Assembly: GCA_026204955.1 (NCBI GenBank)
Contig: GCA_026204955.1_4545.1
DNA from: a phage
Length of the DNA stretch: 44,324 bases
Reading direction: 5' to 3' (one strand)
Position numbers and translations under genes: made by a program
Shown: piece after piece, positions 1 to 44,324 of the stretch
Position numbering within the stretch: the first letter of the stretch is position 1
How the letters are laid out: every line of letters starts with the position of its first letter
The notes under the pieces: generated by a model
The model's database searches: none
Told to the model about the DNA's origin: nothing
The model's input: the letters and a program-made list of their open reading frames with translations, nothing else

Positions 1-67
1 ATAAGGATTGTTTTAAAATCGCTGATACAATACCAATCGGCAACTGCATAAAAAAGGGGACTGCATA

Positions 68-2710
68 ATGGCAGATCAAGCAGCAGGCATCACGCTAAAG
101 GTCGATGCCTCGCAAGTAAAGACAGCTAATACCGCGCTGGATTCGTTCGCGCAGAAGTCTGAGAACACAGAACGGAAAGTCAAGAAATTAAACGACACCC
201 TAGGCAACTCGAAAAAGGTTACGAGTGACGCCGCGGGCGGGATGGAAAAGATAGCGACTGAATCGCAGCGTGCCGCCGACGGCATGACGAAGCAGGAGCG
301 ACTCGCCAGCCGCTTGGGCATGTCAACCAAAAACCTGGGCTTTGCCTCCCGAAATGCCGCATTCCAGTTACAGGATATAGCGGTCACGCTTGAGATGGGT
401 ATGCCGGTGCACCGCGTTATGCTCCAGCAGTTGCCGCAGTTAACCGGGGCGTTTGGTGGCCTTGGTAACACGCTGCGTTATCTTGCTGGCCTCCTCGGCC
501 CTGTTGGGATCGGCCTTGCGGCACTATCGGCAACTTTAGGCGTCGGGGTGGCGGTTACGACCCGTGCAGAAAACCAGGTCGCAGCGCTGAATAAGACGCT
601 GACGCTATCCGGCAATATCTCCGGCCTCACCGCTAACCAGATCCTTATGCTGTCGGAGAACGCGGAGCGCATGGGTGGGTCATTCCGCAAGACGCGTGAC
701 ACCATTCAGTCTCTCGCGGCGGCGGGCGTGAAAGCGGGTGCGGACTTCGGCGCGCTGGCTAAGATCGTTAATGACTTTGCAAAGGTGTCTGGGCAGCCGA
801 TTGAAGATGTGGTTGAGGCGGTGGCGAAGTTGTCCAACGACCCGGTAGGCGGCTTGCGCGCACTGGCGGACAGATACCACGTCGTAACCGAGGCACAAAT
901 CCAGCAGGTGCAGTCTCTGGTGGATGCCGGTCGTGAGACTGAAGCGGTGGCGCTGGCTAACAAAACAGCCTCGGCGTCGTTCTCGGAAATGACCAAAGAA
1001 GTTAAGGCCAACATGGGCACGCTTGAGCGGTCTATGGCTGCGGTCACATCGGCAGCGAAATCTATGTGGGACGCCATTCTTGATATTGGTCGCGCGCAGT
1101 CCTCAAATGAATCTGAGATGAAAGCGCGTGAGTCCTTGCAGCGCCTGACCACGGCGTACTATGCCGAGATGAGAGCGGTCAATGCTTCAGGTGGGGTAAT
1201 GACCGAGGCACAGAAAGCACGTATTAACATGCTTTATAGCGAAATGGTCGCCCAGGAGAAAGTAGTCGCATCGCTCACCCTGCGCAACCGTGCGGAGCGT
1301 GAAAACGCCAACGCCGCGGAACAATCAGCGAAGGCGAACGAGGAGGCCAACCGCACCGCCCGCGACCGCGCCGCGTTCGAGAAGGAATACGCCACCAACG
1401 CTAAGAAGAGCGCCGATGAGATCGCCCGCCTCAATTTGCTGAATAAGCGCGGCGTGATTGACGAGAAGGAACTGGCTGAGGCGGTGAAGCAGGTCAACGA
1501 GCGTTACAAAGACCCCGCACCGAAGAAGGCCGCGGCTGTTCGCGTGGATGCCGGGCTGAAAATGCTGGAAGTCGCGCGAAGCGAATTAGCCCAGCTTCGT
1601 GAGTCTGGAAAGCAGATCGAAGCCAACGCATCGACGCAGACCCGCACGCAACGCGCGCAAGCGGCCCTTAACAAGCTGATTGCCGACAACGAGCAGTTAA
1701 TCGCTGCGAGCAAAGAAAGGGCACTGACGGCAGCAGAGAAGCAGCAATTAGTCGAGTTCGGGCGCGTGAAGGAAGTACGCGAGCAGATCGTCGAAGAAGC
1801 CAAATTGCTGGACGCAAAAGAGAAGCAGGTCAAGGCGCACGCGCAGATCGACGCCTTCGTTAAGAACCAGAACGCCGAGCTAAAAGCCACCGCGGCGGGC
1901 TATGCGCTTTCCACTCGCGAAGCGGCAAACCTGCGTGAAGAATTGCAGCTAATTGACCGCCTGAAGCGGGTCGGAGCTAACGATACTGATATTGATCTGG
2001 CGGTATCTAAGCTGCGCGAAGTGCAGGAAGCACAGACCGGTGCTAACGCCTCGCTATGGGATGGCTTCAGCCGCGGGCTTAAGGATAGCGTGGATGAAAT
2101 GGGTAACGGCTACACGCAGATGACGTCACTCACAAAATTCACGTTCGGCGCTATGCAGGACACGATGAACGAGTTTTTCGAGACTGGCAAGCTGAACGCA
2201 AAGGATATGGTTAAGTCCATCCTGAGCGAATTAATCAAGCTGGCTACCTCGCAGGCATTCAAGTCCATCGTTAGCGCTTTCGGAGGCGACGGCGGCAAAA
2301 ACGGATTGTTCGGCGCTATCTTCTCTGGCATAACTAAGAATGCGGACGGAGGAGCGTACGCAGGGGGCAATCTCGCGGCCTATTCGGGGCAAGTGGTAAG
2401 CAAGCCCACCTTTTTCAGTTACGGCGTCCAGGCGTTCGCAAAGGGCGCGGGATTGATGGGGGAGGCCGGACCCGAGGCCATCATGCCACTGAAGCGCGGC
2501 CCGGACGGCAAACTGGGCGTTGCCGCTGCCGGTGTAGGCGGAGGGATGATTGTAACGACCAACGTTAACATGGGGACCGGTAAGACGGATACCAGTGTTA
2601 GCGGTCCAGACCCGCGCACCGCGCAGGCGTTCGGAAAGCAAATCACCGAGTCGGTCAAGGCCGAGATCGTGAAGGCGACGAAACCGGGTGGTGTACTTTA
2701 CAAACGATGA
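68..2710 (+). CDS. tail tape measure protein
   Basis: 880-aa ORF, helix-prone Ala/Gln/Glu-rich with Gly-rich C-terminus; sits immediately upstream of lambda M/L/K/I/J-like tail genes; RBS AGGGGA upstream of ATG 68. Confidence 0.75.
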   Translation: MADQAAGITLKVDASQVKTANTALDSFAQKSENTERKVKKLNDTLGNSKKVTSDAAGGMEKIATESQRAADGMTKQERLASRLGMSTKNLGFASRNAAFQLQDIAVTLEMGMPVHRVMLQQLPQLTGAFGGLGNTLRYLAGLLGPVGIGLAALSATLGVGVAVTTRAENQVAALNKTLTLSGNISGLTANQILMLSENAERMGGSFRKTRDTIQSLAAAGVKAGADFGALAKIVNDFAKVSGQPIEDVVEAVAKLSNDPVGGLRALADRYHVVTEAQIQQVQSLVDAGRETEAVALANKTASASFSEMTKEVKANMGTLERSMAAVTSAAKSMWDAILDIGRAQSSNESEMKARESLQRLTTAYYAEMRAVNASGGVMTEAQKARINMLYSEMVAQEKVVASLTLRNRAERENANAAEQSAKANEEANRTARDRAAFEKEYATNAKKSADEIARLNLLNKRGVIDEKELAEAVKQVNERYKDPAPKKAAAVRVDAGLKMLEVARSELAQLRESGKQIEANASTQTRTQRAQAALNKLIADNEQLIAASKERALTAAEKQQLVEFGRVKEVREQIVEEAKLLDAKEKQVKAHAQIDAFVKNQNAELKATAAGYALSTREAANLREELQLIDRLKRVGANDTDIDLAVSKLREVQEAQTGANASLWDGFSRGLKDSVDEMGNGYTQMTSLTKFTFGAMQDTMNEFFETGKLNAKDMVKSILSELIKLATSQAFKSIVSAFGGDGGKNGLFGAIFSGITKNADGGAYAGGNLAAYSGQVVSKPTFFSYGVQAFAKGAGLMGEAGPEAIMPLKRGPDGKLGVAAAGVGGGMIVTTNVNMGTGKTDTSVSGPDPRTAQAFGKQITESVKAEIVKATKPGGVLYKR

Positions 2711-2718
2711 TAAAATGG

Positions 2719-2745
2719 CCCTCACTACAACGTGGGGGCTTTTTT
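2719..2745 (+). terminator. hairpin + T-tract between tape measure and next tail gene (possible partial terminator)
   Basis: CCCTCAC-tacaac-GTGGGGG (one G-U pair) followed by CTTTTTT; lies inside the alternative 2707 start region. Confidence 0.25.
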
Positions 2746-3345
2746 ATGGCGCAAGGTACAATCACACTAACTAAGGGAAGTAAGACCATCACAGGCGTGG
2801 GAACCGCGTTCCTGAGCGAGATCGGGAAGGTCCGCGTATTTACCCGCATCGACGGCAACGACTACACCGGAAAAATTGCGGCATTCAACTCTAACACCGT
2901 CATCACCCTGGCGGATAACTGGGCCGGACCGACAAAAGCCGGTGCAGCTTATGAGCTAATCGAAGCGCACGACCCGCGATCAAACGAATGGCCCTATTAC
3001 TGGCACATGCAATTGCAAGGCGGCGGAGACGTGCAGTTGGCTTTCCGGTCCGAGGAATTGCAGTTTGGTAACGGTTACGGTCAGAACATCGCGGACGGCC
3101 CGAACGCCGAAACGAAACAGTTCCCCGTGCAATTCGTCGGACTGACTACCGACAAGTGGTGTAACCCTAAGCTGGTTTACAACTTCCTTCGCGGGCACTT
3201 CGTCAAACCGTTTGTCGTCACCGCGCCGGATGGCGAAACAGGTTTATTCGTGGTCGAGCGTTCGAGCTTGTCGTACACTGACAACGGGCACTACACGGCA
3301 ACGGTATCCGCCACCCTTAAGACTGCTATTGGATTCGTAAGATGA
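2746..3345 (+). CDS. minor tail protein (lambda gpM position); N-terminus homologous to tail fibre N-terminus
   Basis: ORF in track from 2707 (ATGA overlap with tape measure stop); second in-frame ATG at 2746 begins MAQGTITLTKGSKTITGVGTAF, which parallels the tail fibre start MAAGTLSVTNNSKAVVGVGTTF. Start choice uncertain (2707 or 2746). Confidence 0.5.
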   Translation: MAQGTITLTKGSKTITGVGTAFLSEIGKVRVFTRIDGNDYTGKIAAFNSNTVITLADNWAGPTKAGAAYELIEAHDPRSNEWPYYWHMQLQGGGDVQLAFRSEELQFGNGYGQNIADGPNAETKQFPVQFVGLTTDKWCNPKLVYNFLRGHFVKPFVVTAPDGETGLFVVERSSLSYTDNGHYTATVSATLKTAIGFVR

Positions 3346-4130
3346 ATAAACTATATCGCGAGGCGACGCGCTTTGACCCATCGGGACGCGTTCGCCTTAT
3401 TCACATTGACGCGCAGGACGTGGAGCCTGGCGACGGCGCGATCGGTGCGGGCCATCACTATTTTCACTATTGCTTTATTCCGCACACTGCCGAGGATATT
3501 GCCGCCGCAGGCGGGGACGAGGACAAGCTAAAGCCAAAATCTATCTTCTTCGGCGGGCAGGAATTCGAATTCTGGCCCTTCGATCTGTCCGGCCTTAACT
3601 TCTCCACATCAACGGCAGCAGAACCGCAGCTAACCATCGTCGATATTGGAGGCATTATCACCCGGCTGTCGCTGAATCACGACCAGCTACTGGGCGCGAA
3701 GGTTGAGATCATTGATACGTTCGCGAAGTTCCTGGATAACGGATCGGACCCAGACCCAACGCAAAAACGTGTCCAGGAGTATTACATCGACTCACAGGTC
3801 GGGCGCAATCCAGGCAAGCAAATCACCTTCGCATTGTCCTCACCCGCGGATATGGAGGGGCAAGTAGTTCCCCGCCGCCAGATCATGAACATGTGCGAAT
3901 GGGCGTTAAATGGGAAGTACGCCAGCGGTGACGGCTGCACGTGGAACCTTGCGAAGCCTGGTATCAAGTATTACGACGAGCGAGGTAATGAAGTCATCGC
4001 GATGAACATGGACCGATGCGGCGGCTGTTTGTCCGACTGTTATCTTAGATTTGGGCAAGGGCTTGCGGACCCTAAAGCGGCGGTGCTGGACTTCGGCGGC
4101 TTTCCGGGGTCCAGATTAATTAAGGGGTAG
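3342..4130 (+). CDS. minor tail protein L-like
   Basis: 262 aa, ATGA overlap with upstream gene; C-terminal Cys cluster (CxxC...DRCGGCLSDC) like the Fe-S motif of lambda gpL; gene order M-L-K-I-J. Confidence 0.6.
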   Translation: MNKLYREATRFDPSGRVRLIHIDAQDVEPGDGAIGAGHHYFHYCFIPHTAEDIAAAGGDEDKLKPKSIFFGGQEFEFWPFDLSGLNFSTSTAAEPQLTIVDIGGIITRLSLNHDQLLGAKVEIIDTFAKFLDNGSDPDPTQKRVQEYYIDSQVGRNPGKQITFALSSPADMEGQVVPRRQIMNMCEWALNGKYASGDGCTWNLAKPGIKYYDERGNEVIAMNMDRCGGCLSDCYLRFGQGLADPKAAVLDFGGFPGSRLIKG

Positions 4131-4132
4131 TC

Positions 4133-4873
4133 ATGTTAACGAAGAAGGTTAAACGCGATATCGCCGCACATGTTGCGGCATGTCTGCCGGAAGAAGCGTG
4201 CGGGCTGGTCGTCATGGTGGGCCGCAAACAAGTGTTTATCCCGTGCCTGAACGTCTTCGAAGACCCCACCGGCGCTCGCTCGCGAAAGGACGCGTTTACA
4301 ATTAGTGATATGGCCTGGATGGATGCCGAGGATATGGGCGACGTTGTGCGCGTAGTCCACTCGCACCCCGGTCAGCGCGAGCTAACACCGTCATTGGGCG
4401 ACGTCAACGGATGCAACGGCAGCGGCGTCGTCTGGACCATCACTAACGAATATGGCGACTTCATCGAGATCGACCCGGAAGACCCGCCGCTGGTAGGCCG
4501 CCGATTTGTTCTCGGGGTTACGGACTGTTACGGCCTCGTCATGGCATGGCATAAAAAGCAGGGCGTAAACCTGCCAGACTTCCGCGTACCGTACAACTGG
4601 TGGGAGGCAGGCGAAAACCTGTATATGGACAATTGGTATGGCGCGGGCTTCCGGGAGTGTGCGGAGAATACACCAGGGGCTATGGTCATCATGCAGATTA
4701 GCGCGCCCGTGCCTAACCATGCCGGAATCTACCTTCCGGGCAACCAACTACTACACCATATCTACGGCAGCCTGTCTAGCGTGATCCCCTTCCGGGCGGG
4801 ATTTTTCCGCGACAATGTGGTTAAATGGGTACGTCATAAAGACCTACCGGGGAATATCACAGAATGGCAATGA
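4133..4873 (+). CDS. tail assembly protein K-like (JAB/MPN + NlpC/P60)
   Basis: HSHPGQ...S..D JAB/MPN-type metal motif followed by Cys/His NlpC/P60-like region (CYGLV...H); position between L-like and I-like genes. Confidence 0.65.
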   Translation: MLTKKVKRDIAAHVAACLPEEACGLVVMVGRKQVFIPCLNVFEDPTGARSRKDAFTISDMAWMDAEDMGDVVRVVHSHPGQRELTPSLGDVNGCNGSGVVWTITNEYGDFIEIDPEDPPLVGRRFVLGVTDCYGLVMAWHKKQGVNLPDFRVPYNWWEAGENLYMDNWYGAGFRECAENTPGAMVIMQISAPVPNHAGIYLPGNQLLHHIYGSLSSVIPFRAGFFRDNVVKWVRHKDLPGNITEWQ

Positions 4874-5481
4874 CCACCTTTAAACTATACGGCGTCTTAG
4901 GACGTCGTTTCGGTAAAGTGCATAAGCTGGACTGCTTCACGCCGGGCGAGGGTATCACCGGCCTGTGTGTGAAGTTACCAGGCTTACAGGACTTTCTAAT
5001 GTCGGCCCACCTGGACAACATGATGTTCAAAGTGCGCAAGGGCAATCACACTCTGACCGGCTACGATGAGCTGGGCGAGTTCCACGGCAATCGCGTAGTG
5101 ACCATCGCGCCGGTTATGACTGGTGCAAAAAGCGGACTGGGCCAATTGCTGGCTGGTGTAGCAATCGTGGTGGCGTCGTTCTATACCGGCGGGCTTGCGA
5201 CTGCCGCTTTCGGAGCTTCAGCGGCTACAGCGGCCTCTATCGGCGCAGCGACGTTTTCGTTCGGGATGTCGATGGCGCTGGGTGGCGTTATGCAATTGTT
5301 ATCACCGCAACCGAAAGGATTGCAGACACGGCAGGACGTGGATAACAAGGCGTCGTACGCGTTCGGCGGACCAGTGAACACAACCGCGCAAGGCACGGCA
5401 CTTGGTGTATTATGGGGCGAGCGTGAGATCGGCGGCGCTATTATTTCCGCCGGAATCGTAACCGAGGACTTGAACGAATGA
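4864..5481 (+). CDS. tail assembly protein I-like
   Basis: 205 aa, N-terminal ubiquitin-like region then Gly/Ala-rich hydrophobic C-terminus; overlaps K-like and J-like genes as in lambda. Confidence 0.5.
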   Translation: MAMTTFKLYGVLGRRFGKVHKLDCFTPGEGITGLCVKLPGLQDFLMSAHLDNMMFKVRKGNHTLTGYDELGEFHGNRVVTIAPVMTGAKSGLGQLLAGVAIVVASFYTGGLATAAFGASAATAASIGAATFSFGMSMALGGVMQLLSPQPKGLQTRQDVDNKASYAFGGPVNTTAQGTALGVLWGEREIGGAIISAGIVTEDLNE

Positions 5482-8400
5482 CGATTATCTACGACGTCAC
5501 TGGGCATAAAGGCGGCGGCGGCAAACAGCACACCCCGCAGGAAACGCCGGACAGCCTGCATTCCCTGGCTAAAATCCGCATCTTGCTTGCACTGGGTGAG
5601 GGGGAATTCGAAAGTATTACCAGCGCAAGCGAATTGCGGCAGCGTGTATACCTGGACGGCACGCCGATCCAGAACGCAGACCTGTCAGAAAACTTCCCCG
5701 GCGCGCGCGTGGAGTTCCGCCCGGGCACACAGCACCAGGATGTGATCCACGGATTTTCAGCGGTAGAAAGCGAGCAATCCGTCGGTGTAAAACTGGAAAA
5801 CGGCACGCCGTGGGTGCGCCAGATTAATGACACCAGTCTTGACGCCGTGCGAATTCGCATCGGCATTCCAGCTTTGTACACTAACGAGGACAATGGCGAC
5901 CTGGTTGGCGGGCGCATCGACTACAAAATCGTTGTGTATACGGATAACGCCGACCCGCGTGAGTTCAGATTCGCCGCCGTTGGTAAAACAATGTCGCTAT
6001 ATGAGCGCGACCACCGCATCGAATTACCGCCGAACGTGAATACCGGCTGGCGAGTGGAGGTGCACCGCATAACGGCAGACTCCACATCGGCGAAAGTGGT
6101 GAACGATATTCAGGTGCAATCAATCACTGAGATTATCGACGCCCGCCTGCGCTACCCGCTAACCGCGCTGTTGTTCGTGGAGTTCGACGCTAAAGCGTTC
6201 CAGAACATCCCGCGCGTATCCATTAAGTGCAAAGGCCGCAAAGTGCTGGTGCCAAACAACTATGACCCGATTAATCATACCTATTCGGGCGACTGGGATG
6301 GCACGTTTAAACGCGCCTGGACGGACAACCCTGCGTGGCACTGGTACGATATTTGTATTACAGAGCGCTTCGGCCTCGGTCGGCGTATCAAACCGCAAAT
6401 GTTAAACCGGTACGCGCTCTACCAGATTGCGCAGCGCTGCGATCAGTTGGTCAGCGACGGCAACGGCGGGCAAGAAATCCGCTTTAAGAATGATATGTAC
6501 ATTCAGTCACAGACGGATGCCTGGACCGTGCTTAAGGATTTAGCCGCTATCTTTGCCGGTATGACCTGGTGGGGCAACCAGATGTTGAATATCGTAAGTG
6601 ACCAGCCGGTCGCAGCGGTATCGCACACTATCACCAACGCCTCGGTTATTGATGGCAGATTCGACTACGCGTCAGGGAGCCAGAAAACTCGCTATTCCAC
6701 GTTCGCGGTAGCATACGGCAACCCGAAGAACCACTATGAAGACGCCATCGCAACGGGCCAGCGTGTCGAACTGGTGCGCCGCCATAAAATCAACCGCCTT
6801 GATATAACGGCGATCGGCTGTACGCGTGAGTCAGAAGCGCAACGACGTGGGCACTGGGCGCTAATCTCCAACCAGCTTGACCAGCAAGTTAGCTTTAAGG
6901 TTGGCATGGAGGGACTTTTCTTTATTCCGGGTAGCGTAGTCGCGATCGCCGATACAAACATTTCTGGCGGCTTCGAGACACGCGGCGGTCGCCTGTTGTC
7001 GGACCCTGGCACGCGTACCGTGCTTAACACGGACAGCGAAATCACGTTCCGCCCAGGTGATAAATTCCTGGTACGCACCAATAGCGGTAATGTGGAGACT
7101 CGCGAGATCGCCAGCGTCAACGGCAACAAGGTTACGCTAAAAACCGCACTGGACGCCGACCCGATTCCTGATCAGCCGTTTTGCGTCGATGGCAACGATA
7201 TCCAGTTGCAGAAGTTCCGCATCACCGACCTGGAATATGACGACTCTACCAGCACTTTTTCAGTGCGCGGGATCGAGTACAACGATAGCAAATATGATGC
7301 CGTTGATAATGGCGCTCGCCTTGATCCGGGCATCTTTACTCAAGTGCCCGACGGTGTAATGAAGGGGCCAGAGTCCGTAACCATCACCCCGTCGCAGATT
7401 TCATCGCAAGGCCAGCTAATCACCAACGTGGATATTGTATTCCCTCCGGTGAAGGACGCCGTGGTGTATGAAATCCAGTGGCGACGTACCAGCTTGCAGA
7501 ATATGGAAATCCAGTGGGGTAACGACTGGGTTAACATCCCCCGCACGGCATCGAACGGCGCGCACATCCCTAACGTGTTCTCCGGTAACTACCAGGCACG
7601 CGTCCGCGCAATCGGTATGGGCGAGATTTCATCCCCGTGGGTGTCGTCTGCCATCACGCCGATAGAAGGTCGTCTCGGCGGGCTTAACGCGCCTATCATC
7701 ACCAACGCGATTTCGGGCCTCCACCAAATTTTGTGGAAGTGGAACCACAACAACGCCGCGACGGATATTTCGTACACCGAGCTTGAAGTGCGCAAGACCG
7801 GTGAAACGGAATGGAAATTTCTTACCAACGTCCCATACCCAGGGTCAGATTATGCGCAAACGTCGCTGGAGTTCGGGATCTATCAGCAGTTGCGCGCCCG
7901 CGTAGCAGATAAAATCGGCAACCTGTCAGACTGGTCAGCCCCGTTTGAAGGCCAGGTGAGTGACAAAGTCGACGAATACATGAAGGGGCTGGATGACGAG
8001 TTCTTGACTTCCGAAGATGGCAAACACTTCCAGGAAGCGATCGACACCATGCCGCAAGGCATTTACGAGGCTATGCTGACCGACGCACAGCAGCTATTCA
8101 ACGCCCGCGCCGAGTACAAAGGGATTTACGCAGAAATAACGGTCGCGTATAACGTGGCGGCGGACGCGCATAAAGCCGTAGCGCAACTGGAAACGTTGAT
8201 CGGCACGCGCCTTGATGACGCTGAGGCATCAATCCACACGTTGCAGACTGCGCAAAGCACACATGAACAAGCGTTCGCCCAGTACCAGCAAACTGTTGCC
8301 GCTAAGTTTTCGGAACAGGAAGCCGCCATCCAGCAGGTACAAACGGCAACGGCGGACGTAGCTGGCGCGCTGGCGGAGTATAAGACCCAGGTCGCGGCAC

Positions 8401-8924
8401 AGTTCGGGCAGCAGTCCGCCGCTATCGAGCAGAAGATGACGTCTTCGTTTAACCATGCCGGTGGGAGCGCCACGTACAGCCTTAAGGCGGGCGTGACGTA
8501 TAACGGGACTTACTATGATGCCGGTATGCAGCTTTCCGTCGTGACGTCGGGCAACGCAGTTAAATCTCGTATTGCGTTCAAGGCCGACCAGTTCTACATT
8601 ATGCACCCGTCGAATGGGTCGCTTTCGTCCGCGTTTATCGTTGACGGCGGGCAGGTGTATATTGACACGGCGCGCGTCAAGGACGCGTCCATCAATTTCG
8701 CGCAGATCACGGACACGCTGCAATCGAATAACTTCGTTTCAGGGTCACGCGGCTGGCGTATCCAGAAAGGCGGAGCGGCGGAGTTTAACGAGGTGACGGT
8801 GCGCGGCAACTTGTTCGCGACTACTGGTAACTTCGGGTTTTCAGGCGGGACGGTGACGATCGACGCCACAGGCGTTAATGTGCCATTACCCGGCGGGGGG
8901 AGGGTGAAAGTCGGCACGTGGTAA
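5478..8924 (+). CDS. host specificity / central tail fibre protein J-like
   Basis: 1148 aa (lambda J is about 1130 aa), last gene of the M-L-K-I-J block; followed by a strong hairpin terminator. Confidence 0.75.
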   Translation: MTIIYDVTGHKGGGGKQHTPQETPDSLHSLAKIRILLALGEGEFESITSASELRQRVYLDGTPIQNADLSENFPGARVEFRPGTQHQDVIHGFSAVESEQSVGVKLENGTPWVRQINDTSLDAVRIRIGIPALYTNEDNGDLVGGRIDYKIVVYTDNADPREFRFAAVGKTMSLYERDHRIELPPNVNTGWRVEVHRITADSTSAKVVNDIQVQSITEIIDARLRYPLTALLFVEFDAKAFQNIPRVSIKCKGRKVLVPNNYDPINHTYSGDWDGTFKRAWTDNPAWHWYDICITERFGLGRRIKPQMLNRYALYQIAQRCDQLVSDGNGGQEIRFKNDMYIQSQTDAWTVLKDLAAIFAGMTWWGNQMLNIVSDQPVAAVSHTITNASVIDGRFDYASGSQKTRYSTFAVAYGNPKNHYEDAIATGQRVELVRRHKINRLDITAIGCTRESEAQRRGHWALISNQLDQQVSFKVGMEGLFFIPGSVVAIADTNISGGFETRGGRLLSDPGTRTVLNTDSEITFRPGDKFLVRTNSGNVETREIASVNGNKVTLKTALDADPIPDQPFCVDGNDIQLQKFRITDLEYDDSTSTFSVRGIEYNDSKYDAVDNGARLDPGIFTQVPDGVMKGPESVTITPSQISSQGQLITNVDIVFPPVKDAVVYEIQWRRTSLQNMEIQWGNDWVNIPRTASNGAHIPNVFSGNYQARVRAIGMGEISSPWVSSAITPIEGRLGGLNAPIITNAISGLHQILWKWNHNNAATDISYTELEVRKTGETEWKFLTNVPYPGSDYAQTSLEFGIYQQLRARVADKIGNLSDWSAPFEGQVSDKVDEYMKGLDDEFLTSEDGKHFQEAIDTMPQGIYEAMLTDAQQLFNARAEYKGIYAEITVAYNVAADAHKAVAQLETLIGTRLDDAEASIHTLQTAQSTHEQAFAQYQQTVAAKFSEQEAAIQQVQTATADVAGALAEYKTQVAAQFGQQSAAIEQKMTSSFNHAGGSATYSLKAGVTYNGTYYDAGMQLSVVTSGNAVKSRIAFKADQFYIMHPSNGSLSSAFIVDGGQVYIDTARVKDASINFAQITDTLQSNNFVSGSRGWRIQKGGAAEFNEVTVRGNLFATTGNFGFSGGTVTIDATGVNVPLPGGGRVKVGTW

Positions 8925-8928
8925 AAGC

Positions 8929-8954
8929 GAGGGGGCCGTTTGGCCCCCTTTTTT
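8929..8954. terminator. bidirectional rho-independent terminator (after J; after convergent 8953 gene)
   Basis: GAGGGGGCC-gttt-GGCCCCC followed by T6 on + strand, A-tract on the other side. Confidence 0.7.
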
Positions 8955-9918
8955 AATAGATGTTTGGGATAACAAGTAAGGGGGTTGGCACCGCGATATT
9001 TTTACCCGGCATCTGGAATTGCTGCCGTGAGTAGTTGCCGATGACGCGGTTTTTAGCGACGCGCACATTATTACCCGCCATGCGTATCCCGTTCATTCTA
9101 ACGTGGTTATAGCCTCCGTTGTTCTCAATGAGCGCGCCGGTGTATGAAAGCTGGATCAGACTATTACCAATATGCTGGTCGCCGCCTCCGATGTTAATAG
9201 TGCGGTCGTAGACAAACGGCTTGTTCACCGTCGAGAACGTGACCTGATTCTGGCTATTCGTCATGGTGATCCCGGCCCCAGGCGTTGGTGGTGTATTGTT
9301 GAATATTACCAAATCCATGTCCACAGAAGCCGCCACATCGTCGATGCCACCGTAGGACGCGTTGCGGACAATAATACTGCCGCCGTCGAAGCCTACTGAT
9401 ACGTTGCCATCGTCCCATCGGGCGAACGGGACACCGCTAACGGGCAATGCCATACTGCCGTTGACGCGCACGCGCTGTGCGTATCGGCAGGTCATTAGCT
9501 TAGACACGTTGGATATGGCGGTGAAGTCCGTCGAGTTCTCCACCAGTAAGCCCGCGTTGCGTGAACCAACCGGCAGCACTTCCATTATGACGCCAGCCCA
9601 TTGTGGTAAGCCAGAGTACGCGCCATACGCATCCTCCCCGCGCAGGGTGATACCACTATTCCCGTTGCGGGTAACAGACGTAACGTAAAACGGGTCGGGA
9701 ATTACCAGGGTCTGGTCGAATACCTCAATCACTTCTACCGGGCGAGTGAGCGCGACGACGACCTGCGACCCCTCCGTAAGCGGGGTGTTAATGGTTAGCG
9801 TCTTGTTGGACTGTGCCAGCTGGTTAAAGCTGGTGCAGTATGACGGCGCGCGGAGTCCAGCGGTTATCTCCATTACAGGCCTGCCGTCGTTATAGTCGAT
9901 AAGTATTCCAGCGCCCAT
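8953..9918 (-). CDS. hypothetical protein with beta-helix-like Asn/Gly-rich repeats
   Basis: Track ORF 8953-9927 (GTG); preferred ATG 9918 with GGGAG RBS, directly after the lipoprotein stop. Repeats such as NIGGGDQHIGNS and GGYNHVRMNGIRMAGNNVRVAKNRVIGN resemble parallel beta-helix turns. No signal peptide. Confidence 0.4.
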   Translation of the reverse strand: MGAGILIDYNDGRPVMEITAGLRAPSYCTSFNQLAQSNKTLTINTPLTEGSQVVVALTRPVEVIEVFDQTLVIPDPFYVTSVTRNGNSGITLRGEDAYGAYSGLPQWAGVIMEVLPVGSRNAGLLVENSTDFTAISNVSKLMTCRYAQRVRVNGSMALPVSGVPFARWDDGNVSVGFDGGSIIVRNASYGGIDDVAASVDMDLVIFNNTPPTPGAGITMTNSQNQVTFSTVNKPFVYDRTINIGGGDQHIGNSLIQLSYTGALIENNGGYNHVRMNGIRMAGNNVRVAKNRVIGNYSRQQFQMPGKNIAVPTPLLVIPNIY

Positions 9919-9920
9919 TA

Positions 9921-10142
9921 TTACCACTCCCGTGATTTAACTGATACTGTGCCTGAGAAGTTGCCGTCGCTATCGGATGTCAGCCCGGTGAATCGCATGT
10001 CCACATCTCCTGCCGGGACTTTTTGCCCGTCAACGTAGCGCAACATGCAGCTACCGTAAGCAACCGTAACGCAATCGCCGTTGTTGCGTTCTACGGCGCA
10101 ACCGGACAAAAGAACAGCACAAATCATAATTAAAGTTTTCAT
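9921..10142 (-). CDS. small lipoprotein (possible Cor-like superinfection exclusion protein)
   Basis: Internal start MKTLIMICAVLLSGC gives signal peptide plus lipobox (LSGC); AGGAG RBS 8 nt upstream of ATG 10142; 73 aa; transcribed opposite to the flanking tail genes. Confidence 0.5.
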   Translation of the reverse strand: MKTLIMICAVLLSGCAVERNNGDCVTVAYGSCMLRYVDGQKVPAGDVDMRFTGLTSDSDGNFSGTVSVKSREW

Positions 10143-10173
10143 GGTATCATCTCCTATATTTGGTCGAGTTTTA

Positions 10174-10201
10174 GTATTACACCGCTCGATCAAGAATGCA
10201 A
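10174..10201 (-). promoter_or_regulatory. sigma70-like promoter for antisense lipoprotein cassette
   Basis: Reverse strand -35 TTGCAT (10201-10196), 16-nt spacer, -10 TAATAC (10179-10174); extended -35 context AAATTGGTTGCAT shared with other sites. Confidence 0.4.
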
Positions 10202-10222
10202 CCAATTTACGAGGATTTAGCT

Positions 10223-12538
10223 ATGGCAGCGGGTACTCTATCCGTAACGAACAACAGCAAGGCGGTAGTAGGGGTCGGCACGACGTTTACCGCGTTTAAA
10301 GCTGGCGACTTCTTAACGCTGGTGGTAGGACAAGTCCCATACACCGTGGCAATCGCGTCCATTGAAAGCGCAACCGCGCTTACGCTGGTGCTGCCGTTCG
10401 ACGGCCCAACGGCAACCGGCCTCGCGTGGGATGGTGTTAAGCGCGATACCATGTCACTGGCGACGATGGGCGTAACCGTACAGGCGCAGAAAGCGTTGCG
10501 ATTGATGATCTCCGATGAAAACAACTGGCGTGCAATCTTCGGAGACGAAGAAGAAATCTCGATCACGCTGCCGAATGGTCAGGTAATGCAGGGTATGTCG
10601 TGGGGCTACCTGTCGTCTTTGCTGAAGGAAGTAGACCCTGTTGAGATGCGCAACCTGCAACAACAAGCCGCCGCATCTGAAGCCGCCGCGCAAGGATTCC
10701 GCAACGAGGCGGAAGGCTTCAAGAACACCGCGAATACCGCGAAAGACGACGCTGTAACTGCGAAGACCGCGGCTGAAACGGCGCAGGGTAAAGCCGAGAC
10801 AGCTAAAACGGCAGCAGAGTCCGCGAAGACCGCCGCGGAGACAGCTAAATCGCAGGCCGTAACCGCTAAAGACCAGGCTAAAGTATTCCGCGACGAGGCT
10901 GAGGGCTTTGCAAATAGCGCGGACGCAAAAGATAAAGTACCGTATGCTGGTGCGATGTTGGCAACTGCAACTGGAATTGCAGACATGCTCAAGCAGTTGC
11001 GCGATAATGTTAAGGGTGGATTCTGGCGCATCAATGATACATCTCAGTTCCCTGAGGGCGAGATGAAACCTTTTGTACACGGATCAGGTATTTGTGGCGG
11101 TGCTGGGGATACATTCTTTGCTATTAATACTGCTTACCCATATGGGCGAATTAAAGTTTACACGGGTAACAATAGCGCTATCGATGGTACGAGTGGAAGG
11201 GTGGGTGCCCTTGAGTTGGCTGGGCTAGATTCACCCACCTTTACGGGTACAGTGAATGCGCCTAAGATTCGTGTTGGCAATGTTACACTACGGCCCGTAA
11301 CTTCCGGAGAAGGAAGCGGAGACGGGGTTGTTTGGGAATCCCGCAACGCCACGGAGGCAAGTTTTGGCATTGCGAATGTCGGCGGTGGGTCCGCGGTTTT
11401 CCACAACTACTCAAAACCGGCAAACGGATCCGGCGTGGCTACAGGAGTGCTTATTGGGGGGTACGGGTCGCGCCCGTGGACCGGAACGGAATACACAGAC
11501 CATAGTAACGTGTCCCAGCACTTCCTGATGGACGGAACCGCTTCGGCTACTAACCACGGCGGCTGGTTTAGGTTGCTAACAACCCCATTGAATAAGACCA
11601 GCGCCGATCGTAGGCAAACATTCGCGACCAGCAACAACGGCGATTTATATGTTGGGTACGATGTGCCTATGGGGCTTTATAAGCTAACGCAGGAAAGCTA
11701 CAACGGATTGGAATTATTAAACGGTCGCGGTCTTAAACAAGTAAATAACTCGAATAATGAAGTAGCCTTAATCACTCCACGCAATGGGCTAACGGCTAAT
11801 ATAAATTTCAGGGGTGTTGCTTTTGACGGCACAATGACCGGAGCTAAAGGCGCCACTCAGCCGGGCGACAACATGTGGTTATCTTTTGCAGGGCATGACG
11901 GTGTAAGATTCACGGGTGCCGCTGCCGGTATGCGGATTCAGGCGTCGACTGGATGGTCAACCACAAACACGCAATGCGGAATAACGTTTGCGACAACGAA
12001 AGCAGGGTCTACGCAGAGGGTGGACCGGTGGAGTATTACTAGCGACGGGTCCCTGTCCCCCGCGGCTGACAACACATACCCGATCGGCAGCGCCGTTTCC
12101 CGTGTTACCGCAGTCTTCGCAGCAAACGGCGCCATACAGACCTCGGATGCCAGACTCAAGACCGAGGTTAGAGGTTTAACAGAGGCTGAGATGGGTGCCG
12201 CTAAAGAAATCGCCCGCGAGGTTGGTATTTTCCAGTGGCTTGCGCGAGTAGCTGAAGAGGGGGATGAGGCGAGGCTCCATGCCGGTATTACCGTGCAGAA
12301 AGTGATGGAAATCATGAGGTCTTATGGTCTGGACCCCTTGAAGTATGGATTCGTGTGCTACGACGAATGGGAGGAGACTTCAGAGGTTATCAGCGACCCC
12401 GATGATAATTCGAAGTCGACGATAAAGATAACTCCCGCTGGCAATAGGTATAGCTTGCGATATTCGGAACTAAACGTGTTTATCGCCCGAGGACTTGAGC
12501 AAAGAATCTCAGAACTGGAGGCTAAGTTAGCTGGTTGA
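10223..12538 (+). CDS. tail fibre protein with C-terminal intramolecular chaperone (S74-like) domain
   Basis: 771 aa from ATG 10223 (GAGGA RBS); Ala/Lys/Thr-rich heptad-like repeats (AAETAKTAAESAKTAAETAKSQ); C-terminal segment TSDARLKTEV...GLDPLKYGFV resembles the autoproteolytic chaperone domain of phage tail fibres and endosialidases. Confidence 0.7.
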   Translation: MAAGTLSVTNNSKAVVGVGTTFTAFKAGDFLTLVVGQVPYTVAIASIESATALTLVLPFDGPTATGLAWDGVKRDTMSLATMGVTVQAQKALRLMISDENNWRAIFGDEEEISITLPNGQVMQGMSWGYLSSLLKEVDPVEMRNLQQQAAASEAAAQGFRNEAEGFKNTANTAKDDAVTAKTAAETAQGKAETAKTAAESAKTAAETAKSQAVTAKDQAKVFRDEAEGFANSADAKDKVPYAGAMLATATGIADMLKQLRDNVKGGFWRINDTSQFPEGEMKPFVHGSGICGGAGDTFFAINTAYPYGRIKVYTGNNSAIDGTSGRVGALELAGLDSPTFTGTVNAPKIRVGNVTLRPVTSGEGSGDGVVWESRNATEASFGIANVGGGSAVFHNYSKPANGSGVATGVLIGGYGSRPWTGTEYTDHSNVSQHFLMDGTASATNHGGWFRLLTTPLNKTSADRRQTFATSNNGDLYVGYDVPMGLYKLTQESYNGLELLNGRGLKQVNNSNNEVALITPRNGLTANINFRGVAFDGTMTGAKGATQPGDNMWLSFAGHDGVRFTGAAAGMRIQASTGWSTTNTQCGITFATTKAGSTQRVDRWSITSDGSLSPAADNTYPIGSAVSRVTAVFAANGAIQTSDARLKTEVRGLTEAEMGAAKEIAREVGIFQWLARVAEEGDEARLHAGITVQKVMEIMRSYGLDPLKYGFVCYDEWEETSEVISDPDDNSKSTIKITPAGNRYSLRYSELNVFIARGLEQRISELEAKLAG

Positions 12539-12542
12539 AAAA

Positions 12543-12570
12543 GAAAGGGCCATACGGCCCTTTCTTAATT
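12543..12570. terminator. bidirectional terminator between convergent tail fibre and 12565 gene
   Basis: GAAAGGGCC-atac-GGCCCTTTC perfect 9-bp stem, T-rich on both flanks. Confidence 0.65.
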
Positions 12571-13140
12571 TGAGTTTTCCCAGTCCATCTTGCGCCGCAC
12601 CAGCGGGCTTTCGTAGTAATCCTTGCCTTCAACTTCCACTAAAGGCCAATCATTAACAATGACGTATGGCTCCGCGATATCTTCAATAACGCCGTGCGCG
12701 CTATGTTGTCCGAACGATACGCCCACCAGGATAACACCGGCAACGCGACGGGTCAGATATTCGCGAGCGCAACGTGCCTCAACCAGTCCGCGACGGATGC
12801 CGCTGGTGGCCTTAACCTCGTAGGTCCAGACGGCATCGATCACATGCTCGCGGAAGTCTGGACCGGACTTCACCTTGCGCTTGCCGACCATGATGATATC
12901 GCCGCGGTCAATGGTGTTGGCGCTAAACAGGCCGGTACGCATAAGTAAGCCTTGCGGTACGCAACTACGCCCGCCCGCCTGCCCCTCAAGGTACATGCCC
13001 GCAAACATTTCGCCCAGCACACCGACCAGTCGGCTTTGCTTGCACGCGTCAGACTTTAAGCGCCACTGATCAAACTCGATGCTTGCTATCATTGCAGCCA
13101 GGTGGAATTGTTTACCAGATATTTCATATTCGCCGTACAT
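12565..13140 (-). CDS. hypothetical protein, PD-(D/E)XK nuclease-like motif
   Basis: 191 aa; GPDF...(14 aa)...YEVK arrangement matches the PD-x(n)-(D/E)xK signature. Motif-only inference. Confidence 0.35.
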   Translation of the reverse strand: MYGEYEISGKQFHLAAMIASIEFDQWRLKSDACKQSRLVGVLGEMFAGMYLEGQAGGRSCVPQGLLMRTGLFSANTIDRGDIIMVGKRKVKSGPDFREHVIDAVWTYEVKATSGIRRGLVEARCAREYLTRRVAGVILVGVSFGQHSAHGVIEDIAEPYVIVNDWPLVEVEGKDYYESPLVRRKMDWENSN

Positions 13141-13182
13141 CGTGTGGTCCTCATTGATGCGGGCCGAAGCCCGCGATTAGAA

Positions 13183-13704
13183 TTATTTCAGTGCGCTATG
13201 TACCAGTGTTTTTTCCATGTTGCGGAAGTCTTCCGGCGTCATGAGGATTTTGGATCCGTCTTCGCCGGTGAGCACGACCATAGGCTGGACTTCTTGGTCT
13301 GCAATGCCGAAATTGGCGGCTTTTACAGTCTTACCCACCGATGCAGAAGGATTCCACGTCCCCGCGGAGGCGATGGGCCAACCTTTTAGGCTGTCGAATT
13401 GTGCTGCCGTTGTGTCGATCTGAATCTCGTCATGCACGGTCATGTACGACTCGCCCAGCAAGGCCGCATACGCTACCAGGTCGACGATATTGTCTTCCTG
13501 GTGCTTACGGTGCTGGCGCACCAGCTTCAGGCAGATCAAGAAGGTCCAGGCTTCTTGCTCGGTCAGGTCGCGACCGGTAAGCGCGTTAAACACGGCGGCA
13601 ATTTGTTTCGCGCTGCGTTCCTCTTTCGCGTTGTCATAGCCGTTTTCTTTTCCGCGCTGTTCCATAGTGGTGGCGGCGTTTTTGCAGTATTCGTATGCTT
13701 TCAT
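13183..13704 (-). CDS. hypothetical phage protein (helical N-terminal domain, resembles a conserved phage DUF)
   Basis: 173 aa; N-terminal segment ERSAKQIAAVFNALTG...LICLKLVRQHRK...DNIVDLVAYAALLGE resembles a phage domain of unknown function (family name from memory, unverified). AGGA RBS; structured 5' UTR hairpin 13721-13741. Confidence 0.3.
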   Translation of the reverse strand: MKAYEYCKNAATTMEQRGKENGYDNAKEERSAKQIAAVFNALTGRDLTEQEAWTFLICLKLVRQHRKHQEDNIVDLVAYAALLGESYMTVHDEIQIDTTAAQFDSLKGWPIASAGTWNPSASVGKTVKAANFGIADQEVQPMVVLTGEDGSKILMTPEDFRNMEKTLVHSALK

Positions 13705-13757
13705 GATGTGGTCCTTTTTCGGGGAGGCCGTATTGCCTCCCGACGCGTTAACTATAG

Positions 13758-13779
13758 TGCAACCAACCTATTGGTTGCA
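13758..13779. promoter_or_regulatory. perfect palindromic operator-like site TGCAACCAA-ccta-TTGGTTGCA
   Basis: 22-bp palindrome with 9-bp arms overlapping the stop codon of the HAD-like gene and upstream of the 13704 gene. Confidence 0.5.
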
Positions 13780-14238
13780 AGTGAATTTTGCAACGTTTAT
13801 TGCGTAAATTTTCGGGACCAAATCACCACACGCCCGACGAATTGCCGCGATGTTCTTCTCGCAATCTTCAATGATGACCAGTTCCGACACGTCTGCGTAG
13901 CAGACCATTTTGAACACGGCGCACGCCTTAAACTCTGGCGGCGGTGTGTCGTCCAGCATGTGGCGCATAAACAACCGGCCCACCGGGAAGACCTCCAATT
14001 GCTCGGCGGTGGTGCCCCAACATTCTCGCTGCCGGTTTGTCAGATACGCTATCTCGAAGCCTTGCTCTTTGTACATGCGCAGCAGCGGCAGCATATCCAT
14101 GTTCAGATCTTCGCGTACGTGCGCTTTGTGCCACTTTGCCCAAAATGTTGATTTCGTTTTTATACCCGGAACCAGGTCGGCGCGTGCATCACTCGAACCA
14201 TTAATAACGCCATCAAGATCACAAATCAGTAGTTTCAT
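13768..14238 (-). CDS. HAD-superfamily phosphatase-like protein
   Basis: N-terminal MKLLICDLDGVI matches HAD motif I (DxDG[TV]); 156 aa, size typical of phage nucleotidase/phosphatase-type HAD proteins. Confidence 0.5.
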   Translation of the reverse strand: MKLLICDLDGVINGSSDARADLVPGIKTKSTFWAKWHKAHVREDLNMDMLPLLRMYKEQGFEIAYLTNRQRECWGTTAEQLEVFPVGRLFMRHMLDDTPPPEFKACAVFKMVCYADVSELVIIEDCEKNIAAIRRACGDLVPKIYAINVAKFTCNQ

Positions 14239-14468
14239 TTTAAGCTCTCAATAAGGGTGTATCGGGCGCTGCGCGCGGTGAAGGAGTTGCACACGAAATG
14301 GCAACGCTGAGTCATGACAAGCCAACCGGTGAGGTCAAGGCCCAGGATGTATTCGGGGCGAGACGCGCGCACCACACGATTGCGTCGCGGGTCGATGTTA
14401 TAGTCTCTTTGCATTTGGTCTACGACCGCGGGGTCGCGGTCAACGATTAAGATATTCATGTAACTCAC
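14235..14468 (-). CDS. hypothetical protein
   Basis: 77-aa ORF overlapping the neighbouring genes in an operon; no recognisable motif. Confidence 0.3.
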   Translation of the reverse strand: MSYMNILIVDRDPAVVDQMQRDYNIDPRRNRVVRASRPEYILGLDLTGWLVMTQRCHFVCNSFTARSARYTLIESLK

Positions 14469-14925
14469 TCTCGCTCATTATTTCAATTTGTGCGCTGCCG
14501 ATGGGTGGCGCTTCGTCAAAGATTATCAATTGCTGGCACTTGTTATTGCTCGGCCCGACTTCACCGGTGACGGCGTGAATGAATCTAATCCGCCAGTCCA
14601 GAAGAATTATCAGGTTTGCAGTCTTCCTGGCCAACTTCGCCCACTTCGTCGACGTGTCCTGATTCAGTAGCATGACAGTCCGGCGTCCGTGCGCTGCGCA
14701 CTCGACCCACGGCAGCGGATCGGAATACGGCGGATTGCACCATTTCCACCCTTTCAACTCTGCCCAGTCCACATCAAGCGCGCTGTGTTCCGCCGTGAAG
14801 TAACGCGGTAGCAGGTGGTTTGCATCGCTTGCCGCCATATCGTAACGGAATCGGTACTTCCGACGAAGCGGTTTAAATAAAGCTGGCGGCGTGCGCCAGC
14901 TATCTTTTTGCTCATTCTCCGTCAT
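14440..14925 (-). CDS. DNA N6-adenine methyltransferase (phage Dam-type)
   Basis: 161 aa with WRTPP near the N-terminus and the NPPY catalytic motif, as in small phage Dam-family N6-adenine methyltransferases. Confidence 0.6.
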   Translation of the reverse strand: MTENEQKDSWRTPPALFKPLRRKYRFRYDMAASDANHLLPRYFTAEHSALDVDWAELKGWKWCNPPYSDPLPWVECAAHGRRTVMLLNQDTSTKWAKLARKTANLIILLDWRIRFIHAVTGEVGPSNNKCQQLIIFDEAPPIGSAQIEIMSESELHEYLNR

Positions 14926-15370
14926 AGTCTGGATCTATCGCATACAGGGCGGTTTTCTTGCCGCTAGACAGCACACGTAGGACTCGGGACATCTCCTCCC
15001 TACTGAGCGGTCGGCTATCGGAATAGTAGCTGCCGTTTGCACGCCACGCTATATGCACCAGTCCTTTCCGCGGGATCGAAGACTGGCGGCCTTTGGGGCG
15101 CACGTACTCCTCGGCCCGTTTGCAATGCTCGCGCAGACATTCGGCAGTGATGCGGTTTAGCGCAACGCTGGTTGTGTATTCGGTGCGCTGCATAATCCCC
15201 ATCAATTCGAAAAGCAGTTCGAAGCGCTCCTCTAGCTCCTTGCGCATCTTTTCCTCGCCTTCATAGCTAGCCAGGTAGGTATCCGCCAGCGTGTTCGCCC
15301 GTTCGGCTTGCTCGCGGGCTTCGAGGCATTGCGCGGCCCAGTAATTTTTCTCTTCTTGTAAAATTTCCAT
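14912..15370 (-). CDS. hypothetical protein
   Basis: Track ORF to 15430 (TTG); preferred ATG 15370 (MEILQEEKNY) with GGAGA RBS 8 nt upstream; first gene after promoter at 15419-15447. Confidence 0.35.
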   Translation of the reverse strand: MEILQEEKNYWAAQCLEAREQAERANTLADTYLASYEGEEKMRKELEERFELLFELMGIMQRTEYTTSVALNRITAECLREHCKRAEEYVRPKGRQSSIPRKGLVHIAWRANGSYYSDSRPLSREEMSRVLRVLSSGKKTALYAIDPDYDGE

Positions 15371-15389
15371 CGTGTTGTCTCCAGGTATT

Positions 15390-15416
15390 AAAAAAGGGCG
15401 TCCAAACCGGACACCC
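15390..15416 (-). terminator. rho-independent terminator within leftward operon (after HNH-like gene)
   Basis: Reverse strand reads GGGTGTCC-ggttt-GGACGCCC then T6 (one G-U pair); promoter-like element immediately upstream. Confidence 0.5.
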
Positions 15417-15418
15417 TC

Positions 15419-15447
15419 AATATAATGCAACCTATATGATTATGCAA
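15419..15447 (-). promoter_or_regulatory. sigma70-like internal promoter of leftward operon
   Basis: Reverse strand -35 TTGCAT (15447-15442), 17-nt spacer, -10 TATATT (15424-15419); 17-mer identical to the site at 10196-10212. Confidence 0.45.
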
Positions 15448-15452
15448 CCAAT

Positions 15453-15776
15453 TTACGAATAAAAATTTGGGTCGCGCGCAACGTCTACCAGATACAGGTT
15501 GCTCATGCGGTTGCCGTAGTGCCCTGGAGTGCGCTGGCGGCACACAACGGCGAAGCCTGGAGGGATTGTATGGCCCGTCTCAATAATCCACGCCACGCGT
15601 GCACCAGACAGCGTCTTGCCGTTGCATTCGATGCGCGTGCCGCCATCGGCAGTGTTAAGGTTGCCAATTTTGCAGCCGGTGGACTTCAGACGAATGACGC
15701 CGGTTTTGCTGTCGTAGGAGAATAACTGGTTAGTCATTGCAACCGAAAAATCAATGGCTTCGAATGTAGTATTCAT
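15453..15776 (-). CDS. HNH-family endonuclease-like protein (possibly degenerate)
   Basis: 107 aa; segment AWIIETGHTIPPGFAVVCRQRTPGHYGNRMSNLYLV parallels HNH_3-type homing endonuclease cores (...G..VDHIDGN..NNR..NL.LV). Start ATG overlaps the stop of the upstream extension frame. Confidence 0.4.
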   Translation of the reverse strand: MNTTFEAIDFSVAMTNQLFSYDSKTGVIRLKSTGCKIGNLNTADGGTRIECNGKTLSGARVAWIIETGHTIPPGFAVVCRQRTPGHYGNRMSNLYLVDVARDPNFYS

Positions 15777-16009
15777 TTTAAATTTTCCTCATTGACCGCT
15801 ATCGCGAAGCCGCGCGGGGTGAGCGACCGGATTAATTTTGTGCGGGCTGATTTGCCTCCGAGGCGACTATACTGCTTCGAGTACCCTTTTTCAACGAAAA
15901 CAGGTTTCTTCTCTGGCATACGGAAGCCGTTGCCGGTCCATAAGCAGGTCAGCTTCGGATATGAATCGCGGGCGTTGATGTATTCCGGGAAGAGCGGGTG
16001 TACGTCATC

Positions 16010-16483
16010 CTACGGCAGATATCCCCCATACTCCCACGGGTCGAATGAGTGATCCGGCTTGCGCCACTGGGTGGAAAGCACACTGCGCGGATTCTCAATC
16101 ATATATGGCACTTCGAAGAAGTCACCCAGGTAAGCGGCGATCTTCGCGGTGCGCACCGCCTTAAGCTGAAAGGCTGGGTCTTTAGCTCGCTTGCGCGGGA
16201 AAGCGGGCGCACCGCTCACTGCCAGATCCGTGCACGGAGGAAACGCATAGATGATATCTGGCGTACCGAAATCGCCATTCATCGCACGGTCTACAAAGTC
16301 CAGATCGATAAACTCATTGCGATACCGGATTCCGCGACCATAAATCCGGTAGTCAAGGTAAGACCCGTGATCGGCTTCGGAGTAGTTGAAGCAATAACAC
16401 TTATGCCCCATCTCGGCAGCACGCTCAATCATCAAGCCGCTGCCGTCAAACAACGACCAGATTGTCATTTTAGCAATAGTCAT
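16010..16483 (-). CDS. DNA cytosine-C5 methyltransferase-like protein (N-terminal catalytic motifs; interrupted by in-frame TAG)
   Basis: 157-aa ORF with LFDGSG (motif I-like), FPPC (motif IV PC-like) and ENP (motif VI-like) at spacings typical of C5-methyltransferases. ORF ends at TAG 16012-16010 but the same frame stays open for 78 more codons to TGA 15775-15773. Confidence 0.4.
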   Translation of the reverse strand: MTIAKMTIWSLFDGSGLMIERAAEMGHKCYCFNYSEADHGSYLDYRIYGRGIRYRNEFIDLDFVDRAMNGDFGTPDIIYAFPPCTDLAVSGAPAFPRKRAKDPAFQLKAVRTAKIAAYLGDFFEVPYMIENPRSVLSTQWRKPDHSFDPWEYGGYLP

Positions 16484-17904
16484 TTGCGCGCCTTTTTAGC
16501 TTTCATGTACTCCATCAAGTCGTCTTGAATATCTCGCTTGCTGTCGCGACGCTCGGCGACCAATTCGTCCAGTGTCCCGCGCGCCTGGATAATGTAGACG
16601 AATACCGGTCGAGGGTGTCCGGCCTGCATCTGGCGAACCGGCCCGATACGTTCAACGATCTGCGAAAAGTGCTCAAAGTTCCAGGTATCGGAGAAGATTG
16701 CCAGGTGATGACCGCCGTCCTGCAAGTTAAGGCCGTGGCCTGCCGATGCCGGGTGTGCAAACATGATGGGGATCTCGCCCCTGTTCCACGCTTCCATATC
16801 CTTATTGCCCTGCTTACCCTTACCCAACGCGACGCCGTGCGGAAATTTCTTCTTAAGACGTGCCAGGTCATGCTTATACTGATACGCAACGAGCAACGGC
16901 GCGCCGTTCAACTCCTCCACGATACTTTCCAGCGCGTCCAGCTTCGCGTCGTGGATCTTCACCCACTCGTCGGTCCGTTCGCCGTCTTCGTCCACCTTAT
17001 ACACAGCGCCGGAAGCAAGCTGAAGGCACTTAATTGTCTTCGATGCCGCGTTCGCCGCTTCCACCGTTCCGCTTTCCAGTTCGGCAAATAGCTCGCTTTC
17101 AAACTGGTCGTAAATCTTGCGGGCTTTCTTCGGCAGGTCCACAACAACAGGCGTATAGATTGGCTTGTCGCACCCGAAGTATTCAGCCGCGTCAACGGTG
17201 AGGGATACATCTGACAGACGTTGTTGTATCTCTTTCTCGGAGTTCTTTAGCGGAGCGTGCTGCATAGTGAAGCTGCCAGGCTTAACAGGCTTGCTAATGA
17301 ACCAGCGGTCGGTAAATGCCTTATAGCTACTGCCGAGGCGTTCGCCACCGTCGACAAACCACGTCTGACCCCATAAGTCTTTCAGCCCGTTGGGTGCGGG
17401 TGTGCCGGTAAGGTTAATCCAGCGCTTGACGTGTTTATGTGCAATCGCTGCCATTGCGCGGGCGCGCTTGCTCCCCTGCTTGCTACGATATCCTTTCAGC
17501 TTAGTCGATTCATCGGCAACAACGACCGTAAAGGGCCACGCATCGCCGTAATAGTCGACCAGCCACTCAACAACATCGTAGTTAACACAAACCACGTTAG
17601 CGTCGCTCTCCAGCGCGGCTATGCGGTCCTTCTCTGGTCCAGTGCCGTCTACGACCAGCAGGGATGAGAACCGCCATTTCTCCTGTTCCGGGGGCCATGT
17701 ACCCGACGCAACACGCAGCGGGGCCAGCACCAGTACGCGGTCCTCATGATGGGACAGGACGCCAGTCTGGAACATTTTATTCAGCGCCCACATTGTCGCG
17801 CCGGTTTTACCGGATCCCATTGTCGCCCAGATATTACATCGCTTATGCTTGAGGATGAACGAGGTTATCAACTTCTGATATTCGCGGCGTCGGAATCGTG
17901 CCAT
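16480..17904 (-). CDS. SNF2/DEAD-like superfamily-2 helicase
   Basis: Track ORF to 17994; preferred ATG 17904. Walker A-like MGSGKTG and DExx-like VVADESTKLKG; about 474 aa; adjacent to VRR-NUC and DNA polymerase genes. Confidence 0.65.
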   Translation of the reverse strand: MARFRRREYQKLITSFILKHKRCNIWATMGSGKTGATMWALNKMFQTGVLSHHEDRVLVLAPLRVASGTWPPEQEKWRFSSLLVVDGTGPEKDRIAALESDANVVCVNYDVVEWLVDYYGDAWPFTVVVADESTKLKGYRSKQGSKRARAMAAIAHKHVKRWINLTGTPAPNGLKDLWGQTWFVDGGERLGSSYKAFTDRWFISKPVKPGSFTMQHAPLKNSEKEIQQRLSDVSLTVDAAEYFGCDKPIYTPVVVDLPKKARKIYDQFESELFAELESGTVEAANAASKTIKCLQLASGAVYKVDEDGERTDEWVKIHDAKLDALESIVEELNGAPLLVAYQYKHDLARLKKKFPHGVALGKGKQGNKDMEAWNRGEIPIMFAHPASAGHGLNLQDGGHHLAIFSDTWNFEHFSQIVERIGPVRQMQAGHPRPVFVYIIQARGTLDELVAERRDSKRDIQDDLMEYMKAKKARK

Positions 17905-17908
17905 TTCT

Positions 17909-18142
17909 TTATTCCGCCTTTTTCCAGACTTCGGTTTCACTGTTCCAGTTCCTTTTTGTAGCGTCGTAGTTGGTGGCGTGTCCGATGTGCACACCGGTAG
18001 CCCGGAAGCTCTTAAATTTTTGCCAGCACACCGTCAACGGCAGCGGATCATTCATGCCCGCGATAAACCATACGCGATCGCCCGGTTTACATTCGCCCAG
18101 CTTGGTGAGTCGGTAATGTTCTTTCATCGTCATGTCTCCCAA
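17909..18142 (-). CDS. hypothetical protein
   Basis: 77-aa ORF packed between helicase and zinc-ribbon genes. Confidence 0.3.
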   Translation of the reverse strand: MGDMTMKEHYRLTKLGECKPGDRVWFIAGMNDPLPLTVCWQKFKSFRATGVHIGHATNYDATKRNWNSETEVWKKAE

Positions 18143-18170
18143 AAATGGCGGGACAAGCCCGCCGTATTAA

Positions 18171-18344
18171 TTATTTTTGTTCTGCACGGTAGCGGCGCTG
18201 CCGTTCGCGCTCTTTCTTATTGCGGCACGATTTGCACTCTGCCCGATACCCGTCTGGACTGCGCGCAGTCTTACCGGTGTATTTGTGGAACTGGGATAGC
18301 GGCTTTACACAGCCGCAATTACTACAACGTTTTTCTTCAATCAT
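18171..18344 (-). CDS. small zinc-ribbon protein
   Basis: Internal start MIEEKRCSNCGC...CKSC gives a 57-aa protein with two CxxC pairs and a basic C-terminus; the longer track ORF overlaps the VRR-NUC gene in another frame. Confidence 0.3.
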   Translation of the reverse strand: MIEEKRCSNCGCVKPLSQFHKYTGKTARSPDGYRAECKSCRNKKERERQRRYRAEQK

Positions 18345-18384
18345 CTCTAAAATCCTCGATATGGCTAACCGGCACACTATACCG

Positions 18385-18663
18385 CTATGCGACCAATTCA
18401 GCAACCAATAAATCGCAGTCGGATATGTTGTCGATGACGCGAACGTCAGCACCGCGGCGGACCATTCGCTCATGCTCACGTACCTGGTGCGGCTTCGGTT
18501 TTCCACCGGGGCGCTTCACTTCGACGAACACTATTTTGCCGTTGATTATAATAATCAGGTCGGGCGCACCCGCGCGCCCCTCCCATGCCAGTTTTCGGCA
18601 GAATCCGCCGACCTCTTTCACCCGTTTCATAAGGTGACTTTGAATCTTGCCTTCTGGCGTCAT
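18385..18663 (-). CDS. VRR-NUC domain nuclease
   Basis: 92 aa; GAPDLIII..GKIVFVEVKRPGGK...Q..E matches the VRR-NUC PD-(D/E)XK pattern (D...E.K). Confidence 0.6.
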   Translation of the reverse strand: MTPEGKIQSHLMKRVKEVGGFCRKLAWEGRAGAPDLIIIINGKIVFVEVKRPGGKPKPHQVREHERMVRRGADVRVIDNISDCDLLVAELVA

Positions 18664-18667
18664 AATC

Positions 18668-20959
18668 TTACTTCCTATACCGGTACATAATGTCGCCTTC
18701 TGCAGCGAGTGGGAACCCTTTCGCCCATACAGGCAGGTCGCACATCAGCGCACAAAGCTCCTCGGTAGTGTAGTCGTCGGTGTCCGGCACTTCGGTGATC
18801 AATTCATCGTGCACTGACAGGACGATTTCATATCCGGCAGCTTCAACGCCAGGCATGGACCACGCGAGAATATCGCGGCACAACGCCTGTACGATGTTCT
18901 CCGTCAGTTTGCCGCCGTAGGTATACTGGAAGCCCCACTGGCGCGTCGTCTGATTCTCGCCCTGATATTTAATGCGTGTGCTGGTGCGCTTCTTGCCGGT
19001 GTCTTCGTCAATCTCGGTAGTGACAGACAGCGCGATGCCGGGGTAGCTCATGATGCGCCCCGACGGCAACTCAATTTTCAACCACCACCCCGCGGCGTCC
19101 GGGTCGTCGCGCTCCTCGTCGAAGGTTGGGTCGTGCTTCGCCTTCGTACGGACAATCTTGAGCGCTTTTCTACCGTCCGGGCGAACGTTCGCGCCAGCCC
19201 AGTATGCTTTGCCCGGATTGCGGATTGCACACAACACCGCGTCCTCAAGCTCGGCCCAAAAGGCTACCGTCTTCGGGTGCGCCTCACGCCACATACGTTT
19301 GATTGCGTCACAAGTAAGCCATACGTTTTTCGGCAGTATGTATGTTGGGCGCTCGTCTTTCTTACCTGGCTTCGGCGGGCGTTTCGCTTCGTTAATGCGG
19401 GCGTACTCATAGCCGCGTTTCGCCGCCGCCCAAATGTGATCCGGGAACGTGCCTTTCATCACGTCCGCCATAGTGTAAAGGTCGAGGCCCAGGTTTTTAG
19501 CGAACTGCAAGAACGCCGCGACTCCGCCACCATAGCCCAGCCCCAATTCGCACGCCTTACCAATCTGGCGTAAGTCCTTGCGGTTGGCTTTAATGTAGTC
19601 CGGGTCCAGGCCGAACATCTTACCGGCAGTCTCGCAATAGATATCGCGACCGGCCTTAAAGACCATTAACGCTGTTTTCTCGCCAGCGATCCAGGCAAGG
19701 CCGCGCCCTTCCACGTTGGAGTAGTCCGCTACGACAAACTTCTTGCCCTTCGCCGGAATAATGCACCCGCGAACGGTCGAGGCCGTTAGCTTCGATATGT
19801 CATACGCCCAGTGTGCGGTCCCGCGTAACAGGGAGTTGATGCCGTTGGTGAGCATGTGCGACCGGACCCAAAACGAGACGTCGCTTTCACCCTCGCGGCG
19901 TTTAATCTTCCCTTCGTGGTCGTCGCTGTACTCGCCACGCGCCAGGTTTTGAGGTTGAAAGCCTTTACCGGCCCAGCGTAGTGTGCGCTTTGCCCCACCA
20001 TACTGAAGACAACCACGGCGGCGACCATCGGCGGACAGGCCATTGACAAGCGGATTGTATTTAGTAGATGCCGTTGATGACGCACCGAGGCGCATTTCGA
20101 TAAGCGCTTTGCCTTCGTCGGGGAAATCCGGGTCTTCAAGCAGGTCGTTAAGTGTGGATTTCTGCGCGTTGTGGATCGTGAACGCCGGGGCGATATCACG
20201 CAGGATTGGCAGGAAGTCATTGCCGGTCAGCTTACCGCCAAATCGCTCCCAGGCTTCTTCCTTCAATTCTTCCTTATGCGCCTGCACCGCTTTGATCGCG
20301 GCGTTCGCCAGGTCAACGTCCACATAGAAGCCGCGGTCGTTGATCAACTGGTCAATAAGCAGGATTTCATCTTCCTTCGGAGTATTACCCCAGTCCGGTA
20401 TGCGCCAGTAGACTTCACGCATTGCGATAATATCCAGCGCGGCATAGCGCAGAAATTTGGCCCACTCTTCTGGGTGAGTCTCGCGAGTGTAGCGGCGGAT
20501 TTTGTAGGTCTTAGGGGTAGGCTTACAGAATCGTTTAATCAGCGCCTTGCCTGCCTTATCCTTCGCGTGCTCTGCGTCAACGCCCAGCACCTGGCACTGC
20601 ATATCGAGGCTGCCGGGCAGAGCGTGGCGAAAGGCCATAATCATGGTGTCTTCGATCTGGCTTACCGGCAGGTCAATACCCCACTTCTCGCGAATAACCA
20701 GGCGGTCAAACAGGAGGCCGTTAGCCATCACTATTTTTGCTTTCTTGCGGGAAACATGGCGGAGCGCCTTGCGCAGTTCACGCGGCATTGTGGGGGATTC
20801 AGTGCAATCCCATGTCTGCACGCGGCCCTCGTCGATGGCGTATGTGCAAATCATAATCTCGGTGGTTGGGTGCTCTGCGTAGGCGTACGCCCCAACTTTC
20901 TTCGGGTCCACCCCGCTAAATGTCTCGGTGTCGAGAAACAGGCGTTCGAAGTCTTTCAT
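18668..20959 (-). CDS. DNA polymerase, family A (with 3'-5' exonuclease domain)
   Basis: 763 aa; N-terminal FLDTETFS (Exo I D-x-E); motif A DYSNVEGRGLAWIAGE, motif B RQIGKACELGLGYGGG, motif C VHDE. Confidence 0.85.
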   Translation of the reverse strand: MKDFERLFLDTETFSGVDPKKVGAYAYAEHPTTEIMICTYAIDEGRVQTWDCTESPTMPRELRKALRHVSRKKAKIVMANGLLFDRLVIREKWGIDLPVSQIEDTMIMAFRHALPGSLDMQCQVLGVDAEHAKDKAGKALIKRFCKPTPKTYKIRRYTRETHPEEWAKFLRYAALDIIAMREVYWRIPDWGNTPKEDEILLIDQLINDRGFYVDVDLANAAIKAVQAHKEELKEEAWERFGGKLTGNDFLPILRDIAPAFTIHNAQKSTLNDLLEDPDFPDEGKALIEMRLGASSTASTKYNPLVNGLSADGRRRGCLQYGGAKRTLRWAGKGFQPQNLARGEYSDDHEGKIKRREGESDVSFWVRSHMLTNGINSLLRGTAHWAYDISKLTASTVRGCIIPAKGKKFVVADYSNVEGRGLAWIAGEKTALMVFKAGRDIYCETAGKMFGLDPDYIKANRKDLRQIGKACELGLGYGGGVAAFLQFAKNLGLDLYTMADVMKGTFPDHIWAAAKRGYEYARINEAKRPPKPGKKDERPTYILPKNVWLTCDAIKRMWREAHPKTVAFWAELEDAVLCAIRNPGKAYWAGANVRPDGRKALKIVRTKAKHDPTFDEERDDPDAAGWWLKIELPSGRIMSYPGIALSVTTEIDEDTGKKRTSTRIKYQGENQTTRQWGFQYTYGGKLTENIVQALCRDILAWSMPGVEAAGYEIVLSVHDELITEVPDTDDYTTEELCALMCDLPVWAKGFPLAAEGDIMYRYRK

Positions 20960-21126
20960 TGCCTTATCCTCACTACGGCGTCAGCGCTGCCGATCATGGA
21001 GAAGATGCCGTCGGACAGGGCGATTTCTTCGCCGTTGTTGCGAATCTCGGCAACTGTGAAATATTCCCCCAGTAGCTTTGACCATACTTGCATTCCGACT
21101 TTTACTTCGCTGGCTTTAATACGCAT
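20956..21126 (-). CDS. small hypothetical protein (56 aa), translationally coupled to DNA polymerase
   Basis: Not in ORF track (under 60 aa). ATG at 21126 with AGGA RBS; translation MRIKASEVKVGMQVWSKLLGEYFTVAEIRNNGEEIALSDGIFSMIGSADAVVRIRQ; stop TGA overlaps polymerase ATG (ATGA). Confidence 0.3.
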   Translation of the reverse strand: MRIKASEVKVGMQVWSKLLGEYFTVAEIRNNGEEIALSDGIFSMIGSADAVVRIRQ

Positions 21127-21142
21127 TTTTCATTGTCCTATT

Positions 21143-21164
21143 AAAAAGCCCGCATTAAGCGGGC
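21143..21164 (-). terminator. rho-independent terminator after DUF2815-like gene
   Basis: Reverse strand GCCCGC-ttaat-GCGGGC followed by T5. Confidence 0.5.
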
Positions 21165-21184
21165 TTGAATAGTGGGCTTTGCCC

Positions 21185-21967
21185 TTAACGGCGGCGACGT
21201 TTGCGTGGTGCTTCGTCTTCGTCGTCGTCCTCATCTTCGTCATCGCGTGGTTTACGACGTTTGCGAGGTTTTTCATCTTCCTCATCGTCGTCGTCATCGC
21301 GGCGCTTGGATTTCTTGGACTTGCGCGGCTTGTCATCTTCATCATCGTCATCACGACGTTTTGACTTCTTAGCCTTGCGCGGTGCTTCGTCTTCGTCGTC
21401 GTTGTCCAGGTCTTCATCGGAGCAAGAAGACCCGCCACCGCCGAAGGCTTCACCGTCATCACGGAAGCGTAAACCCAGCAAGCCAGCGCCGAGTCCCTTG
21501 CCGTTGGTGTTGTTCCACGCCCAAATATCAAGGGACACGTTGCAATAACAACCAGAGTAGATCTCCTGGCCTTCAATCTCGTCGCCGTCTATGGTCAGAC
21601 CTTGTTCAGTCTGCTTCTCGCCGAGTGACGTTTGAATGATTGGTTGTTTGAACGATTTGGCGTTGATATACAACATGCCTTCGAATTCTTCGGTTACTTC
21701 ATCGCGCTCGTCGCCGTCGCGAACTGCACATTCCTTAGAATCCTGGGCGTAGTGGCGGTCCATCCACTTATCGGCATTCTTCTCGGATTTCAGCTTGTCG
21801 GTGAGCACTGCGCGTGCTGCCGCCTCCACTTTGTCCACCTGTGGATCTTCTTTATCCAGAAGAATCACGGCACGGTATGCCGGTTTTTGTCCATCCTGTT
21901 TAGGGGTATCACGTTCCCAGATTTTCAGGAAACATACGCGCACATTTTTCAGGTTGACTTTAGCCAT
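21185..21967 (-). CDS. DUF2815-like (putative ssDNA-binding) protein with charged-repeat C-terminal tail
   Basis: Preferred ATG 21967 (GAGGAA RBS); N-terminus MAKVNLKNVRVCFLKIW resembles DUF2815 proteins (family assignment from memory). C-terminal about 70 aa are alternating acidic/basic blocks (DDEDEAPRKAKKSKRRDDDDEDDKPRKSKK...). Confidence 0.45.
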   Translation of the reverse strand: MAKVNLKNVRVCFLKIWERDTPKQDGQKPAYRAVILLDKEDPQVDKVEAAARAVLTDKLKSEKNADKWMDRHYAQDSKECAVRDGDERDEVTEEFEGMLYINAKSFKQPIIQTSLGEKQTEQGLTIDGDEIEGQEIYSGCYCNVSLDIWAWNNTNGKGLGAGLLGLRFRDDGEAFGGGGSSCSDEDLDNDDEDEAPRKAKKSKRRDDDDEDDKPRKSKKSKRRDDDDDEEDEKPRKRRKPRDDEDEDDDEDEAPRKRRRR

Positions 21968-22022
21968 TTTCCAATTCCTCATTTTCACATGTATCGGGGA
22001 TATTGTGAGCCACCCCGTCCGG

Positions 22023-22047
22023 CTTGGTTGCTAATCTACTTGGTTGC
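22023..22047. repeat. direct repeat CTTGGTTGC x2 (16-bp periodicity) upstream of DUF2815-like gene
   Basis: CTTGGTTGC at 22023-22031 and 22039-22047 in the intergenic leader. Confidence 0.45.
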
Positions 22048-22057
22048 GCCTGAGCGG

Positions 22058-22300
22058 TCAAGCGTTTTTATTAAAAAGATTTCGTGTCACGTAGTTGGTG
22101 GCGTTCTCGATCCAGCTTAACGGCGGGCGGTCGATGTTCTTCTCCACCCAGTCGACGGCAGCGTCGCGATATCCGTCGTCCAGCCAACGGGTTGGATGAC
22201 GAATCATCCAGGCCACCATCAACACGCCTTGCACGCAATGCAGGATAAAGCCCAGCGCGCCGAGCAAAAACATCAATAAGATTGCGAATACTTTATTCAT
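22058..22300 (-). CDS. small membrane protein
   Basis: 80 aa; N-terminal hydrophobic stretch FAILLMFLLGALGFILHCVQGVLMVAWMI consistent with 1-2 transmembrane helices. Confidence 0.35.
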   Translation of the reverse strand: MNKVFAILLMFLLGALGFILHCVQGVLMVAWMIRHPTRWLDDGYRDAAVDWVEKNIDRPPLSWIENATNYVTRNLFNKNA

Positions 22301-23723
22301 TACTTAAGTCCTCGTCGGTAGCTTCAGACCACGCAGGGCGCGGGTCGTCGATTGGTGCTAATACCGGTTTTGCCGGTGCGCGCGTGATTTTATCACACAA
22401 CTTCGCCCACACTTTCGGCTTCTCGTCCTTCAGTACCTTCTCGGCATCCGTAGGACTGAGCAATGTTTCTTTGTACATCACGTCGCGCTTGATCCGGGCC
22501 TTCGTGAAGATCTCAATCACTTCGCTCTCGTCCGCCCACTTGCGGATTCCTTCCTTACCGGCAACCATCTTGAGGCCCAGCGATTCGCCATCACCCGCCA
22601 TTACGGCCTTGAACACCGCGGACTCGATAGCCTTGATGTGCTGGCGCATTGCGTCAAGACCTTCATAAGCCTTGCGCAGTTCCGCGGCGGTCATTGCGCC
22701 GGGGGCAGCTTCTTTCTTACCACGCTTCGCACGTCGTGCCGCTTTGCGGGCTTCGCGGGCCATATTGCGGTCGTGATTGGCGCATTCTTCCTCTGTCGCA
22801 ATACTCACGTCGTCGCCCAGGTCTTCGTCTGTTGCCGTTGGTGGGGTCACCGTGTCGATTGCAGCCTTAGCGCGGGCGCTACACTGATCCGCAAATCTGC
22901 ACCACTGACACGCATCAACGCTCGGTCGGAAGTCGGCACGGGTGAGTCCTTTCTTACCGCGGGCATACGCTTCCAGGGCGGCGACAGCACGCTTGGACGC
23001 AAACTTAGCGAATATCTCCAGGGCTTCTACCGAAATATCCCACTCCGACGCCCCGCCGCAATATGGCTGGAAGATAACCAGGCGCACGGTCGTAATGTCG
23101 TACATAGTTTTCAGCTTGCGCAGCAGGCCCAGCGCATACAACATAAGCTGTTTGTTTTCTTTCGCCTCGACCTTATGCCGCCCGGTCTTCAGGTCGCCAA
23201 CAATCAGCATGTACGTGCCGTCGGTCTTCTTCATGACCATGACCATATCGGCAGTGCCGAACGTCTTAACCCGGTTGCCGTCGATCTCGAAGCCAGAGTG
23301 TAGGACGCGGGTAAGATCGGCGCGCATCTCAAGCTGGACAAACTCCGCCACTTCGAGGAGCGGTCGCCAGTGGTCAATGTACGCGTCGCACTGTTTCACC
23401 ATATCGTCGTTGACCAGTACGCCGCCTTTCGGTGCTTTCGGGTGCGCCTTCACTGGCCCCTTACCTTCGTTCTCGACGTAGCACCCTTTGTACGTCTTAG
23501 CGGTTATCATCTTCTCCCCGGCGATAATGCGGTTTAGCACGACTTCCGATACGGTGTGCATACTCGTACCGTTAATCGCCGCTTGCCCGGATTCGTTCGG
23601 GATATCTTTTTCTACTACCAGGGCCGCGGGACACCCCATCCATTTTTTAGCACCGGATGGCCCGAGTAATGAATGTTCCGTATTACTACCGGATTGTGTT
23701 TTGCGCTTCGGTTTAATCGCCAT
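22293..23723 (-). CDS. DUF2800-like PD-(D/E)XK (Cas4-like) nuclease
   Basis: 476 aa; Cys cluster CQWCRFADQCS (C-x2-C-x5-C) as in Cas4/RecB-type Fe-S nucleases; gene order with DUF2815-like and PolA genes typical of a conserved phage replication module. Confidence 0.5.
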   Translation of the reverse strand: MAIKPKRKTQSGSNTEHSLLGPSGAKKWMGCPAALVVEKDIPNESGQAAINGTSMHTVSEVVLNRIIAGEKMITAKTYKGCYVENEGKGPVKAHPKAPKGGVLVNDDMVKQCDAYIDHWRPLLEVAEFVQLEMRADLTRVLHSGFEIDGNRVKTFGTADMVMVMKKTDGTYMLIVGDLKTGRHKVEAKENKQLMLYALGLLRKLKTMYDITTVRLVIFQPYCGGASEWDISVEALEIFAKFASKRAVAALEAYARGKKGLTRADFRPSVDACQWCRFADQCSARAKAAIDTVTPPTATDEDLGDDVSIATEEECANHDRNMAREARKAARRAKRGKKEAAPGAMTAAELRKAYEGLDAMRQHIKAIESAVFKAVMAGDGESLGLKMVAGKEGIRKWADESEVIEIFTKARIKRDVMYKETLLSPTDAEKVLKDEKPKVWAKLCDKITRAPAKPVLAPIDDPRPAWSEATDEDLSNE

Positions 23724-23911
23724 TATTCCACCCTTGAAAATTGAGCAATGTAATAATCGTGTTCAACATTGGCCCGCTTAGCGGCATTGTTCATGGTAGC
23801 CGCCAGTCCTCGAGCTTGCATCCAGCAGCAATTCCAGTTTTGATTCATAACAATTTCTGGTTGCTCGTCGCCGGTAATACGGCAACGAAATAAAACAAAG
23901 AATATAGCCAT
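23723..23911 (-). CDS. hypothetical protein
   Basis: 62-aa ORF in leftward early operon. Confidence 0.25.
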   Translation of the reverse strand: MAIFFVLFRCRITGDEQPEIVMNQNWNCCWMQARGLAATMNNAAKRANVEHDYYIAQFSRVE

Positions 23912-24163
23912 TTATTTTGTCTCCCAGCGGTCGATTGTTCTTGCTTCGGATGCAACTGCAAAGCGAACATATTCCAGGTTGGAATCCGCCCAAATATAAA
24001 AGTCGGGATTAGTAAAGGTGGTGCGCTTGATTTGCGCGGGGGTATTGCGGCGTTTATCTATTACGGCAACTCGCGACTGAAAGCTGCCGATGCGTTCGAA
24101 TAGCCAATAATAAGGGCGTTGGTCGCGTGAATCCACCGCCTCGATTAGTGTGAAGCGTGCCAT
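23912..24163 (-). CDS. hypothetical protein
   Basis: 83-aa ORF in leftward early operon. Confidence 0.3.
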   Translation of the reverse strand: MARFTLIEAVDSRDQRPYYWLFERIGSFQSRVAVIDKRRNTPAQIKRTTFTNPDFYIWADSNLEYVRFAVASEARTIDRWETK

Positions 24164-24211
24164 TGTCTCGTCCTCTAAAAAGATGCCCGCTAATCTGCGG
24201 GCCGGAATATA

Positions 24212-24727
24212 TTAATCTTCCAGTTCGAAATAGGTTTCGACGATTTCTTTTAACTCTGTGTGGAAGTCTTCGACGTCGCCATCTTCCAGCTTGGCGATTG
24301 ATTTGATCTCGAACGATTCCAGCAGGTCGTCGAATTCGTCGTTCGCGTCGTCGTCATCACCGCCCGCGATAATCGCGGCATATTGTTTGATCTCGTCGCG
24401 CATCTCCGCCAGCGGATCGGCATCTTTCTTACCTTTGCCTTTCGCCGGTGCTTTTTTAGATTTAGCCGGTTTTTCGTCTTCGGCCTCATCGTCGTCATCT
24501 TCTACGACTTCTTTTTTGGCCTTACCCTTCGCCGGTGCTTTTTTAGCTTTAGCCGGTTTTTCGTCTTCGGCGTCATCGTCGTCATCTTCGACAACTTCTT
24601 TTTTGGCCTTAGACGGCTTCTTGTCTTCCTGTTTACCAACGGCAGCGCCAACGGTTTCATAATGCTTTGCAATGGTTTCCAGTGCTACTACGCCGCGAGT
24701 GATCAGGTTTACGATTTGCTCAAACAT
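24212..24727 (-). CDS. acidic/lysine-rich repeat protein (first gene of leftward operon)
   Basis: Preferred ATG 24727 (GGAG RBS); 171 aa with two tandem repeats KKEVVEDDDD.AEDEKPAK.KKAPAKGK and an acidic C-terminus; DNA contains about 87-bp tandem duplication. Confidence 0.45.
   Translation of the reverse strand: MFEQIVNLITRGVVALETIAKHYETVGAAVGKQEDKKPSKAKKEVVEDDDDDAEDEKPAKAKKAPAKGKAKKEVVEDDDDEAEDEKPAKSKKAPAKGKGKKDADPLAEMRDEIKQYAAIIAGGDDDDANDEFDDLLESFEIKSIAKLEDGDVEDFHTELKEIVETYFELED
24433..24607. repeat. tandem duplication (about 87 bp x2) inside acidic-repeat protein gene
   Basis: Two near-identical units each spanning ...CGCCGGTGCTTTTTTAG(A/C)TTTAGCCGGTTTTTCGTCTTCGGC...TCATCGTCGTCATCTTC...TTCTTTTTTGGC. 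Confidence 0.55.
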
Positions 24728-24923
24728 GGTATATCTCCGATTGGTTAAGTTTAGGTGTCGGCAGTTAACTTCGTCGGTGGCCTTAACATATTGCCAGGTT
24801 ACGCGTTCTCCCGTTCGGGTAGTGGACCTGGTTATATAATCACGGTTGGGAATCCTGACACTTCGATCCGGCCCCTGCGTTGCCCCTCTCCAGTTTGCGT
24901 CCTGCATCCTGTCGACGGGGGGA

Positions 24924-24953
24924 ATAATAGATTGGTTGCAGGATGGGTGTCAA
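24924..24953 (-). promoter_or_regulatory. leftward early promoter
   Basis: Reverse strand -35 TTGACA (24953-24948), 18-nt spacer, -10 TATTAT (24929-24924), upstream of acidic-repeat protein gene. Confidence 0.45.
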
Positions 24954-24964
24954 CAACTAATTTC

Positions 24965-25000
24965 AAAAAAAAAAGCGCCGAGGCAAAATGCGACGGCGCT
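24965..25000 (-). terminator. terminator-like hairpin with T10 on the reverse strand, upstream of the leftward promoter
   Basis: Reverse strand AGCGCCG-(13-nt loop)-CGGCGCT followed by T10; on the + strand the hairpin lacks a U-tract. Confidence 0.4.
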
Positions 25001-25070
25001 AACCAATAAGAGACAATGAGACGGGAATAATTATTACACGCGTGCGCGCCCGTTTCAATATCCAAAGGAT

Positions 25071-25099
25071 TTGACACCGTGCAGTTTTGGGTGTAGTTT
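25071..25099 (+). promoter_or_regulatory. rightward early promoter
   Basis: -35 TTGACA (25071-25076), 17-nt spacer, -10 TAGTTT (25094-25099), 32 nt upstream of the HTH gene. Confidence 0.4.
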
Positions 25100-25130
25100 C
25101 GTTGGTCATTAACCAACTGAGGGCAGAGCA

Positions 25131-25460
25131 ATGAATGTAAACGACGCAATCGAAATGTTAACGAAGACTGTTTGCAGTGAGACAAGCCGGTCATGGGCTT
25201 ATACAGATGCCGTGGGGGCGGTGTTATTTGAAATCGAACGTCTGCGCAGTGTCGAAAAAGAATTGCGCGCGAAGCTGGAATTACTCAACGGTACGGCGGC
25301 CAGCAAGCTGCAAAAGCACAATGAAGAAATGGAAGAATACAAAAAACAGGTTATCCGTTTGCGCGCCGAGGGAAAATCGTGGGCGATGATTGCCGAGTTG
25401 ACCGGAATTAATCAGAGCACAGTGCGCTCCTGGGTACGCAATAATAAAACTTCTAAGTAA
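25131..25460 (+). CDS. HTH-domain DNA-binding protein (putative regulator)
   Basis: 109 aa; coiled-coil-like N-terminal region; C-terminal helix-turn-helix GKSWAMIAELTGINQSTVRSWVRN; first gene of rightward operon downstream of TTGACA-17-TAGTTT promoter. Confidence 0.5.
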   Translation: MNVNDAIEMLTKTVCSETSRSWAYTDAVGAVLFEIERLRSVEKELRAKLELLNGTAASKLQKHNEEMEEYKKQVIRLRAEGKSWAMIAELTGINQSTVRSWVRNNKTSK

Positions 25461-25470
25461 GGCCACGGCA

Positions 25471-27735
25471 ATGAGCTTGATTAAATTCGCTGTAACAAAA
25501 CCCGCTAAAAAAGGCGAAAAAGCCAGGGCGGAAAACTTCCAGATGACGACCGATGAGTTTTTCGAATTTATCAAAGATGCGAAAGAAATCTCCTCGGTGC
25601 ATATCAACAAGACGGAAGATAAAGCCGAGTATGCGCGCCGCAAGCGTAAGGCCGATGGCATCGTGGCGTATACCAGTGACGGATTGCGCCGCAAGACCAG
25701 TGCCGTGGACCGCTCGATCCTGTTCTTCGATATTGACCGCACCGACACCCGCACCCTGCGCCGCTGCCGTAGGGCGTTCATCGACGCGGGTCTGGAACAC
25801 GTATTTCACACCACCACCGGCGACCGCCACCCGCTGAAGAGCGGCACGCGTTGCGCCCGTTTCCTGGTGCTCACTGACAAGCCTGTACCGGCTGAAGACC
25901 TGGGCCGCGTCCAGTATGCACTATTACACCAACTGGGCCTGTCAGATGTGGACTTCGATGATTGTACGAAAGACACAAACCGCCTGATGTACCTGCCACA
26001 CCAGCAGTCCGTTATTAAGTGCCATTATGGCAAGCGCGCCAATGTGCGTCGTCTACTACGTCGGGCGGACAAGCTGGGGGTGGAAAAAGAGGAAGTACGC
26101 CGCGAGCTTACCAAGGGCGACGACGCAGTGGCAGACGGCATTCTGGACTGGTGCTTCCAGGCCGGATTCGAGGAGTTATCTTCTGGTCGCGGTTATGAAG
26201 TGCCGTGCCCGAACGAACATCTGCACAGCGGCGAAGGGTCGACGGCTATCATGGTCAAGGATGGCGAGATCCGTTTCAAGTGTATGCACACCGGCAACGA
26301 GTGTTGCTCGGAGCTAAATAGACACCAGCACCTTGCGCTACGTCTCATCGGGATACCGGACCACCTGAACGTCGAGCCGCACAACATGTCACGTAAGCAA
26401 ATCTCCGCCATCCTCCCGGGGCTGGACGACGAGGAAGTCGAATCCTTATATGAACATATTGTTGATGCGGTTGGCGACGGCGAAGAATACGGCGTGTGCA
26501 CCGATGCGGATCTGGATAACGAGCCGGTTGCGCTGTTCAGTAAGCACGACCCGATTATCGAGGGGTTGGTTAACTTTAAATCAACCTGGTATATGGCGGG
26601 TGAGTCGAACATCGGTAAATCGTTCTACGTGCTGGGGCAAATGGGTGCGGTTGCCGCGGGGATTCCGTTCGGTGGCGCGAAGGTCGTCCAGTCGCACTGC
26701 TTTTATTTCGACGCGGAAGGCGGCGAAGCCTCCAACCAGCGTAAGGAAGCCCTGCAGATCAAATATGAGCACGACCTGGACAAGCTGCACATTATCGATC
26801 TGCAATCACGCGGCTGGGATATCACCAGCAAATCAGGCTTGCGCGAAGTTATCAGCTTTATCAATCGCACAGCTAACGGGGAGCCGGTTGGCCTGGTGGC
26901 ATTCGACTCACTCAACCAGACTGTTGCGTTGCGGTCCGCCGATTCTAAACCGTTCGACGAGAACAACGCCAGCGATATGGGTGAAGTGGTCAAAGCGCTG
27001 AAGGCCATTGCGGAAAATACAGGCGGCAGTGCGGGCGTCATCCACCACCCGGCAAAAGGTGCAAACGGCAGCAGATCTCCCCGTGGGTCCGGCGCGCTGC
27101 ATGGCGCTGTCGATTCTGCGTTCTTCCTGGAGCAACCGGACGACAATCAGCCGGGCCAATTGAACCTGTATCACGAAAAGGCACGTAACGGCATCAAGCA
27201 AGCGCCGCGCGGCTTCGTCCTGCTCAAGTGCAAGGTTAAGGTGGATCTCCGCAAGTCCGAAGCGTTCGAATCACACCAGTCCACCAGCACCGGGCCTGAC
27301 TTCGGCGACGTGGTTGCCGGTTGGGACGTCAAGCCAATTGCATCCACGCCACGCGACGAGACTCTTTATCTCGTACCGGTCGCCCTGGCACCGTTCGCCA
27401 TCGAACAGGCGAAGGCCGCGGGCAAGGCCGCAGTTAAGGATGAGAACGCCGCAGGACCGCGCAACGAAAAAGAGAAAGTGCTTTATGCGGCGCTGGAAAA
27501 ACTGATGGAAGATAACCCGGACCATACCGGATTCAGTAAATCGGCAATCGTCCGCCAGGCGGGATTGGCAAAAGGTGGCACATCGACGAAGGCAATCGAC
27601 GATATGATCGAGCGCGGCGTACTCGGTTTTTATACAGACCCGCACACCGGGGCCATCTACGGGTCGTCGAATATCGTCATCAAAACGAATATACCCATCA
27701 CGCTTTCGGCGACCGATGACGACTTAAAAGATTAA
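25471..27735 (+). CDS. primase/helicase (AEP primase-polymerase-like N-terminus + P-loop ATPase C-terminus)
   Basis: 754 aa; FFDIDR resembles AEP motif I (hhhDhD); Cys/His cluster CPNEHLH...CMHTGNEC; Walker A GESNIGKS and Walker B-like LVAFDSLNQ. Confidence 0.6.
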   Translation: MSLIKFAVTKPAKKGEKARAENFQMTTDEFFEFIKDAKEISSVHINKTEDKAEYARRKRKADGIVAYTSDGLRRKTSAVDRSILFFDIDRTDTRTLRRCRRAFIDAGLEHVFHTTTGDRHPLKSGTRCARFLVLTDKPVPAEDLGRVQYALLHQLGLSDVDFDDCTKDTNRLMYLPHQQSVIKCHYGKRANVRRLLRRADKLGVEKEEVRRELTKGDDAVADGILDWCFQAGFEELSSGRGYEVPCPNEHLHSGEGSTAIMVKDGEIRFKCMHTGNECCSELNRHQHLALRLIGIPDHLNVEPHNMSRKQISAILPGLDDEEVESLYEHIVDAVGDGEEYGVCTDADLDNEPVALFSKHDPIIEGLVNFKSTWYMAGESNIGKSFYVLGQMGAVAAGIPFGGAKVVQSHCFYFDAEGGEASNQRKEALQIKYEHDLDKLHIIDLQSRGWDITSKSGLREVISFINRTANGEPVGLVAFDSLNQTVALRSADSKPFDENNASDMGEVVKALKAIAENTGGSAGVIHHPAKGANGSRSPRGSGALHGAVDSAFFLEQPDDNQPGQLNLYHEKARNGIKQAPRGFVLLKCKVKVDLRKSEAFESHQSTSTGPDFGDVVAGWDVKPIASTPRDETLYLVPVALAPFAIEQAKAAGKAAVKDENAAGPRNEKEKVLYAALEKLMEDNPDHTGFSKSAIVRQAGLAKGGTSTKAIDDMIERGVLGFYTDPHTGAIYGSSNIVIKTNIPITLSATDDDLKD

Positions 27736-27841
27736 ATTCTGCGCGTATTGGTTGCCATTTTGGGTGTTTTTAACTGGTCGCATTGGTTGCCGTGTAGTGT
27801 AAATATAGTGAATAGTTATGCAGTTTTATTGCATAAAGTAA

Positions 27842-27944
27842 GCGGGACAAAAAGCGGGACAAACAAGGGGCGGGACAAAGCGGGATAGCACCCCAGTCCC
27901 GCCCCGGATGACGCGGCCTGGAGAGGAGCGGGACAAGCGGGACA
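27842..27944. repeat. iteron array A: GCGGGACA repeats (ori-like region downstream of primase/helicase)
   Basis: GCGGGACA at 27842, 27854, 27870, 27928, 27937; variant GCGGGATA at 27880; inverted GTCCCGCC at 27896-27903. Confidence 0.6.
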
Positions 27945-28158
27945 AACCCCAGTCTTTCAGACTAGACGGGGGTCAACGGCCCCCCTCGTCTGAGACTGCA
28001 TAAAATCCGGGGATTGCAAAATACACGGCAGCATGATGCGTATTGCGGTCGTTGATGAACTAGGCAACCAATGCGGGTTGCATTATGCTGAGTGAAAAAT
28101 GCAGTTTGCAGTCACAGCAGATAGCGATCAACTTTTTCATGCGCGTGATTAATATTGG

Positions 28159-28187
28159 TTGCATTCACCCCGGCACCCTGCTATATT
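28159..28187 (+). promoter_or_regulatory. promoter for 28216 operon
   Basis: -35 TTGCAT (28159-28164) within ATTGGTTGCAT, 17-nt spacer, -10 TATATT (28182-28187); a second ATTGGTTGCA overlaps the -10 and start region. Confidence 0.45.
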
Positions 28188-28215
28188 GGTTGCACACCAA
28201 CATGAGGACTGAACA

Positions 28216-28542
28216 ATGAAAGCGATTATCTGGAATTACGCAATGGCGATGGCGAAGGCACAAGAAGCGGCGGAGTTCGCCGGTGAAGGAGCGGAAGCGG
28301 TCGAAAGACTATCGGCAGCGTGGTCCGTTGTTCGCGTCACGCAGCAGGCCATAGCCTGTATGCTTGAGCGCCGATTCGACACTATGGAAGAGATCCAGCC
28401 GTTGGCGAACGCAATCCAGGACTACGCGATGGCATTTGCCCGTGAGCGCCTGGCGTATCGCTTCGGTATCGGTGAGACGGCAGTGACAAACGTTGCCCGG
28501 ATTAAAGCCCAGCGCGAACTATTCGCCCAGCTTGCGAAATAA
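28216..28542 (+). CDS. hypothetical protein
   Basis: 108-aa ORF; GAGGA RBS; first gene after the iteron region and TTGCAT-17-TATATT promoter. Confidence 0.4.
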   Translation: MKAIIWNYAMAMAKAQEAAEFAGEGAEAVERLSAAWSVVRVTQQAIACMLERRFDTMEEIQPLANAIQDYAMAFARERLAYRFGIGETAVTNVARIKAQRELFAQLAK

Positions 28543-28551
28543 GAGGCCAAA

Positions 28552-28821
28552 ATGAACCGTAGACGCGCAAAACAGCTTTCGTGGCATATTCCCCTGCATT
28601 GCATACGAATATGGGCTGAGAATGCGAATGCGGGGGACTCTGTGTACTGGTGCTATCGCAACGACGTTAAGCCGTTGACGCAGACTCGCTACTTGCACCA
28701 GTTCGCAGCGCAACACGATTTCAGGGTGCGGACTTCCTTGCAACCAATGGGGACCCGTATTACATTACGCCGGAAGCCCGCCGTTGAGCGGGTAGGCAAA
28801 CACTGGAGACTGGCAAAATGA
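28552..28821 (+). CDS. hypothetical protein
   Basis: 89-aa ORF, basic, 9 nt after upstream stop. Confidence 0.35.
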   Translation: MNRRRAKQLSWHIPLHCIRIWAENANAGDSVYWCYRNDVKPLTQTRYLHQFAAQHDFRVRTSLQPMGTRITLRRKPAVERVGKHWRLAK

Positions 28822-28982
28822 ACAAGCAACCTGAACGCTGGCGGAGTAAGGCCACGCGACTGACTTACTTCGTGACAGAAGAAGCAAACGGCAACGTGAC
28901 TATTACACACCATAAGTGTGGTACTCGCCGCATTATCTCGCGCCTCACATTAGTTCGTAACTACAGGAGATTGACAAAATGA
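28818..28982 (+). CDS. small hypothetical protein (54 aa)
   Basis: Not in ORF track; ATG 28818 overlaps upstream stop (ATGA) and its stop overlaps the next ATG (ATGA). Confidence 0.3.
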   Translation: MNKQPERWRSKATRLTYFVTEEANGNVTITHHKCGTRRIISRLTLVRNYRRLTK

Positions 28983-29518
28983 AAATGATATTCCGCAATA
29001 AGCATAATGGGCGATTCCTTACCCCGATTGAAGTGCTGCCGAAATATGTGCGCATGTACCATGAAGCCAGCGACCGCGTATTCTGGTACAAGAAAGCCAC
29101 CCTGCATGAGCATTTGCAGGTAGTGCACCACGACGTACGAGTAGGTGATGTGCTGCGTGATGCGCGTGACGGGTCGCTGTTAGAGGTGCTCCGCGTGAGC
29201 ACGGACGGCGTTATGCTGCGCAGTGGTAAAACACAACGCGGCGTTCTGCTCACGGGCCTGGTGAATTACGCCCGCGTAGGCCGTAACTATAAACTTAAGC
29301 GCCCTGGTGTAGTGGCGAAAGAGATCACCCGTACGGAACACCCATATACCAAATACGACGAGCGCAAGGTGCGCGAGCATATCGACAACGCCAGGGCGCA
29401 AGCTGCCGCTATGATTCAGGCCGGTGATGACGCAAAGCGCTTTGGCATTGGCGTGCTTCTGGTCTACCCTGACGGCAGCATGAAGTCTACCGATCCGCGC
29501 GGGGTCGTTCTGAGATGA
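28979..29518 (+). CDS. hypothetical protein
   Basis: 179-aa ORF, translationally coupled on both sides. Confidence 0.4.
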   Translation: MKMIFRNKHNGRFLTPIEVLPKYVRMYHEASDRVFWYKKATLHEHLQVVHHDVRVGDVLRDARDGSLLEVLRVSTDGVMLRSGKTQRGVLLTGLVNYARVGRNYKLKRPGVVAKEITRTEHPYTKYDERKVREHIDNARAQAAAMIQAGDDAKRFGIGVLLVYPDGSMKSTDPRGVVLR

Positions 29519-29685
29519 ATAAATTCGATTTAGTGCGGGATAGATTAACCCGCGATTTGTACCTGGTTGTCGCCGAGACCCATTACCAGGTTAAACTGCG
29601 TAATACGGCGACTAAGCAAGCGCACTGGGCACCTCGCCATAACCCACATCTGGAGGTCGTATCTCGTGTCGGCTGCGATTCGTGA
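29515..29685 (+). CDS. small hypothetical protein (56 aa)
   Basis: Not in ORF track; ATG 29515 overlaps upstream stop (ATGA). Overlaps an alternative frame (29666-29806, GTG start with GGAGG RBS); which frame is used near 29666-29685 is unresolved. Confidence 0.25.
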   Translation: MNKFDLVRDRLTRDLYLVVAETHYQVKLRNTATKQAHWAPRHNPHLEVVSRVGCDS

Positions 29686-29806
29686 TGTGCTAATGCATAA
29701 CCGCTTTGAGATTGGCGGTCGTGTATTCCGTAACTACTTCGTTGCGCGTGCCTGGGCGCGCCATATTGGCAAACCAGAGGGGGAAATACGATGCTACACG
29801 ATTTGA
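29666..29806 (+). CDS. small hypothetical protein (46 aa)
   Basis: C-terminal part of track ORF 29567-29806; GTG 29666 preceded by GGAGG at 9 nt; fills otherwise non-coding gap before 29791. Confidence 0.25.
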   Translation: MSAAIRDVLMHNRFEIGGRVFRNYFVARAWARHIGKPEGEIRCYTI

Positions 29807-30078
29807 TATATTGGTTTGGGTTGGGGTGCGCGACACTCTTTGCTACGGTGCCGGCGCTGTTGGTATGGGTATTCCTGATTTGGCCCGCGGTGGAAGCCGC
29901 CAGCATTACCCGCATGACGTTCCTGATATACAAGCGCCGTGGCATCACGGAGCACCCGACCAGGTTGCGCATGTGGTGGCTATGGTATCGCGATATGATC
30001 GGCGGGCGAATGTTCGAGGCCGTCCGATCGGACGGGTGGGAGTGGAAAGGCGTCGGCAAGTGGTCCATTTTCGATTAA
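29791..30078 (+). CDS. small membrane protein
   Basis: 95 aa; two hydrophobic helices (GLGCATLFATVPALLVWVFLIWPAV); precedes terminator and holin gene. Confidence 0.35.
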   Translation: MLHDLIYWFGLGCATLFATVPALLVWVFLIWPAVEAASITRMTFLIYKRRGITEHPTRLRMWWLWYRDMIGGRMFEAVRSDGWEWKGVGKWSIFD

Positions 30079-30095
30079 TTATGCAAGCGTGATAT

Positions 30096-30130
30096 AGTCC
30101 CAGTGAGCTAAAACTTACTGGGACTTTTTT
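30096..30130 (+). terminator. rho-independent terminator upstream of holin gene
   Basis: AGTCCCAGT-(12-nt loop)-ACTGGGACT followed by T6. Confidence 0.6.
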
Positions 30131-30421
30131 ATGGATAAGCTAAACGAGTGGTTATTTGCCCTCGCATGTCTGGCTGGCGGCTTCGTAGGCGCACGCATTC
30201 ATGGCGAGGCTACGAAAGGGCCGCTAAACTTCGTTTTATATATCGTAGTTGGCTTCCTGTGTGCCATATTTGGTGCGCCAGCTATTGCCGAGTGGGCTGG
30301 CTTATCGGGCGAGCGCACTGTCGCCGGTTTGGGCTTCGTAACTGCAATCTTCTGGATGCCAATAGCCGCCCGGATCAGGGAGACTATTGAGTCGTTCCGA
30401 CTTCCGGGGGGCGCAAAATGA
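30131..30421 (+). CDS. holin-like membrane protein
   Basis: 96 aa, three predicted transmembrane segments, charged C-terminus; immediately upstream of endolysin. Confidence 0.45.
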   Translation: MDKLNEWLFALACLAGGFVGARIHGEATKGPLNFVLYIVVGFLCAIFGAPAIAEWAGLSGERTVAGLGFVTAIFWMPIAARIRETIESFRLPGGAK

Positions 30422-30663
30422 TTATCTCCGTCCTGTTGTTTGTTATCATAGGGGCTTCGTCCCTGTTTAACGTGTATGCGCCGTCCGTCCAGGATGGCAT
30501 TTTAGGCCGGGTGTTATATCTGCTAACGGCGATGATCTGCGTTGTCGGATTGTTGCAAACAGGAGACGTATCAGACACCACCTGGACCGCGTTAATCTGG
30601 TTGTTTGCATTGCGCACGCTGCGTAATGCTGTTTTGAATGGGGTAAAACATGCGATTCAGTGA
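30418..30663 (+). CDS. second small membrane protein (holin/antiholin candidate)
   Basis: 81 aa with 2-3 hydrophobic helices; ATGA overlap with upstream gene; overlaps endolysin start. Confidence 0.4.
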   Translation: MIISVLLFVIIGASSLFNVYAPSVQDGILGRVLYLLTAMICVVGLLQTGDVSDTTWTALIWLFALRTLRNAVLNGVKHAIQ

Positions 30664-31141
30664 CAACGGTCTACGATTTACGGCAGCATGGGAGACTTTC
30701 AGCCCAGTGCCGTATTTCGCGACTAAGAAAGAGCAGGCCCGCGGCCTGTACACCTGGGGTTATGGACATACCGGCACTAACCCGCCTCGAAGCATTACCC
30801 GCGCGGAAGCGCTGGAGCTACTTAAGCGCGATGTGGCGTATGCTGAGGACTGGGTGAACAAGTACGCACATCCGAGCATCAACCAGGCGCAATTCGACGC
30901 GCTGGTGGACCTGGTTATCAATGCCGGTCAGGGTCCGATCGTACCAGACCATATTGCCAATGACTTCGATGATGCGGTGCGATTGGGCGACTGGGCGAAG
31001 GTCCGGGCTACGCTGCCGCAGTTCCGCAAGCAAGGCGGGGAAGTGCTGAAGGGGTTAGTCCGTCGAGCAATCGGCAGGCAGGCGCTATTCGATGGTAAGC
31101 AGTGGGACGTTGCCGAGAAAATCGGTCGTAACGCAGCATAA
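30650..31141 (+). CDS. endolysin, lysozyme (GH24-like)
   Basis: 163 aa; FSDNGL...WETFSPVPY...GYGHTG, INQAQFDALVDLVINAG and LVRRAIGRQALF parallel the P22/T4-type lysozyme pattern. Confidence 0.7.
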   Translation: MRFSDNGLRFTAAWETFSPVPYFATKKEQARGLYTWGYGHTGTNPPRSITRAEALELLKRDVAYAEDWVNKYAHPSINQAQFDALVDLVINAGQGPIVPDHIANDFDDAVRLGDWAKVRATLPQFRKQGGEVLKGLVRRAIGRQALFDGKQWDVAEKIGRNAA

Positions 31142-31150
31142 GGGGATGAT

Positions 31151-31558
31151 ATGTTAAAAAGTATTCTTGATCATAATGCGGACGCGCTCGACGCGTTGGC
31201 TAAAACGGACGACGCGGAAGCGCGTCGTATCATTGCGGACACCATCAGCCATGCGGGGGTGTTTGGCGCAAGCCTTCCGGGTCCGAAACCCGAGGTAAAA
31301 GTGACAAGCGCCACGGTAACTGTAGCTCCCGAGGCAGTTACAATCGGCACCCCGGCGAAGGCTACTGCGGCGGTACAACCGGCAGGGGCGACCAATAAAT
31401 CCGGCGTGTGGGTCAGCGGGTCGCCGACCATTGCCACCGTGGATGCTTCCGGCAATATCACGGGTAAAGCACCTGGATCTGTCGATATTATTTGGGTGGC
31501 TAAGGATGGAAGCGGGGTGTCGGGCCGCAAAACGGTAACTGTGGCAAACGCAGAGTAA
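31151..31558 (+). CDS. Ig-like (Big_2-type) domain protein
   Basis: 135 aa; C-terminal about 80 aa Thr/Val/Ala-rich beta-strand pattern typical of bacterial Ig-like group 2 domains; followed by terminator. Confidence 0.4.
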   Translation: MLKSILDHNADALDALAKTDDAEARRIIADTISHAGVFGASLPGPKPEVKVTSATVTVAPEAVTIGTPAKATAAVQPAGATNKSGVWVSGSPTIATVDASGNITGKAPGSVDIIWVAKDGSGVSGRKTVTVANAE

Positions 31559-31564
31559 TGAGCA

Positions 31565-31589
31565 AGCCCGCCGTATTGGCGGGCTTTTT
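31565..31589 (+). terminator. rho-independent terminator after lysis module
   Basis: AGCCCGCC-gtattg-GCGGGCT followed by TTTTT. Confidence 0.6.
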
Positions 31590-31676
31590 ATTGTTCGACC
31601 TGCGACCAATTAATAGCCCATACTGCGGTCGCCGTGGTATATTGACCGCGGACAATCTGAATCAGGAAGATATGCA

Positions 31677-32819
31677 ATGCACCCGCAAACCAAAATCACC
31701 GACGAGCAATTGATCGCCGAGTTGCAATCCGGCACTACCGCGAAAGAGATTGCGAAGAAGTACGGCCTTTCCCTACGAAACGTCTACATGCGCAAAGCCC
31801 GCCTGTCGAAGAAAGGTATTGGTCACGGTAACGATGCCGTAATCCGTAAGCGCGTTGCCGATGGCTTCGGCGTTAAACGCGTATCCGCCCTGGTGCGCGG
31901 AAATGGCGAAGAGGTCATGTCGTGGGTTATCACTGAGCAGGACAAAGAGCGCCAGCTTGAAGCAATGCGCGCCGTTGTCGAGGGTATGAACAGCGAAATC
32001 ACACCGGCAGCACCAGTAAGCGCCCCACCAGTCCCGATCCAGGCACTTGACCTACTCAACCTGTACACAGTGTCAGACTTCCACCTGGGCATGTTGGCAT
32101 GGGGCGAGGAGACTGGCGAGGATTGGGATATGGCAATCGCCGAAGACCTGTTTTACCGCTGGTTTGTCGAAGCCTTCGCACGCGCACCGGACGCAGGCAC
32201 TGCCGTAATTAATATCCTCGGTGATATGGCGCACTTTGATAGCCTTGATGCCGTCACCCCAGCCAGCGGACACATACTGGACGCGGATACCCGCTACCAG
32301 AAACTGGTCCGCTACATGATTCGCATGGTGCGCAACGTGGTGGAACTGGCGCTGCAAAAACACCACAAAGTCAAACTGCTAATCGTCCAGGGTAATCATG
32401 ACGAGTCTGGCATGATTTGGCTGGCTGAAATGTTCAATACCCTGTATGAGAACGAGCCGCGCGTCGATGTGGACACGTCACCGGACGTATACAAGATGGT
32501 GCAGCACGGCAAGACCACGCTGTTTTTCCACCACGGGCACAAAGCACGCTTTGACGCAATCGAGACGGTTATGATTGCTAAGTTCAGGAAAGCATTTGGC
32601 GAAAGCGAGTACAGCTACGCGCATGTAGGCCACTTGCACCACCAGAAGATTGTTGAATCCCACAACATGATTGTTGAACAACACCGGACACTAGCAGCGA
32701 AAGACGCATATGCAAGCCGCGGCGGTTGGATGAGCGGTCGCAGCGCAAACGTCATCACCTATAGCGCCAACTACGGCGAAGTAGCGCGCTTAACCATTAG
32801 CCCGGAAATGTTGAAGTAA
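31677..32819 (+). CDS. HTH domain fused to calcineurin-like metallophosphoesterase (Mre11/SbcD-like or phosphatase)
   Basis: 380 aa; N-terminal HTH (TTAKEIAKKYGLSLRNVYMRKARL); phosphoesterase motifs SDFHLG (D-x-H), GDMAH (GD), QGNHDE (GNHD/E), HHGHK (GH-x-H). Confidence 0.55.
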   Translation: MHPQTKITDEQLIAELQSGTTAKEIAKKYGLSLRNVYMRKARLSKKGIGHGNDAVIRKRVADGFGVKRVSALVRGNGEEVMSWVITEQDKERQLEAMRAVVEGMNSEITPAAPVSAPPVPIQALDLLNLYTVSDFHLGMLAWGEETGEDWDMAIAEDLFYRWFVEAFARAPDAGTAVINILGDMAHFDSLDAVTPASGHILDADTRYQKLVRYMIRMVRNVVELALQKHHKVKLLIVQGNHDESGMIWLAEMFNTLYENEPRVDVDTSPDVYKMVQHGKTTLFFHHGHKARFDAIETVMIAKFRKAFGESEYSYAHVGHLHHQKIVESHNMIVEQHRTLAAKDAYASRGGWMSGRSANVITYSANYGEVARLTISPEMLK

Positions 32820-32850
32820 CGGCAGCCAGTAAGCCACCCAGCCTGCCGAT

Positions 32851-32879
32851 TTGGTGGGCTTTTTTGTGCCTGTTATAAT
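32851..32879 (+). promoter_or_regulatory. extended -10 promoter upstream of terminase genes
   Basis: TGtTATAAT (32871-32879) with -35-like TTGGTG (32851-32856) at 17-nt spacing; overlaps hairpin/T-tract after the upstream gene. Confidence 0.4.
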
Positions 32880-32949
32880 CCACCTTAGATGGCAGGGCCG
32901 TCTCCTATGTTGCCGATGGTCGGCGCATATGAACAAAAGGGCTTATATC

Positions 32950-33501
32950 ATGGCAGAAATCAAAGTTAAGGGCCGACGCGCCAAACTGGACGGACGAGTA
33001 GCAGTAACCCCGCGCCGTAAACCAGGCGAGCAAACCGAGCATACCAATCTCGGACCTGAAATAGAGTACGGAAAGCGCCGTAAAGGCGGCAAATGTGGAC
33101 GCCCTACTGACTACCGATCCGTTTACTGCGACCAGCTTCGCCGCTATTTTGCCGACGCCGACGCATGGCAGGTCAACTACTCCGATAAAGGCGCTGCGCA
33201 AGTCATCCCCCGCCACAAGATGCCGACTCTCGGTCGCTTTGCTGCGGATATTGGGGTTGGCATCGCTTGCCTGTACCGCTGGGCGCGCGCACATGAGGAG
33301 TTCGCCGAGGCGATGGCTGACGCTATGGAGCTACAGAAAACTTTCCTGATGGAAGCTGGCGGCGTTACCATAGCGGCGGGATTCGCTACGTTCCTGCTTA
33401 AAGCCAACCACGGCGTCCGCGACGATATTCCGCTGGATGATGACGAAGATGATAACGGCGACGTCGTTGTGGAGCCTACCGGCAAAGGCCAGGGTGATTA
33501 A
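32950..33501 (+). CDS. terminase small subunit (putative)
   Basis: Preferred ATG 32950 within track ORF 32851-33501; 183 aa, basic N-terminus, HTH-like LGRFAADIGVGIACLYRWA, acidic C-terminus; immediately upstream of terminase large subunit. Confidence 0.5.
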   Translation: MAEIKVKGRRAKLDGRVAVTPRRKPGEQTEHTNLGPEIEYGKRRKGGKCGRPTDYRSVYCDQLRRYFADADAWQVNYSDKGAAQVIPRHKMPTLGRFAADIGVGIACLYRWARAHEEFAEAMADAMELQKTFLMEAGGVTIAAGFATFLLKANHGVRDDIPLDDDEDDNGDVVVEPTGKGQGD

Positions 33502-34886
33502 TGCGTAACTATGCGGCAGAACATCGCGCCCTTGAACGAGCGATCGCAAAGCGAAACCGACCGCCGCGCCCGACACGCGTTGCGCAGGCAGTCCGCCTTT
33601 ACCAGCCTGATTGTCTTCCGCACCAGGTGGAACTACTGCGGGACACTAAGACTAAAATCCTCGGTCTGTGTTCCGGCTTCGGTGGTGGTAAGTCATGGGT
33701 TGCGGCACGTAAGGTCATCCAGCTTCTGACACTGAACCCTGGTCATGACGGCATCGTGACCGAGCCGACTATCCCACTCCTGGTTAAAATCATGTATCCT
33801 GAACTGGAGAAGGCATTCGACGAGGCAGGCTTCCGGTGGAAGTTCAACAAGCAGGACAAGATTTATAGCGTGCTGGTGAAAGGCAAATGGACGCGCGTTA
33901 TTTGTGAGTCAATGGAGAACTATACCCGCCTTATCGGTGTTAACGCCGCGTGGATTGTTGCCGACGAGTTCGACACCACGAAGCAAGACGTCGCAATGGC
34001 GGCTTATCACAAATTGCTCGGTCGTCTGCGTGCAGGACTTGTCCGCCAGTTCGTCATCGTGTCCACGCCGGAAGGCTTCCGGGCGATGTATCAAATTTTC
34101 GAAGTGGAGAAGGATAGCCAAAAGCGCCTGATCCGTGCGAAGACTACCGATAACCACCACTTACCGGCAGACTTTATCGACACGCTGCGCAGTCAGTACC
34201 CGGCTAACCTGATCGATGCGTACCTGAACGGCCTGTTTGTCAACCTTACGTCGGGCGCGGTATACAAGATGTTCAACCGTGAGGAGAACGCCAGCACCGA
34301 GGAAGTGCAACCGGATGACACGCTCATTATCGGTATGGACTTTAACGTCACGAAAATGGCTGCGGTCGTGTACGTCAGACGGCAGCGTACCACCGAAAAC
34401 AAGGAGTTCCGCGACGAGATCCACGCAGTGGATGAGTTTGTGGACCTGTTTGACACCCCGGCTATGATTGAGGCGATCGAAGAGCGCTACCCCGATCATT
34501 GTGCTGCCGGTCGGGTCGTCGTTTACCCGGATAGCAGCGGCAAGTCTCGCAAGACTGTCAACGCATCGTCGTCTGATATCGCGCAACTGGAAGACGCGGG
34601 CTTCGAGGTGGAATACGACAGCGTTAACCCGCCTGTGAAAGACCGATTAATCGCGATGAATACGATGATGTGCAACTCGAAGGGCGTGCGCCAGTATTTT
34701 GTCAACCTGGATAAATGCCCTACACTAGCGAAATGTCTGGAACAGCAGGTTTACGACCTGAAGAAAGGCGAGCCGGATAAAACCGCCGGTGTGGACCACA
34801 TGAACGATGCCGCGGGCTATCCAATTGCGCACCTGTTCCCAGTGATTCGTCCGATCGCCGTTGTTCCAACTGTAGACTTCTACTAA
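33501..34886 (+). CDS. terminase large subunit
   Basis: 461 aa; Walker A GLCSGFGGGKS, Walker B-like IVADEFD, acidic nuclease-domain residues in C-terminal half; followed by portal. Confidence 0.75.
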   Translation: MRNYAAEHRALERAIAKRNRPPRPTRVAQAVRLYQPDCLPHQVELLRDTKTKILGLCSGFGGGKSWVAARKVIQLLTLNPGHDGIVTEPTIPLLVKIMYPELEKAFDEAGFRWKFNKQDKIYSVLVKGKWTRVICESMENYTRLIGVNAAWIVADEFDTTKQDVAMAAYHKLLGRLRAGLVRQFVIVSTPEGFRAMYQIFEVEKDSQKRLIRAKTTDNHHLPADFIDTLRSQYPANLIDAYLNGLFVNLTSGAVYKMFNREENASTEEVQPDDTLIIGMDFNVTKMAAVVYVRRQRTTENKEFRDEIHAVDEFVDLFDTPAMIEAIEERYPDHCAAGRVVVYPDSSGKSRKTVNASSSDIAQLEDAGFEVEYDSVNPPVKDRLIAMNTMMCNSKGVRQYFVNLDKCPTLAKCLEQQVYDLKKGEPDKTAGVDHMNDAAGYPIAHLFPVIRPIAVVPTVDFY

Positions 34887-34896
34887 GGAAACGACC

Positions 34897-36417
34897 ATGA
34901 CCGTTAACGTTGACAACCAGCACCCGCTCTATGCGCGCATCGCGCCAGAGTGGAAAATGATCCGTGATTGTGTAGCAGGGGAGCGCGCCGTGAAGGCGTG
35001 CGGCCCTTTGTATCTGCCACATCCCGCCAGCGGGGACAATACCGACCCTAAATCGCGGGCGCGGTATAAAGCATATAAGCAACGCGCTGTATTCCTTAAC
35101 GCCACCGCCCGCACACTAAACGCGCTGTTAGGCGTTGCCTTTGCGAAACCGGTAAGTCTGGACCTTTCCGGGGCAATGGCTGACCTGATTGACGACGTAG
35201 ACGGCAGTGGTATGCCATTGCCGCAACTCCTGCGCGGTGCTATGTCGGAAGTTCTGCAATCGGGCCGCGCTGGCTTTATGGTGGACTATGACCGCCAGGC
35301 CCACTTTGATGAGCAGGGCAACGTAGTACCGCAGACAGCCGCTGAGATGGCGATGCATCGCCCGCTTATACGCCTGTATACGGCAGAGCAGATCATCAAC
35401 TGGCGGCAGACCCACGGTGTCGACACGTTAATCGTGCTTAAGGAAACGGACGAAATCAGCACTGAAGATCCGGACGACTTCGCAAACCACGAAGTAACCA
35501 TTTGGACCGAGCTTCGCATGATTGACGGTAAGGCACACGCCCGCCGCTGGTTTTACAACGCAGACACGTCCGATGTGCAGATGGACTTGCCGCGTGGATT
35601 CACCAAAACCGATCTGGTGCCGCTGGTGGATGCCGCTGGTAACGCTCTTACTCAACTGCCATTTTGCTGGTGCGGTGCGGTGGACAACAACGCAACGCCT
35701 GACGCCGCGCCGCTGGCGGATATTGCGTCCATCAACATTAAGCACTACAACGCCGAAGCGGACGTCGCCGAGATTGCGCACATCGTGGGCCAGCCTACCC
35801 TGGTGGCAACGGGCTTGACTCAATCATGGGCTGACAAGAACATGAAGGGCGGCATTGCCCTCGGTGCGACTAAGGGCGTTATCCTGGGCCAGAACATGGA
35901 CGCTAAACTGATTCAGGCCGAGGAGCGCAACTTGTCTGTAGCACTGTGTGAGCGTCGCGAATTGCAAATGGCTAAACTGGGCGCGGCCCTGGTCGAGAAG
36001 GGGACCGCACCTAAGACGGCAACCGAGGCGGCCTACGATGCGCAGACTGATAACAGTATACTGTCGCTTATTGCCGGTAACGTTGAGAAGGCTTTCAACC
36101 GTGCGCTGCAAATCGTCCAACTCTTCACCGGTGACACCGCCGACCAGCGTGTGACGCTGAATAAGTTCTACACCGAGATCACGGTTGATGCGCAGCTTAT
36201 GACCGCGATGATGTCGGGTGTGCAGACGGGTACGGTCCGCCTGGCTGATTTCATCAAGTGGATGATGGCACAGGGCGTCATCGACGACTCGCAAACCGTC
36301 GAGCAGGTGGAAGACGAATTGCGAAATCAGAATCCATTGCCTCAAATGTCCCCCGATGCGGTAGAATCTACCGAAGAAGACCCGGACAAGGTAGCGGACA
36401 ATGGCGAAGACAATTAA
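34897..36417 (+). CDS. portal protein (putative)
   Basis: 506 aa, directly downstream of terminase large subunit, acidic C-terminus; AAGGAA RBS. Position and size based. Confidence 0.55.
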   Translation: MTVNVDNQHPLYARIAPEWKMIRDCVAGERAVKACGPLYLPHPASGDNTDPKSRARYKAYKQRAVFLNATARTLNALLGVAFAKPVSLDLSGAMADLIDDVDGSGMPLPQLLRGAMSEVLQSGRAGFMVDYDRQAHFDEQGNVVPQTAAEMAMHRPLIRLYTAEQIINWRQTHGVDTLIVLKETDEISTEDPDDFANHEVTIWTELRMIDGKAHARRWFYNADTSDVQMDLPRGFTKTDLVPLVDAAGNALTQLPFCWCGAVDNNATPDAAPLADIASINIKHYNAEADVAEIAHIVGQPTLVATGLTQSWADKNMKGGIALGATKGVILGQNMDAKLIQAEERNLSVALCERRELQMAKLGAALVEKGTAPKTATEAAYDAQTDNSILSLIAGNVEKAFNRALQIVQLFTGDTADQRVTLNKFYTEITVDAQLMTAMMSGVQTGTVRLADFIKWMMAQGVIDDSQTVEQVEDELRNQNPLPQMSPDAVESTEEDPDKVADNGEDN

Positions 36418-37504
36418 TCAATATATGGCGGATCGAATGATTCGCCGTCACATCTTCACCCAGCGCCTGAGCAACGACCAGGCGCGAAGGGTGCTGGCTA
36501 TGTGGGAGAAGTTCCGGCCCGCTTTACTGGGTAAGTTGACCGAGTTACTTGATGGTAAAAAGTCCATGAGCAACAAGGCACTTACCACACTTTTAACGCA
36601 ACTCGACAAGACCGTCAAAACGGAACTGCGCACCGAGTTTAAGGCGCTGGCTGAAAGCCTTCAGGAGTTCGCCGACACCGAGGCTGATTATCTTGCCGAT
36701 ACATTAACGGCAGCGATCCAGCCCGCGGTCGCCGTACCAGCGGTTGAGGTGGTTGGCGTTGTTACCGGCGCGCAGATTGCAGCGACGGCAATGAAAAACC
36801 CGTTCCAGGGTAATACTATGATGCAATGGCCTGATTCCCTTTCCGAGTGGACCAGGACGCAGATCGGCAATCAGGTGCGCGCCGGATTCATCCAGGGAAA
36901 GCCAACGATGGAAATTATCGCGGACGTGAGGCGCGCGCTAGGCGGTCGTAGTGCGCAAGCCATCTCAAGCGTTGTTAAGTCCGCAGTCAACCACTATGCG
37001 GCGACCGCCCGCGAACTAATGGTAAAAGCAAATGACGATATTCTCGAAGGTCGCCAATGGTTATCTACATTGGACACGCATACTTCTCCCATGTGCCAGC
37101 TACGCGATCGCCTGTTTTATCCGGTTGATGTTACTCCCGATACGAAAGGGAAGCGCGGCGGGAAAGTGGTGGCTGGATCACAATATGGCGCTGGTCCGGG
37201 CAAGCTACATTATTGCTGCCGTTCGACGGAGACGTGGAAAGTCAAAGGTATGGAAGATTGGCCCAGTGGTAAGCGTCCGGCACTGAAGGCTGACGCAGGC
37301 AGATTGCTGAGTGAGCAGGTAGACGCGCAGACTGATTTCTTCTCATGGGTGCAGCGCCAGCCGCGCCATATCCTGGAGGAGTTATATGGAGTGCAACGCG
37401 CCGACCAGATTATGCGCGGCGTGAAAGTGCCGAAGATGTTTACCGATTCTGGCGAACTGATGACTATTGCACAGCTTAAAAACCGGGGGTTATGGCGTGA
37501 TTAA
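36401..37504 (+). CDS. head morphogenesis / minor head protein (MuF/SPP1 gp7-like, putative)
   Basis: 367-aa ORF overlapping portal gene end; position after portal as in SPP1-like head modules; no strong motif seen. Confidence 0.4.
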   Translation: MAKTINQYMADRMIRRHIFTQRLSNDQARRVLAMWEKFRPALLGKLTELLDGKKSMSNKALTTLLTQLDKTVKTELRTEFKALAESLQEFADTEADYLADTLTAAIQPAVAVPAVEVVGVVTGAQIAATAMKNPFQGNTMMQWPDSLSEWTRTQIGNQVRAGFIQGKPTMEIIADVRRALGGRSAQAISSVVKSAVNHYAATARELMVKANDDILEGRQWLSTLDTHTSPMCQLRDRLFYPVDVTPDTKGKRGGKVVAGSQYGAGPGKLHYCCRSTETWKVKGMEDWPSGKRPALKADAGRLLSEQVDAQTDFFSWVQRQPRHILEELYGVQRADQIMRGVKVPKMFTDSGELMTIAQLKNRGLWRD

Positions 37505-37805
37505 ATATGCAGCGATCGGACTGGTTATCGGTCTGGTGGTAGGATTCTGGCAGGGTGATTCCTACCGCGCTGCCGTTGTGGCGAGAGCAGCGCAAGAAGC
37601 GCAAGCGAAAGCCCAACGGCAGCAAACTAAGGTTGTCGAGGGGGCAGTGCAGGCAGAACAGGCCCGCGATGTGGAATACCGGACTATCACGAAAGAGGTT
37701 GTGAAATATGTTACGCGTCCTAACCGTCCTGATTGCAGTTTTGATGCTGAGCGCGTGCGGATCAAGCAAAGCGCCATTGATGCCGCTAACCGAGTCGGTC
37801 TATAG
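37497..37805 (+). CDS. i-spanin (Rz-like)
   Basis: Track ORF from TTG 37467; preferred GTG 37497 overlapping upstream stop; N-terminal TM anchor KYAAIGLVIGLVVGFW then Ala/Gln/Glu-rich coiled coil; o-spanin gene embedded in the +1 frame. Confidence 0.5.
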   Translation: MIKYAAIGLVIGLVVGFWQGDSYRAAVVARAAQEAQAKAQRQQTKVVEGAVQAEQARDVEYRTITKEVVKYVTRPNRPDCSFDAERVRIKQSAIDAANRVGL

Positions 37806-37938
37806 ACCGCCTTGCACCTTTGAGAATGCCTCGGCAGATCCAGACGAAGACTTGCTGGTCGATGTTAAGAATATGGAATGTGGGGCTAAGCTGAGGGCGC
37901 AAGTGCTGGATTTGCAGAGAATAATTCGGGGGCCGTGA
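37708..37938 (+). CDS. o-spanin (Rz1-like lipoprotein), overlapping the i-spanin gene
   Basis: 76 aa; signal peptide with lipobox LSAC, Pro-rich mature region; GAGG RBS; starts inside Rz-like ORF in another frame and extends beyond it. Confidence 0.55.
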   Translation: MLRVLTVLIAVLMLSACGSSKAPLMPLTESVYRPPCTFENASADPDEDLLVDVKNMECGAKLRAQVLDLQRIIRGP

Positions 37939-37951
37939 TGGCCCCCTTTTT
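37928..37951. terminator. bidirectional terminator after Rz1 / after convergent clamp-like gene
   Basis: GGGGGCC-gtgat-GGCCCCC followed by T5; stem overlaps Rz1 stop codon. Confidence 0.65.
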
Positions 37952-37956
37952 GTTAG

Positions 37957-38469
37957 CTACAAACGCATCGGCTTGATAACAAGGAAGGCACCGCCTTTGA
38001 AAAGCACACGTGTCGCCTTGTCTACTCCCTGAAATTCCAGTTTTAAGCTATCAAACTTACGGTCGAACAATTTAGCAATTTTGCAGGCGTCGGACAGGTA
38101 TTCCCCGGCAAACCCTATAGCCTCCACTTTAGCGCTGTCGAAAGACGTAACTCTACGCCAGTCTGGGAATCGGCCGTCTACGATCTCTACGGGTATGGTA
38201 CCGATTAATACGTCTTTACTATCAAAGAACGCAGCGGATGTGCCGTCTATGTTGCAGTATTCGAATTTAGTAGGTAAGCGGCCTTTAATTGCTACTATTT
38301 TACTTTCACCTTCGGGAACAACCGCGGACCCGCAGAACAAACGATGACCGTCGGTGGCCACGATGAATCCTTTCTCGTCGAAAAACACACCATTCAGATA
38401 GTACCGCACGTCATTAGTTGCGGCGCACATCATAGCGGCTTTAAGATCGGCATAGTTAACTTTAATCAT
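37957..38469 (-). CDS. truncated DNA polymerase III beta sliding-clamp (DnaN) homologue
   Basis: Preferred ATG 38469 (GAGGA RBS) within track ORF 37957-38601. Segments [41 protein letters not shown] and C-terminal LVIKPMRL recalled to match E. coli DnaN [42 protein letters not shown] and C-terminal VVMPMRL; only about 169 aa versus about 366 aa. Confidence 0.6.
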   Translation of the reverse strand: [170 protein letters not shown]

Positions 38470-38490
38470 TGTCATTTCCTCATGTTGGTA

Positions 38491-38514
38491 TGCAACCAAT
38501 ATATTGCAACCAAT
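38491..38514. repeat. tandem TGCAACCAAT x2 in divergent region between clamp-like and scaffold genes
   Basis: TGCAACCAAT at 38491-38500 and 38505-38514, adjacent to the RBS of the clamp-like gene. Confidence 0.45.
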
Positions 38515-38533
38515 CCACCAATGCAAGCAAATT

Positions 38534-38561
38534 TTGCGATTATTTTTATCGCTGATAATAT
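38534..38561 (+). promoter_or_regulatory. promoter for scaffold/capsid genes
   Basis: -35 TTGCGA (38534-38539), 16-nt spacer, -10 TAATAT (38556-38561). Confidence 0.35.
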
Positions 38562-38616
38562 TAGAAGCGTGAAGTCGAGCGGGTGGCCTGCTCTGCCACA
38601 ATCCCAGGGGGATAGC

Positions 38617-39318
38617 ATGAAACTTACTAAAGCAGAATATGACGCGTTGCCGGAAGGTATGAAGGCGCTTTTTGTTGCCGATGGCGACGGGTATAAATCA
38701 ACGTTCATGACCGCAGAAGAAGTACAGGCGGAAATCAAGGGTCTGAAAGACAACAACGCGAAGCTGGTGAGCGAGAAGAAAGCAGAAGCCGAACGCCGCG
38801 CCGAAGCTGAGCGCCTTGCTAAAGAGAAAGAGGAAGCCGCTGCGCGCAAAAATGGCGACCTCGAAGCGATCGACAAGTCCTGGAAAGATAAGTTTGCGAA
38901 ACACGAAGCAGACACATCGGGAAAAATCGAAGCCTACCGCAAGCAGATCCACGATCTAACCATCGGCAGCGCTGCCAAAGACCTGGCGTCGAAGCTGTTC
39001 GGTAAGAATGCGGGCATCATGCAACGCCACGTAATGGACCGCCTGACGCTGGAAGACGGCGAAGACGGCAGCTTGAAAGTGCGAGTCTTGCAGGATGGCA
39101 AACCGTCCGCGCTGACTATGGAAGAGCTGGAAAAAGAGTTCCGTAATAACGCCGATTTTGCATCCGTCCTGGCTGGCACGCCAGCCGGTGGCGCGCCTAG
39201 CAAACCGACGCAGGTTGTCGAAGATGTGAAGTCAAAAATCACTATGGGCCACAGCTTCGGTATCACTGACCTTACGAAACAGGCAGGTGAAATCATCGCT
39301 AAGATGGGCGACGACTAG
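38617..39318 (+). CDS. scaffolding protein (putative)
   Basis: Preferred ATG 38617 within track ORF 38344-39318; 233 aa, highly charged Ala/Glu/Lys-rich coiled-coil (EKKAEAERRAEAERLAKEKEEAAARK); immediately upstream of capsid gene. Confidence 0.5.
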   Translation: MKLTKAEYDALPEGMKALFVADGDGYKSTFMTAEEVQAEIKGLKDNNAKLVSEKKAEAERRAEAERLAKEKEEAAARKNGDLEAIDKSWKDKFAKHEADTSGKIEAYRKQIHDLTIGSAAKDLASKLFGKNAGIMQRHVMDRLTLEDGEDGSLKVRVLQDGKPSALTMEELEKEFRNNADFASVLAGTPAGGAPSKPTQVVEDVKSKITMGHSFGITDLTKQAGEIIAKMGDD

Positions 39319-39326
39319 TAAGCAGA

Positions 39327-39350
39327 TTGCCCGCGAAAGCGGGCAATTTT
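39327..39350 (+). terminator. terminator or attenuator between scaffold and capsid genes
   Basis: TTGCCCGC-gaaa-GCGGGCAA followed by TTTT. Confidence 0.5.
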
Positions 39351-39418
39351 GCGAGCGCGTAAATCTAAGGTAACATTAACGTCACTGGGCGAATGCTCAC
39401 AACTCAAAGGATTTCGAT

Positions 39419-40519
39419 ATGTCTTTAACAGTGTTCCAGCGTAAACTCGTTACCGCGGTTACGCAAATGATCCCCGACAACCTGAACGTATTCAACGCTG
39501 CCGCCAATGGTGCTATTGTTCTCGGTACTGGTGAAGTGCTGAAGGATGTTGTGGAGAAAATGTCCGTAGGCTTGATCGCCAACCTTGTTACCGACCGTAA
39601 CGCCTACGCCCCTGTCGGCACTCCGGCAACCGCTAAAGTGCTGGCGCGTATGCTGACCAACTCGGTTAACCTGTCCGCGAAAGTGGGTCCGGTAGCAATC
39701 ACTAAGGCTATGATGGCTAAGATCGAAACCAACGTTAATAGCGTTGCGGCTGAGATTGCGGCACAGGCTACCCAAGCGATTATGCTGCACTACCTGAAAG
39801 CGGGTATCGGCGCAAGTAAAGCGGCGATCGAAAGCAACGCAGCGGCAAAATACACCCAACCGGCGCGCGTTGACGGCGTTGGCGGTCGTACCTTCCCGAC
39901 CCTGGCAGACTTCCCGCTGGCGGCTTCTAAGTTCGGCGATCAGGCGTCTTTGATTAAGTCCTGGTTTATGGACGGCGTTACCTGGGCAAACTTCATTGCG
40001 TACCAGGCACTCCCTTCCGCTGAACAGGTATTCGCAATTGGCGATCTCCAGGTAATGGGTGATGGCCTGGGCCGTCGCTTCATTATCTCCGATGCCGCTG
40101 CCGATGCTATGGGCGCTGGTAACATGCTGGGTCTGGTCCCTGGCGCGGTTGCAGTTACCACCAACGGCCTCGATATGCTGGCGCAGGAGAAAGGCGGTAA
40201 CGAGAACATCGAACGCTGGTGGCAGGGCGAGTTCGACTTCAACGTGGCTGTTAAAGGCTACCGTATGAAGGCGTCCGCTCGTACCCCGATCGAAGGCATT
40301 CGCTCGTTCAAGCTGTCAGATATCACCACTAAGGACAACTGGGAGCTTGACCAGGGCCAGGTAGACAACGCACCGGCAACCGTGCAGGACGTGGGTGCTG
40401 TGGGTGATGGCGACACCAAAGGCCGTCGTAAGACCCAGGCCGCACAGGAAGTGCCGACCCGTCACATCAAGGAAACGGCGGGCGTACTGGTTACGCTGAC
40501 TGCGACCAAAGCGTCCTGA
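39419..40519 (+). CDS. major capsid protein (putative)
   Basis: 366-aa ORF following scaffold gene, bracketed by strong terminators; position based. Confidence 0.55.
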   Translation: MSLTVFQRKLVTAVTQMIPDNLNVFNAAANGAIVLGTGEVLKDVVEKMSVGLIANLVTDRNAYAPVGTPATAKVLARMLTNSVNLSAKVGPVAITKAMMAKIETNVNSVAAEIAAQATQAIMLHYLKAGIGASKAAIESNAAAKYTQPARVDGVGGRTFPTLADFPLAASKFGDQASLIKSWFMDGVTWANFIAYQALPSAEQVFAIGDLQVMGDGLGRRFIISDAAADAMGAGNMLGLVPGAVAVTTNGLDMLAQEKGGNENIERWWQGEFDFNVAVKGYRMKASARTPIEGIRSFKLSDITTKDNWELDQGQVDNAPATVQDVGAVGDGDTKGRRKTQAAQEVPTRHIKETAGVLVTLTATKAS

Positions 40520-40537
40520 TCTACGCACATCCCAAAT

Positions 40538-40562
40538 GGGCGGGCTTATGCCCGCCTTTTTT
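40538..40562 (+). terminator. rho-independent terminator after major capsid gene
   Basis: GGGCGGGC-ttat-GCCCGCC followed by T6. Confidence 0.6.
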
Positions 40563-40577
40563 ATAGGAGCAAATAAG

Positions 40578-41078
40578 ATGTATGGCGACCCGCAAACCTT
40601 TGTTGATTATGCCGCTGCGCGAGGCGTTGAAATTACGCTGGGCGAGGCAACGCGACACCTTACCGTCGTTAATGACTTCCTTAACGGAATTAACTGGATC
40701 GGCGAACAAGCGGACCAGACCGGAATAGACGCATGGCCTCGCATCAATTACCCATCGGACGGTAAGCCGGTGCAAAACACGCTTACTGAAGATTTGGCAG
40801 TAGTTCCCGCTGGGCAGATTGTAGACTTCGCATCAATCCCCGTTGCCGTTGAGCAAGCCGTTTACCGGCTGGCGATGTTGGTGGCAGACGAGATCGATAT
40901 TTCTCCGATCAGCGATGGTAAAGAGACTATCCGAGAAACGGTCGGCCCGATCACGATGGAATACGACCCGGCGTCGATTGGTAGCGGTGTGTCTTTCCCG
41001 TGGTGGGATGGCTTGTTAGGGCACTGGGTTGATTCTGGCGGCAACGCCGCAGGCAATTTCGACGTATTCAGGGGGTAA
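40578..41078 (+). CDS. head completion / DNA packaging accessory protein (lambda FI position)
   Basis: Preferred ATG 40578 (AGGAG RBS) within track ORF 40536-41078; 166 aa; position between capsid and head-tail joining genes. Confidence 0.3.
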   Translation: MYGDPQTFVDYAAARGVEITLGEATRHLTVVNDFLNGINWIGEQADQTGIDAWPRINYPSDGKPVQNTLTEDLAVVPAGQIVDFASIPVAVEQAVYRLAMLVADEIDISPISDGKETIRETVGPITMEYDPASIGSGVSFPWWDGLLGHWVDSGGNAAGNFDVFRG

Positions 41079-41161
41079 TATGAATCCTGCATTACTCGCG
41101 GCGATACTCGCCGCCAACGCTAAACGGCAACCAGAACAACCGGCACAGGAGAGTGAAGAAG

Positions 41162-41515
41162 ATGGCTGGCTTTAATTACGCAGGATTAAAGCGGAAAGTG
41201 AATCCGCTGATTAAAAAATTCGGCATGACCGTTACGGTTACGCGTCCGGGATCGGTGGACCGTGTAGACGGCGACGAAGTGGTAACCCCGCCAACGTCGT
41301 TTGACGTCATCGGTCTTCGCGAGGAGTACAAGCCTAGCGAGATCGACGGAACGCGTATCGTTGCCGGGGATGTGAAGTTTTTGTGTCAGGCGGTCACGCA
41401 GGTCCAGGTCGGGGATTTGGTTAGCCTGAACGGCACTGACTACCGGGTCGTCAACCCGAACCCACTGCAACCGGCGGGCACTACCATGCTGTTTCAACTA
41501 CAGCTAAGGGGCTAA
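41162..41515 (+). CDS. head-tail joining protein (lambda FII position)
   Basis: Preferred ATG 41162 (MAGFNYAGL, GGAG RBS) within track ORF 41153-41515; 117 aa, same size as lambda gpFII; synteny based. Confidence 0.3.
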   Translation: MAGFNYAGLKRKVNPLIKKFGMTVTVTRPGSVDRVDGDEVVTPPTSFDVIGLREEYKPSEIDGTRIVAGDVKFLCQAVTQVQVGDLVSLNGTDYRVVNPNPLQPAGTTMLFQLQLRG

Positions 41516-41516
41516 C

Positions 41517-42110
41517 GTGGCTGAAGTCTACTCATTCGCCGCCACTATTGCTACGTGGGTGGATAAGACGAAGGAGAACAACGATAAGGCGGTGCGGGCG
41601 TACGGGATGCAAATACTCGGACGCCTTATTGAGATCTCCCCGGTGGGCGACCCTCGCCGGTGGAAGATTAACAAGGCTTATGCGATGGCACGCCAGCACG
41701 CGAACAAGGTGAACGCCGCACAGCGCCGCAAGAATGGCGGCAAACTGAAGCGCGGGCAGAAGAAGCACGCCAGTGTGCTCATCTCATTCAAGACTAAAAA
41801 CGGCAACGTCACGTTCCTCCAGCGTGGCTGGGCTGCGAAGAATTACACCGGCGGACGCTTCCGGGGAAACTGGCAGGTTACGTTCGACCGCCCGGCTGTC
41901 GGCGCTATTGACCGCGTGGACAAGGCCGGAACGGCAACATTAGCCGCAGGGCGTGAAGTGCTGGCGCATTACGATTCCGGTGAATACGGGTCGATCTGGT
42001 TTACTAACAATGTGCCGTATGCGCAGCGACTTGAGTATGGTTGGAGTAAACAAGCGCCCGCGGGGATTGTTCGCGTCGTAGCGGCAGAAATTAATTCGAA
42101 GGTGAAATAA
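41517..42110 (+). CDS. tail completion protein (lambda Z position)
   Basis: 197 aa (lambda gpZ 192 aa); synteny FII-Z-U-V-G-T-H. Confidence 0.35.
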   Translation: MAEVYSFAATIATWVDKTKENNDKAVRAYGMQILGRLIEISPVGDPRRWKINKAYAMARQHANKVNAAQRRKNGGKLKRGQKKHASVLISFKTKNGNVTFLQRGWAAKNYTGGRFRGNWQVTFDRPAVGAIDRVDKAGTATLAAGREVLAHYDSGEYGSIWFTNNVPYAQRLEYGWSKQAPAGIVRVVAAEINSKVK

Positions 42111-42532
42111 TGAGCAATACTCTAATCCGCAAGGCGCTTAACAGCGTTGTCGAAGAGCTATCGATTAGCCTGAGCACTAGCGCGCGCCCGATAAAGGTTA
42201 ACTGGGAGAACGTGAGCGGCGACCACGCAAACGGCAGCGGTGTCTACCTCGAACCGTACCTGCTTCCGGCACCGACCCAGTTTGTGGGCTTCCAGCAGAA
42301 GGGCCGGATCTATGCAGGCGTGTATCAGGTTGCCGTGGTATTTCCTGCGGGCACGGGCACACAGTATGCGAGCGAACTGGCGGACGCCATCGCGACGTCT
42401 GACAAGTGGCAGGCCATAAGGCTTACAGGCGCTGCATTCCAGCTTCAGGACGCGCCATACACCAGTTCAGTGATTGAGGACGTTGATCGTGCCCGCATCG
42501 TGGTTACAGTCCCCTACACCTATTGCGCCTGA
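42110..42532 (+). CDS. tail terminator protein (lambda U position)
   Basis: 140 aa (lambda gpU 131 aa); ATGA overlap with upstream gene; synteny. Confidence 0.35.
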   Translation: MSNTLIRKALNSVVEELSISLSTSARPIKVNWENVSGDHANGSGVYLEPYLLPAPTQFVGFQQKGRIYAGVYQVAVVFPAGTGTQYASELADAIATSDKWQAIRLTGAAFQLQDAPYTSSVIEDVDRARIVVTVPYTYCA

Positions 42533-42592
42533 TTTGGCGCAATTCTATGCGTGCGGTATCATTAATCCGTATATCTAAACAGGAGCTTTATT

Positions 42593-43309
42593 ATGGGTTA
42601 TCAGCTTCCCAACGGGTCCAGCGTCCAGATTGGGTCCGTATTAGGCAAAGGCATCGCGGTTACGGCAGCGACTAACGTCGCCGCGTCAATCACTGACAAA
42701 ACGAAAGGTTGCATTATCACCTGCGCAACCTCTCATGGTCTGGTAGTGGGCGACGTGGTGATGTTCACTAAAACTCCGTGGGTCCGTGCGCTTAACCGCG
42801 CGTTCATCGTTGGTAAAGTGGAGACTAACTCCATTACGCTAGCGGGATTCGACACCTCGGATGAGACAAAATATCCGGCGGGCGCTTTTGCAGTTGGCAC
42901 TCCTGGCGAAGTGGTTAAGGTGTCGGGCTTTATTGACTTCCCGTACATCACTAACGTTGCCGTGTCTGGCGGGGACCAGCAGACGACTACCTTCCAGCCG
43001 TTGCAGCTTAACACCGCAATCAGCATTAACACTACGAAAAATCCGTGGGTGCAGACTTTCACCTTCACCCATGACGTGGAAGACCCGATCCGCCCAATTC
43101 TGGAAGACCTGGATGAAACACAGAAAACCACTGTGATCCAGTTCACTAACCCCGCGGCAGCAAGCGGCAAAGGTGAAATTCGTATTTACCCGGCGAAGGT
43201 ATCTTTCCAGAAGATTCCGTCCGCTGAAGTAAATAACGTGGAGACGGTGCAAGTAACTTTGACCATGCAGGCGGATATGGTCATCTACCTCAAAAGTTTG
43301 GGCGCTTAA
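42593..43309 (+). CDS. major tail protein (lambda V-like)
   Basis: 238 aa, Thr/Val/Gly-rich beta protein preceding the G/GT chaperone pair; followed by a hairpin terminator as in lambdoid V-G junctions. Confidence 0.6.
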   Translation: MGYQLPNGSSVQIGSVLGKGIAVTAATNVAASITDKTKGCIITCATSHGLVVGDVVMFTKTPWVRALNRAFIVGKVETNSITLAGFDTSDETKYPAGAFAVGTPGEVVKVSGFIDFPYITNVAVSGGDQQTTTFQPLQLNTAISINTTKNPWVQTFTFTHDVEDPIRPILEDLDETQKTTVIQFTNPAAASGKGEIRIYPAKVSFQKIPSAEVNNVETVQVTLTMQADMVIYLKSLGA

Positions 43310-43326
43310 ATAGCAAGTGTTAATAT

Positions 43327-43349
43327 GGGGCCAGCACGGCCCCTTTTTT
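43327..43349 (+). terminator. terminator or attenuator between major tail and chaperone G genes
   Basis: GGGGCC-agcac-GGCCCC followed by T6. Confidence 0.55.
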
Positions 43350-43365
43350 ATTGGAGAATATTACA

Positions 43366-43728
43366 ATGGCTAAAACACCACTCTTCACACTAGACCCTAA
43401 GCCGACCTTTAAGCTGCCGATTGAGATCCCGCGCCCTGGTGAGAACGAACCGGGCAAGATGACGTTTACCGTCCGCCACCGCCCGATTGACGAGTTTTCG
43501 CAGACCATGCAGGAAACGGAACGAAAGCTGTCTGAATATGACGACAACGACCCTGATGGCTTTAACGTTATGGTTGAAGCCATCATGCACGTCGCTGAAG
43601 GCTGGAACCTGCCGGACCAATTCAACGCTGAGAACGTCCGCCGCCTGGTAGTAAACTACCCGCGCGCTTTCGGCGTGTTTCACACCTCGTACTATCTCGA
43701 ACTGATGGGATTGCGTGAAAAAAACTAA
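43366..43728 (+). CDS. tail assembly chaperone G
   Basis: Preferred ATG 43366 (MAKTPLFTL; GGAG RBS) within track ORF 43351-43728; ends with slippery A-run just before stop. Confidence 0.6.
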   Translation: MAKTPLFTLDPKPTFKLPIEIPRPGENEPGKMTFTVRHRPIDEFSQTMQETERKLSEYDDNDPDGFNVMVEAIMHVAEGWNLPDQFNAENVRRLVVNYPRAFGVFHTSYYLELMGLREKN

Positions 43729-44042
43729 TTGAGGCGGCGCGGCGCTTTTATGGTCCGCCGCCACCCTCAGAATATTTAGCCGCAAGTTTATGGGGAGCGG
43801 CGCCAGAAGATGTATATCCCCCAGTTGCGCTATGGCCCGACAATGCGAAGGTAGTGGCTGTATTTGCTGATTGTTCCACGCAATGGCGCACTGGATTCGG
43901 TGGCGCATACGGCATCGACTACGGTGTTCTGGAATGGTTGTTTAAGATGCACGGCATCGAAAACGAGCAACGAGCGTTTAAAGATATAAAGCTGATGGAA
44001 CGAATCGCGCTCGAGGAAATGGCGCAACAAAACCCCGCATAA
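43366..44042 (+). CDS. tail assembly chaperone GT fusion (programmed -1 frameshift product)
   Basis: Heptamer A AAA AAC at 43719-43725 in the G frame; the -1 frame is open from 43722 to TAA 44040-44042 and encodes ...WPDNAKVVAVFADCSTQWRTGFGGAYGIDYGVLEWLFKMHG..., a gpT-like tail. Confidence 0.5.
43719..43725 (+). other. slippery heptamer for -1 programmed ribosomal frameshift (G to GT)
   Basis: A AAA AAC in the G frame, 1 nt before the G stop codon; downstream -1 frame open for about 105 codons. Confidence 0.5.
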
Positions 44043-44046
44043 TGAG

Positions 44047-44312
44047 GCGGGACAGGCGGGACGTCCCCGTTTCGTCCCGCTTGTCCCGCCCCTGTAAAAC
44101 TGCATACTTACTCACTTTATTTGCTTAAATTAAAAGCGGGACAGGCGGGACGTCCCGGTCCGACACCCCCTGAAAAGTGCTTACTTATGCATTTTTAGTG
44201 CATAAAACAAACGGGACAAAAAGCGGGACAGACCAGGGGCGGGACAAATCGGGACGTCCCGCCGTCCCCATCAGTGTTGCCGGGGGTTTCAGCCGATCGG
44301 GACAGCGGGACA
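44047..44312. repeat. iteron array B: GCGGGACA / GGGACGTCCC repeats, paralogous to array A
   Basis: GCGGGACA at 44047, 44136, 44223, 44239, 44305 plus variants; palindromes GGGACGTCCC at 44058, 44147, 44251; inverted TGTCCCGCC at 44082-44090; block 44205-44324 aligns with 27830-27950. Confidence 0.6.
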
Positions 44313-44324
44313 ACACCCCAGTCT

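What the first reader, a model, noticed from the sequence alone, without database searches (positions are those of the whole stretch)
8953..10142. Antisense two-gene cassette (lipoprotein + beta-helix-like protein) between J and the tail fibre gene
Both genes run opposite to the flanking tail genes, with their own promoter (TTGCAT-16-TAATAC) and terminator, and are translationally coupled (stop 9921, next ATG 9918). The first is a small lipoprotein with lipobox LSGC, in the genomic position where Cor-type superinfection exclusion lipoproteins occur in other siphophages. The second is a 321-aa Asn/Gly-rich protein with beta-helix-like repeats and no signal peptide. This looks like a moron-type accessory unit, possibly receptor blocking or surface modification, and the pairing is not one I recognise.
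Basis: partly seen in the sequence, partly recalled or inferred. Interest (0 to 1): 0.62.

Follow-up and report, generated by a model that had tools for sequence, protein, structure and literature searches.

The report
Known LptD receptor-binding and exclusion gene pair
The two antisense genes are the already characterised host-recognition pair of small E. coli siphophages: a tail-tip protein that binds the outer-membrane LPS exporter LptD, and a small lipoprotein that blocks LptD in infected cells, so the finding is real but ordinary.

Summary
A 73-aa lipoprotein gene (10142-9921, minus strand; lipobox LSGC) sits 2 nt upstream of a 321-aa gene (9918-8953, minus strand), between J and the lateral tail fibre gene of a Dhillonvirus-type genome.

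The lipoprotein (Pfam PF24052) is 97.3% identical to bas18_0026 and homologous to Rtp45. Rtp45 is the superinfection-exclusion lipoprotein solved on the periplasmic face of LptDE (9RPS). It is not a Cor-family protein.

In 76 of 80 related loci the RBP gene lies co-directionally inside the tail operon.

By-products:
- The swappable module runs 8737-10093, from inside J to just after the lipobox.
- Kuravirus podophages carry homologues of the J-tip domain, the RBP and the lipoprotein.

Novelty: already known.

The parts
5478..8924 (+). J-like central tail fibre (tail tip) protein, 1148 aa. Inferred platform that carries the RBP.
   Evidence: Pfam FNIII-A_GpJ, Phage-tail_3 and Phage_Tail_Tip (residues 982-1118); PHROG 31 central tail fibre J.
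8737..8924 (+). Allele-specific C-terminal tip of J (last ~62 codons). It is exchanged together with the RBP and lipoprotein genes and is the inferred docking site for the RBP.
   Evidence: Against sister phage JLBYU60, nucleotide homology stops at 8736. J identity is 94-100% up to residue 1050, 80% for 1051-1100 and 22% for 1101-1148, whereas it stays at 90% or more to the end against Oekolampad. The motif ...GGRV(K/V)VG.W is shared by J proteins next to DUF6453 genes.
8929..8950 (.). GC-rich hairpin between the convergent J and RBP genes; candidate bidirectional terminator.
   Evidence: Called as a terminator on the plus strand. Folding energy is -19.7 kcal/mol (plus) and -18.4 kcal/mol (minus), z = -3.1 and -3.6. 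A bidirectional terminator is annotated at the same place in SU57.
8953..9918 (-). Receptor-binding protein, 321 aa, DUF6453; LptD-specific allele (orthologue of Oekolampad bas18_0025, homologue of Rtp44).
9921..10142 (-). Superinfection-exclusion lipoprotein precursor, 73 aa, PF24052 (orthologue of bas18_0026, homologue of Rtp45). Signal peptide and lipobox are codons 1-15 (10142-10098); the mature part starts at Cys15.
   Evidence: Pfam Phage_lipoprotein 76 bits against a cut-off of 27. PDB 9rps_D (Rtp45) E = 2e-8 with the Cys pair aligned. 71/73 identical to bas18_0026.
8737..10093 (.). The exchangeable host-recognition module as delimited against a sister genome: J tip, hairpin, RBP gene and the mature part of the lipoprotein gene.
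   Evidence: blastn breakpoints at 8736 and 10094 against JLBYU60. The first 16 residues of the two otherwise unrelated lipoproteins are identical (MKTLIMICAVLLSGCA).
10143..10222 (.). 80-nt divergent intergenic region. On the minus strand it holds the candidate promoter for the cassette (10201-10173) and the AGGAG ribosome-binding site (10155-10151).
   Evidence: Read from the sequence. Conserved in 8 Dhillonvirus loci. Not called by the consensus scan. Function unverified.
10223..12538 (+). Lateral tail fibre protein (771 aa from the likely start) with a C-terminal Peptidase_S74 chaperone domain. This is the flanking gene, not part of the cassette.
   Evidence: Pfam PF13884 and PHROG tail fibre families. 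The start is placed by analogy with bas18_0027 and with temperate homologues that begin MSAGTLTLTNNS.

Best explanation
The cassette is the LptD allele of the host-recognition locus of small siphophages.

The RBP. The 321-aa protein is the terminal receptor-binding protein. It is made without a signal peptide and is assembled, probably as a single copy, onto the C-terminal tip of the J-like central fibre. It probably docks through its conserved N-terminal ~30 residues. [quoted passage not shown]

The lipoprotein. The 73-aa protein is exported, lipidated at Cys15 and, having Ala at position +2, sorted to the inner leaflet of the outer membrane. There it binds the periplasmic side of LptDE and pushes a hairpin up the lumen. 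This displaces loop EL4, so that RBPs of this family can no longer bind. The effect is to exclude superinfecting LptD-dependent phages and to keep progeny from being wasted on cell debris.

The operon. The two genes are co-transcribed and translationally coupled. Together with the last ~62 codons of J they are exchanged as one module between phages.

Shown by others on 95-97% identical or homologous proteins: RBP-LptDE binding, the lipoprotein-LptDE complex, and LptD dependence of infection.

Inferred here: that this phage behaves the same way, that the RBP attaches to the J tip, membrane sorting of the lipoprotein, and the operon's expression.
For: Sequence and structure:
- The RBP is 95.6% identical and the lipoprotein 97.3% identical to Oekolampad bas18_0025 and bas18_0026.
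- The RBP matches PDB 9RPT/9RPW/9RQI chain C over its full length, E = 2e-203.
- Gln299, which the paper reports as hydrogen-bonded to LptD Ser350, is conserved.
- The lipoprotein passes Pfam PF24052. It aligns to Rtp45 (9rps_D) with both disulfide cysteines in register (C24/C32 against C30/C38).

Literature:
- Oekolampad resistance maps to lptD, and the locus downstream of gpJ predicts receptor specificity (PMC8594841).
- Cryo-EM structures of RBP-LptDE and Rtp45-LptDE, with the exclusion mechanism (PMC12685063).
- An independent confirmation of the locus-receptor link across 255 phages (bioRxiv 10.64898/2026.04.02.716166).

Context:
- In 76 of 80 IMG/VR loci, and in Salmonella phage SPN3UB, the DUF6453 gene lies co-directionally between J and the fibre gene, as a tail gene should.
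- The J tip co-varies with the RBP allele.
- The same lipoprotein-then-RBP arrangement, convergent on J, is found in Rtp, SU57, BF9, EF3-1 and PEC9.
Against: - Nothing was tested on this phage itself.
- Fourteen substitutions separate its RBP from Oekolampad's (positions 15, 34, 49, 95, 127, 139, 148, 215, 222, 245, 246, 249, 265, 320). I could not map them onto the interface.
- In the papers read, the Oekolampad lipoprotein could not be expressed, so the structure is of the 35%-identical Rtp45.
- No in vivo exclusion assay appears in the text searched.
- RBP-LptDE complex formation in vitro was slow and partial (15-35% after 48 h) and involved a degraded LptD jellyroll domain.
- Attachment of the RBP to J and its copy number have not been visualised.
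- The promoter is weak by consensus.
Confidence: 0.93

Rival explanations
1. The two genes are a moron-type accessory unit. The 321-aa protein would be a non-structural, dispensable factor (receptor blocking or surface modification, beta-helix enzyme fold) that works together with the lipoprotein in the infected cell.
For: - Antisense orientation with a possible own promoter and hairpin.
- PHROG 1265 is filed under 'moron, auxiliary metabolic gene and host takeover / membrane protein'.
- Many GenBank records call it 'membrane protein'.
Against: - Near-identity to a protein solved as the RBP on the extracellular face of LptDE.
- No signal peptide, so it cannot reach the cell surface from inside.
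- Co-directional placement in the tail operon in 76 of 80 related loci.
- The J tip co-varies with it.
- The database labels are unreviewed annotation.
Confidence: 0.02
2. The cassette is an RBP plus exclusion pair as described, but the RBP of this particular phage recognises a receptor other than, or in addition to, LptD. The cause would be its 14 substitutions or a second specificity in J.
For: - Receptor switching by few substitutions is known for phage RBPs (general knowledge).
- Bas01 needs NupG as well as LptD, through a J domain.
- Variable positions in the close clade include 49, 212, 215, 245 and 249.
Against: - 95.6% identity, with the reported contact residue Gln299 conserved.
- RBPs only 31-33% identical (TheodorHerzl; the Rtp type) still go with LptD.
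- The cognate lipoprotein is 97% identical to Oekolampad's.
- The J tip is 90-94% identical to Oekolampad's.
Confidence: 0.04
3. The lipoprotein is not primarily an exclusion factor. It would be an assembly or specificity accessory of the RBP (a chaperone, or a virion-associated protein).
For: - Tight translational coupling with the RBP gene.
- SU57's annotation labels it 'structural'.
- No in vivo exclusion data were seen.
Against: - It has a signal peptide and lipobox, so it leaves the cytoplasm where tails are assembled.
- Its homologue Rtp45 was solved bound to the periplasmic face of LptDE with a ~1,000 A2 interface, displacing the loop the RBP needs.
- Oekolampad RBP was produced and bound LptDE without it.
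- 76 of 80 temperate-type loci have the RBP without an adjacent lipoprotein.
Confidence: 0.03

Closest known systems
Oekolampad (Bas18) bas18_0025 / bas18_0026: RBP_Oeko and SE_Oeko (Dunbar et al., PNAS 2025, PDB 9RPT/9RPW/9RQI; Maffei et al. 2021)
   Same: Same genus-level genome type. Same gene order, orientation and spacing. Proteins 95.6% and 97.3% identical. J tip 90-94% identical. Same hairpin and intergenic region.
   Different: Fourteen substitutions in the RBP and two in the lipoprotein. The lateral fibre gene differs (780-aa ORF here, 771 aa from the likely start at 10223, against 606 aa). Nothing functional is known to differ.
Phage Rtp Rtp44 / Rtp45 (Drexlerviridae); Rtp45-LptDE structure 9RPS
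   Same: Same two Pfam families. Same lipoprotein-then-RBP operon convergent on J. Same inferred receptor and exclusion mechanism.
   Different: The paper gives 33% (Rtp44 vs RBP_Oeko) and 35% (Rtp45 vs SE_Oeko) identity; the window lipoprotein is 36% identical to Rtp45. The genes overlap by 1 nt (ATGA) instead of being 2 nt apart. A different phage family, with recombination genes rather than a fibre gene on the far side.
T5 pb5 (RBP) and Llp (lipoprotein) acting on FhuA
   Same: Works alike. A monomeric RBP at the tip of the central fibre, plus a small periplasmic lipoprotein that makes the same receptor unusable from the inside (PMC12685063; PMC9586334 listed).
   Different: No sequence or fold relationship was detected. 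The receptor is a TonB-dependent transporter. Llp acts by long-range allostery, whereas Rtp45 physically displaces a loop.
Cor-family lipoproteins (T1, phi80, N15) and the alternative allele of the same slot, e.g. JLBYU60 gp25-gp27
   Same: Same genomic slot and same antisense orientation of the lipoprotein gene. Identical signal peptide and lipobox (MKTLIMICAVLLSGCA).
   Different: The mature lipoprotein is unrelated: PHROG 1119 matches the JLBYU60 protein over its full length but the window protein only over residues 1-30. The RBP genes are two forward-strand genes of other families (PHROG 557 and 425).

Membership tests
LptD-type receptor-binding protein of small siphophages (Pfam DUF6453; RBP_Oeko / Rtp44) | Full-length sequence match to the family profile and to a characterised member | tested here: met
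   PF20051 405 bits against a cut-off of 25. 9rpt_C E = 2e-203 over residues 1-321. 95.6% identity.
LptD-type receptor-binding protein of small siphophages (Pfam DUF6453; RBP_Oeko / Rtp44) | Fold of the solved RBP (all-beta, lectin-like sandwiches) | tested here: met
LptD-type receptor-binding protein of small siphophages (Pfam DUF6453; RBP_Oeko / Rtp44) | Gene directly next to the gpJ homologue, with a J C-terminus of the matching allele | tested here: met
   28 nt lie between the two stop codons. The J tip matches other DUF6453-linked J proteins and diverges from a Cor/PHROG-425 allele.
LptD-type receptor-binding protein of small siphophages (Pfam DUF6453; RBP_Oeko / Rtp44) | Binds LptDE; infection depends on LptD | not testable with these tools
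   Shown for Oekolampad only. Needs plating on lptD mutants or a pull-down.
LptD-type receptor-binding protein of small siphophages (Pfam DUF6453; RBP_Oeko / Rtp44) | Component of the virion tail tip | not testable with these tools
   Indirect support only: tail-operon position in 76 of 80 related loci.
Rtp45-type superinfection-exclusion lipoprotein (Pfam PF24052) | Profile match above the curated cut-off | tested here: met
   76.1 bits against 27, residues 3-73. 9rps_D E = 2e-8.
Rtp45-type superinfection-exclusion lipoprotein (Pfam PF24052) | Signal peptide with lipobox; residue +2 compatible with outer-membrane sorting | tested here: met
   MKTLIMICAVLLSGC|A. Ala at +2. The sorting rule (Asp at +2 retains a lipoprotein in the inner membrane) is established knowledge, not tested here.
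Rtp45-type superinfection-exclusion lipoprotein (Pfam PF24052) | Conserved cysteine pair (Cys30-Cys38 disulfide of Rtp45) | tested here: met
   C24 and C32 align with C30 and C38. The disulfide is described.
Rtp45-type superinfection-exclusion lipoprotein (Pfam PF24052) | Binds the periplasmic face of LptDE and prevents RBP binding or infection | not testable with these tools
   A structure exists for Rtp45 only. SE_Oeko could not be expressed. No in vivo assay was found.
Cor-family superinfection-exclusion lipoprotein (PHROG 1119) | Homology over the mature protein | tested here: not met
   Only residues 1-30 (the signal peptide) match, E = 5e-4. A true Cor protein in the same slot of JLBYU60 matches residues 1-72, E = 2e-27.
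Moron (autonomous, dispensable accessory unit) | Own promoter and terminator | tested here: inconclusive
   The hairpin is present but shared with J. The promoter candidate is weak and was not called.
Moron (autonomous, dispensable accessory unit) | Product is not part of the virion or the core infection cycle | tested here: not met
   This holds for the 321-aa gene, which is the receptor-binding protein by near-identity and a tail-operon gene in relatives. The lipoprotein alone could fairly be called accessory.
Right-handed beta-helix tailspike / pectate lyase fold | Global structural match to a beta-helix | tested here: not met

The most novel reading that the evidence does not exclude
The cassette is one allele of a portable three-part kit: a PF09327 'tail tip' domain, a DUF6453 RBP and a PF24052 lipoprotein. 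The kit is not confined to siphophages.

Kuravirus podophages such as IMEP8 and EK5 encode three matching parts. One is a tail-needle-position protein ending in a PF09327 domain. A DUF6453 protein is encoded immediately downstream. An Rtp45-like lipoprotein is encoded in the early region.

This would make LptD an unrecognised terminal receptor, engaged at the Kuravirus needle tip, with a matching exclusion factor. Within the window itself, the only new point is that the module's recombination boundaries lie inside J (codon ~1087) and just after the lipobox of the lipoprotein gene.
Probability: 0.35. Interest if true: 0.55.

Novelty: already known. Interest (0 to 1): 0.12.

Why it matters
For this genome, the result assigns the terminal receptor (LptD, an essential and conserved outer-membrane protein) and the exclusion factor from sequence alone. 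It also corrects the widespread 'membrane protein / moron' label on DUF6453 genes.

It adds nothing conceptually new. The locus, the receptor, both structures and the exclusion mechanism were published between 2021 and 2025.

Two small by-products may be useful:
- A base-level delimitation of the exchangeable module (8737-10093), which is what one would swap to retarget such a phage.
- The lead that Kuravirus podophages carry the same kit.

Tried and rejected
- Single-sequence AlphaFold2 of the 321-aa protein gave an unusable model (pLDDT 31.6). It was repeated with a 35-sequence alignment.
- tRNA and Rfam scans of the whole window found nothing.
- I looked for the lipoprotein next to the RBP in 76 temperate-type loci by tblastn and by a lipobox ORF search. 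Only spurious out-of-frame ORFs turned up. It may lie more than 3 kb away or be absent.
- Pfam found nothing for the three genes of the alternative allele in JLBYU60. PHROGs did.
- Beta-helix, pectate-lyase or tailspike fold: rejected.
- Cor-family membership: rejected.
- I could not map the 14 substitutions onto the LptD interface, because neither coordinates nor the paper's supplementary contact list were available.
- A literature search for DUF6453 found one incidental mention. Searches for Rtp44/Rtp45 found only the two papers already used.
Full report
**What is in the sequence.** The window is a Dhillonvirus-type siphophage genome. Its replication and head half is 92-95% identical in nucleotides to phages Gluttony_ev152, JLBYU60 and welsh.

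The tail genes run on the plus strand: tape measure, minor tail proteins, and a 1148-aa J-like central fibre protein (5478-8924). J carries the Pfam domains FNIII-A_GpJ, Phage-tail_3 and Phage_Tail_Tip.

- A 73-aa ORF runs from ATG 10142 to the stop at 9923-9921. It begins MKTLIMICAVLLSGC|A and has AGGAG 8 nt upstream.
- A 321-aa ORF runs from ATG 9918 to the stop at 8955-8953. GGGAG lies 8 nt upstream, inside the end of the first gene.

Two nucleotides separate the stop from the next start.

A GC-rich hairpin (8929-8950) fills most of the 28 nt between the convergent stops of J and the 321-aa gene. It folds at -19.7 and -18.4 kcal/mol on the two strands. The scan called it a terminator only on the J strand, because on the cassette strand the U-run is interrupted.

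They match the consensus at only 6 of 12 positions and were not called by the scan. The 80-nt divergent intergenic region is conserved in eight Dhillonvirus loci, but so are the flanking genes, so this says little.

The lateral fibre gene most likely starts at 10223 (GAGGA-7-ATG; MAAGTLSV...). That is the start used in Oekolampad and in temperate homologues.

**What the two proteins are.** The 321-aa protein is a full-length member of Pfam DUF6453 (E = 2e-121).

A sequence search of the PDB returns one hit: chain C of 9RPT/9RPW/9RQI, E = 2e-203, aligned over residues 1-321. This is the receptor-binding protein of phage Oekolampad (Bas18) in complex with the LptDE lipopolysaccharide translocon (PMC12685063). 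Against the Oekolampad genome, the window protein is 307/321 identical to bas18_0025.

The 73-aa protein passes Pfam PF24052, 'Phage lipoprotein' (76 bits, cut-off 27). It is 71/73 identical to bas18_0026. It aligns to Rtp45 (PDB 9RPS chain D, E = 2e-8) with its Cys24 and Cys32 on the Cys30-Cys38 disulfide of Rtp45. It touches the Cor profile (PHROG 1119) only over residues 1-30, the signal peptide.

**What is known about the pair.** Maffei et al. (PMC8594841) showed two things.
- Spontaneous resistance to Oekolampad and six other phages sharing this allele maps to lptD.

Dunbar et al. (PMC12685063) solved RBP_Oeko inserted into the extracellular mouth of an open LptDE state. The interface is ~1,700 A2 and contacts are mainly with LptD loops EL3-5 and EL11. 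They also solved Rtp45 on the periplasmic side, where its hairpin passes up the lumen and displaces EL4 by up to 20 A, which is incompatible with RBP binding.

A 2026 preprint confirms the locus-receptor link across 255 phages.

Some gaps remain in what I read.
- SE_Oeko could not be expressed.
- No in vivo exclusion assay turned up.
- The tail-proximal part of the RBP is disordered.

**Mechanism I commit to (confidence 0.93).**
- The 321-aa protein is the terminal RBP, carried on the tip of J.
- It binds LptD and triggers ejection.
- The lipoprotein is exported, lipidated at Cys15 and sorted to the outer membrane. Ala at +2 allows this by the established Lol sorting rule.
- It then occupies LptDE from the periplasm, so that RBPs of this family cannot bind. 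That excludes superinfection and protects progeny from debris.

Binding and LptD dependence are shown for near-identical or homologous proteins. Their transfer to this phage, the docking on J and the expression pattern are inferences.

**Comparative evidence gathered here.** The family is widespread.
- tblastn finds the RBP in 435 phage records and the lipoprotein in 323.
- The RBP also occurs in Citrobacter, Salmonella and E. coli genomes, where it is named only 'DUF6453 family protein'.

The orientation differs by phage type.
- In 76 of 80 IMG/VR loci (RBP 50-56% identical) the order is J, then DUF6453, then fibre gene, all on one strand, and J ends 8 nt before the RBP start in L009 and SPN3UB.
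- The temperate Salmonella phage SPN3UB has the same order.
- These 76 loci have no lipoprotein gene within 3 kb.
- Only the four Dhillonvirus loci have the inverted lipoprotein-plus-RBP cassette.
- The inverted arrangement recurs in the loci examined from Dhillonvirus and from the Drexlerviridae Rtp and SU57 (Rtp, SU57, BF9, EF3-1, PEC9).

This places the large gene among the tail genes and argues against a moron. The sample has limits: it was retrieved by peptide patterns and capped at 80 loci.

In a 35-sequence alignment, the most conserved blocks are residues 1-30 and roughly 121-230. Residues 31-110 and 241-310 vary. The N-terminus and loop 119-133 are also the least confidently modelled parts. 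That fits a surface which orders only on J. This is my inference, in line with the remarks.

**Limits of the exchangeable module.** JLBYU60, a sister Dhillonvirus, has another allele in the same slot. It has two forward genes (PHROG 557 and 425) and an antisense lipoprotein that is a true Cor-family protein (PHROG 1119, E = 2e-27).

Nucleotide homology with the window ends at 8736 and resumes at 10094.
- J is 94-100% identical up to residue 1050, 80% for 1051-1100 and 22% for 1101-1148. Against Oekolampad it stays at 90% or more to the end.
- On the other side, the two unrelated lipoproteins share an identical first 16 residues, MKTLIMICAVLLSGCA.

So the module is 8737-10093: the J tip, the hairpin, the RBP gene and the mature part of the lipoprotein gene. 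This explains why the Cor profile hits only the signal peptide. J proteins next to DUF6453 genes end in a common motif...GGRV(K/V)VG.W.

**A side lead.** Kuravirus podophages gave weak hits to both window proteins. A single genome, IMEP8, contains three matching parts.
- gp017 (357 aa) has a complete PF09327 tail-tip domain. By gene order it sits in the position of the SU10 tail needle gp18.
- gp018 (344 aa) lies immediately downstream. It passes DUF6453 (91 bits against a cut-off of 25); its EK5 counterpart is 23% identical to the window RBP.
- gp099 (99 aa), in the early region, passes PF24052 at 118 bits. It has lipobox LTGC and an Rtp45-like motif.

The needle ends ...RIRIG(T/S)W. The SU10 structure paper never mentions gp19, the gene that would follow the needle gene gp18, and it resolved the needle only to 15 A. 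No paper in the library connects Kuravirus with LptD. This is a hypothesis, not a finding.

**Verdict.** Interest is low.

Noticed in passing
L091:5382-7491 and L084:2474-2773 (Kuravirus IMEP8, NC_070993.1); L003:2899-4903 (Kuravirus EK5): Gordonclarkvirinae podophages carry the whole kit. A tail-needle-position protein ends in a PF09327 tail-tip domain, as J does. A DUF6453 protein (88-91 bits) lies immediately downstream. An Rtp45-like PF24052 lipoprotein (118 bits, lipobox LTGC) is encoded in the early region. This suggests LptD as an unrecognised Kuravirus receptor with a matching exclusion factor. No paper in the library links the two, and the SU10 structure paper never mentions a gp19, the gene that by gene order would follow the needle gene.
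   Followed up: partly
window 8737-10093; L092:20872-22234 (JLBYU60): Against a sister Dhillonvirus with a Cor-type allele, the recombination boundaries of the host-recognition module fall inside coding sequence. One is at about codon 1087 of J. The other is right after the lipobox of the lipoprotein gene, so two unrelated exclusion lipoproteins share an identical 16-residue signal peptide.
   Followed up: yes
L008-L083 (IMG/VR), L087 (Salmonella phage SPN3UB): In temperate or prophage-type relatives the DUF6453 gene is co-directional with J and the fibre gene; J ends 8 nt before it in L009 and SPN3UB. No PF24052 lipoprotein gene was found within 3 kb. Where their exclusion function lies, if they have one, was not determined.
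   Followed up: partly
L002:3772-4099 (Citrobacter phage HCF1, MN545971.1): What looks like a decayed cassette sits next to a longer J (1238 aa). A small ORF matches only the N-terminal half of PF24052, and only the first 33 codons of the RBP gene remain (82% identical). The record is flagged UNVERIFIED_ASMBLY, so this could be an assembly artefact.
   Followed up: partly
window 8953-9918 and its database homologues: PHROG 1265 files this receptor-binding protein under 'moron, auxiliary metabolic gene and host takeover / membrane protein'. RefSeq records copy 'membrane protein', and one record says 'exonuclease'. The protein has no signal peptide or membrane segment, so the labels are misleading.
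   Followed up: no
window 10223-12538 and 12565-13140: Lateral fibre gene: the first ~170 codons are conserved with JLBYU60, then the gene diverges completely up to 12541, which marks a second swappable block. It ends in a Peptidase_S74 chaperone domain. Just beyond it lies a conserved antisense 191-aa ORF of unknown function (PHROG 10558; bas18_0028 in Oekolampad).
   Followed up: no
hits H13, H22, H39 and H88: Records named Sodalis phage SO-1 and Acinetobacter phage NJ01 hold this E. coli-type cassette at 85-91% nucleotide identity, and Campylobacter phages A120/A127 encode the two proteins at 60-62% amino-acid identity. The host labels of some of these records look doubtful for a module that targets enterobacterial LptD.
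   Followed up: no

Follow-up and report, generated by a model that had tools for sequence, protein, structure and literature searches.

The word and the genome that carries it

The intergenic region at this locus holds one copy of a short recurrent word, placed within a predicted promoter:

10197..10206, minus strand: motif copy ATTGGTTGCA, with a predicted -35 element TTGCAT (10201->10196) and a predicted -10 element AATACT (10178->10173); the promoter would read leftward and serve a lipoprotein gene and a DUF6453 gene, and the copy is invariant in 4 genomes

The copy overlaps the ATG that opens a long ORF, and since the tail fibre homologues begin at 10223 it is intergenic. The window (the whole 44.3-kb stretch of DNA that was analysed) is ~90% identical to Dhillonvirus coliphages such as Oekolampad, SO-1, EK99P-1 and PC2, and its gene order is collinear with a whole Dhillonvirus genome; judged by its sequence, it is a near-complete Dhillonvirus (HK578/JL1-like) genome. 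Placing the Oekolampad proteins on the window via tblastn gave the following gene map:

31677, across the window ends, to 8924, rightward: late block, from the metallophosphatase gene hyp65 to the end of the tail-tip gene
32851: small terminase gene, within the rightward late block
25109 to 12565, leftward: replication, recombination and methylase block
25131 onwards, rightward: block that begins with the gene at 25131 (109 aa) and continues with the primase-helicase, small genes and lysis genes
25131..25460, plus strand: 109-aa helix-turn-helix (HTH) protein, first gene of the rightward early operon and candidate binder of the word

Coding sequence takes up ~41.7 kb and non-coding DNA about 2.2-2.3 kb (5%) of the window, in which Rfam found no known RNA family. 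Neither the gene map nor the annotations of relatives contain an integrase, a lysogeny module or an immunity repressor, and members of the genus have been isolated as lytic phages; relatives of the window phage infect several enterobacterial hosts. Dhillonviruses are frequent in coliphage collections (BASEL, SECphi phages) and among therapy isolates, and the literature that we searched held no description of their transcription programme and nothing relevant on the motif or on Dhillonvirus/HK578 promoters, transcriptomes or transcription starts.

The original prediction described a 17-mer, ATGCAACCAATTTACGA, repeated at 10196-10212 and 15442-15458, as part of a recurrent intergenic promoter/operator word. 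Both exact copies were found, and they are the only ones in the window even when 3 mismatches are allowed (0.13 expected); the reverse-strand -35 and -10 elements proposed for them are likewise present, as TTGCAT-17-AATACT (or 16-TAATAC) at 10201->10173 and TTGCAT-17-TATATT at 15447->15419. Relatives keep only the AAATTGGTTGCA part of the 17-mer, the TCGT part being common to both copies in the window phage only. The shorter word TTGGTTGCA has 10 exact copies in the window (10197-, 13758-, 13771+, 15443-, 24932+, 28155+, 28186+, 28739-, 38491- and 38505-, the sign giving the strand), where 0.39 were expected and none of 100 shuffles yielded more than 2, and 28 matches with one mismatch, compared with 11.9 expected. 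In an unbiased k-mer comparison of non-coding with coding DNA, TTGGTTGC was the 8-mer most enriched in non-coding DNA, with 13 copies in ~2.2 kb of non-coding and 4 in ~41.7 kb of coding sequence (Fisher p = 2e-14), that is, at a ~60-fold greater density. The rarity in coding DNA on which the prediction was to be judged is thus borne out, and its statement that all copies are intergenic needs qualifying: 13771-13779 and 28739 lie in genes, and so do two variant copies that it did not list (18388 and 18400). The supposed perfect palindrome at 13758-13779 is a 9+9 inverted repeat whose 4-nt centre is not palindromic, and the inverted repeat placed at 28054-28071 exists with its true arms, GCAACC/GGTTGC, at 28064-28069 and 28076-28081.

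Alignment of 19 copies gave the 10-base consensus A-TTGGTTGC-A, with the flanking A at position -1 in 15 of the 19 and at position +9 in 13. The invariant core is ATTGGTTGC, the base after GCA is variable, and the 10-mer has no internal dyad symmetry. A position weight matrix found 21 matches of at least 12 bits where 3.2 were expected, 15 of them in the 5% non-coding DNA, a count that is partly circular as the matrix was built from 19 of the same sites. A search of IMG/VR for pairs of the form ATTGGTTGC-N4-34-ATTGGTTGC, which is an unspecific query, returned mostly unrelated contigs with tandem arrays; among these, contigs L028, L036, L069 and others from unrelated viruses carry arrays of 54-bp period that contain ATTGGTTGC.

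Registers of the word in predicted promoters

The regulatory regions were aligned on their -10 hexamers, and the motif was found inside almost every early/middle promoter of the window phage and its relatives. The sites in the window other than that at 10197 are:

13758..13779, both strands: inverted pair TGCAACCAA-ccta-TTGGTTGCA, invariant in relatives; the minus-strand copy at 13758 ends 1 nt before a -10 TATAGT (13756->13751)
13780->13775, minus strand: palindromic TTGCAA, a predicted -35 element 18 nt from the TATAGT -10
13771-13779, plus strand: arm of the inverted pair that overlaps the final codons of the phosphatase gene
15426..15451, minus strand: two direct copies, TTGGTTGCA (15443-15451) in the -35 register and TAGGTTGCA (15426-15434) ending 1 nt before a -10 TATATT (15424->15419)
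18400-18408, minus strand: TTGGTTGCT in the -35 register, TTGCTG-17-TATAGT, with the -10 at 18381->18376
18388-18396, minus strand: TTGGTCGCA in the spacer of the promoter with that -10
22024..22048, plus strand: two copies inverted against the leftward promoter TTGACC (22061->22056)-17-TAGATT (22038->22033), one in the spacer and ending 1 nt before the -10, the other beginning 1 nt past it
24932..24940, plus strand: inverted copy in the spacer of the leftward near-consensus promoter TTGACA (24953->24948)-18-TATTAT (24929->24924)
25071..25099, plus strand: predicted promoter of the HTH gene, TTGACA (25071-25076), 17 nt, TAGTTT (25094-25099)
25102-25110 and 25109-25116, plus strand: degenerate pair past the HTH-gene promoter, TTGGTCATT and TTAACCAA
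27748..27791, plus strand: two TTGGTTGCC copies, at 27748 and 27783, with a weak CTGGTCGCA at 27774
28063-28071, minus strand: GGCAACCAA, facing a partial GGTTGCA (28076-28082)
28155-28163, plus strand: motif supplying a -35 TTGCAT, followed by a 17-nt spacer and a -10 TATATT (28182-28187)
28186-28194, plus strand: second motif, overlapping the -10/+1 of that promoter
28739..28747, minus strand: copy inside an 89-aa gene (28552-28821), kept in Oekolampad, CHD5UKE2 and JL1 even with differing flanks
31601..31609, minus strand: variant TTGGTCGCA, inverted relative to the rightward genes and past the terminator at 31564-31586
38491..38530, minus strand: three direct copies in the predicted promoter of a leftward beta-clamp-like gene (37957-38469)
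38522-38530, minus strand: first of these, TTGCTTGCA, supplying a -35 TTGCAT
38505-38513, minus strand: second, TTGGTTGCA, ending 1 nt before a -10 TATATT (38503->38498)
38491-38499, minus strand: third, TTGGTTGCA, overlapping the -10/+1

Two arrangements recur among these sites. In the first, forward copies supply a TTGCAT or TTGCTG -35 element 17 nt before a TATATT, TATAGT or AATACT -10 element, and exactly 18 nt separate the motif end from the -10 in five promoters, which start at 10205(-), 15451(-), 18408(-), 28155(+) and 38530(-). These promoters often have a second or third copy, which either ends 1 nt before the -10 (15426, 38505, 13758) or overlaps the -10/+1 as TATATTGGTTGCA (28186, 38491). 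In the second arrangement, promoters with a near-consensus TTGAC(A/C) -35 (24953->24924 and 22061->22033) carry inverted copies in the spacer or just past the -10. Altogether, nine gene-facing promoters have the sigma-70-type form TTGnnn, 16-18 nt, TAnnnT, the -35 being derived from the motif in P10205, P13780, P15451, P18408, P28155 and P38530 and close to consensus in P22061, P24953 and P25071.

Individual regions differ in detail. The promoter at 15426..15451 reads into the 5' arm of a terminator hairpin (15418->15394). The 3' end of the VRR-NUC gene contains the copies at 18388 and 18400, which are conserved across 11 unique sequences. The leftward promoter at 22061->22033 would serve the SSB and DNA polymerase genes, and divergent relatives have two tandem copies at the 24932 locus and a full GCAACCAA ~10 nt past the -10 of the HTH-gene promoter. 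The copies at 27748 and 27783 precede a -10 TATAGT (27804-27809) that reads into a GGGACA-repeat element, with a gap of 12 nt between motif and -10; in some relatives a 54-nt duplication adds a third copy to this region. The segment 28155..28194 is the predicted promoter of the rightward small-gene/lysis operon, and its motifs are invariant while its spacer varies. The copy at 31601..31609 precedes an extended -10, TGgTATATT (hexamer 31638-31643), by 28 nt, and relatives have one or two full copies there. No strong copy was found between the genes of the late structural operon; the two accessory units that are read against it (10205 and 38530) carry the motif.

When 274 unique contexts of the motif, drawn from 22 genomes or loci, were compared, -10-like hexamers were most frequent at offsets of 18, 1, 12 and -4, with the peak at 18 dominating among forward copies. 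On their own strand, the inverted copies all lack a -10 hexamer (A at position 2, T at position 6) in the 18-nt register, indicating that they are not -35 boxes, and since they cannot be -35 elements an operator for a DNA-binding protein is favoured over a pure promoter consensus. The simplest competing account is that the word is an extended -35 element (ATTGG + TTGCA) read directly by host sigma-70 RNA polymerase, its other copies being leftovers of promoter duplication. The prominence of offset 18 among forward copies, the identical TTGCAT/TTGCTG-17-TAnAnT geometry of five gene-facing promoters and the critical part that TTG plays in the -35 element are what such an account would lead one to expect. 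We nevertheless regard it as unlikely: neither the inverted copies in the TTGACA/TTGACC spacers nor the copies over the -10/+1 have a -10 in register, TTGCA is no more invariant than the upstream ATTGG, a part that sigma region 4 does not read, and TTGCAT agrees with the consensus at only 3 of 6 positions.

Conservation of the word and a candidate regulator

Copies of TTGGTTGC stand at orthologous places in relatives, 21 in Oekolampad, 20 in CHD5UKE2 and 18 in JL1. When eight regulatory regions were aligned, variation affected 11 of the 135 columns within the motif and 385 of the 1269 outside it (p = 3e-9), which points to purifying selection on the motif relative to its flanks; the aligned genomes are close relatives without phylogenetic independence, and the test is indicative rather than strict. 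In two divergent metagenomic relatives, whose HTH protein is 59-66% identical and whose flanks are largely different and unalignable, both the word and the 18-nt register are kept, as are the places of the promoters, and the number and spacing of extra copies change. The fixed registers to -10 hexamers in ~10 regulatory regions, together with the difference from the flanks and the conservation throughout the clade, speak for the original prediction of a promoter/operator word.

Salmonella phage vB_SenTO17, whose primase-helicase is 43% identical, is the closest syntenic outgroup. Its 14-kb syntenic stretch contains one TTGGTTGC and no dominant intergenic word, a phage-wide tblastn search gave no match to the HTH protein, and a different small DNA-binding gene occupies the place that corresponds to the HTH gene. 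The word and the HTH protein therefore co-occur, both being absent from the outgroup stretch and search bar the one TTGGTTGC; this comparison is with one phage. Three leaders in the window (25112-25130, 28195-28215 and 38470-38490) have ACCAAC(A)TGAGGR-N7-ATG in common, and vB_SenTO17, which lacks the motif, has the similar leader ACCAAC(A/G)GAGGAG, so that the leader is independent of the motif. For the same reason, the occurrence of ACCAAC(A)nGAGGA in a phage lacking the motif, we rejected the TTGGT-N5-ACCAA dyads of the three leaders as a palindromic operator; their ACCAA half is probably a leader or Shine-Dalgarno feature.

The product of 25131-25460, the HTH protein named in the original prediction, is the sole recognisable HTH protein among 32 non-structural proteins searched with Pfam and PHROGs. 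Its N-terminus is hypervariable and is followed by a long coiled-coil helix and, at the C-terminus, by an HTH of the HTH_23 / Sigma70_r4_2 type (HTH_23, E = 2e-7; Sigma70_r4_2, 27.7 bits at a cut-off of 25.7), and an AlphaFold model (pLDDT 83) shows one long helix followed by a three-helix HTH. Fold searches with the model returned generic HTH matches only (LuxR/GerE, IstA, resolvase), all with E > 0.4, and a sequence profile search of the PDB with the protein gave nothing informative. The database labels 'transposase', 'resolvase' and 'Gam' that it carries were set aside, as no catalytic domain supports them. The family is limited to Dhillonvirus-like phages, with 155 phage records and 24 clusters in 5.8 billion proteins. 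Residues ~47 to 106 are almost invariant, comprising the long helix and then LELLNGTAASKL...EGKSWAMIAELTGINxSTVRSWVRN, while the N-terminal ~45 residues (25131-25265) are hypervariable across relatives and are replaced in CHD5UKE2 by a longer unrelated segment; the hypervariability may reflect diversifying selection. An invariant HTH is thus matched by an invariant DNA word, and we saw no co-variation of protein and site: the recognition helix of CHD5UKE2 differs at several residues (INRSTIRQWAK compared with INQSTVRSWVR), and CHD5UKE2 uses the same word.

We conclude with moderate confidence that the word constitutes a set of dispersed asymmetric operators, probably occupied by a phage regulator for which the 109-aa HTH protein is the candidate. 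The operators would form part of the core elements (-35, spacer, -10/+1) in sigma-70-type promoters that are read by host RNA polymerase and drive early/middle genes and opposite-strand accessory genes, so that one phage regulator acting at ~20 asymmetric sites could coordinate all motif promoters at once; the most likely regulator is the coiled-coil + HTH protein of 25131-25460. Sites in spacers or over the -10/+1 should block RNA polymerase, the site just past the promoter of the regulator's own gene would provide autoregulation, and the blocked promoters would bring about early shut-off. The five to six promoters with a weak, motif-supplied TTGCAT -35 may be repressed, or activated as a later class. 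At 15451 the promoter overlaps the 5' arm of the terminator (15418-15394), so transcripts that start there would lack the full hairpin and could escape termination, while read-through transcripts would stop. What is observed directly is the non-random occurrence of the word, its fixed promoter registers, its conservation and its co-occurrence with the HTH protein; that a protein binds, which protein it is, in which direction it regulates and where transcripts start we infer from these patterns. Points against this reading include the irregular spacing of paired copies (9 to 35 bp), which is unusual for a dimeric HTH protein, the changes in the CHD5UKE2 recognition helix without a change of word, and the form TTGCAT-17-TATATT, which could serve as a plain sigma-70 promoter without any factor. 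Phage operator words embedded in promoters are a well-known type of element, and the present one is ordinary in this respect and useful for annotation and engineering: it maps ~10 promoter/operator regions with their transcription units, names a candidate master regulator and offers compact engineering parts for Dhillonviruses, namely a 10-bp operator and its candidate cognate protein.

The same protein could act in the opposite sense, redirecting RNA polymerase to the motif promoters by replacing or assisting -35 recognition, much as T4 MotA or lambda CII do, with early repression as a secondary effect. Such a positive factor would suit the weak -35 boxes, a register that is strictly fixed and centres the motif near -35.5, the inverted copies that closely precede candidate late promoters (31638 and about 38534-38561), and a Sigma70_r4_2 score above the Pfam threshold. 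It is quite unlikely all the same, because additional copies at the same promoters stand in the spacer or over +1, positions from which a bound protein should impede polymerase, the Pfam scans (all matches with E <= 0.01) reported no MotA or AsiA family, and the HTH matches are generic. More speculative still is a scheme in which the HTH, being like sigma region 4, stands in as a surrogate -35 reader, steering host RNA polymerase towards ATTGGTTGCA promoters and, through the spacer sites, silencing consensus early promoters, the N-terminus being in an arms race with host polymerase or a defence sensor; we think this improbable, but if surrogate -35 reading were true it would amount to a one-protein temporal switch of a virulent siphovirus.

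A host protein exploited by the phage, be it a transcription factor or a nucleoid protein of the Enterobacterales, is a similarly improbable occupant of the sites. The phages do infect several enterobacterial hosts, the phage-encoded binder is so far only a candidate, and the word bears a partial likeness to the CytR half-site GTTGCATT and to NtrC TGCACCA-N3-TGGTGCA; yet the invariant core ATTGGTTGC, with a variable base after GCA, does not match the CytR or NtrC consensus, the word is missing as an intergenic word from 14 kb of vB_SenTO17, whose host is closely related, and it co-occurs with a clade-specific HTH protein. The consensus sequences for sigma-54, CytR, NtrC, UxuR/ExuR and IHF were all discarded as misfits to the invariant core, and a role of the motif at the RNA level was dropped on the grounds that both orientations occur and that copies lie mostly upstream of predicted starts. 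Finally, that the repeats are functionless remnants of duplicated promoter/leader cassettes is hardly credible, since, despite the longer module TATATTGGTTGCAyACCAACATGAGGA that P(28155) and P(38530) have in common and the 54-nt duplication with a motif copy in some relatives, motif columns are conserved while intervening spacers diverge, copies occur in both orientations with unrelated flanks, and divergent relatives keep the word without the surrounding sequence.

Known phage operators and neighbouring elements

Taken as dispersed operators, the sites most resemble two systems of temperate phages. The C1 repressor of phage P1 maintains lysogeny from dispersed asymmetric 17-bp operators at many promoters, and the likeness lies in an asymmetric site in more than 10 scattered copies, single or paired, of variable spacing and orientation, which overlap the promoters of many operons and are controlled by one phage protein (here presumed to control all sites). 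The present site is 10 bp rather than 17 bp long, has no sequence similarity to that of P1 and belongs to a virulent phage in which the binder is only a candidate. The gp71 stoperators of mycobacteriophage L5, a temperate phage, are 13-bp asymmetric intergenic sites that are oriented with transcription and block elongation; they too occur as many short asymmetric copies in short intergenic spaces and are conserved across related phages, whereas the present sites occur in both orientations and in fixed core-promoter registers. With 17 TTGGTTGC copies, 13 of them in ~5% non-coding DNA, the motif has the layout of dispersed asymmetric operators, and a part in maintaining lysogeny of the P1 C1 / L5 gp71 type does not apply to it. 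Given the lack of an integrase and immunity repressor and the lytic nature of the genus, the motif works like P1 C1 / L5 gp71 operators but is not a member of that family.

The operators of lambda Cro are palindromic and clustered at two loci, and the sites of phi29 p4 are inverted repeats at one regulatory region. The motif shares with both a small DNA-binding protein of an early operon (here a candidate), sites over early promoters and perhaps beside later ones, and a site at the regulator's own promoter; it differs in that its asymmetric sites extend over ~10 regions. T4 MotA boxes (TTTGCTTTA-like) are centred at -30, 11-13 bp from the -10, and lambda CII sites are a direct repeat TTGC-N6-TTGC straddling the -35. 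As in these systems, a phage-specific word that contains TTGC takes the place of a good -35 and keeps a constant distance to an ordinary -10. The motif differs from the MotA box in sequence, lies 18 nt from the -10 and is centred near -35.5, the sites read TTGGTTGCA and lack a further TTGC at a conserved 6-nt distance, and Pfam scans of 30 proteins (all matches with E <= 0.01) showed no MotA, AsiA or CII family. Nor does the word have the form of a sigma-54 promoter (GG-N10-GC, TGGCAC-N5-TTGCA, -24/-12), its GG-GC gap being 3 nt and a sigma-70-type -10 standing at 18 nt.

Several other elements of the window were recorded in passing. At 15394-15424 (-), the predicted -10 adjoins the 5' arm of a strong intrinsic terminator, which resembles a promoter embedded in a terminator. 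At 24975-25058 (-), a hairpin + T10 terminator comes within ~50 nt after a leftward promoter (25058->25030) of the form TTGAAA-17-AATAAT with an upstream TG; what is annotated as a 36-aa ORF (24999-25109) may in fact represent a short early RNA or attenuator. The 54-nt duplication of some relatives (L001 38611-38665, L009, L012, L013, L016 and L017, in the region homologous to 27736-27750) also adds a palindrome, ATATGGGAATTCCCATAT. An element of ~190 bp occurs twice per genome, at 27796-27995 and 44165-44324 (also 44046-44090 and 44137-44160), in copies 77% identical that are composed of CGGGACA-unit arrays, a GTCTTTCAGAC hairpin and a covarying GGGGG...CCCCC hairpin. Annotations of relatives place small hypothetical proteins there, and the window copy has an in-frame stop and 1-nt inter-unit indels that shift the frame; the element is probably non-coding (origin iterons, or RNA), and Rfam gave no match to it. 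The 21-bp imperfect palindrome TTATGCAGTTTTATTGCATAA at 27816-27836 is present in many relatives as its exact reverse complement, TTATGCAATAAAACTGCATAA, indicating that this segment flips between phages.

Two further genes of the leftward block deserve mention. Ksap1, the Dhillonvirus protein that triggers the KpAvs2 defence (PMC11564622), has its counterpart, judged from location and length (74 aa), in the gene at 14235-14459 (-), which is flanked by those for the Dam methylase and the phosphatase; an identification of Ksap1 with the HTH protein was rejected, the two being different proteins. The gene for a Dcm-like C5 cytosine methyltransferase at 15776-16483 (-), which is 99% identical to that of Oekolampad, has an internal stop near 16010 that marks either a pseudogene or a sequencing error.

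Follow-up and report, generated by a model that had tools for sequence, protein, structure and literature searches.

With a probability that we put at roughly 0.7, the region from 12565 to 15370 comes from an Escherichia Dhillonvirus (an HK578/SECphi18-like siphovirus) and is the promoter-distal accessory end of its leftward early/replication gene block, where two predicted sub-operons carry a loose set of non-essential genes and not one pathway. The window analysed was the entire 44,324-bp phage contig. An earlier note on this DNA had listed six minus-strand ORFs, and all six were present at the coordinates it gave. The features of the region and of its upstream flank are as follows.

12541-12566, both strands: bidirectional intrinsic terminator between the convergent tail-fibre gene (plus) and the leftward operon (minus), after the 191-aa gene
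12565-13140, minus: PD-(D/E)XK-fold nuclease, predicted, 191 aa, the operon's last gene
13183-13704, minus: DUF6378 protein (PF19905), 173 aa
13751-13780, minus: promoter-like element P2, upstream of the DUF6378 gene and overlapping the 3' end of the HAD gene
13768-14238, minus: predicted HAD phosphatase, 156 aa, with DLDGV and a Pnkp1 profile match
14235-14459, minus: homologue of SECphi18 Ksap1, 74 aa from the ATG at 14459 (14235-14468 and 77 aa from the GTG at 14468)
14440-14925, minus: predicted Dam-family adenine methyltransferase (PF05869), 161 aa
14912-15370, minus: orphan coiled-coil protein, 152 aa from the ATG
15388-15418, minus: intra-operon intrinsic-terminator hairpin with U-run, stem of 10-11 bp
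15419-15447, minus: promoter-like element P1, TTGCAT (15447-15442), 17 nt, TATATT (15424-15419), with a direct pair of the TTGGTTGCA motif
15453-15776, minus: HNH-like endonuclease, 107 aa, outside the range of the earlier note
15773-16483, minus: short Dcm-like C5-methyltransferase gene, 236 codons

The six ORFs are real genes under purifying selection and not chance ORFs: dN/dS against six congeners was 0.03-0.44 across all of them, and they were syntenic in at least 139 Dhillonvirus genomes. The interval 12000-16600 was at least 80% covered, at 80-95% identity, in 139 of the 159 matching phage records, and gene order was retained even in relatives with only 27-72% protein identity. Sequenced Dhillonviruses, such as SECphi18 (gp48-gp53), Oekolampad/Bas18 (bas18_0028-0033), welsh, and UDS3lw, have the identical gene set, order, and strand, and they share both flanks, with the tail fibre on one side and the HNH, Dcm-like, and SNF2 helicase genes on the other. 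Protein identity to this block within the genus was 74-99%, or 58-99% with Ksap1 counted. This genome differs from its nearest Dhillonvirus records in that its DNA is only ~91-94% identical to theirs, and from Oekolampad in that the extra small ORF of the latter after P1 is missing. The block is also modular: one natural genome (L031) lacks the 152-aa gene, another (L005) lacks the Dcm-like gene, which is amber-interrupted here, and additional ORFs are inserted in the blocks of Oekolampad, L004, and L005. The region is well conserved and partly characterised, and will not surprise a specialist.

The transcription signals divide the block. The minus-strand hairpin at 15418-15394 (-17.6 kcal/mol, z -4.7, with 0 of 200 shuffles folding equally well) is followed by a U6 run and directly preceded by P1, the latter being read from the sequence. 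The divergent loci L004 and L005 still carry both elements, the stem showing compensatory changes that preserve its pairing in L005, and for P1 AATTGGTTGCAT was invariant across six genomes. The promoter/terminator junction previously proposed at 15390-15447 was therefore borne out. P2 consists of TTGCAA, 18 nt, and TATAGT, with an inverted pair of the TTGGTTGCA motif; it is kept in five congeners and has a conserved 5'-UTR hairpin downstream. Genome-wide, the TTGGTTGCA motif occurs in 10 exact copies and in 28 copies with at most one mismatch (11.9 expected), and the TTGGTTGCAT-17-TATATT layout of P1 recurs at 28155-28185. P1 was not listed by a simple sigma-70 scan because its -35 hexamer matches only 3 of 6 positions; with so weak a -35, which the consensus scan missed, TTGGTTGCA could instead mark the operator of a phage regulator and not be a promoter element. 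At the far end, the terminator at 12541-12566 has a palindromic 11-bp stem (AAGAAAGGGCC/GGCCCTTTCTT) that on the minus strand folds at -18.5 kcal/mol (z -3.7) and runs into UUUUU; it closes the leftward operon, in agreement with the distal position assigned to the cluster before.

From these elements we infer two small sub-operons. P1 (15447-15419) would drive the genes for the 152-aa coiled-coil protein, the Dam-family methylase, Ksap1, and the HAD phosphatase, four genes with start/stop overlaps of 14, 20, and 4 nt that we read as translationally coupled. P2 (13780-13751) would drive those for the DUF6378 protein and the PD-(D/E)XK nuclease, and transcription would terminate at the bidirectional terminator. 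The hairpin at 15418-15394 probably blocks read-through from the replication genes; P1 transcripts, with a predicted start at ~15412, would lack its 5' arm and thus pass through.

The earlier note had regarded the parts of the block as individually uncharacterised, which does not hold for all of them, since the 77-aa ORF is nameable, by its sequence, as Ksap1, a published KpAvs2 trigger. It has 89% identity over 74 aa to SECphi18 Ksap1 (gp51), sits between the methylase and phosphatase genes as in SECphi18, and retains L47, T50, L39, and F60, differing from the SECphi18 protein in that V replaces K30. Ksap1 (KpAvs2-stimulating protein 1) of SECphi18 is a small, dispensable protein that has been shown experimentally to trigger KpAvs2, the host sensor that binds it as an infection signature (Nat Commun 2024, PMC11564622). 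In that work, L47 and T50 were escape positions, V30 was one of three SECphi6-type changes that jointly abolish KpAvs2 recognition, and natural Ksap1 variants differed in their recognition by KpAvs2 (PMC11564622). Furthermore, SECphi18 escapers from KpAvs2 had lost part of ksap1 together with part of a neighbouring ("upstream") gene and were still viable (PMC11564622). Within the genus, Ksap1 identity was 58-96%, with dN/dS of 0.11-0.37.

Higher dN/dS, the highest of the block (0.19-0.44), was found for the 152-aa gene. The N-terminal half of its product is an acidic coiled-coil, and the basic C-terminal domain carries a conserved AW..NG..Y.D.R...K..LYA. No match was found in Pfam, NCBIfam, PADLOC, or the PDB, the last searched also by profile. 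Its homologues fall into 213 clusters, and all 120 among the matches listed were at least 75% identical. A "DNA ligase" label (phrog_10530) on this protein is unfounded, as it has no KxDG and no ligase domain match; likewise, a 172-aa reading of the ORF from a TTG was rejected because it runs through the hairpin and is not used by relatives. The best candidates for action at the phage-immunity interface are the two fastest-evolving members of the block, Ksap1 and the 152-aa protein.

The enzyme calls made before on the remaining genes were upheld. The 191-aa protein is a divergent PD-(D/E)XK-fold nuclease of a rare family, with predicted cleavage activity. It has the alpha-beta-beta-beta-alpha-beta core, and E44 (helix 1), D81 (start of strand 2), and E108-x-K110 (strand 3), in the secondary-structure elements expected of catalytic residues, were invariant in 10 sequences down to 26% identity. 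The I-Ssp6803I homing endonuclease, archaeal Hjc resolvases, and type II restriction enzymes (NhoI, MspI, SwaI) have this core in common, with the E...D...ExK residues in the canonical elements. As judged from motifs and fold, the protein would cut DNA via a metal site formed by D81, E108, and K110.

The 161-aa protein is a predicted Dam-family N6-adenine DNA methyltransferase: it matched PF05869 over its full length at 8.3e-36 (123.6 bits versus a cut-off of 28.1) and has NPPY at residue 64. It shares the catalytic NPPY with the phage Dam family (PF05869/TIGR01712); it is small, and its TIGR01712 score of 86 bits is below the equivalog cut-off of 97. Judging by these motifs, it would move a methyl group from AdoMet to adenine N6 through NPPY. 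The dN/dS of its gene was 0.03-0.13, and GATC was mildly under-represented in the genome (154 versus 197 expected).

The 156-aa protein matched phrog_415 at 7e-36 and, weakly, Acid_phosphat_B. Motif I is DLDGV at residues 7-11, motif II is T67 (or S) in L(T/S)NR, K103 was present in all sequences except one, and D125 is motif IV; D7, D9, R69, and D125 were invariant among the aligned homologues. Its profile matched, in the PDB, Pnkp1 (4xrp) at 4e-7 over residues 206-294 of Pnkp1, with motifs II-IV aligned, a class C acid phosphatase (2i33) at 0.006, and T4 Pnkp (5uj0) at 0.016. DLDGV and the Pnkp1 phosphatase-domain match mark it as a stand-alone HAD phosphatase, predicted to be of the Pnkp-phosphatase or class B-C acid-phosphatase type. 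The DxDxT-type HAD core and motifs I, II, and IV are common to it, the phosphatase domains of Pnkp1 (4xrp) and T4 Pnkp (1ltq/5uj0), and class C acid phosphatases. Unlike Pnkp, it lacks a kinase domain, a motif search having found no P-loop, and has its own conserved cap segment, R19..P24..W33..W36-H37..E43..N46. The "polynucleotide kinase" label attached to it through phrog_415 is wrong for a 156-aa protein with no P-loop. Its motifs and fold suggest that it hydrolyses phosphomonoesters with Asp7 as nucleophile; like the Pnkp phosphatase domain, it would most likely act on 3'-phosphates, carried either by nucleic-acid ends or by nucleotides. The dN/dS of its gene was 0.04-0.12.

As for the conserved-DUF protein, the 173-aa product matched PF19905 at E = 1e-9 (39 bits versus a cut-off of 27.1) over residues 16-85, as did all 16 aligned homologues. 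An N-terminal DUF6378 domain (approximately residues 1-88) is followed by a linker of variable length and a conserved C-terminal tail; linker indels give the homologues within the genus lengths of 130-199 aa. The dN/dS of the gene was 0.10-0.28, and 335 phage records, spread over many genera, contain the domain. A "phosphofructokinase" label on DUF6378 is unfounded, as no Pfam match backs it. In the lambdoid phage mEp021, homologous Dam (40%), DUF6378 (45%), and short Dcm-like (51%) genes (mEp021_30, _31, and _33) lie within 2.3 kb; that cluster differs from ours in its order, in a membrane protein gene lying between, and in the absence of the HAD, nuclease, Ksap1, and 152-aa genes. The recurrence of the HAD, nuclease, and adenine methylase genes in a distant phage, and of DUF6378 beside Dam and Dcm-like genes in mEp021 and LIET2, hints at coupling beyond a loose set.

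Upstream of P1, the 107-aa HNH-like protein matched phrog_99 at 5e-15 and had no Pfam match; its gene is at the equivalent place in all relatives, L004 and L005 included. The C5-methyltransferase-like gene next to it, which the earlier note counted with the cluster, has Dcm-like motifs (FDGSG, PPC, ENP) and matches phrog_757; it is, however, broken in this genome. An amber codon at 16010-16012 (codon 158, translation GGYLP*DDVHP) removes the last 79 residues, so that the frame is not intact. Relatives have GAG or GTG at this codon, and the remainder is 98-100% identical. This private amber codon sets the genome apart from sequenced Dhillonviruses; in relatives, dN/dS of the gene was 0-0.04. 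No IMG/VR contig and no JGI metagenome contig had the amber version, against 25 IMG/VR contigs with the sense codon. An intact homologue matched phrog_757 only, with no PF00145 match and no PDB sequence match.

In our reading, the block gathers loosely associated, non-essential functions in DNA metabolism and at the host interface and is not one pathway. The earlier note took the genes together as a DNA modification and anti-restriction or nucleotide-salvage set. DNA modification is supported, and nucleotide salvage is a possibility at most. Nothing shows anti-restriction; the BASEL phenotyping describes Queuovirinae as remarkably resistant to type I/II RM, particularly versus Dhillonvirus and Drexlerviridae. 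Nor does anything tie the six genes into one pathway, given the natural loss of the 152-aa gene and the viability of escapers that lost part of ksap1 and its neighbour.

Two single-system explanations are about equally improbable. The first is that the nuclease, HAD phosphatase, and N6-adenine methylase form one unit for methylation-gated DNA degradation, in which the nuclease attacks host or competitor DNA lacking the phage adenine methylation, the methylase protects phage DNA, and the phosphatase processes the products, much as T4 pairs its endonucleases II/IV with modified cytosine. The three genes co-occur in constant order in every nuclease-bearing Dhillonvirus-type locus, and the trio is also present in a distant ~42-kb phage, L040 (nuclease 36%, HAD 36%, SNF2 42% identity), in which an unrelated MT-A70 methylase stands in for the Dam-family enzyme; many type II restriction enzymes, moreover, are among the structural neighbours of the nuclease. 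There is an outside chance that the trio is an old unit, kept from Dhillonviruses to this distant phage group despite the Dam/MT-A70 swap, whose role is to break down host or rival DNA that lacks modification and to recycle what results. However, E. coli DNA is already Dam-methylated, so that discrimination would need a non-GATC specificity; the gene partly deleted along with ksap1 in viable SECphi18 escapers may be the methylase (PMC11564622); the nuclease of L043 has no recognisable methylase or HAD gene alongside; and the co-occurrence may reflect inherited genome architecture only.

In the second, a nucleotide-pool or DNA-modification pathway, the DUF6378 protein and the phosphatase would support the methylases and polymerase by salvaging nucleotides, cleaning the pool, or making or removing a modified precursor. 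In Schitoviridae and Vibrio phages, the DUF6378 gene comes directly after that for DNA polymerase; it adjoins thymidylate synthase in FSL SP-058, and in mEp021 and LIET2 its neighbours are Dam and short Dcm-like genes. The domain has many invariant polar residues (R17, D24, E29, K60, R63, K67, D71, N72, D75, E85) as would an enzyme or ligand binder, and the HAD profile also matches a class C acid phosphatase. Yet DUF6378 could be linked to a nucleotide enzyme neither by fold nor by family (no PDB sequence match; poor AF2 model, pLDDT 45.6), its "phosphofructokinase" label has no Pfam backing, the distant L040 retains the HAD and nuclease genes and not DUF6378, and the block holds no other nucleotide-metabolism genes. 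Least probable of all is counter-defence end-healing, a role like that of T4 Pnkp against PrrC, with the Pnkp-type phosphatase and perhaps the nuclease repairing or trimming RNA or DNA ends left by host anticodon or abortive-infection nucleases. In its favour, the solved structures most closely related to the phosphatase come from the corresponding domains of RNA-repair Pnkp1 and T4 Pnkp, and tRNA-cutting systems such as Retron-Eco7 target Dhillonviruses according to the literature; against it, the kinase domain and P-loop are absent, there is no ligase, and a 3'-phosphatase alone could not restore a cleaved tRNA.

Three annotations that pass from one Dhillonvirus record to the next can be corrected: the 152-aa protein is labelled "DNA ligase", DUF6378 "phosphofructokinase", and the HAD protein "polynucleotide kinase". 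Phage Dam has been described as a trigger of Retron-Sen2 and phage Dcm as a trigger of Retron-Eco1. With Ksap1 for KpAvs2, the block contains a single protein and two classes of enzyme described as triggers of bacterial defences, which makes it a useful place to seek phage-immunity interactions.

The six small genes at 12565-15370, which all lie on the minus strand, were found where an earlier note on this sequence had placed them, and they belong to a widely sequenced arrangement. The 4.6 kb around them matched 159 phage records, almost all from Escherichia Dhillonvirus; at least 80% of the query was covered at one place in 139 of the 159, and identity was 80-95%. The annotated relatives Oekolampad/Bas18, UDS3lw, and SECphi18 showed the same layout, in which the tail-fibre gene converges on the six small genes of the opposite strand, with the HNH, Dcm-like, SNF2 helicase, VRR-NUC, and DNA polymerase I genes coming next. 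The features and the selective constraint on each gene are listed below.

Features of the block and its flanks; dN/dS was determined by the Nei-Gojobori method for the window genes versus six congeners.
12541-12566: palindromic hairpin at the operon end
12565-13140, minus strand: 191-aa predicted nuclease; dN/dS 0.03-0.06
13183-13704, minus strand: 173-aa DUF6378 protein; dN/dS 0.10-0.28
13780-13751, minus strand: promoter-like element P2
13768-14238, minus strand: 156-aa predicted HAD phosphatase; dN/dS 0.04-0.12
14235-14468, minus strand: Ksap1, 74/77 aa; dN/dS 0.11-0.37
14440-14925, minus strand: 161-aa predicted Dam-family methylase; dN/dS 0.03-0.13
14912-15370, minus strand: 152-aa protein; dN/dS 0.19-0.44
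15418-15394, minus strand: junction hairpin
15447-15419, minus strand: promoter-like element P1
15773-16483, minus strand: Dcm-like gene

The dN/dS values below 1 for every ORF, together with synteny in the metagenomic relatives L004 and L005, confirmed that all six are genes; gene order and orientation were kept in these two relatives, with proteins just 27-72% identical. Start and stop codons overlapped by 14 nt between the 152-aa and Dam genes, 20 nt between Dam and Ksap1, and 4 nt between Ksap1 and HAD, indicating translational coupling. Small extra ORFs occurred at two intergenic spots, one following P1 and the other lying between the genes for HAD and DUF6378 (L001, which is Oekolampad, 5827-6069, bas18_0034; L004, 6846-7287; L005, 4960-5166 and 2848-3276), and these spots thus act as moron insertion points. 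A 152-aa protein 100% identical to that of the window occurred on one NCBI record alone, a 44,324-bp contig of a TPA E. coli assembly (locus tag ORQ59_002239). The window is thus a complete phage contig, a virulent-type Dhillonvirus genome that was assembled along with a bacterial isolate and reflects either a carrier state or a contaminant.

One product has already been studied, so the earlier description of the parts as individually uncharacterised does not apply to the 77-aa protein. In SECphi18, a 74-aa KpAvs2-stimulating protein 1 (Ksap1) is encoded between methyltransferase and phosphatase genes; it is bound directly by KpAvs2, is needed for defence, and is conserved across almost all Dhillonviruses (PMC11564622). 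The window protein was 89% identical to it, occupied the same position, and kept L39, L47, T50, and F60, with V in place of K30; it is therefore Ksap1. SECphi18 mutants escaping KpAvs2 carried L47R, T50P, or partial deletions of ksap1 and of the upstream gene (PMC11564622), and the deletions indicate that Ksap1 is dispensable. Further published Dhillonvirus defence triggers were sought, and none could be placed in the block: the RAZR trigger is the portal, escape from Retron-Eco8, Borvo, and Hachiman maps to SSB, polymerase, and similar genes, and in 'phage98' an unnamed gene is what triggers Retron-Eco7.

The 191-aa protein matched nothing in Pfam, NCBIfam, PADLOC, or PDB sequences and corresponded to phrog_10558, labelled 'unknown'. 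Its family is very small, as a word-indexed search gave 5 clusters, and scanning 1.84 billion representatives exhaustively yielded 9 matches, two of them spurious repeat proteins. E44, D81, E108, and K110 were invariant in an alignment reaching down to 26% identity, and an AlphaFold2 model (pLDDT 89.2) has an alpha-beta-beta-beta-alpha-beta core in which the conserved residues sit on helix 1, where strand 2 begins, and on strand 3. The modelled fold and invariant residues bear out the PD-(D/E)XK-like nuclease noticed earlier. Foldseek matches were weak in the PDB (top, R.SwaI, E = 0.03) and, among viral models, comprised uncharacterised phage proteins, some named restriction endonuclease. A predicted, divergent PD-(D/E)XK member without a close solved relative is thus supported. 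All homologues with inspected contigs were in phages, where the gene was last or nearly last of the leftward block, shortly before convergent tail-fibre/tailspike or lysis genes. A homing endonuclease was ruled out by the fixed position, 94-98% identity within the genus, and dN/dS of 0.03-0.06.

Single-sequence PDB searches with the nuclease, HAD, Dam, and Dcm-like proteins were empty or at chance level. A 7-sequence HAD profile, in turn, matched the Pnkp1 phosphatase domain (RNA repair; 4xrp, E = 4e-7), class C acid phosphatase (0.006), and T4 Pnkp (0.016). The 156-aa protein contains the HAD motif DLDGV, invariant D7, D9, R69, and D125, and its own conserved cap segment; motif and profile match agree with the proposed HAD phosphatase, and the protein is a predicted stand-alone phosphatase of the Pnkp/class C clade. 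A polynucleotide kinase was rejected because the P-loop is absent. HAD homologues lay near DNA methylase genes in Serratia phage Smarc3 and in Schitoviridae.

The Dam-type adenine methyltransferase also held up, with a PF05869 match at 8e-36 and NPPY at residue 64. Its score fell under the TIGR01712 equivalog cut-off and PADLOC matched it to generic methyltransferase models only; we classify it as a predicted PF05869 Dam-family adenine methylase. A non-specific adenine methylase like Hia5/Hin1523, enzymes with FxGxG and a TRD (~90 residues) (PMC3299994), was dropped as unsupported, that paper giving no PF05869 link. GATC was mildly depleted genome-wide (154 versus 197 expected, z -3.2), and CCWGG was over-represented across the whole window (141 versus 95.5 expected). 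Some six-bp palindromes were strongly avoided (AAGCTT, 0 versus 13.5 expected; CTGCAG, 2 versus 14.6), and no EcoKI site was found in the genome.

The conserved DUF was PF19905 (DUF6378), above threshold in the 173-aa protein, which consists of a ~88-residue N-terminal domain rich in invariant polar residues, a linker of variable length, and a conserved 30-residue tail. The linker was hypervariable through indels (13183-13704; alignment A2), with genus homologues of 130-199 aa. An AF2 model from a 16-sequence alignment had four helices at pLDDT 45.6, the PDB gave no match by profile or single sequence, and DUF6378 was the sole match when 16 homologues were scanned permissively against Pfam. 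The domain may resemble DUF1599/MazG-like domains; the PHROG label 'phosphofructokinase' was without support. DUF6378 occurred in 335 phage records from many genera. Its gene came after that for DNA polymerase in both Schitoviridae and Vibrio phages, preceded thymidylate synthase in FSL SP-058, lay between Dam (40% identity) and a short Dcm-like gene (51%) in mEp021 (L037, 2460-4728), and was near a Dcm-like gene (47%) in the Pantoea phage LIET2 (L035, 1478-3378). These neighbourhoods indicate that DUF6378 belongs to DNA-metabolism modules, and the clustering of Dam, DUF6378, and short Dcm-like homologues in the unrelated phages mEp021 and LIET2 suggests that it is tied to DNA methylation modules.

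The 152-aa protein is an orphan, matching nothing in Pfam, NCBIfam, PADLOC, or the PDB by sequence or profile. Its N-terminal half is helical and acidic, and its C-terminal half is basic and carries a conserved motif. Its gene is the least constrained of the block (dN/dS 0.19-0.44). The 120 homologues listed of 213 were each at least 75% identical and came from Dhillonvirus-type genomes or contigs. In the natural Dhillonvirus genome L031 (IMGVR_UViG_2595698459_000001, 5054-5135) the gene was cleanly missing, leaving P1 and the hairpin directly before the Dam start codon. The label 'DNA ligase', from the GenBank annotation of SSL-2009a, was without support. A 172-aa TTG start was also rejected, as it would run through the conserved hairpin and relatives use ATG.

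The minus-strand intergenic sequence at 15390-15447 reads TTGGTTGCAT-aatcatataggttgcat-TATATT, directly followed by GAGGGTGTCCGG-TT-TGGACGCCC-TTTTTT and then by GGAG and ATG. The hairpin (-17.6 kcal/mol, z -4.7, 0/200 shuffles as stable) is a textbook intrinsic terminator, given its fold energy and U6 tail, and a promoter-like element precedes it, in line with the promoter/terminator junction described earlier. This upstream part, P1, fits TTGCAT-17-TATATT; a consensus promoter scan missed it because its -35 matches just 3/6 positions. Six genomes, L004 and L005 among them, share the whole element almost unchanged, and the changes in the stem of L005 are compensatory. Furthermore, the P1 core 9-mer TTGGTTGCA had 10 exact copies in the window and 28 copies at no more than one mismatch (11.9 expected; 0/100 shuffles reached 28), at 10197, 13758/13771, 15426/15443, 24932, 28155/28186, 28739, and 38491/38505/38522, among others. 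Many copies were paired, usually in front of a gene start, and a TATATT-like hexamer stood 17 nt past the TTGCAT part in several of them; the layout TTGGTTGCAT-17-TATATT recurred at 28155-28185. Near-invariance and repetition argue that P1 is functional, and the repeats may form a family of phage promoters or, alternatively, serve as the operator of a regulator. P2, TTGCAA-18-TATAGT, lies on an inverted TTGGTTGCA pair at 13780-13751, upstream of the DUF6378 gene, and is conserved in congeners. A start ~7 nt past the P1 -10 would be near 15412, within the 5' arm of the hairpin, and RNA from there folds at -5.4 kcal/mol. The hairpin would thus halt read-through from the replication genes, and P1 transcripts would escape it. 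The operon-end hairpin (-18.5 kcal/mol) has U-runs in both directions.

The upstream C5-methyltransferase-like gene was present as the Dcm-like gene, but its frame is interrupted. It has 236 codons in relatives and is under strong constraint (dN/dS 0-0.04); codon 158 (16010-16012, minus strand) is TAG in the window and GAG or GTG in relatives, the remainder being 98-100% identical. Searches of IMG/VR and JGI metagenomes recovered no amber version, against 25 IMG/VR contigs with the sense version, indicating either an assembly error or a loss that is very recent. L005 is without the gene altogether, which shows that the wider group can dispense with it. Activation of Retron-Eco1 by phage Dcm and of Retron-Sen2 by phage Dam has been reported; speculatively, this could give a selective reason for loss. 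A short (~230-aa) Dcm-like family was common in non-Dhillonvirus viral contigs at 39-48% identity (L011, L013-L016, L018-L021, L023-L026, L028-L030, and L033; IMG/VR), sharing YLP-x-DDVHP, the site of the amber codon; even intact, these methylases had no PF00145 match.

Several observations favour a loose set of genes over one system: the 152-aa and Dcm-like genes come and go among relatives, small ORFs are inserted at two intergenic spots, deletions affecting Ksap1 and part of a neighbouring gene are tolerated, and evolutionary rates differ tenfold across the block. Some coupling is nevertheless indicated, since the distant ~42-kb phage L040 (Logan SRR29472108 contig, 41,984 bp; 2674-6594) keeps SNF2 (42% identity), HAD (36%), and nuclease (36%) in the same order, and mEp021 and LIET2 again have DUF6378 in the neighbourhood of Dam and Dcm-like genes. 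An MT-A70 methylase stands in L040 where Dhillonviruses have the PF05869 Dam, which looks like a non-orthologous replacement. Because of these co-occurrences a methylation-gated nuclease unit was retained as a reading, although we consider it improbable. The anti-restriction role proposed earlier gained no support: BASEL phenotyping called the type I/II RM resistance of Queuovirinae remarkable, especially versus Dhillonvirus and Drexlerviridae, and in the related Drexlerviridae it did not simply connect resistance to restriction with methylase genes; the genome instead avoids several 6-bp palindromes and is without EcoKI sites. Thus, what the earlier note observed stands and its interpretation does in part. 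Of the six parts, one had been characterised before, four can be soundly assigned to biochemical families, and the last is an orphan; this genome adds another example of a gene block that is already known and widely sequenced.

Follow-up and report, generated by a model that had tools for sequence, protein, structure and literature searches.

The window, i.e. the whole stretch of 44,324 nt that was analyzed, is a near-complete genome of a Dhillonvirus (HK578-like) coliphage. The 3-kb stretch around the palindrome considered here displayed 159 matches of 80-95 % identity among phage records, nearly all of them from Escherichia and Shigella phages of genus Dhillonvirus (HK578-like siphophages), and the proteins of phage Oekolampad mapped across the entire window in unchanged order. 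The palindrome was situated within a leftward operon extending from ~25109 to 12565, between a gene for a HAD-like phosphatase and two distal genes which close the unit (Table 1). The phosphatase assignment was derived from a sub-threshold Pfam match to HAD IIIB acid phosphatases (E 1.2e-4, 22.1 bits versus a cut-off of 27). Relatives of the focal site were also sought via the DUF6378 protein encoded directly downstream, and only already known genomes were returned in that search. One distant DUF6378 homologue was encountered in an unrelated RNAP-encoding phage.

The initial annotation had described a 22-bp palindrome with perfect 9-bp arms overlapping the stop of a gene, and all of this was confirmed here. 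TGCAACCAACCTATTGGTTGCA was found on the + strand at exactly 13758-13779; both arms were perfect (TGCAACCAA-ccta-TTGGTTGCA) and separated by a non-palindromic spacer of four nt; and the - strand TAG at 13770-13768, which ends phosphatase gene 14238..13768, was indeed overlapped. The palindrome was unique in the window, even with three mismatches permitted. An inverted repeat with 9-bp arms is per se neither rare nor significant: four distinct perfect ones were counted in the window, corresponding to a raw count of six including nested versions, versus 2.0 +/- 1.7 expected from Markov simulations. The three others were G+C-rich terminators, while the focal one was A+T-balanced. It stands above chance because each arm is a copy of the 10-mer with the highest over-representation in the genome and because the site is conserved across the genus. 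A scan of IMG/VR for the inverted pair uncovered the N4 form on contigs of Dhillonvirus size and on one 211-kb contig; according to a rough estimate, matches at other spacings look like chance.

Table 1. Features of the focal site and motif sites elsewhere in the window
Feature	Position	Strand	Basis
Single motif copy, divergent region between lipoprotein gene and lateral tail fibre gene	10197..10206	+	
Bidirectional terminator ending the 191-aa gene	12541-12566		
Second and last gene of the unit, 191-aa protein, function unknown	12565..13140	-	
First gene downstream of the palindrome, 173-aa DUF6378 protein	13183..13704	-	
Ribosome-binding site AAGGA, 7 nt 5' of ATG 13704-13702	13712..13716	-	
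5'-UTR stem-loop GGGAGGC-AAUACG-GCCUCCC	13722..13741	-	
Predicted transcription start, 5-7 nt past -10	13744..13746	-	Inferred from promoter geometry
-10-like hexamer TATAGT, 18-nt spacer	13751..13756	-	
Palindrome, two inverted copies of the genus-wide motif	13758..13779	.	
Proximal motif copy, TTGGTTGCA on - strand, ends 1 nt 5' of -10 hexamer	13758..13766	+	
TAG stop of HAD-like phosphatase, in spacer and first base of distal arm	13768..13770	-	
Upstream gene, 156-aa HAD-like phosphatase	13768..14238	-	ORF and Pfam
Distal motif copy, TGCAACCAAT on - strand, contains phosphatase stop codon	13770..13779	-	
-35-like hexamer TTGCAA, unchanged in 14 aligned relatives	13775..13780	-	
Two copies, period 17, over -35 and next to -10 of TTGCAT-17-TATATT (- strand), upstream of gene starting 15430/15370 (copies 15426/15443)	15426..15452	+	
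Two copies, period 12, upstream of gene starting 18344; TTGCTG-17-TATAGT	18388..18409	+	
Two copies flanking -10 of TTGACC-17-TAGATT, upstream of SSB gene	22024..22048	-	
One copy filling spacer of near-consensus promoter TTGACA-18-TATTAT	24931..24940	-	
Candidate motif-binding protein, 109 aa, first gene of rightward early operon	25131..25460	+	
Five copies (27747, 27782, 28063, 28154, 28185), 480-nt non-coding stretch after primase-helicase gene	27747..28194	.	
One-mismatch copy TGCGACCAAT, directly 3' of terminator 31564-31586, upstream of gene 31677	31601..31610	+	
Three copies (periods 14, 17) over -35, spacer and -10/+1 of TTGCAT-17-TATATT (- strand)	38491..38530	+	

On the - strand, the focal site reads cacTTGCAAccaataggttggttgcacTATAGT. 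The initial annotation overlooked that the palindrome is embedded in promoter-like sequence (-35 TTGCAA, -10 TATAGT) and that its arms are members of a motif family spread over the genome. The 5' part of the distal motif copy together with T13780 constitutes the -35-like hexamer. The putative promoter matched the consensus at nine out of 12 positions and was flagged independently by a consensus scan. Matches of this type were only mildly enriched, with six found in 4.5 kb versus 3.2 +/- 1.5 expected, and a 9/12 match alone is therefore weak evidence; the case for a promoter is carried by the conservation of these sequences and by their repeated architecture. Sigma70-type hexamers spaced 17 +/- 1 nt apart and followed by a gene on the same strand were encountered here as well as in two distant metagenomic Dhillon-like contigs, L061 and L062. 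In the searchable literature, data on transcription starts, expression or binding were found for none of the Dhillonviruses, nor was there a description of their transcriptional program, of the present motif or of their promoters beyond consensus annotation.

The motif is an asymmetric unit of 9-10 bp, (T)GCAACCAA(T), found at about ten promoter-like sites in Dhillonviruses. In an unbiased k-mer scan, no 10-mer of the window, of Oekolampad or of HK578 was more over-represented than TGCAACCAAT, which had nine copies versus 0.10-0.11 expected, i.e. an enrichment of ~80-fold. The same scan counted GCAACCAAT 13 times in the window and 13-15 times across these three genomes (0.5 expected), and each of five complete relatives' genomes harbored 13-16 exact copies of it. 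The k-mer statistics concerned the window, L001, L002 and L016, the other loci being counted by DNA sequence search. Two more distant Dhillon-like metagenomic contigs displayed 14 copies versus 0.8 expected and 13 versus 1.2, and the motif was confined to Dhillonvirus-like phages. Its placement was far from random: 15 out of 17 exact GCAACCAA cores of the window were located inside intergenic gaps or at most 12 nt from them (binomial P ~1e-17), these gaps representing 5.5 % of the window, and ten out of 24 gaps of at least 20 nt contained the motif. A flanking T on either side was the sole preference beyond the core, and the site is therefore an asymmetric 8-10-mer. One copy was apparently situated inside the tail-fibre ORF; most likely it precedes the real start (10223), which displays a GAGGA ribosome-binding site and where the alignment with the Oekolampad protein begins. 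Replication-origin iterons were considered and rejected, since motif copies are scattered and tied to promoters. Arrays of GCGGGACAA are a different repeat and look more iteron-like.

Motif copies recurred in a restricted number of registers, being placed over the -35 (where TTGGTTGCAT gives TTGCAT), ending one to two nt before the -10, or overlapping -10/+1. At 15426/15443, 28154/28185 and 38491-38530, one copy coincides with the -35 while the others end one nt before the -10 and/or overlap -10/+1. The second of these sites displays TTGCAT-17-TATATT upstream of the gene at 28216, the third precedes a beta-clamp-like gene (38475..37957), and the 18388/18400 copies are laid out as at the TTGCAT-17-TATATT sites. 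The composite TTGGTTGCA-N-TATA was found three times in the window versus 0.02 expected; in all three cases the gene that follows is on the same strand as the composite, which recurred at orthologous positions in other loci. Copies at 22024/22040 and 24931 point in the direction of transcription, those at 15426/15443, 18388/18400 and 28154/28185 point against it, and the focal site combines both orientations. The GenBank record of HK578 provides an independent promoter annotation for the orthologue of site 24931.

The focal site was aligned among 14 Dhillonviruses. Most of them displayed the same inverted pair, and the -10 of relatives read TATAGT, TATATT or TACATT, with spacers of 17-18 nt. 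JohannBuxtorf and slur05 carried a direct repeat, TTGCAACCAATAATGCAACCAAyTAyATT (TGCAACCAATAATGCAACCAA). A BLAST search with this version retrieved about ten phages, including TH11, TH13, McMelon, Pandora71, slur05, slur06, JLBYU60 and JohannBuxtorf, which therefore have no hairpin at the position of the palindrome. The opposite direct repeat, TTGGTTGCAATCCGTATTTGGTTGCACTATATT, was encountered in LM40P1, where the upstream gene is different and the layout is TTGGTTGCAT-N7-TTGGTTGCAT. The corresponding position of L061 and L062, which were found via DUF6378 homologues, was likewise occupied by an opposite direct repeat, TTGGTTGCAT-N7-TTGGTTGCA(T/G)-TATATT. The 4-nt spacer of Gluttony was inverted (CCTA for TAGG), the stop codon was lost and the phosphatase was 15 residues longer; palindrome-driven template switching could be the source of this inversion. 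Similarity to LM40P1 and to 'rolling' breaks at or beside the motif, and McMelon, TH11 and Pandora71 harbor an extra gene inserted just downstream of the focal site.

Three characters were constant in all relatives, namely the proximal copy abutting the -10, the distal copy, which in either orientation gives a TTGCAx -35, and the spacing; the symmetry of the palindrome was not. The arms displayed no compensatory substitutions and were simply invariant, like the single copies found elsewhere. As orientation varies between orthologues, what is conserved is not the inverted pair but the asymmetric 9-10-mer and its placement with respect to the -10. Such layout changes with invariant arms argue that a protein recognizes the site as double-stranded DNA, and they speak against both an RNA stem and a dimeric operator of fixed geometry.

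The geometry of a typical dimeric operator, attributed to the palindrome by the initial annotation, could consequently not be maintained: orthologous sites were inverted, direct or oppositely direct, and elsewhere in the genome the 10-mer occurred singly or as direct repeats with periods of 9 to 35 bp. Inverted half-sites that remain fixed among orthologues, as in symmetric operators of the lambda/434/LacI type, were not what the alignments displayed. Rather than a dimeric operator, the palindrome is one of three interchangeable layouts in which a monomer-like site occurs. The suggestion that it governs regulated expression of the two distal genes was upheld as far as it concerns a site at the head of these genes, which is very likely regulatory, and abandoned as far as it invoked a dimeric operator. 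More generally, a palindrome need not imply an operator of this kind; here the repeat unit counts and symmetry does not.

The hairpin previously reported downstream, at 13721-13741, is a real stem-loop, although it contains seven pairs and not eight: GGGAGGC (13722-13728) pairs with GCCTCCC (13735-13741) and G 13721 is unpaired. It was kept in 14 out of 14 relatives, where both arms changed together (GGGAGGC/GCCUCCC, GGGGGC/GCCCCC, GGGGC/GCCCC) and stems were seven, six or five bp long. In L061 and L062 a stem was again located 9 nt from the -10, its sequence being unrelated (CGGGGCGG...CCGCCCUG; -17 to -23 kcal/mol, z -3 to -4.5). Pairing that is kept through changes in both arms provides good evidence that this element has a structural role. 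It starts three to five nt from the inferred 5' end and is followed by AAGGA and by the ATG at 13704. The ompA 5' UTR is an example of a 5'-terminal mRNA stem-loop, and like stem-loops of that type the present one would precede the ribosome-binding site and be only a few nt away from the 5' end, an analogy which suggests that it may stabilize the mRNA. Unlike in that case, the focal 5' end is a predicted one. McMelon also departs from the ompA type, with the hairpin on both sides of the gene inserted after the promoter and the second copy inside the operon without a promoter. The hairpin thus coincides with a cassette boundary as well and can be situated within a transcript, and its role may not need a 5' end.

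A Pfam scan of ~30 small or unannotated proteins detected a DNA-binding domain solely in the product of 25131-25460. This 109-aa protein matched HTH_23 (30.8 bits), Sigma70_r4_2 (27.7 bits) and HTH_28, all above cut-off, and its gene is located behind a near-consensus promoter, TTGACA-17-TAGTTT. The AlphaFold model (pLDDT 86) consisted of a short helix, a helix of 59 residues and a C-terminal helix-turn-helix. Foldseek searches with this model returned weak matches limited to the HTH (LuxR/GerE, DeoR and resolvase DNA-binding domains, E > 0.4) and no full-length relative. The family comprised 24 clusters, all Dhillonvirus-like; residues 47-106, including the recognition helix, were almost invariant and the first 45 residues hypervariable. 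L016 and L017 displayed a perfect copy of the motif 3-12 nt downstream of the -10 of the HTH gene's own promoter, an arrangement which suggests autoregulation; at the corresponding place the window displayed TTGGT-CATTA-ACCAA. A much diverged version of 149 aa, with 47 % identity in the C-terminal part, was found in CHD5UKE2. It keeps SW..IAE.TGIN.ST.R.W and the key residues of the helix, and the leader of this HTH gene contained no motif, the motif being retained elsewhere in that genome. Globally, the HTH was invariant wherever the motif occurred, and the one diverged homologue, that of CHD5UKE2, kept the motif as well. Co-occurrence of motif and protein cannot discriminate, because both are genus-wide. 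This evidence is circumstantial, and on it the 109-aa coil-HTH protein is the best candidate and the most likely binder of the motif.

From these data we infer, with moderate confidence, that the two motif copies are built into an internal promoter and serve as binding sites for a phage protein, which would most probably act by repression. A sigma70-type promoter would occupy 13751-13780 of the - strand, with the distal copy supplying the -35 TTGCAA and the proximal copy filling the spacer to one nt before the -10 TATAGT. The transcript would start near 13744-13746, enter the stem-loop at 13741-13722 almost immediately, be stabilized by it as presumed from other 5'-terminal stem-loops, and encode the DUF6378 protein together with the product of the last gene of the operon. 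The motif copies would be recognized by a phage-encoded, sequence-specific DNA-binding protein, most likely the coil-HTH protein of 25131-25460, and their occupancy would most likely block RNA polymerase, resulting in temporal shut-off or tuning of early/middle promoters. Promoter occlusion is favored because copies cover the -35, the spacer and -10/+1, even at near-consensus promoters.

The main alternative to occlusion is activation through replacement of a weak -35. The motif would then be a positive promoter element, used by an activator or by a phage factor associated with the polymerase, and the focal promoter a middle promoter that is switched on. This is rather unlikely, even though the motif coincides at six sites with a weak -35 (TTGCAT, TTGCAA, TTGCTG; three to four out of six matches) and a good -10, the HTH of the candidate protein scores as sigma70 region 4, and its gene is the first of the early operon with a near-consensus promoter ahead. 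Indeed, the motif is also found in the spacer or over -10/+1 where the -35 is near-consensus (TTGACA in 24931-24960, TTGACC in 22024-22066), and both its orientation and its distance vary; such positions are typical of occlusion, not of activation. Binding of a host regulator, with CytR as the obvious candidate, appears improbable. CytR recognizes half-sites TGCAA/TTGCA, tolerates inverted or direct orientation and variable spacing, has AYGTGCAAC-N10-13-GTTRCATT as optimal layout while also binding direct repeats of either orientation, and normally requires flanking CRP sites (PMC3454398). The focal palindrome, TGCAAC-N10-GTTGCA, does offer paired half-sites which fit this optimal layout (PMC3454398), and orientation and spacing of the phage copies are similarly variable. 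However, conservation is not centered on the CytR octamer (GTTGCATT): the best-conserved part of the motif, AACCAA(T), falls outside it, the T of TGCAA is replaced in seven out of 17 exact cores by residues conserved across genomes, and only two out of ten sites have the bases (AA preceding TGCAAC) that complete the octamer. Reading by eye uncovered no CRP-like site (TGTGA-N6-TCACA) beside the focal site, and conservation of the motif far exceeds that of the weak CytR consensus.

It is very improbable that the palindrome functions as a 3'-terminal RNA hairpin of the phosphatase mRNA, be it as terminator, processing site, stabilizer or through an effect on translation termination. The perfect 9-bp stem (-11.7 kcal/mol) does overlap the stop codon and folding of the 106-nt region is more stable than that of shuffled sequences (z = -2.3); a pattern scan also flagged the palindrome as terminator-like, yet solely on the + strand, which is antisense to all local genes. 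On the - strand, the G+C-rich stem and U-tract of an intrinsic terminator were both missing, as four out of nine pairs are G-C and CUAUAGUUAACG follows the palindrome. The direct repeat of about ten phages cannot form the stem (-3.5 kcal/mol), no stem exists at this position in L061 and L062 (z ~0), and the invariance of the arms mentioned above speaks in the same sense. Folding of 14 relatives and two distant contigs led to rejection of a conserved RNA hairpin at the palindrome, its stem being lost in JohannBuxtorf, slur05, L061 and L062. Rfam 15 displayed no match at gathering score in the whole window, and none at E <= 1 in 13600-13900. Least probable of all is a by-product without function of its own, generated by chance or left as a recombination scar at a mosaic boundary. 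By chance alone, about two perfect 9-bp inverted repeats would be expected per window, and the breaks in similarity and gene insertions at this place would agree with such a scar. Against this, the 10-mer is enriched as reported above, almost exclusively intergenic and in fixed register with -10 hexamers, and it is retained in distant relatives with different surrounding genes.

Starting from the favored reading, i.e. a promoter with built-in sites for a phage protein, it is possible, although put forward only tentatively, that the whole early/middle program of Dhillonviruses is a single-factor regulon in which about ten promoters are read by the coil-HTH protein through the asymmetric 10-mer, whatever its orientation or spacing. 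The protein would act like a flexible dimer, repressing some promoters and substituting for the -35 at others. It would combine an invariant DNA-reading head with a hypervariable N-terminus, possibly selected by host targets or defenses. Such a regulon, if true, would be a compact temporal switch, undescribed for phages hitherto treated as plain lytic with host-type promoters. Dhillonviruses are common coliphages which are included in the BASEL collection, are used in studies of defense systems, e.g. the KpAvs2/Ksap1 work, and have been proposed for therapy. A motif marking about ten promoters, together with a single candidate regulator, provides a testable map of their transcription units. 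It also offers a handle for engineering, with controllable internal promoters and safe insertion points like the natural one of McMelon, and the motif sites would explain why mosaic boundaries and gene insertions cluster there.

Several known phage systems resemble this arrangement to different extents. T4 MotA boxes occupy a fixed position (-30) in one orientation at middle promoters. The likeness consists in a phage-specific motif replacing a poor -35 ahead of a good -10 at several promoters; the Dhillonvirus copies differ in being found also in the spacer and over -10/+1, and in both orientations. The stoperators of mycobacteriophage L5, recognized by gp71, are about 15-30 asymmetric sites of ~13 bp in short intergenic regions throughout the genome; they display one orientation relative to transcription and block elongation. 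The Dhillonvirus motif shares the multi-copy asymmetric site and its genome-wide distribution over short intergenic regions. It is mixed in orientation, which makes L5 a less close match, and its fixed register with promoter hexamers suggests that initiation is the step under control.

By analogy, the closest architectural relatives would be asymmetric phage operators present in multiple copies, for instance the P1 operators bound by C1, the immunity repressor of this temperate phage, which has an asymmetric site of 17 bp. Dhillonviruses, in contrast, are described as lytic, their motif is 9-10 bp long, and the candidate is an unrelated 109-aa coil-HTH protein of which the binding is predicted. 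In both cases a short asymmetric site is found in many copies across the genome, overlapping promoters and occasionally forming pairs which resemble a palindrome; and if the candidate holds, one small phage protein would, as in P1, control many transcription units.

The spacer of the focal 22-bp palindrome, which holds the TAG stop of the HAD-like phosphatase gene, was inverted in phage Gluttony (L011 499-530) relative to all other genomes; this change of four nucleotides abolished the stop, leaving the phosphatase longer by 15 residues. Further downstream, McMelon (L015 470-850) displayed an extra gene of ~80 codons separating the focal promoter from the DUF6378 gene; this insertion was also found in TH11, TH13 and Pandora71. 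Since the inserted gene was bounded on both sides by copies of the ~30-nt hairpin segment ACCACATCGGGAGGCAATACYGCCTCCC, the 5'-UTR hairpin is a marker of the cassette insertion point.

Among the other sites bearing the asymmetric motif, two shared the identical 17-mer ATGCAACCAATTTACGA (see table), suggesting that a promoter module was copied. One further observation concerns a minus-strand region (15394-15452), where a motif-bearing promoter (TTGCAT-17-TATATT) was followed, one nt later, by a canonical terminator composed of an 11-bp stem and TTTTTT. In RNAs started at this predicted promoter the 5' arm of the stem would be missing, whereas read-through from upstream would terminate.

Positions of repeats, palindromes and associated genes in the window
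Feature	Position	Context
ATGCAACCAATTTACGA	10196-10212	upstream of tail-fibre gene
ATGCAACCAATTTACGA	15442-15458	after HNH gene
TTGGT-N5-ACCAA	25102-25116	between -10 hexamer and ribosome-binding site of HTH gene
TTGGT-N5-ACCAA	28186-28200	between -10 hexamer and ribosome-binding site, gene at 28216
TTGGT-N5-ACCAA	38485-38499	between -10 hexamer and ribosome-binding site, beta-clamp-like gene
GCGGGACA(A) cluster 1	27842-27945	five copies, downstream of primase-helicase gene
GCGGGACA(A) cluster 2	44047-44312	seven copies, interval between tail chaperone genes and tape-measure gene
GGGACGTCCC palindromes	44058, 44147, 44251	three, inside cluster 2
Candidate regulator (HTH) gene	25131-25460 (+)	
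Beta-clamp-like gene	37957-38475 (-)	variable locus
74-aa gene	14235-14459 (-)	between Dam methylase and phosphatase genes

A distinct 15-bp palindrome, TTGGT-N5-ACCAA, occurred exactly three times in the window; of the spacings from 0 to 11 between TTGGT and ACCAA, only N5 was represented. It may be the operator in its true symmetric form or else a small leader hairpin. One of the three genes it precedes encodes the coil-HTH candidate regulator, of which the C-terminal 60 residues were almost invariant among 13 family members whereas the N-terminal 45 were hypervariable, a sequence pattern suggestive of diversifying selection on the N-terminus. Another encodes a 172-aa product that matched, below the threshold, the central domain of the DNA polymerase III beta clamp (E 5.5e-5; motif RYYLNGV...ATDGHRL); this gene is not homologous to the one occupying the equivalent position in Oekolampad.

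Two further oligonucleotides were over-represented across the whole window. The 8-mer ACGGCAGC displayed 29 copies against 3.4 expected, 20 on the plus and nine on the minus strand, the majority of them within genes; this could reflect a bias in codon or peptide usage or, alternatively, a polar signal. The 8-mer of the second repeat, GCGGGACA(A), displayed 15 copies against 1.6 expected and formed two clusters. These regions are paralogous: 27808-27990 was matched by both 'hyp18' and 'hyp52' of Oekolampad. As the hyp52 frame of the window contained a stop, the annotation of ORFs at this place in relatives may be spurious. In appearance the arrays resemble iterons or structured non-coding elements; the helicase-adjoining one may be an origin.

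The focal operon also included, a short way upstream of the 22-bp palindrome, the 74-aa gene, which by position and length corresponds to Ksap1, a Dhillonvirus protein triggering KpAvs2 defence (PMC11564622).

Follow-up and report, generated by a model that had tools for sequence, protein, structure and literature searches.

A premature amber codon in the Dcm-like C5-methyltransferase gene of a Dhillonvirus: a probable, very recent null mutation

Phage K42, whose genome shares 95.4% identity with that of KarlJaspers Bas06, carries a 711-bp gene for a "Dcm-like C5 cytosine methyltransferase", which has been studied as the trigger of retron Ec86 (Eco1) (bioRxiv 10.1101/2023.08.16.553469). This retron is a documented example of a sensor of the enzyme, and methylation of its msDNA by the phage Dcm activates it. 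Expression of K42 Dcm raises the 5-methylcytosine content of Ec86 msDNA, as determined by LC-MS, mutation of the CCTGG motif of the msDNA abolishes the defence, and a C82A/E128A/K175A/K176A mutant of the enzyme is inert (bioRxiv 10.1101/2023.08.16.553469). All the escaper phages described (4/4) disrupt or probably silence the dcm-like gene, and one of them does so by a 1-bp deletion that leads to a premature stop (bioRxiv 10.1101/2023.08.16.553469).

A related gene is found in the DNA analysed here, referred to as the window (the whole stretch of 44,324 nucleotides), where the reading frame is interrupted by a TAG codon. When the frame is read through this codon, the reconstructed protein is 54% identical over its full length (E 8e-86) to the Dcm-like protein of KarlJaspers Bas06 (236 aa). 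The two genes share their length (711 bp, 236 aa), the catalytic Cys, the Glu of ENP and the first Lys of the KK pair, and the predicted structure is in both cases closest to DNMT3A. Residues C82, E128, K175 and K176 of K42 align with C84, E130, K177 and L178 of the window protein; C84, E130 and K177 are invariant in an alignment of 46 family sequences, whereas the second lysine is replaced by Leu178. Loss-of-function alleles of the K42 gene, including a premature stop, are known from retron escapers; the window allele is an amber substitution, not a deletion or frameshift. K42 and KarlJaspers are also members of Hanrivervirus (Drexlerviridae) rather than Dhillonvirus and have a different gene neighbourhood, whereas the window gene lies between a helicase gene and an HNH gene with ATGA coupling.

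The family and its place among C5-methyltransferases

The gene is the Dhillonvirus copy of a small (236-aa) phage Dcm-like C5-methyltransferase, which belongs to a known and experimentally characterised family. The reconstructed protein matches phrog_757 ("DNA methyltransferase") in PHROGs over residues 2-234 (E 7.4e-84). A protein search returned 2880 homologues, and 115 of the 120 listed are 219-259 aa long; a tblastn search detected the family in 1511 records, of phages of Escherichia, Klebsiella, Salmonella and further hosts.

Canonical C5 DNA methyltransferases of PF00145, such as M.HhaI, E. coli Dcm and the catalytic domain of DNMT3A/3B, have about 330-470 aa, compared with 236 aa here. 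The target-recognition region is minimal in the phage protein and its sequence falls below the Pfam threshold. Indeed, the full-length reconstructed protein has no match to PF00145, and the N-terminal 157 aa reach 10.7 bits (E 0.36, profile positions 1-83), compared with a curated gathering threshold of 22 bits. Homology to PF00145 appears to be transitive, through other members of the family, because 10 of the 46 aligned members match this profile at E<=0.01 (best 1.3e-6). NCBIfam gave no match, and PDB sequence searches returned nothing meaningful for the methyltransferase protein; its family was assigned from PHROGs, a fold search and the literature. The label "C5-methyltransferase-like", which the gene had received in a first-pass annotation of the same DNA, is therefore right, and it rests on the fold and on the characterised homologue rather than on a Pfam match. 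The catalytic-domain fold of C5-methyltransferases is present together with motifs I (FxGxG), IV (PC) and VI (ENx), and the frame of a complete enzyme is broken by TAG at codon 158 of 236.

When the 59 annotated genes of Gluttony_ev152 are mapped on the window, they show it to be a complete Dhillonvirus genome, about 44 kb long and collinear with that of this relative. The methyltransferase region matches 160 phage records, almost all of them Escherichia phages of the genus Dhillonvirus, and the best regional match is again Gluttony_ev152 (97.4% over 1.4 kb). Three genes of this relative, gp06 (80 aa), gp25 (182 aa) and gp39 (254 aa), are without a blastn counterpart in the window, and its tail-fibre gene gp58 aligns only over the first ~965 nt or so; these differences are the usual mosaicism of Dhillonvirus. 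A further detail of the genome concerns a 74-aa ORF at 14235-14458 (minus strand), placed between a Dam-like methyltransferase gene (14440-14925) and a 156-aa phosphatase-like gene (13768-14238). By position and size alone it resembles Ksap1, a protein of Dhillonvirus that reportedly triggers the KpAvs2 defence (PMC11564622).

Layout of the interrupted gene

The features of the locus, all on the minus strand and in window coordinates, are the following.

16480..17904, minus: SNF2/DEAD-like helicase gene, 474 aa, upstream; the orthologous product matches PF00176
15773..16483, minus: complete ancestral methyltransferase gene, 711 nt, 236 codons plus stop, with an ATGA overlap at both ends
16010..16483, minus: truncated methyltransferase ORF, 157 codons plus TAG, the N-terminal two thirds of the Dcm-like C5-methyltransferase
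16010..16012, minus: premature amber codon TAG, codon 158; GAG, GAA or GAT in orthologues
15773..16009, minus: cut-off C-terminal third, 78 codons plus TGA, now untranslated
15453..15776, minus: HNH endonuclease-like gene, 107 aa, downstream (phrog_99, E 5e-15)
15394..15418, minus: terminator-like hairpin with an 11-pair stem and a T-run, by consensus match only

Translation and ORF listing of the strand from 16483 to 15773 give an ATG, 157 sense codons in all, TAG at 16012-16010, 78 further sense codons and TGA at 15775-15773. The first-pass annotation had described an ORF that stops after 157 aa and a frame that stays open for 78 codons up to an ATGA shared with the HNH-like gene, and retranslation agrees with it exactly. 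It had also assigned motifs I, IV and VI to the truncated ORF, and all three are located before the stop: FDGSG of motif I at residues 12-16, PPC of motif IV at 82-84 and ENP of motif VI at 130-132. The catalytic residues Cys84 (PPC) and Glu130 (ENP) are thus kept in the 157-aa ORF. The segment beyond the stop (15773..16009) holds the invariant K177, the GNG region and the invariant C-terminal helix region GGK...RSLTPRG.

At the downstream junction, the methyltransferase TGA (15775-15773) overlaps the ATG of the HNH gene (15776-15774) as ATGA, and at the upstream junction the helicase TGA (16482-16480) overlaps the methyltransferase ATG (16483-16481) in the same way. The view that this coupling arrangement is used elsewhere in the genome was borne out by gene-end coordinates, which give 4-nt overlaps at five other junctions (14235-14238, 20956-20959, 30418-30421, 3342-3345 and 5478-5481). 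Since ATGA overlaps occur at both junctions and a hairpin follows the HNH stop, the helicase, methyltransferase and HNH genes look, from the sequence, like one translationally coupled block, whose end is probably marked by the hairpin. The HNH gene has a GAGG of its own about 10 nt before its ATG.

The hairpin sits 35 nt past the HNH stop. The intergenic stretch between them (15420-15452, minus strand) contains a near-repeat, GGTTGCATAAT ... GGTTGCATTAT, and reads TTGCAT-17 nt-TATATT, which is promoter-like. A consensus promoter scan of the block gave 3 matches, compared with 2.3 expected by chance, and this element is not among them.

Origin of the amber codon

The whole of the evidence very probably describes a Dcm-like C5-methyltransferase gene with a very recent single-base GAG-to-TAG null mutation. 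Five annotated relatives (Gluttony_ev152 YP_010742434, UDS3lw XLZ12825, EK99P-1 gp32, Oekolampad Bas18 and SO-1 gp32) carry the gene as an unbroken CDS, with a length of either 711 nt (236 aa) or 696 nt (231 aa, with 15 nt absent at the 5' end), and their codon 158 is GAG in four and GAT in SO-1. More generally, codon 158 is Glu or Asp (GAG, GAA or GAT) in 22 of the 22 intact orthologous loci read, namely 19 from GenBank and IMG/VR and three ENA metagenome contigs, the last three with GAG. The alignment with orthologues that the first-pass annotation had proposed thus returns a sense codon throughout, and its estimate of about 236 codons for the original gene is matched by orthologues of 236 aa, or of 231 aa where the 15-nt N-terminal segment is missing. 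These intact Dhillonvirus orthologues are 96-99.4% identical to the window gene at the nucleotide level and have the same synteny, but their products have the complete length of 231 or 236 aa, whereas the window copy ends at codon 158.

Apart from the stop, the window protein is 100% identical to the proteins of Gluttony_ev152 and UDS3lw. The Gluttony_ev152 gene differs from the window gene at 4 of 711 nt (99.4% identity), of which three are synonymous and the fourth is a G>T on the coding strand at window position 16012 (C>A on the plus strand), which changes GAG (Glu158) to TAG. No exact match to the TAG allele was found in IMG/VR, JGI metagenomes or GTDB genomes.

In the relatives, strong purifying selection acts on the 78 codons that follow this position. 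Among 17 distinct orthologues, dN/dS by the Nei-Gojobori method comes to 0.037 over codons 6-157 and to 0.041 over codons 159-236. Rather than ending at this position with an unconserved stretch beyond it, which is the outcome that would have spoken against the first-pass reading, the orthologues continue under this constraint. The open downstream frame is not a product of chance, as it corresponds to the conserved C-terminal part of the 236-aa protein that relatives still encode in full. In the window itself, this part differs from near relatives almost solely at synonymous sites; compared with the close relative L002, whose protein is identical apart from the stop, there are 13 synonymous and no non-synonymous differences. 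Because the downstream codons show no decay here, the nonsense mutation is very recent. Of the three explanations originally offered for the TAG, a recent nonsense mutation is best supported, with a single G>T, three other differences that are all synonymous and no downstream decay.

A second explanation is a sequencing or assembly error, in which the true phage has GAG and the T is artefactual. It is consistent with a single-base difference within an otherwise perfectly conserved protein and with an allele private to this genome. However, a Logan contig of 3300 bp (SRR21743677), produced by a different assembler, is 100% identical to window 13667-16966 with the TAG included, which counts as independent data only if the window was not assembled from SRR21743677. 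The exact 157-aa product is also on record in a protein collection, encoded on Logan contig SRR21743677_218. Look-ups of exact matches to the helicase and to a neighbouring 152-aa product yielded either no record or this Logan contig only. The same base from a second assembler rules out an assembly artefact, as distinct from one at the level of the reads. Substitution errors are rare at consensus depth. Moreover, the rest of the genome is without frameshift or nonsense relative to the closest annotated relative: among the 59 reference genes, only the methyltransferase aligns full-length and gapless and yet has a mid-gene stop, and no other mid-gene stop or frameshift was found among the genes aligning in this way to Gluttony_ev152. 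The assembly looks clean because no other full-length gapless gene is broken. Real nonsense alleles of like kind also exist in deposited isolates, for example AV129. With the same base in the Logan assembly and no other gene broken, an error is regarded as unlikely; its conceivable forms are a wrong base at consensus level or a minority variant promoted to consensus.

A third explanation is programmed recoding, in which a suppressor tRNA or a reassigned stop codon would allow synthesis of the complete enzyme, perhaps as a switch that is regulated or depends on the host. Readthrough of this kind would fit the downstream frame, which has stayed open and undamaged up to its ATGA overlap, but a very recent mutation would leave this frame intact anyway. 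Laboratory hosts with supE or supF would partly suppress an amber codon, and such suppression is possibly an incidental phenotype. Against a programmed feature, no tRNA or tmRNA gene was found in the window, and TAG also serves as the terminator of at least three further genes, which end where their orthologues do (window 13768, 18385 and 4130). A stop at codon 158 is absent from all 22 intact orthologous loci, and the TAG allele from the metagenome and genome collections named above. Amber suppression, the remaining option of the first-pass annotation, is accordingly unsupported as a programmed feature, and recoding appears extremely improbable.

A split enzyme was also considered, in which translation would reinitiate at the in-frame ATG of codon 189 (ORF 15919-15773, 48 aa). 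This reading was rejected because the ATG lacks an upstream Shine-Dalgarno sequence and no orthologue is so arranged.

Predicted consequences and loss of the gene in Dhillonviruses

Under the preferred account of a very recent nonsense mutation, the single G>T at 16012 would have turned GAG (Glu158) into TAG, and in a non-suppressor host translation would end after 157 residues. The resulting product would keep AdoMet motif I, the catalytic Cys84 and Glu130. The truncation removes K177, the counterpart of the substrate-binding lysine K175 of the K42/Bas06 enzyme, as well as the last strand of the predicted structure (residues 179-184) and its three C-terminal helices. Moreover, of the 46 alignment columns that are invariant, 19 fall beyond residue 158, including GGK...RSLTPRG. 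Because K177, the last beta-strand, the C-terminal helices and these 19 invariant positions are lost, the 157-aa fragment is predicted to be inactive, and the allele effectively null; the fragment is probably also unstable.

An inactive enzyme would place no phage-made 5-methylcytosine on the phage DNA. The phage would then lose its self-protection against Dcm-site (EcoRII-type) restriction and would become insensitive to defences that sense the enzyme, such as retron Ec86/Eco1. The HNH gene might also be less strongly coupled in translation, as the ribosomes translating upstream of it would be lost. The CCWGG specificity proposed for the Dhillonvirus enzyme is carried over, by analogy, from the 54%-identical enzyme. 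CCWGG (Dcm/EcoRII site) occurs 141 times in the genome, compared with 68.9 +/- 8.5 in dinucleotide-preserving shuffles, none of which reaches 141. The phage thus does not avoid this site, which is about 2-fold over-represented, and this fits habitual protective methylation. If the enzyme has Dcm specificity, many CCWGG sites would be unmodified on dcm-minus hosts.

For annotation, the locus is to be described as a disrupted (amber) allele of a Dcm-like C5-methyltransferase rather than as a 157-aa methyltransferase followed by an empty gap. The phage probably lacks, as a natural knockout, an enzyme that shields phage DNA from restriction at Dcm sites and yet betrays the phage to retron Ec86. 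Together with the near-isogenic Gluttony_ev152, in which the gene is intact and 99.4% identical, it would make a convenient pair for testing the trade-off between restriction and retron defence in Dhillonviruses. The allele is private and very recent; otherwise it is an ordinary point mutation in an already known gene family, not a novel one.

The same gene is independently inactivated in other Dhillonviruses (AV129, Bas84, Opt212, Teewinot and PS2), at different sites and by different mechanisms, which include an amber codon at E130, a 56-nt deletion and large in-frame deletions. The change in AV129 is likewise GAG>TAG. The frameshifting 56-nt deletion is found in JohannBuxtorf Bas84, whereas Opt212, Teewinot and a Logan contig (P0136, P0137 and P0148) have in common an in-frame deletion that leaves 61-66 aa. 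PS2 retains 45% of the gene, and three Logan proteins (P0004, P0009 and P0097) have internal in-frame deletions. Visibly damaged copies amount to about 4-6%, as given by 6 of 155 Dhillonvirus records and by a 24-member fragment cluster compared with a 387-member intact cluster. Judging from these sequences, the gene appears dispensable and repeatedly lost in Dhillonvirus, with the remaining copies under strong purifying selection. Such a distribution is in keeping with an accessory gene that mostly benefits the phage and now and then has a cost. The documented cost of an active enzyme is that of K42, namely activation of Ec86, and by analogy it may apply here.

A further question is why the mutation became fixed. 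It is a tentative possibility that the amber was selected, in nature or in the laboratory, because hosts sense an active methyltransferase; this would refine and not replace the account of a nonsense mutation. In its favour, independent loss-of-function alleles recur, the Logan copies included. However, about 95% of Dhillonvirus records (149 of 155) keep a full-length copy (>=80% coverage), and selection on the gene is strongly purifying. The data are explained just as well by a lone mutation, neutral or slightly deleterious, that happened to be captured in one isolate. The more specific proposal, in which the amber is one case of recurrent selected loss driven by defences that use the activity of the enzyme as a signal of infection, is rather doubtful. 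If true, the gene would cycle between retention for anti-restriction and loss for escape from the retron, and the candidate drivers would be retron Eco1/Ec86, which is native to E. coli B/BL21, or another sensor. In the literature, no report was found that tests retron Eco1 against Dhillonviruses with and without the methyltransferase gene.

McrBC was also considered as a selective agent and was rejected on general knowledge, on the premise that the window enzyme would have a Dcm-type target. The reason is that the Dcm-type product C(m5C)WGG does not constitute an R(m5C) site and that K-12 is itself both Dcm-positive and McrBC-positive.

Some records of the gene deserve a brief description. 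In AV129 (OR352959.1, locus 393-1088), the amber falls on the catalytic Glu of ENP (YMI*NP), and the record annotates the broken gene as two hypothetical proteins. The deletion shared by Opt212, Teewinot and the Logan contig joins FDGSG directly to FRMPEKK, and its junction lies between the near-identical 11-mers GGCAGCGGCTT and GGCAACGGCTT, which suggests a microhomology-mediated event. Finally, the record of Escherichia phage P-GXEC-L2P5 (PQ843332.1) has 88,607 bp, about twice the genome size of the genus, and its methyltransferase gene contains internal duplications seen as three overlapping blast pieces; these oddities have the look of a faulty assembly or of a concatemer, not of real biology.

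Follow-up and report, generated by a model that had tools for sequence, protein, structure and literature searches.

The window, that is, the whole stretch of 44,324 nucleotides of phage DNA that was analysed, carries on its minus strand an ORF at 21185..21988 (267 aa as called; stop codon 21185-21187) that encodes an ssDNA-binding protein (SSB). The likely true start is the ATG at 21967, preceded by a GAGGAA Shine-Dalgarno sequence, and the gene would thus span 21185..21967 (minus strand) and encode a 260-aa protein. In Pfam, aa 10-200 of the 267-aa ORF matched PF10991 (Enc34_ssDNA-bd, formerly DUF2815) with an E-value of 3e-31 and 108.9 bits, the curated cut-off being 26 bits, which bears out the "DUF2815-like" label given in the original prediction. 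In PHROGs, the SSB was matched by phrog_112, "Gp2.5-like ssDNA binding and annealing protein", at E 6e-55. The first 170 aa (21458..21967, minus strand) were modelled by AlphaFold2 with pLDDT >90 as an OB-fold ssDNA-binding domain, and a Foldseek search with this predicted model retrieved 4klk (1e-12), Enc34 5odl (4e-12) and T7 gp2.5 1je5 (1e-6), as well as 5odj, to which a profile search aligned the SSB at E 5e-32. In Enc34, the aromatic residues Trp150 and Tyr156 stack on ssDNA bases. When the profile alignment is read with an inferred tag offset, the equivalent of Trp150 is kept (DIW), that of Tyr156 is Asn, and an extra Trp lies 2 residues past the first. Pfam gave no match of the SSB to PF00436, the bacterial homotetrameric SSB family, at E up to 0.01, and E. 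coli SSB structures were returned for the model only at Foldseek E >1. The protein is a PF10991/DUF2815 SSB of the T7 gp2.5/Enc34 type from a Dhillonvirus, with ssDNA binding predicted from its sequence and model. Its neighbours form a replication module with a DUF2800 nuclease, a family A DNA polymerase (18668-20959) and a primase-helicase, and the gene order of the module is identical in Ent1, K1G and Shemara and in metagenomic modules.

Past the OB fold, aa 171-260 were modelled by AlphaFold2 with pLDDT 46-64 and without secondary structure. This region begins with the domain end and a glycine-rich hinge (DGEAFGGGGSSC; 21422..21457, minus strand; pLDDT ~64, then 54), where DGEAF is near-invariant across the DUF2815 family. 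It continues with a proximal motif, SDEDLDN (21401..21421, minus strand; ATDDDLGDD in relatives), a putative docking motif that adjoins the repeats and stands at the position of the DDFxD[LIV] motif that is canonical for DUF2815 tails. The remaining 71 aa, translated from 21188-21400, read DDEDEAPRK...PRKRRRR and are the alternating acidic/basic low-complexity tail that had originally been described. Four units can be read on the minus strand, namely unit 1, DDEDE-APRKAKKSKRR (21353..21400), unit 2, DDDDEDD-KPRKSKKSKRR (21299..21352), unit 3, DDDDDEEDE-KPRKRRKPR (21245..21298), and unit 4 with the C-terminus, DDEDEDDDEDE-APRKRRRR (21188..21244). Each unit passes from an acidic run through x-P-R-K to a basic run, and the final one closes with an arginine run. 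The 71-aa segment is thus part of a C-terminal SSB tail, predicted by the structural model to be intrinsically disordered, in which a glycine hinge and SDEDLDN are followed by four tandem units. A charged single alpha-helix was ruled out, given the D-rich blocks of 5-11 residues, the proline breaks and the absence of a helix from the AlphaFold2 model.

We next describe the charge pattern of the tail. The 71 aa comprise 32 D/E, 28 K/R, 5 P, 3 A and 3 S, with a charged-residue fraction of 0.85 and a net charge per residue of -0.06; the net charge is -4 over the 71 aa and -8 over the entire region past the OB fold. Eight blocks alternate with charges of -5, +7, -7, +8, -9, +7, -11 and +6. The kappa value was ~0.55, compared with 0.10 +/- 0.05 in shuffles (z 9.6), and 0 of 20,000 shuffles were as high. 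Sequence-charge-decoration did not set the tail apart from shuffles (z -0.8), given the short scale on which its blocks alternate. With many charges, a near-zero net charge and segregation well beyond that of shuffles, the tail is a charge-block polyampholyte.

Tail lengths were compared among homologues, as the original prediction had proposed. Fifteen Dhillonvirus contigs have 2-4 units, whereas Jerseyvirus and Kagunavirus have a single one. Rather than being absent or unconserved in relatives, the tail is kept across Dhillonvirus, is shorter in Jerseyvirus, Kagunavirus and Cornellvirus, and is under purifying selection. The pN/pS was 0.064 for the tail and 0.059 for the OB domain, with pS of 0.23 and 0.21, respectively, and the tail substitutions were conservative (D/E, K/R, A/S). 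Every indel in the 15 complete Dhillonvirus tails was in frame, unit 1 was nearly constant, and 14 of the 15 ended in APRKRRRR, the most divergent one (L016) ending in PRSRRNRR; internal units (2 and 3) were those gained or lost among relatives. On this sequence evidence, selection acts on the amino-acid sequence of the tail, and this purifying selection matches that on the OB domain in strength. Significant blockiness was also found in 97% of 76 related tails, with a median kappa of 0.52, and similar repeat tails occurred in about five other DUF2815 lineages, a count that is approximate because the neighbour-joining tree is rough (BLOSUM distances, no bootstrap).

The presence of 2-4 units in near-identical phages, together with the single unit in Jerseyvirus and Kagunavirus, indicates that valency is not critical, and would fit a reading of the repeats as a spacer or entropic bristle that is prone to slippage and largely neutral, with only overall net charge and solubility mattering. 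The same reading would accommodate the highly variable analogous linker of a second protein (see below) and the Dhillonvirus isolates MZ234008 and MZ234014 (GenBank), in which, as in one metagenomic contig, a frameshift replaces part or all of the tail with unrelated sequence. The two isolates bear the names vB_EcoS-22664B1 and vB_EcoS-101114B2. Unless these frameshifts are sequencing errors, plaques can form without much of the tail. However, a pN/pS equal to that of the folded domain, the conservative character of the substitutions, the near constancy of the terminal units, and a blockiness that is kept in nearly all related tails and recurs in other lineages of the rough tree all argue against neutrality, making such a spacer improbable.

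The repeated DNA itself might also be functional, as iterons or an origin, or through an overlapping alternative-frame product. Tandem Repeats Finder detected a 54-nt tandem period in the tail DNA (21277-21402, 2.3 copies), and an alternative frame, which is that of the frameshifted records, is open through the whole tail (ORF 21130..21576). However, the repeat is weak at the DNA level (72% matches), genera with unrelated DNA retain the charge pattern, and an open alternative frame is expected from runs of GAY/GAR/AAR/CGN codons. Furthermore, the pS of the tail is not below that of the domain, so that neither the DNA as such nor a second frame is under additional constraint. Given the equal synonymous divergence and the weak repeat, we rejected a DNA-level element or dual coding as highly improbable.

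The tail was further compared with those of the DUF2815 family at large. A rough motif-based parse gave A, F, I, V or L as the last residue of most canonical relatives, and in the other lineages with alternating tails the repeats are placed between the proximal motif and a kept acidic-hydrophobic tip. The SSB of the window ends in ...APRKRRRR and lacks a terminal acidic-hydrophobic or aromatic residue, and a DDDIPF-type tip was not found in its translation. The median tail net charge was -8 in both the alternating and the canonical class, and the acidic count of a tail equalled 1.00 x its basic count + 7.6 (r 0.84, n 78; one large clade dominates); P0109 and P0117, near -25, were the net-charge outliers among independent lineages. 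Set against the "unstructured acidic tail" expected of such proteins, the tail is predicted to be unstructured and has a net charge of -8, equal to the family median, whereas 28 of its last 71 residues are basic. As read from these translations, the usual short acidic DUF2815 tail with its hydrophobic tip is replaced here, and the family net charge of about -8 is retained. A search of the full-text literature on DUF2815, Dhillonvirus ssDNA and phage SSB polyampholytes, with subscription journals mostly outside its coverage, returned no description of the tail.

The basic blocks could alternatively be extra DNA-binding arms of the histone-H1 or SPKK kind, which would raise DNA affinity (for dsDNA or junctions) or speed annealing by charge screening, the acidic blocks serving merely solubility and an unchanged net charge. 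The units read x-P-R-K-x-K-K-S-K-R-R, the window SSB having APRK, KPRK, KPRK and APRK at these positions, and a literal S-P-R-K, which resembles the minor-groove motif SPKK, is present in unit 1 of several Dhillonvirus relatives. KKAPAKGKAKK in the second protein likewise resembles the lysine-alanine-proline repeats of H1/AlgP-like proteins, the PHROGs label of the SSB family names "ssDNA binding and annealing", and the invariant C-terminal arginine run would be the likeliest nucleic-acid contact. On the other hand, the acidic residue present for each basic one (1:1) would in cis largely neutralise DNA binding, and the window units carry A or K, not S/T, before the proline. In addition, the Enc34 SSB gains dsDNA binding without its acidic tail, showing that this tail lowers dsDNA binding rather than raising it (PMC5686142). 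We regard DNA-binding arms as rather unlikely; they overlap with the docking and polyampholyte explanation given below and do not exclude it.

The proximal motif of the SSB is matched in two other proteins of the module. The primase-helicase ends in SATDDDLKD (27706..27732, plus strand) and the DUF2800 PD-(D/E)XK nuclease in EATDEDLSNE (22296..22325, minus strand), and an internal second copy in the nuclease reads TATDEDLGDD (22809..22838, minus strand). The putative docking peptides are SSCSDEDLDNDD in the SSB, LSATDDDLKD in the primase-helicase and SEATDEDLSNE in the nuclease. T[DE][DEG]DL has three occurrences among the window ORFs of at least 80 aa, of which two lie in the nuclease and the third at the C-terminus of the primase-helicase; the SSB carries the motif as the variant SDEDL. 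The acidic-leucine motif is kept in Dhillonvirus, Jerseyvirus, Kagunavirus and Cornellvirus; the helicases of Ent1 and K1G end in ..TTEGDLE and ..TVTEEDLE, respectively, directly before the stop, and the nuclease ends in the motif or a one-residue variant at 15/15 Dhillonvirus loci covering that end. Across 38 non-redundant modules, the SSB tail and the nuclease tail covaried (z 5.1 and 5.5; 0/20,000 permutations). Note that the helicase tail motif is not family-wide, being absent from the helicases/primases of three distant modules. The original prediction had seen in two charged tails a hint of a shared interaction; such an interaction is plausible, but the evidence favours a different element for it, namely the acidic-leucine motif common to the SSB, the primase-helicase and the nuclease.

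The other charged protein, of 171 aa, is encoded at 24212..24727 on the minus strand (phrog_3127, E 2e-53), with a GGAG Shine-Dalgarno sequence before the ATG at 24727. Pfam, PHROGs, AlphaFold2 and Foldseek against BFVD led only to uncharacterised phage proteins as regards its function, and a Pfam match to BUD22 (E 0.004, 16.8 bits, cut-off 37) was dismissed as compositional. Its positional counterparts are Ent1 ORF41 and K1G ORF38, whose N- and C-terminal sequences are visibly similar to its own. An N-terminal helix and a C-terminal helical domain flank a charged linker (24428..24658, minus strand; aa 24-100), predicted to be disordered (AlphaFold2 pLDDT <50), with 2 x 29 aa of acidic/lysine-rich repeat (87-nt period, 95% identical, 24441-24611; Tandem Repeats Finder). 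The unit grammar is similar to that of the SSB, with an acidic run and then an x-P-(K/R)-K-rich run. Thus, the protein does have charged repeats of similar grammar, as originally noted, but in an internal disordered linker and not in a tail. In Dhillonviruses the linker is between 16 and 80 aa long, and some variants are without any acidic block, which suggests a much weaker constraint than that on the SSB tail.

The two genes had also been assigned to the same early operon. They share a strand and the replication module, but an intrinsic-terminator-like hairpin directly follows each of them. Downstream of the SSB gene, the sequence reads as an intrinsic-terminator hairpin, AAGCCCGC-TTAAT-GCGGGCTT, followed by a T-rich stretch (21143..21166, minus strand), which escaped the consensus scan, its T run being paired into the stem. 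Related records carry a terminator annotation at the equivalent region (CS16, PTXU06 and WFI) or immediately downstream of the SSB gene (Ent1 and Shemara). A terminator-like hairpin at 24185..24202 (minus strand) lies directly after the gene of the second protein. Upstream of the latter gene, the consensus scan alone detected a sigma-70-like promoter, TTGACA-18-TATTAT, with 11/12 matches (24924..24953, minus strand), and this predicted promoter is likely the start of a leftward transcription unit.

According to the original prediction, the SSB tail and the repeat of the second protein would be matched modules that act as co-scaffolds of a replication condensate. Both segments are predicted to be disordered and have similar grammar, whole units have been gained and lost in both proteins, and Jerseyvirus and Kagunavirus have counterparts of both at the same module position. 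Charge blockiness of disordered proteins is linked to phase separation in the title and abstract of one report (PMC9106583), and condensates of E. coli SSB are described in those of another (PMC7584906). The two segments also cross-match at ~45% identity in tblastn with the low-complexity filter off; this match was treated as compositional, and homology of the two segments was rejected. Against co-scaffolding, the second linker is reduced to 16 aa, with loss of the acidic block, in some viable-looking Dhillonviruses, and the unit numbers of the two proteins show no evidence of covariation. We therefore consider matched co-scaffolds unlikely.

We propose, with a probability of roughly 0.5, that the tail is an elaborated SSB tail, in which a docking motif and a multivalent polyampholyte take the place of the usual acidic-hydrophobic tip. 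The acidic-leucine motif would be a docking peptide for a common replisome partner, because the primase-helicase and the DUF2800 nuclease end in the same motif and because the T7 gp2.5 tail and the gp4 C-terminal peptide, in parallel, bind one shared basic patch on gp5, the T7 polymerase (PMC12339929). The phage polymerase might be this partner, although this is a guess. The charge-balanced units would constitute the multivalent polyampholyte, with basic blocks pairing either with DNA phosphates or with acidic blocks, be it in their own tail or in that of a neighbour. In free SSB, such pairing could mask the acidic docking/DNA-mimic segment, whereas on ssDNA the tails could link adjacent SSB molecules, supporting cooperativity, bridging, strand annealing and possibly condensates. 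Unit number could shift via unequal recombination or slippage, tuning valency. Self-association, gating or condensation are thus conceivable roles of the tail. Grafting the highly charged Plasmodium SSB linker on E. coli SSB reportedly abolishes cooperativity, a finding ascribed to Kozlov et al. in 2015, and a charged linker therefore need not promote cooperativity.

A further-reaching version, which we hold to be doubtful, is that the tail is a self-associating scaffold, whose basic blocks zip onto the acidic blocks of neighbours on ssDNA and so form a cooperative coat or a small replication condensate that concentrates proteins with the acidic-leucine peptide (primase-helicase, DUF2800 nuclease and perhaps the second protein). 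If so, an ordinary 44-kb siphovirus would build a replication compartment by electrostatic patterning, with unit number as an evolvable valency dial.

SSB C-terminal tails are hubs that organise replication, repair and recombination proteins, and textbooks describe those of bacterial and phage SSBs by the rule "acidic tail, hydrophobic tip". A large enterobacterial siphovirus clade, with Dhillonvirus, Jerseyvirus, Kagunavirus and Cornellvirus among its members, breaks the tip rule and retains the net charge. Its tails and the similar ones of about five other DUF2815 lineages form a natural series, from one to four or more units, in which charge patterning could be related to cooperativity, ssDNA/dsDNA discrimination, partner recruitment and condensation. 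The tail peptide of the nuclease, and of the helicase in this clade, that covaries with that of the SSB would carry the "shared tail" logic of T7 over to a replication module that is widespread, and points to a putative common receptor. The BASEL collection members Oekolampad and PaulFeyerabend are among these phages. Phage SSBs trigger retron defences, so that the exposed part of the Dhillonvirus SSB could matter for phage-defence work.

Finally, we compared the SSB with known systems. Like the tail, the disordered regions of Ki-67 and NPM1 are highly charged and near neutral in net charge, with alternating opposite blocks; they are, however, eukaryotic, and their blockiness is tuned by phosphorylation, as described in the title and abstract of PMC9106583. 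E. coli SSB is likewise built of a DNA-binding core, a disordered linker whose length varies, and a short acidic peptide for docking (putative in the phage), and its linker controls cooperativity and phase separation (PMC7584906). However, its core is non-homologous (no PF00436 match in the phage protein), its linker is G/Q/P-rich and charge-poor, and it docks through a peptide at the very C-terminus, whereas in the Dhillonvirus SSB the order is reversed (motif, then repeats) and the repeats are ~85% charged. In T4 gp32, a basic, K/R/S/T-rich N-terminal B-domain peptide mediates cooperative protein-protein contacts, and the acidic C-terminal A-domain binds partners and damps DNA binding. The Dhillonvirus tail, combining basic and acidic modules, may be a functional analogue; T4 gp32 belongs to another fold family, with unrepeated charged modules at opposite ends of the protein, and homology is not expected.

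Enc34 ORF6 (Enterobacter/Hafnia phage; PDB 5ODJ/5ODK/5ODL) is like the Dhillonvirus SSB in its PF10991 domain, in the DNA-stacking Trp150 as aligned by profile, and in an unstructured C-terminal region (predicted in the Dhillonvirus SSB), but 16 of its 29 last residues are D or E and basic blocks are absent (PMC5686142); the tail-conferred specificity for ssDNA over dsDNA is experimental for Enc34 only. T7 gp2.5 has only 10-15% sequence identity to the Dhillonvirus SSB, and its tail is short and purely acidic with an essential terminal phenylalanine, whereas the Dhillonvirus tail has ~90 aa, 28 basic residues in four blocks, an RRRR end and an internal acidic-hydrophobic motif. The two proteins are nevertheless of the same fold class (Foldseek E 1e-6 to 1je5), both joining an OB fold to a disordered, net-negative C-terminal tail, and each belongs to a replisome whose polymerase is of family A and whose primase-helicase shares a tail motif with the SSB.

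We show that the segment at 21188-21400 (−) encodes a disordered, charge-patterned and selected C-terminal tail of a gp2.5/Enc34-type ssDNA-binding protein (SSB), and that this tail departs from the acidic-hydrophobic tip rule of its family with its net charge retained. The SSB is contained in the open reading frame 21185..21988 (−), and its true start is probably the ATG at 21967, which is preceded by GAGGAA and gives a protein of 260 aa. The original prediction had called it DUF2815-like, as confirmed by a match to Pfam PF10991 (Enc34_ssDNA-bd, DUF2815; E 3e-31), and PHROGs places it in the family "Gp2.5-like ssDNA binding and annealing protein". In an AlphaFold2 model built with 60 homologues, aa 1-170 form an OB-fold domain with pLDDT >90, and aa 171 to the end have pLDDT 46-64 and lack secondary structure. 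The model resembles the DUF2815 structure 4klk, Enc34 ORF6 (5odl, 5odj) and T7 gp2.5 (1je5), and the family profile matched 5odj with E 5e-32.

Translation of the reading frame agrees with the acidic/basic C-terminus noticed earlier, giving a tail of 71 residues (DDEDEAPRK...PRKRRRR) with 32 acidic and 28 basic residues, 5 prolines, 3 alanines and 3 serines. The tail consists of four units, DDEDE-APRKAKKSKRR, DDDDEDD-KPRKSKKSKRR, DDDDDEEDE-KPRKRRKPR and DDEDEDDDEDE-APRKRRRR, each an acidic run followed by x-P-R-K and a basic run. Charge segregation was high (kappa ~0.55), a value reached by 0 of 20,000 composition-preserving shuffles (mean 0.10, z 9.6). At the DNA level the repeat is weak (72% matches, 54-nt period). 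Note that a T/K/M-rich open frame on the same strand (21130-21576, −) and a serine-rich one on the opposite strand (21201-21548, +) overlap the tail; both are by-products of GAY/GAR/AAR/CGN codon runs, and no sign of constraint on either was found.

The tails of relatives were then compared. An exhaustive HMMER search (E ≤0.001) yielded 2,492 cluster representatives, and the tails of 259 proteins were classified via alignment to the conserved DGEAF motif. Canonical short acidic tails (180 proteins; median 25 aa, ≤4 basic residues; e.g., ...DDFDDISEGADASDLV and ...DDDADDDIFG) mostly have A, F, I, V or L as their last residue when parsed more roughly by motif, and alternating acidic/basic tails (78 proteins) span 32-170 aa. 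All relatives with at least 43% identity are of the alternating type. According to GenBank records, the number of units is one in Jerseyvirus Ent1 and in Kagunavirus K1G (SVDDLEDDEDETPRRERRRNR, SVNDLEDDEEDEAPRRERRRR), two to three in Cornellvirus Shemara and up to four in Dhillonvirus. Blockiness is general, with median kappa 0.52 and z >3 in 97% of 76 tails. In a rough neighbour-joining tree, the alternating tails form one 69-member clade and five small separate lineages. Five of the eight small-lineage proteins (P0090, P0109, P0113, P0117 and P0192) keep the canonical acidic-hydrophobic tip after the repeats (tips in these lineages include ...RRDDDDVV, ...DDDDDIG and ...DDDDLLG), and in these five the repeats occupy the position of a linker. 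Two distant relatives, P0192 and P0249, have long, weakly blocky arginine-aspartate/arginine-serine repeat tails (RDRDRS..., DDDDDRGSRSRSR...) similar to eukaryotic RS/RD domains, with the tip kept (DDLV, DLVD). The median net tail charge was −8 in both classes (interquartile range −9 to −6 in the alternating class, −10 to −6 in the canonical class). Within the alternating class, the acidic count equals 1.00 times the basic count plus 7.6 (r 0.84), a fit dominated by one clade and from which some independent lineages deviate; the repeats therefore add charge-neutral length, and the acidic excess of the family is kept.

The window belongs to Dhillonvirus (HK578-like E. coli siphoviruses); its region 20900-22100 shares 98.5% identity with Escherichia phage Gluttony_ev152 and matches 155 phage records. 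Sixteen IMG/VR Dhillonvirus contigs carry the SSB gene, one copy being cut at the contig end. All 15 complete tails are in frame and contain between two and four units (protein lengths 224-261 aa; 218 aa in a two-unit cluster representative); the tail is conserved across Dhillonvirus. Unit 1 is nearly invariant, and 14 of the 15 tails end in APRKRRRR, the most divergent (contig L016) ending in PRSRRNRR. Among contigs of equal length, pN/pS values were 0.064 (tail) and 0.059 (OB domain), indicating that the tail is selected as protein with a strength matching that of the fold; replacements are D/E, A/S, K/R and similar. In the same contigs pS was 0.23 and 0.21, respectively, so there is no added constraint on the tail DNA, and iterons or a second reading frame therefore seem unlikely. 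In the truncated copy (L014), the frame passes into ...AVSYTHLRAHET, a translated Nextera adapter, so this ending is artefactual and does not represent a variant tail. Different frameshifts, located in the tail or immediately ahead of it, are seen in two GenBank Dhillonvirus isolates of a single study (MZ234008.1 and MZ234014.1) and in a metagenomic contig (protein P0006); all enter one open alternative frame that ends ...AGFL(I/L)GQ. These may be sequencing or assembly errors in the repeat, or else most of the tail may be dispensable; we count them as a caution.

Between its glycine hinge and the repeats, the SSB carries SDEDLDN (ATDDDLGDD in relatives), placed where canonical tails have the proximal motif DDFxD[LIV]. 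Where the first 22 residues of a tail include an acidic pair and then a hydrophobic residue, the latter is L in 61 of 68 alternating tails and F in 129 of 159 canonical ones. The same motif occurs at the end of the primase-helicase (...LSATDDDLKD; SATDDDLKD at 27706-27732, +) and in the DUF2800 nuclease, both internally (TATDEDLGDD, 22809-22838, −) and C-terminally (SEATDEDLSNE; EATDEDLSNE at 22296-22325, −). These are the only T[DE][DEG]DL sites in window ORFs of at least 80 aa, the SSB having the variant SDEDL. In 15/15 Dhillonvirus loci covering the gene, both nuclease copies are either unchanged or differ by one residue, and an equivalent motif is present on the nucleases of Ent1, K1G and Shemara and on the helicases of Ent1 and K1G. 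Furthermore, many nuclease C-termini mirror the bipartite grammar of the SSB tail (84 modules with both genes; e.g., SSB ...DDFDDISEGADASDLV and nuclease ...NDFDDVSDDALAADLI). In 38 non-redundant modules, within-module similarity exceeded that of shuffled pairings for the best 6-mer (z 5.1) and the last four residues (z 5.5), the observed value being reached in 0 of 20,000 permutations. In the alternating-tail clade the distal tip is missing from both SSB and nuclease. Because the two tails co-vary and the motif recurs, a common docking site for nuclease, SSB and, in this clade, primase-helicase peptides is suggested, by analogy with T7 gp2.5 and gp4 on gp5.

The original prediction had also assigned a charged tail to a second protein (24212-24727, −; 171 aa, phrog_3127). 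This holds for the SSB, but in the second protein the repeat is internal: it lies in a predicted disordered segment (aa 24-100), flanked by a predicted helix at the N-terminus (aa 2-24) and a three-helix domain predicted with confidence (aa 105-167), and is thus a linker. The linker is 16-80 aa long in Dhillonviruses, and its acidic blocks can be wholly absent. In Ent1 ORF41 and K1G ORF38, which are counterparts judged by position and by the visible similarity of their N- and C-terminal sequences, the charged centre is shorter (EEDKPKRKPRKAK). A structure search matched only uncharacterised phage proteins. The mechanical ORF is longer (24212-24907, ATG 24907, 231 aa), as in several database records; homologues mostly start with MFEQIV and have lengths of 133-180 aa, ATG 24727 has a GGAG Shine-Dalgarno sequence upstream, and there is a promoter-like site at 24953-24924 (−). 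The long form is probably an over-extension. In two distant modules, the gene immediately upstream of the nuclease encodes a small protein (L023 4080-4514, L025 4400-4747) that ends like the module's SSB (...EEEDDVV and ...DDDDVV; ...ELELV and ...NDLV). This protein may correspond by position to the second protein, whose own ending is ...YFELED.

The second protein, nuclease (PD-(D/E)XK type, 22293-23723, −), SSB (21185-21967, −) and family A DNA polymerase (18668-20959, −) form a leftward replication module, with the primase-helicase (25471-27735, +) on the opposite strand. GC-rich hairpins with a T run, sharing GCCCGC...GCGGGC, lie directly 3' of the SSB (21143-21166, −) and second-protein (24185-24202, −) genes, and the Ent1 and Shemara records annotate an equivalent placement directly 3' of the SSB gene. 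SSB expression may consequently far exceed that of the downstream polymerase. Among distant modules, L024 adjoins a diversity-generating retroelement (bAvd and reverse transcriptase, 10483-12218), and in L025 the SSB gene is directly followed by one for a GapR-like DNA-binding protein (6595-6867).

The tail sequence is present in many public genomes; among full-text search results, no paper about it was recognized from titles and abstracts. We infer that its units would act as a multivalent polyampholyte, which could mask the acidic segment in free SSB and, once SSB is bound, link neighbouring SSB molecules or DNA, and that the acidic-leucine motif would dock a putative shared partner. Valency is not critical, since unit number varies. 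Topics in the literature on the E. coli SSB linker include cooperativity and condensation, and those on Ki-67 include charge blockiness and phase separation. Enc34 ORF6 combines an OB fold with an unstructured acidic tail, and removal of 21 tail residues left ssDNA binding unaltered and conferred dsDNA binding (PMC5686142); of its two stacking aromatics, Trp150 is kept in the window SSB, whereas Tyr156 is Asn. In T7, one basic patch on the polymerase (gp5) binds both the gp2.5 tail and the gp4 C-terminal peptide (PMC12339929), a parallel for the motif common to SSB, nuclease and helicase.
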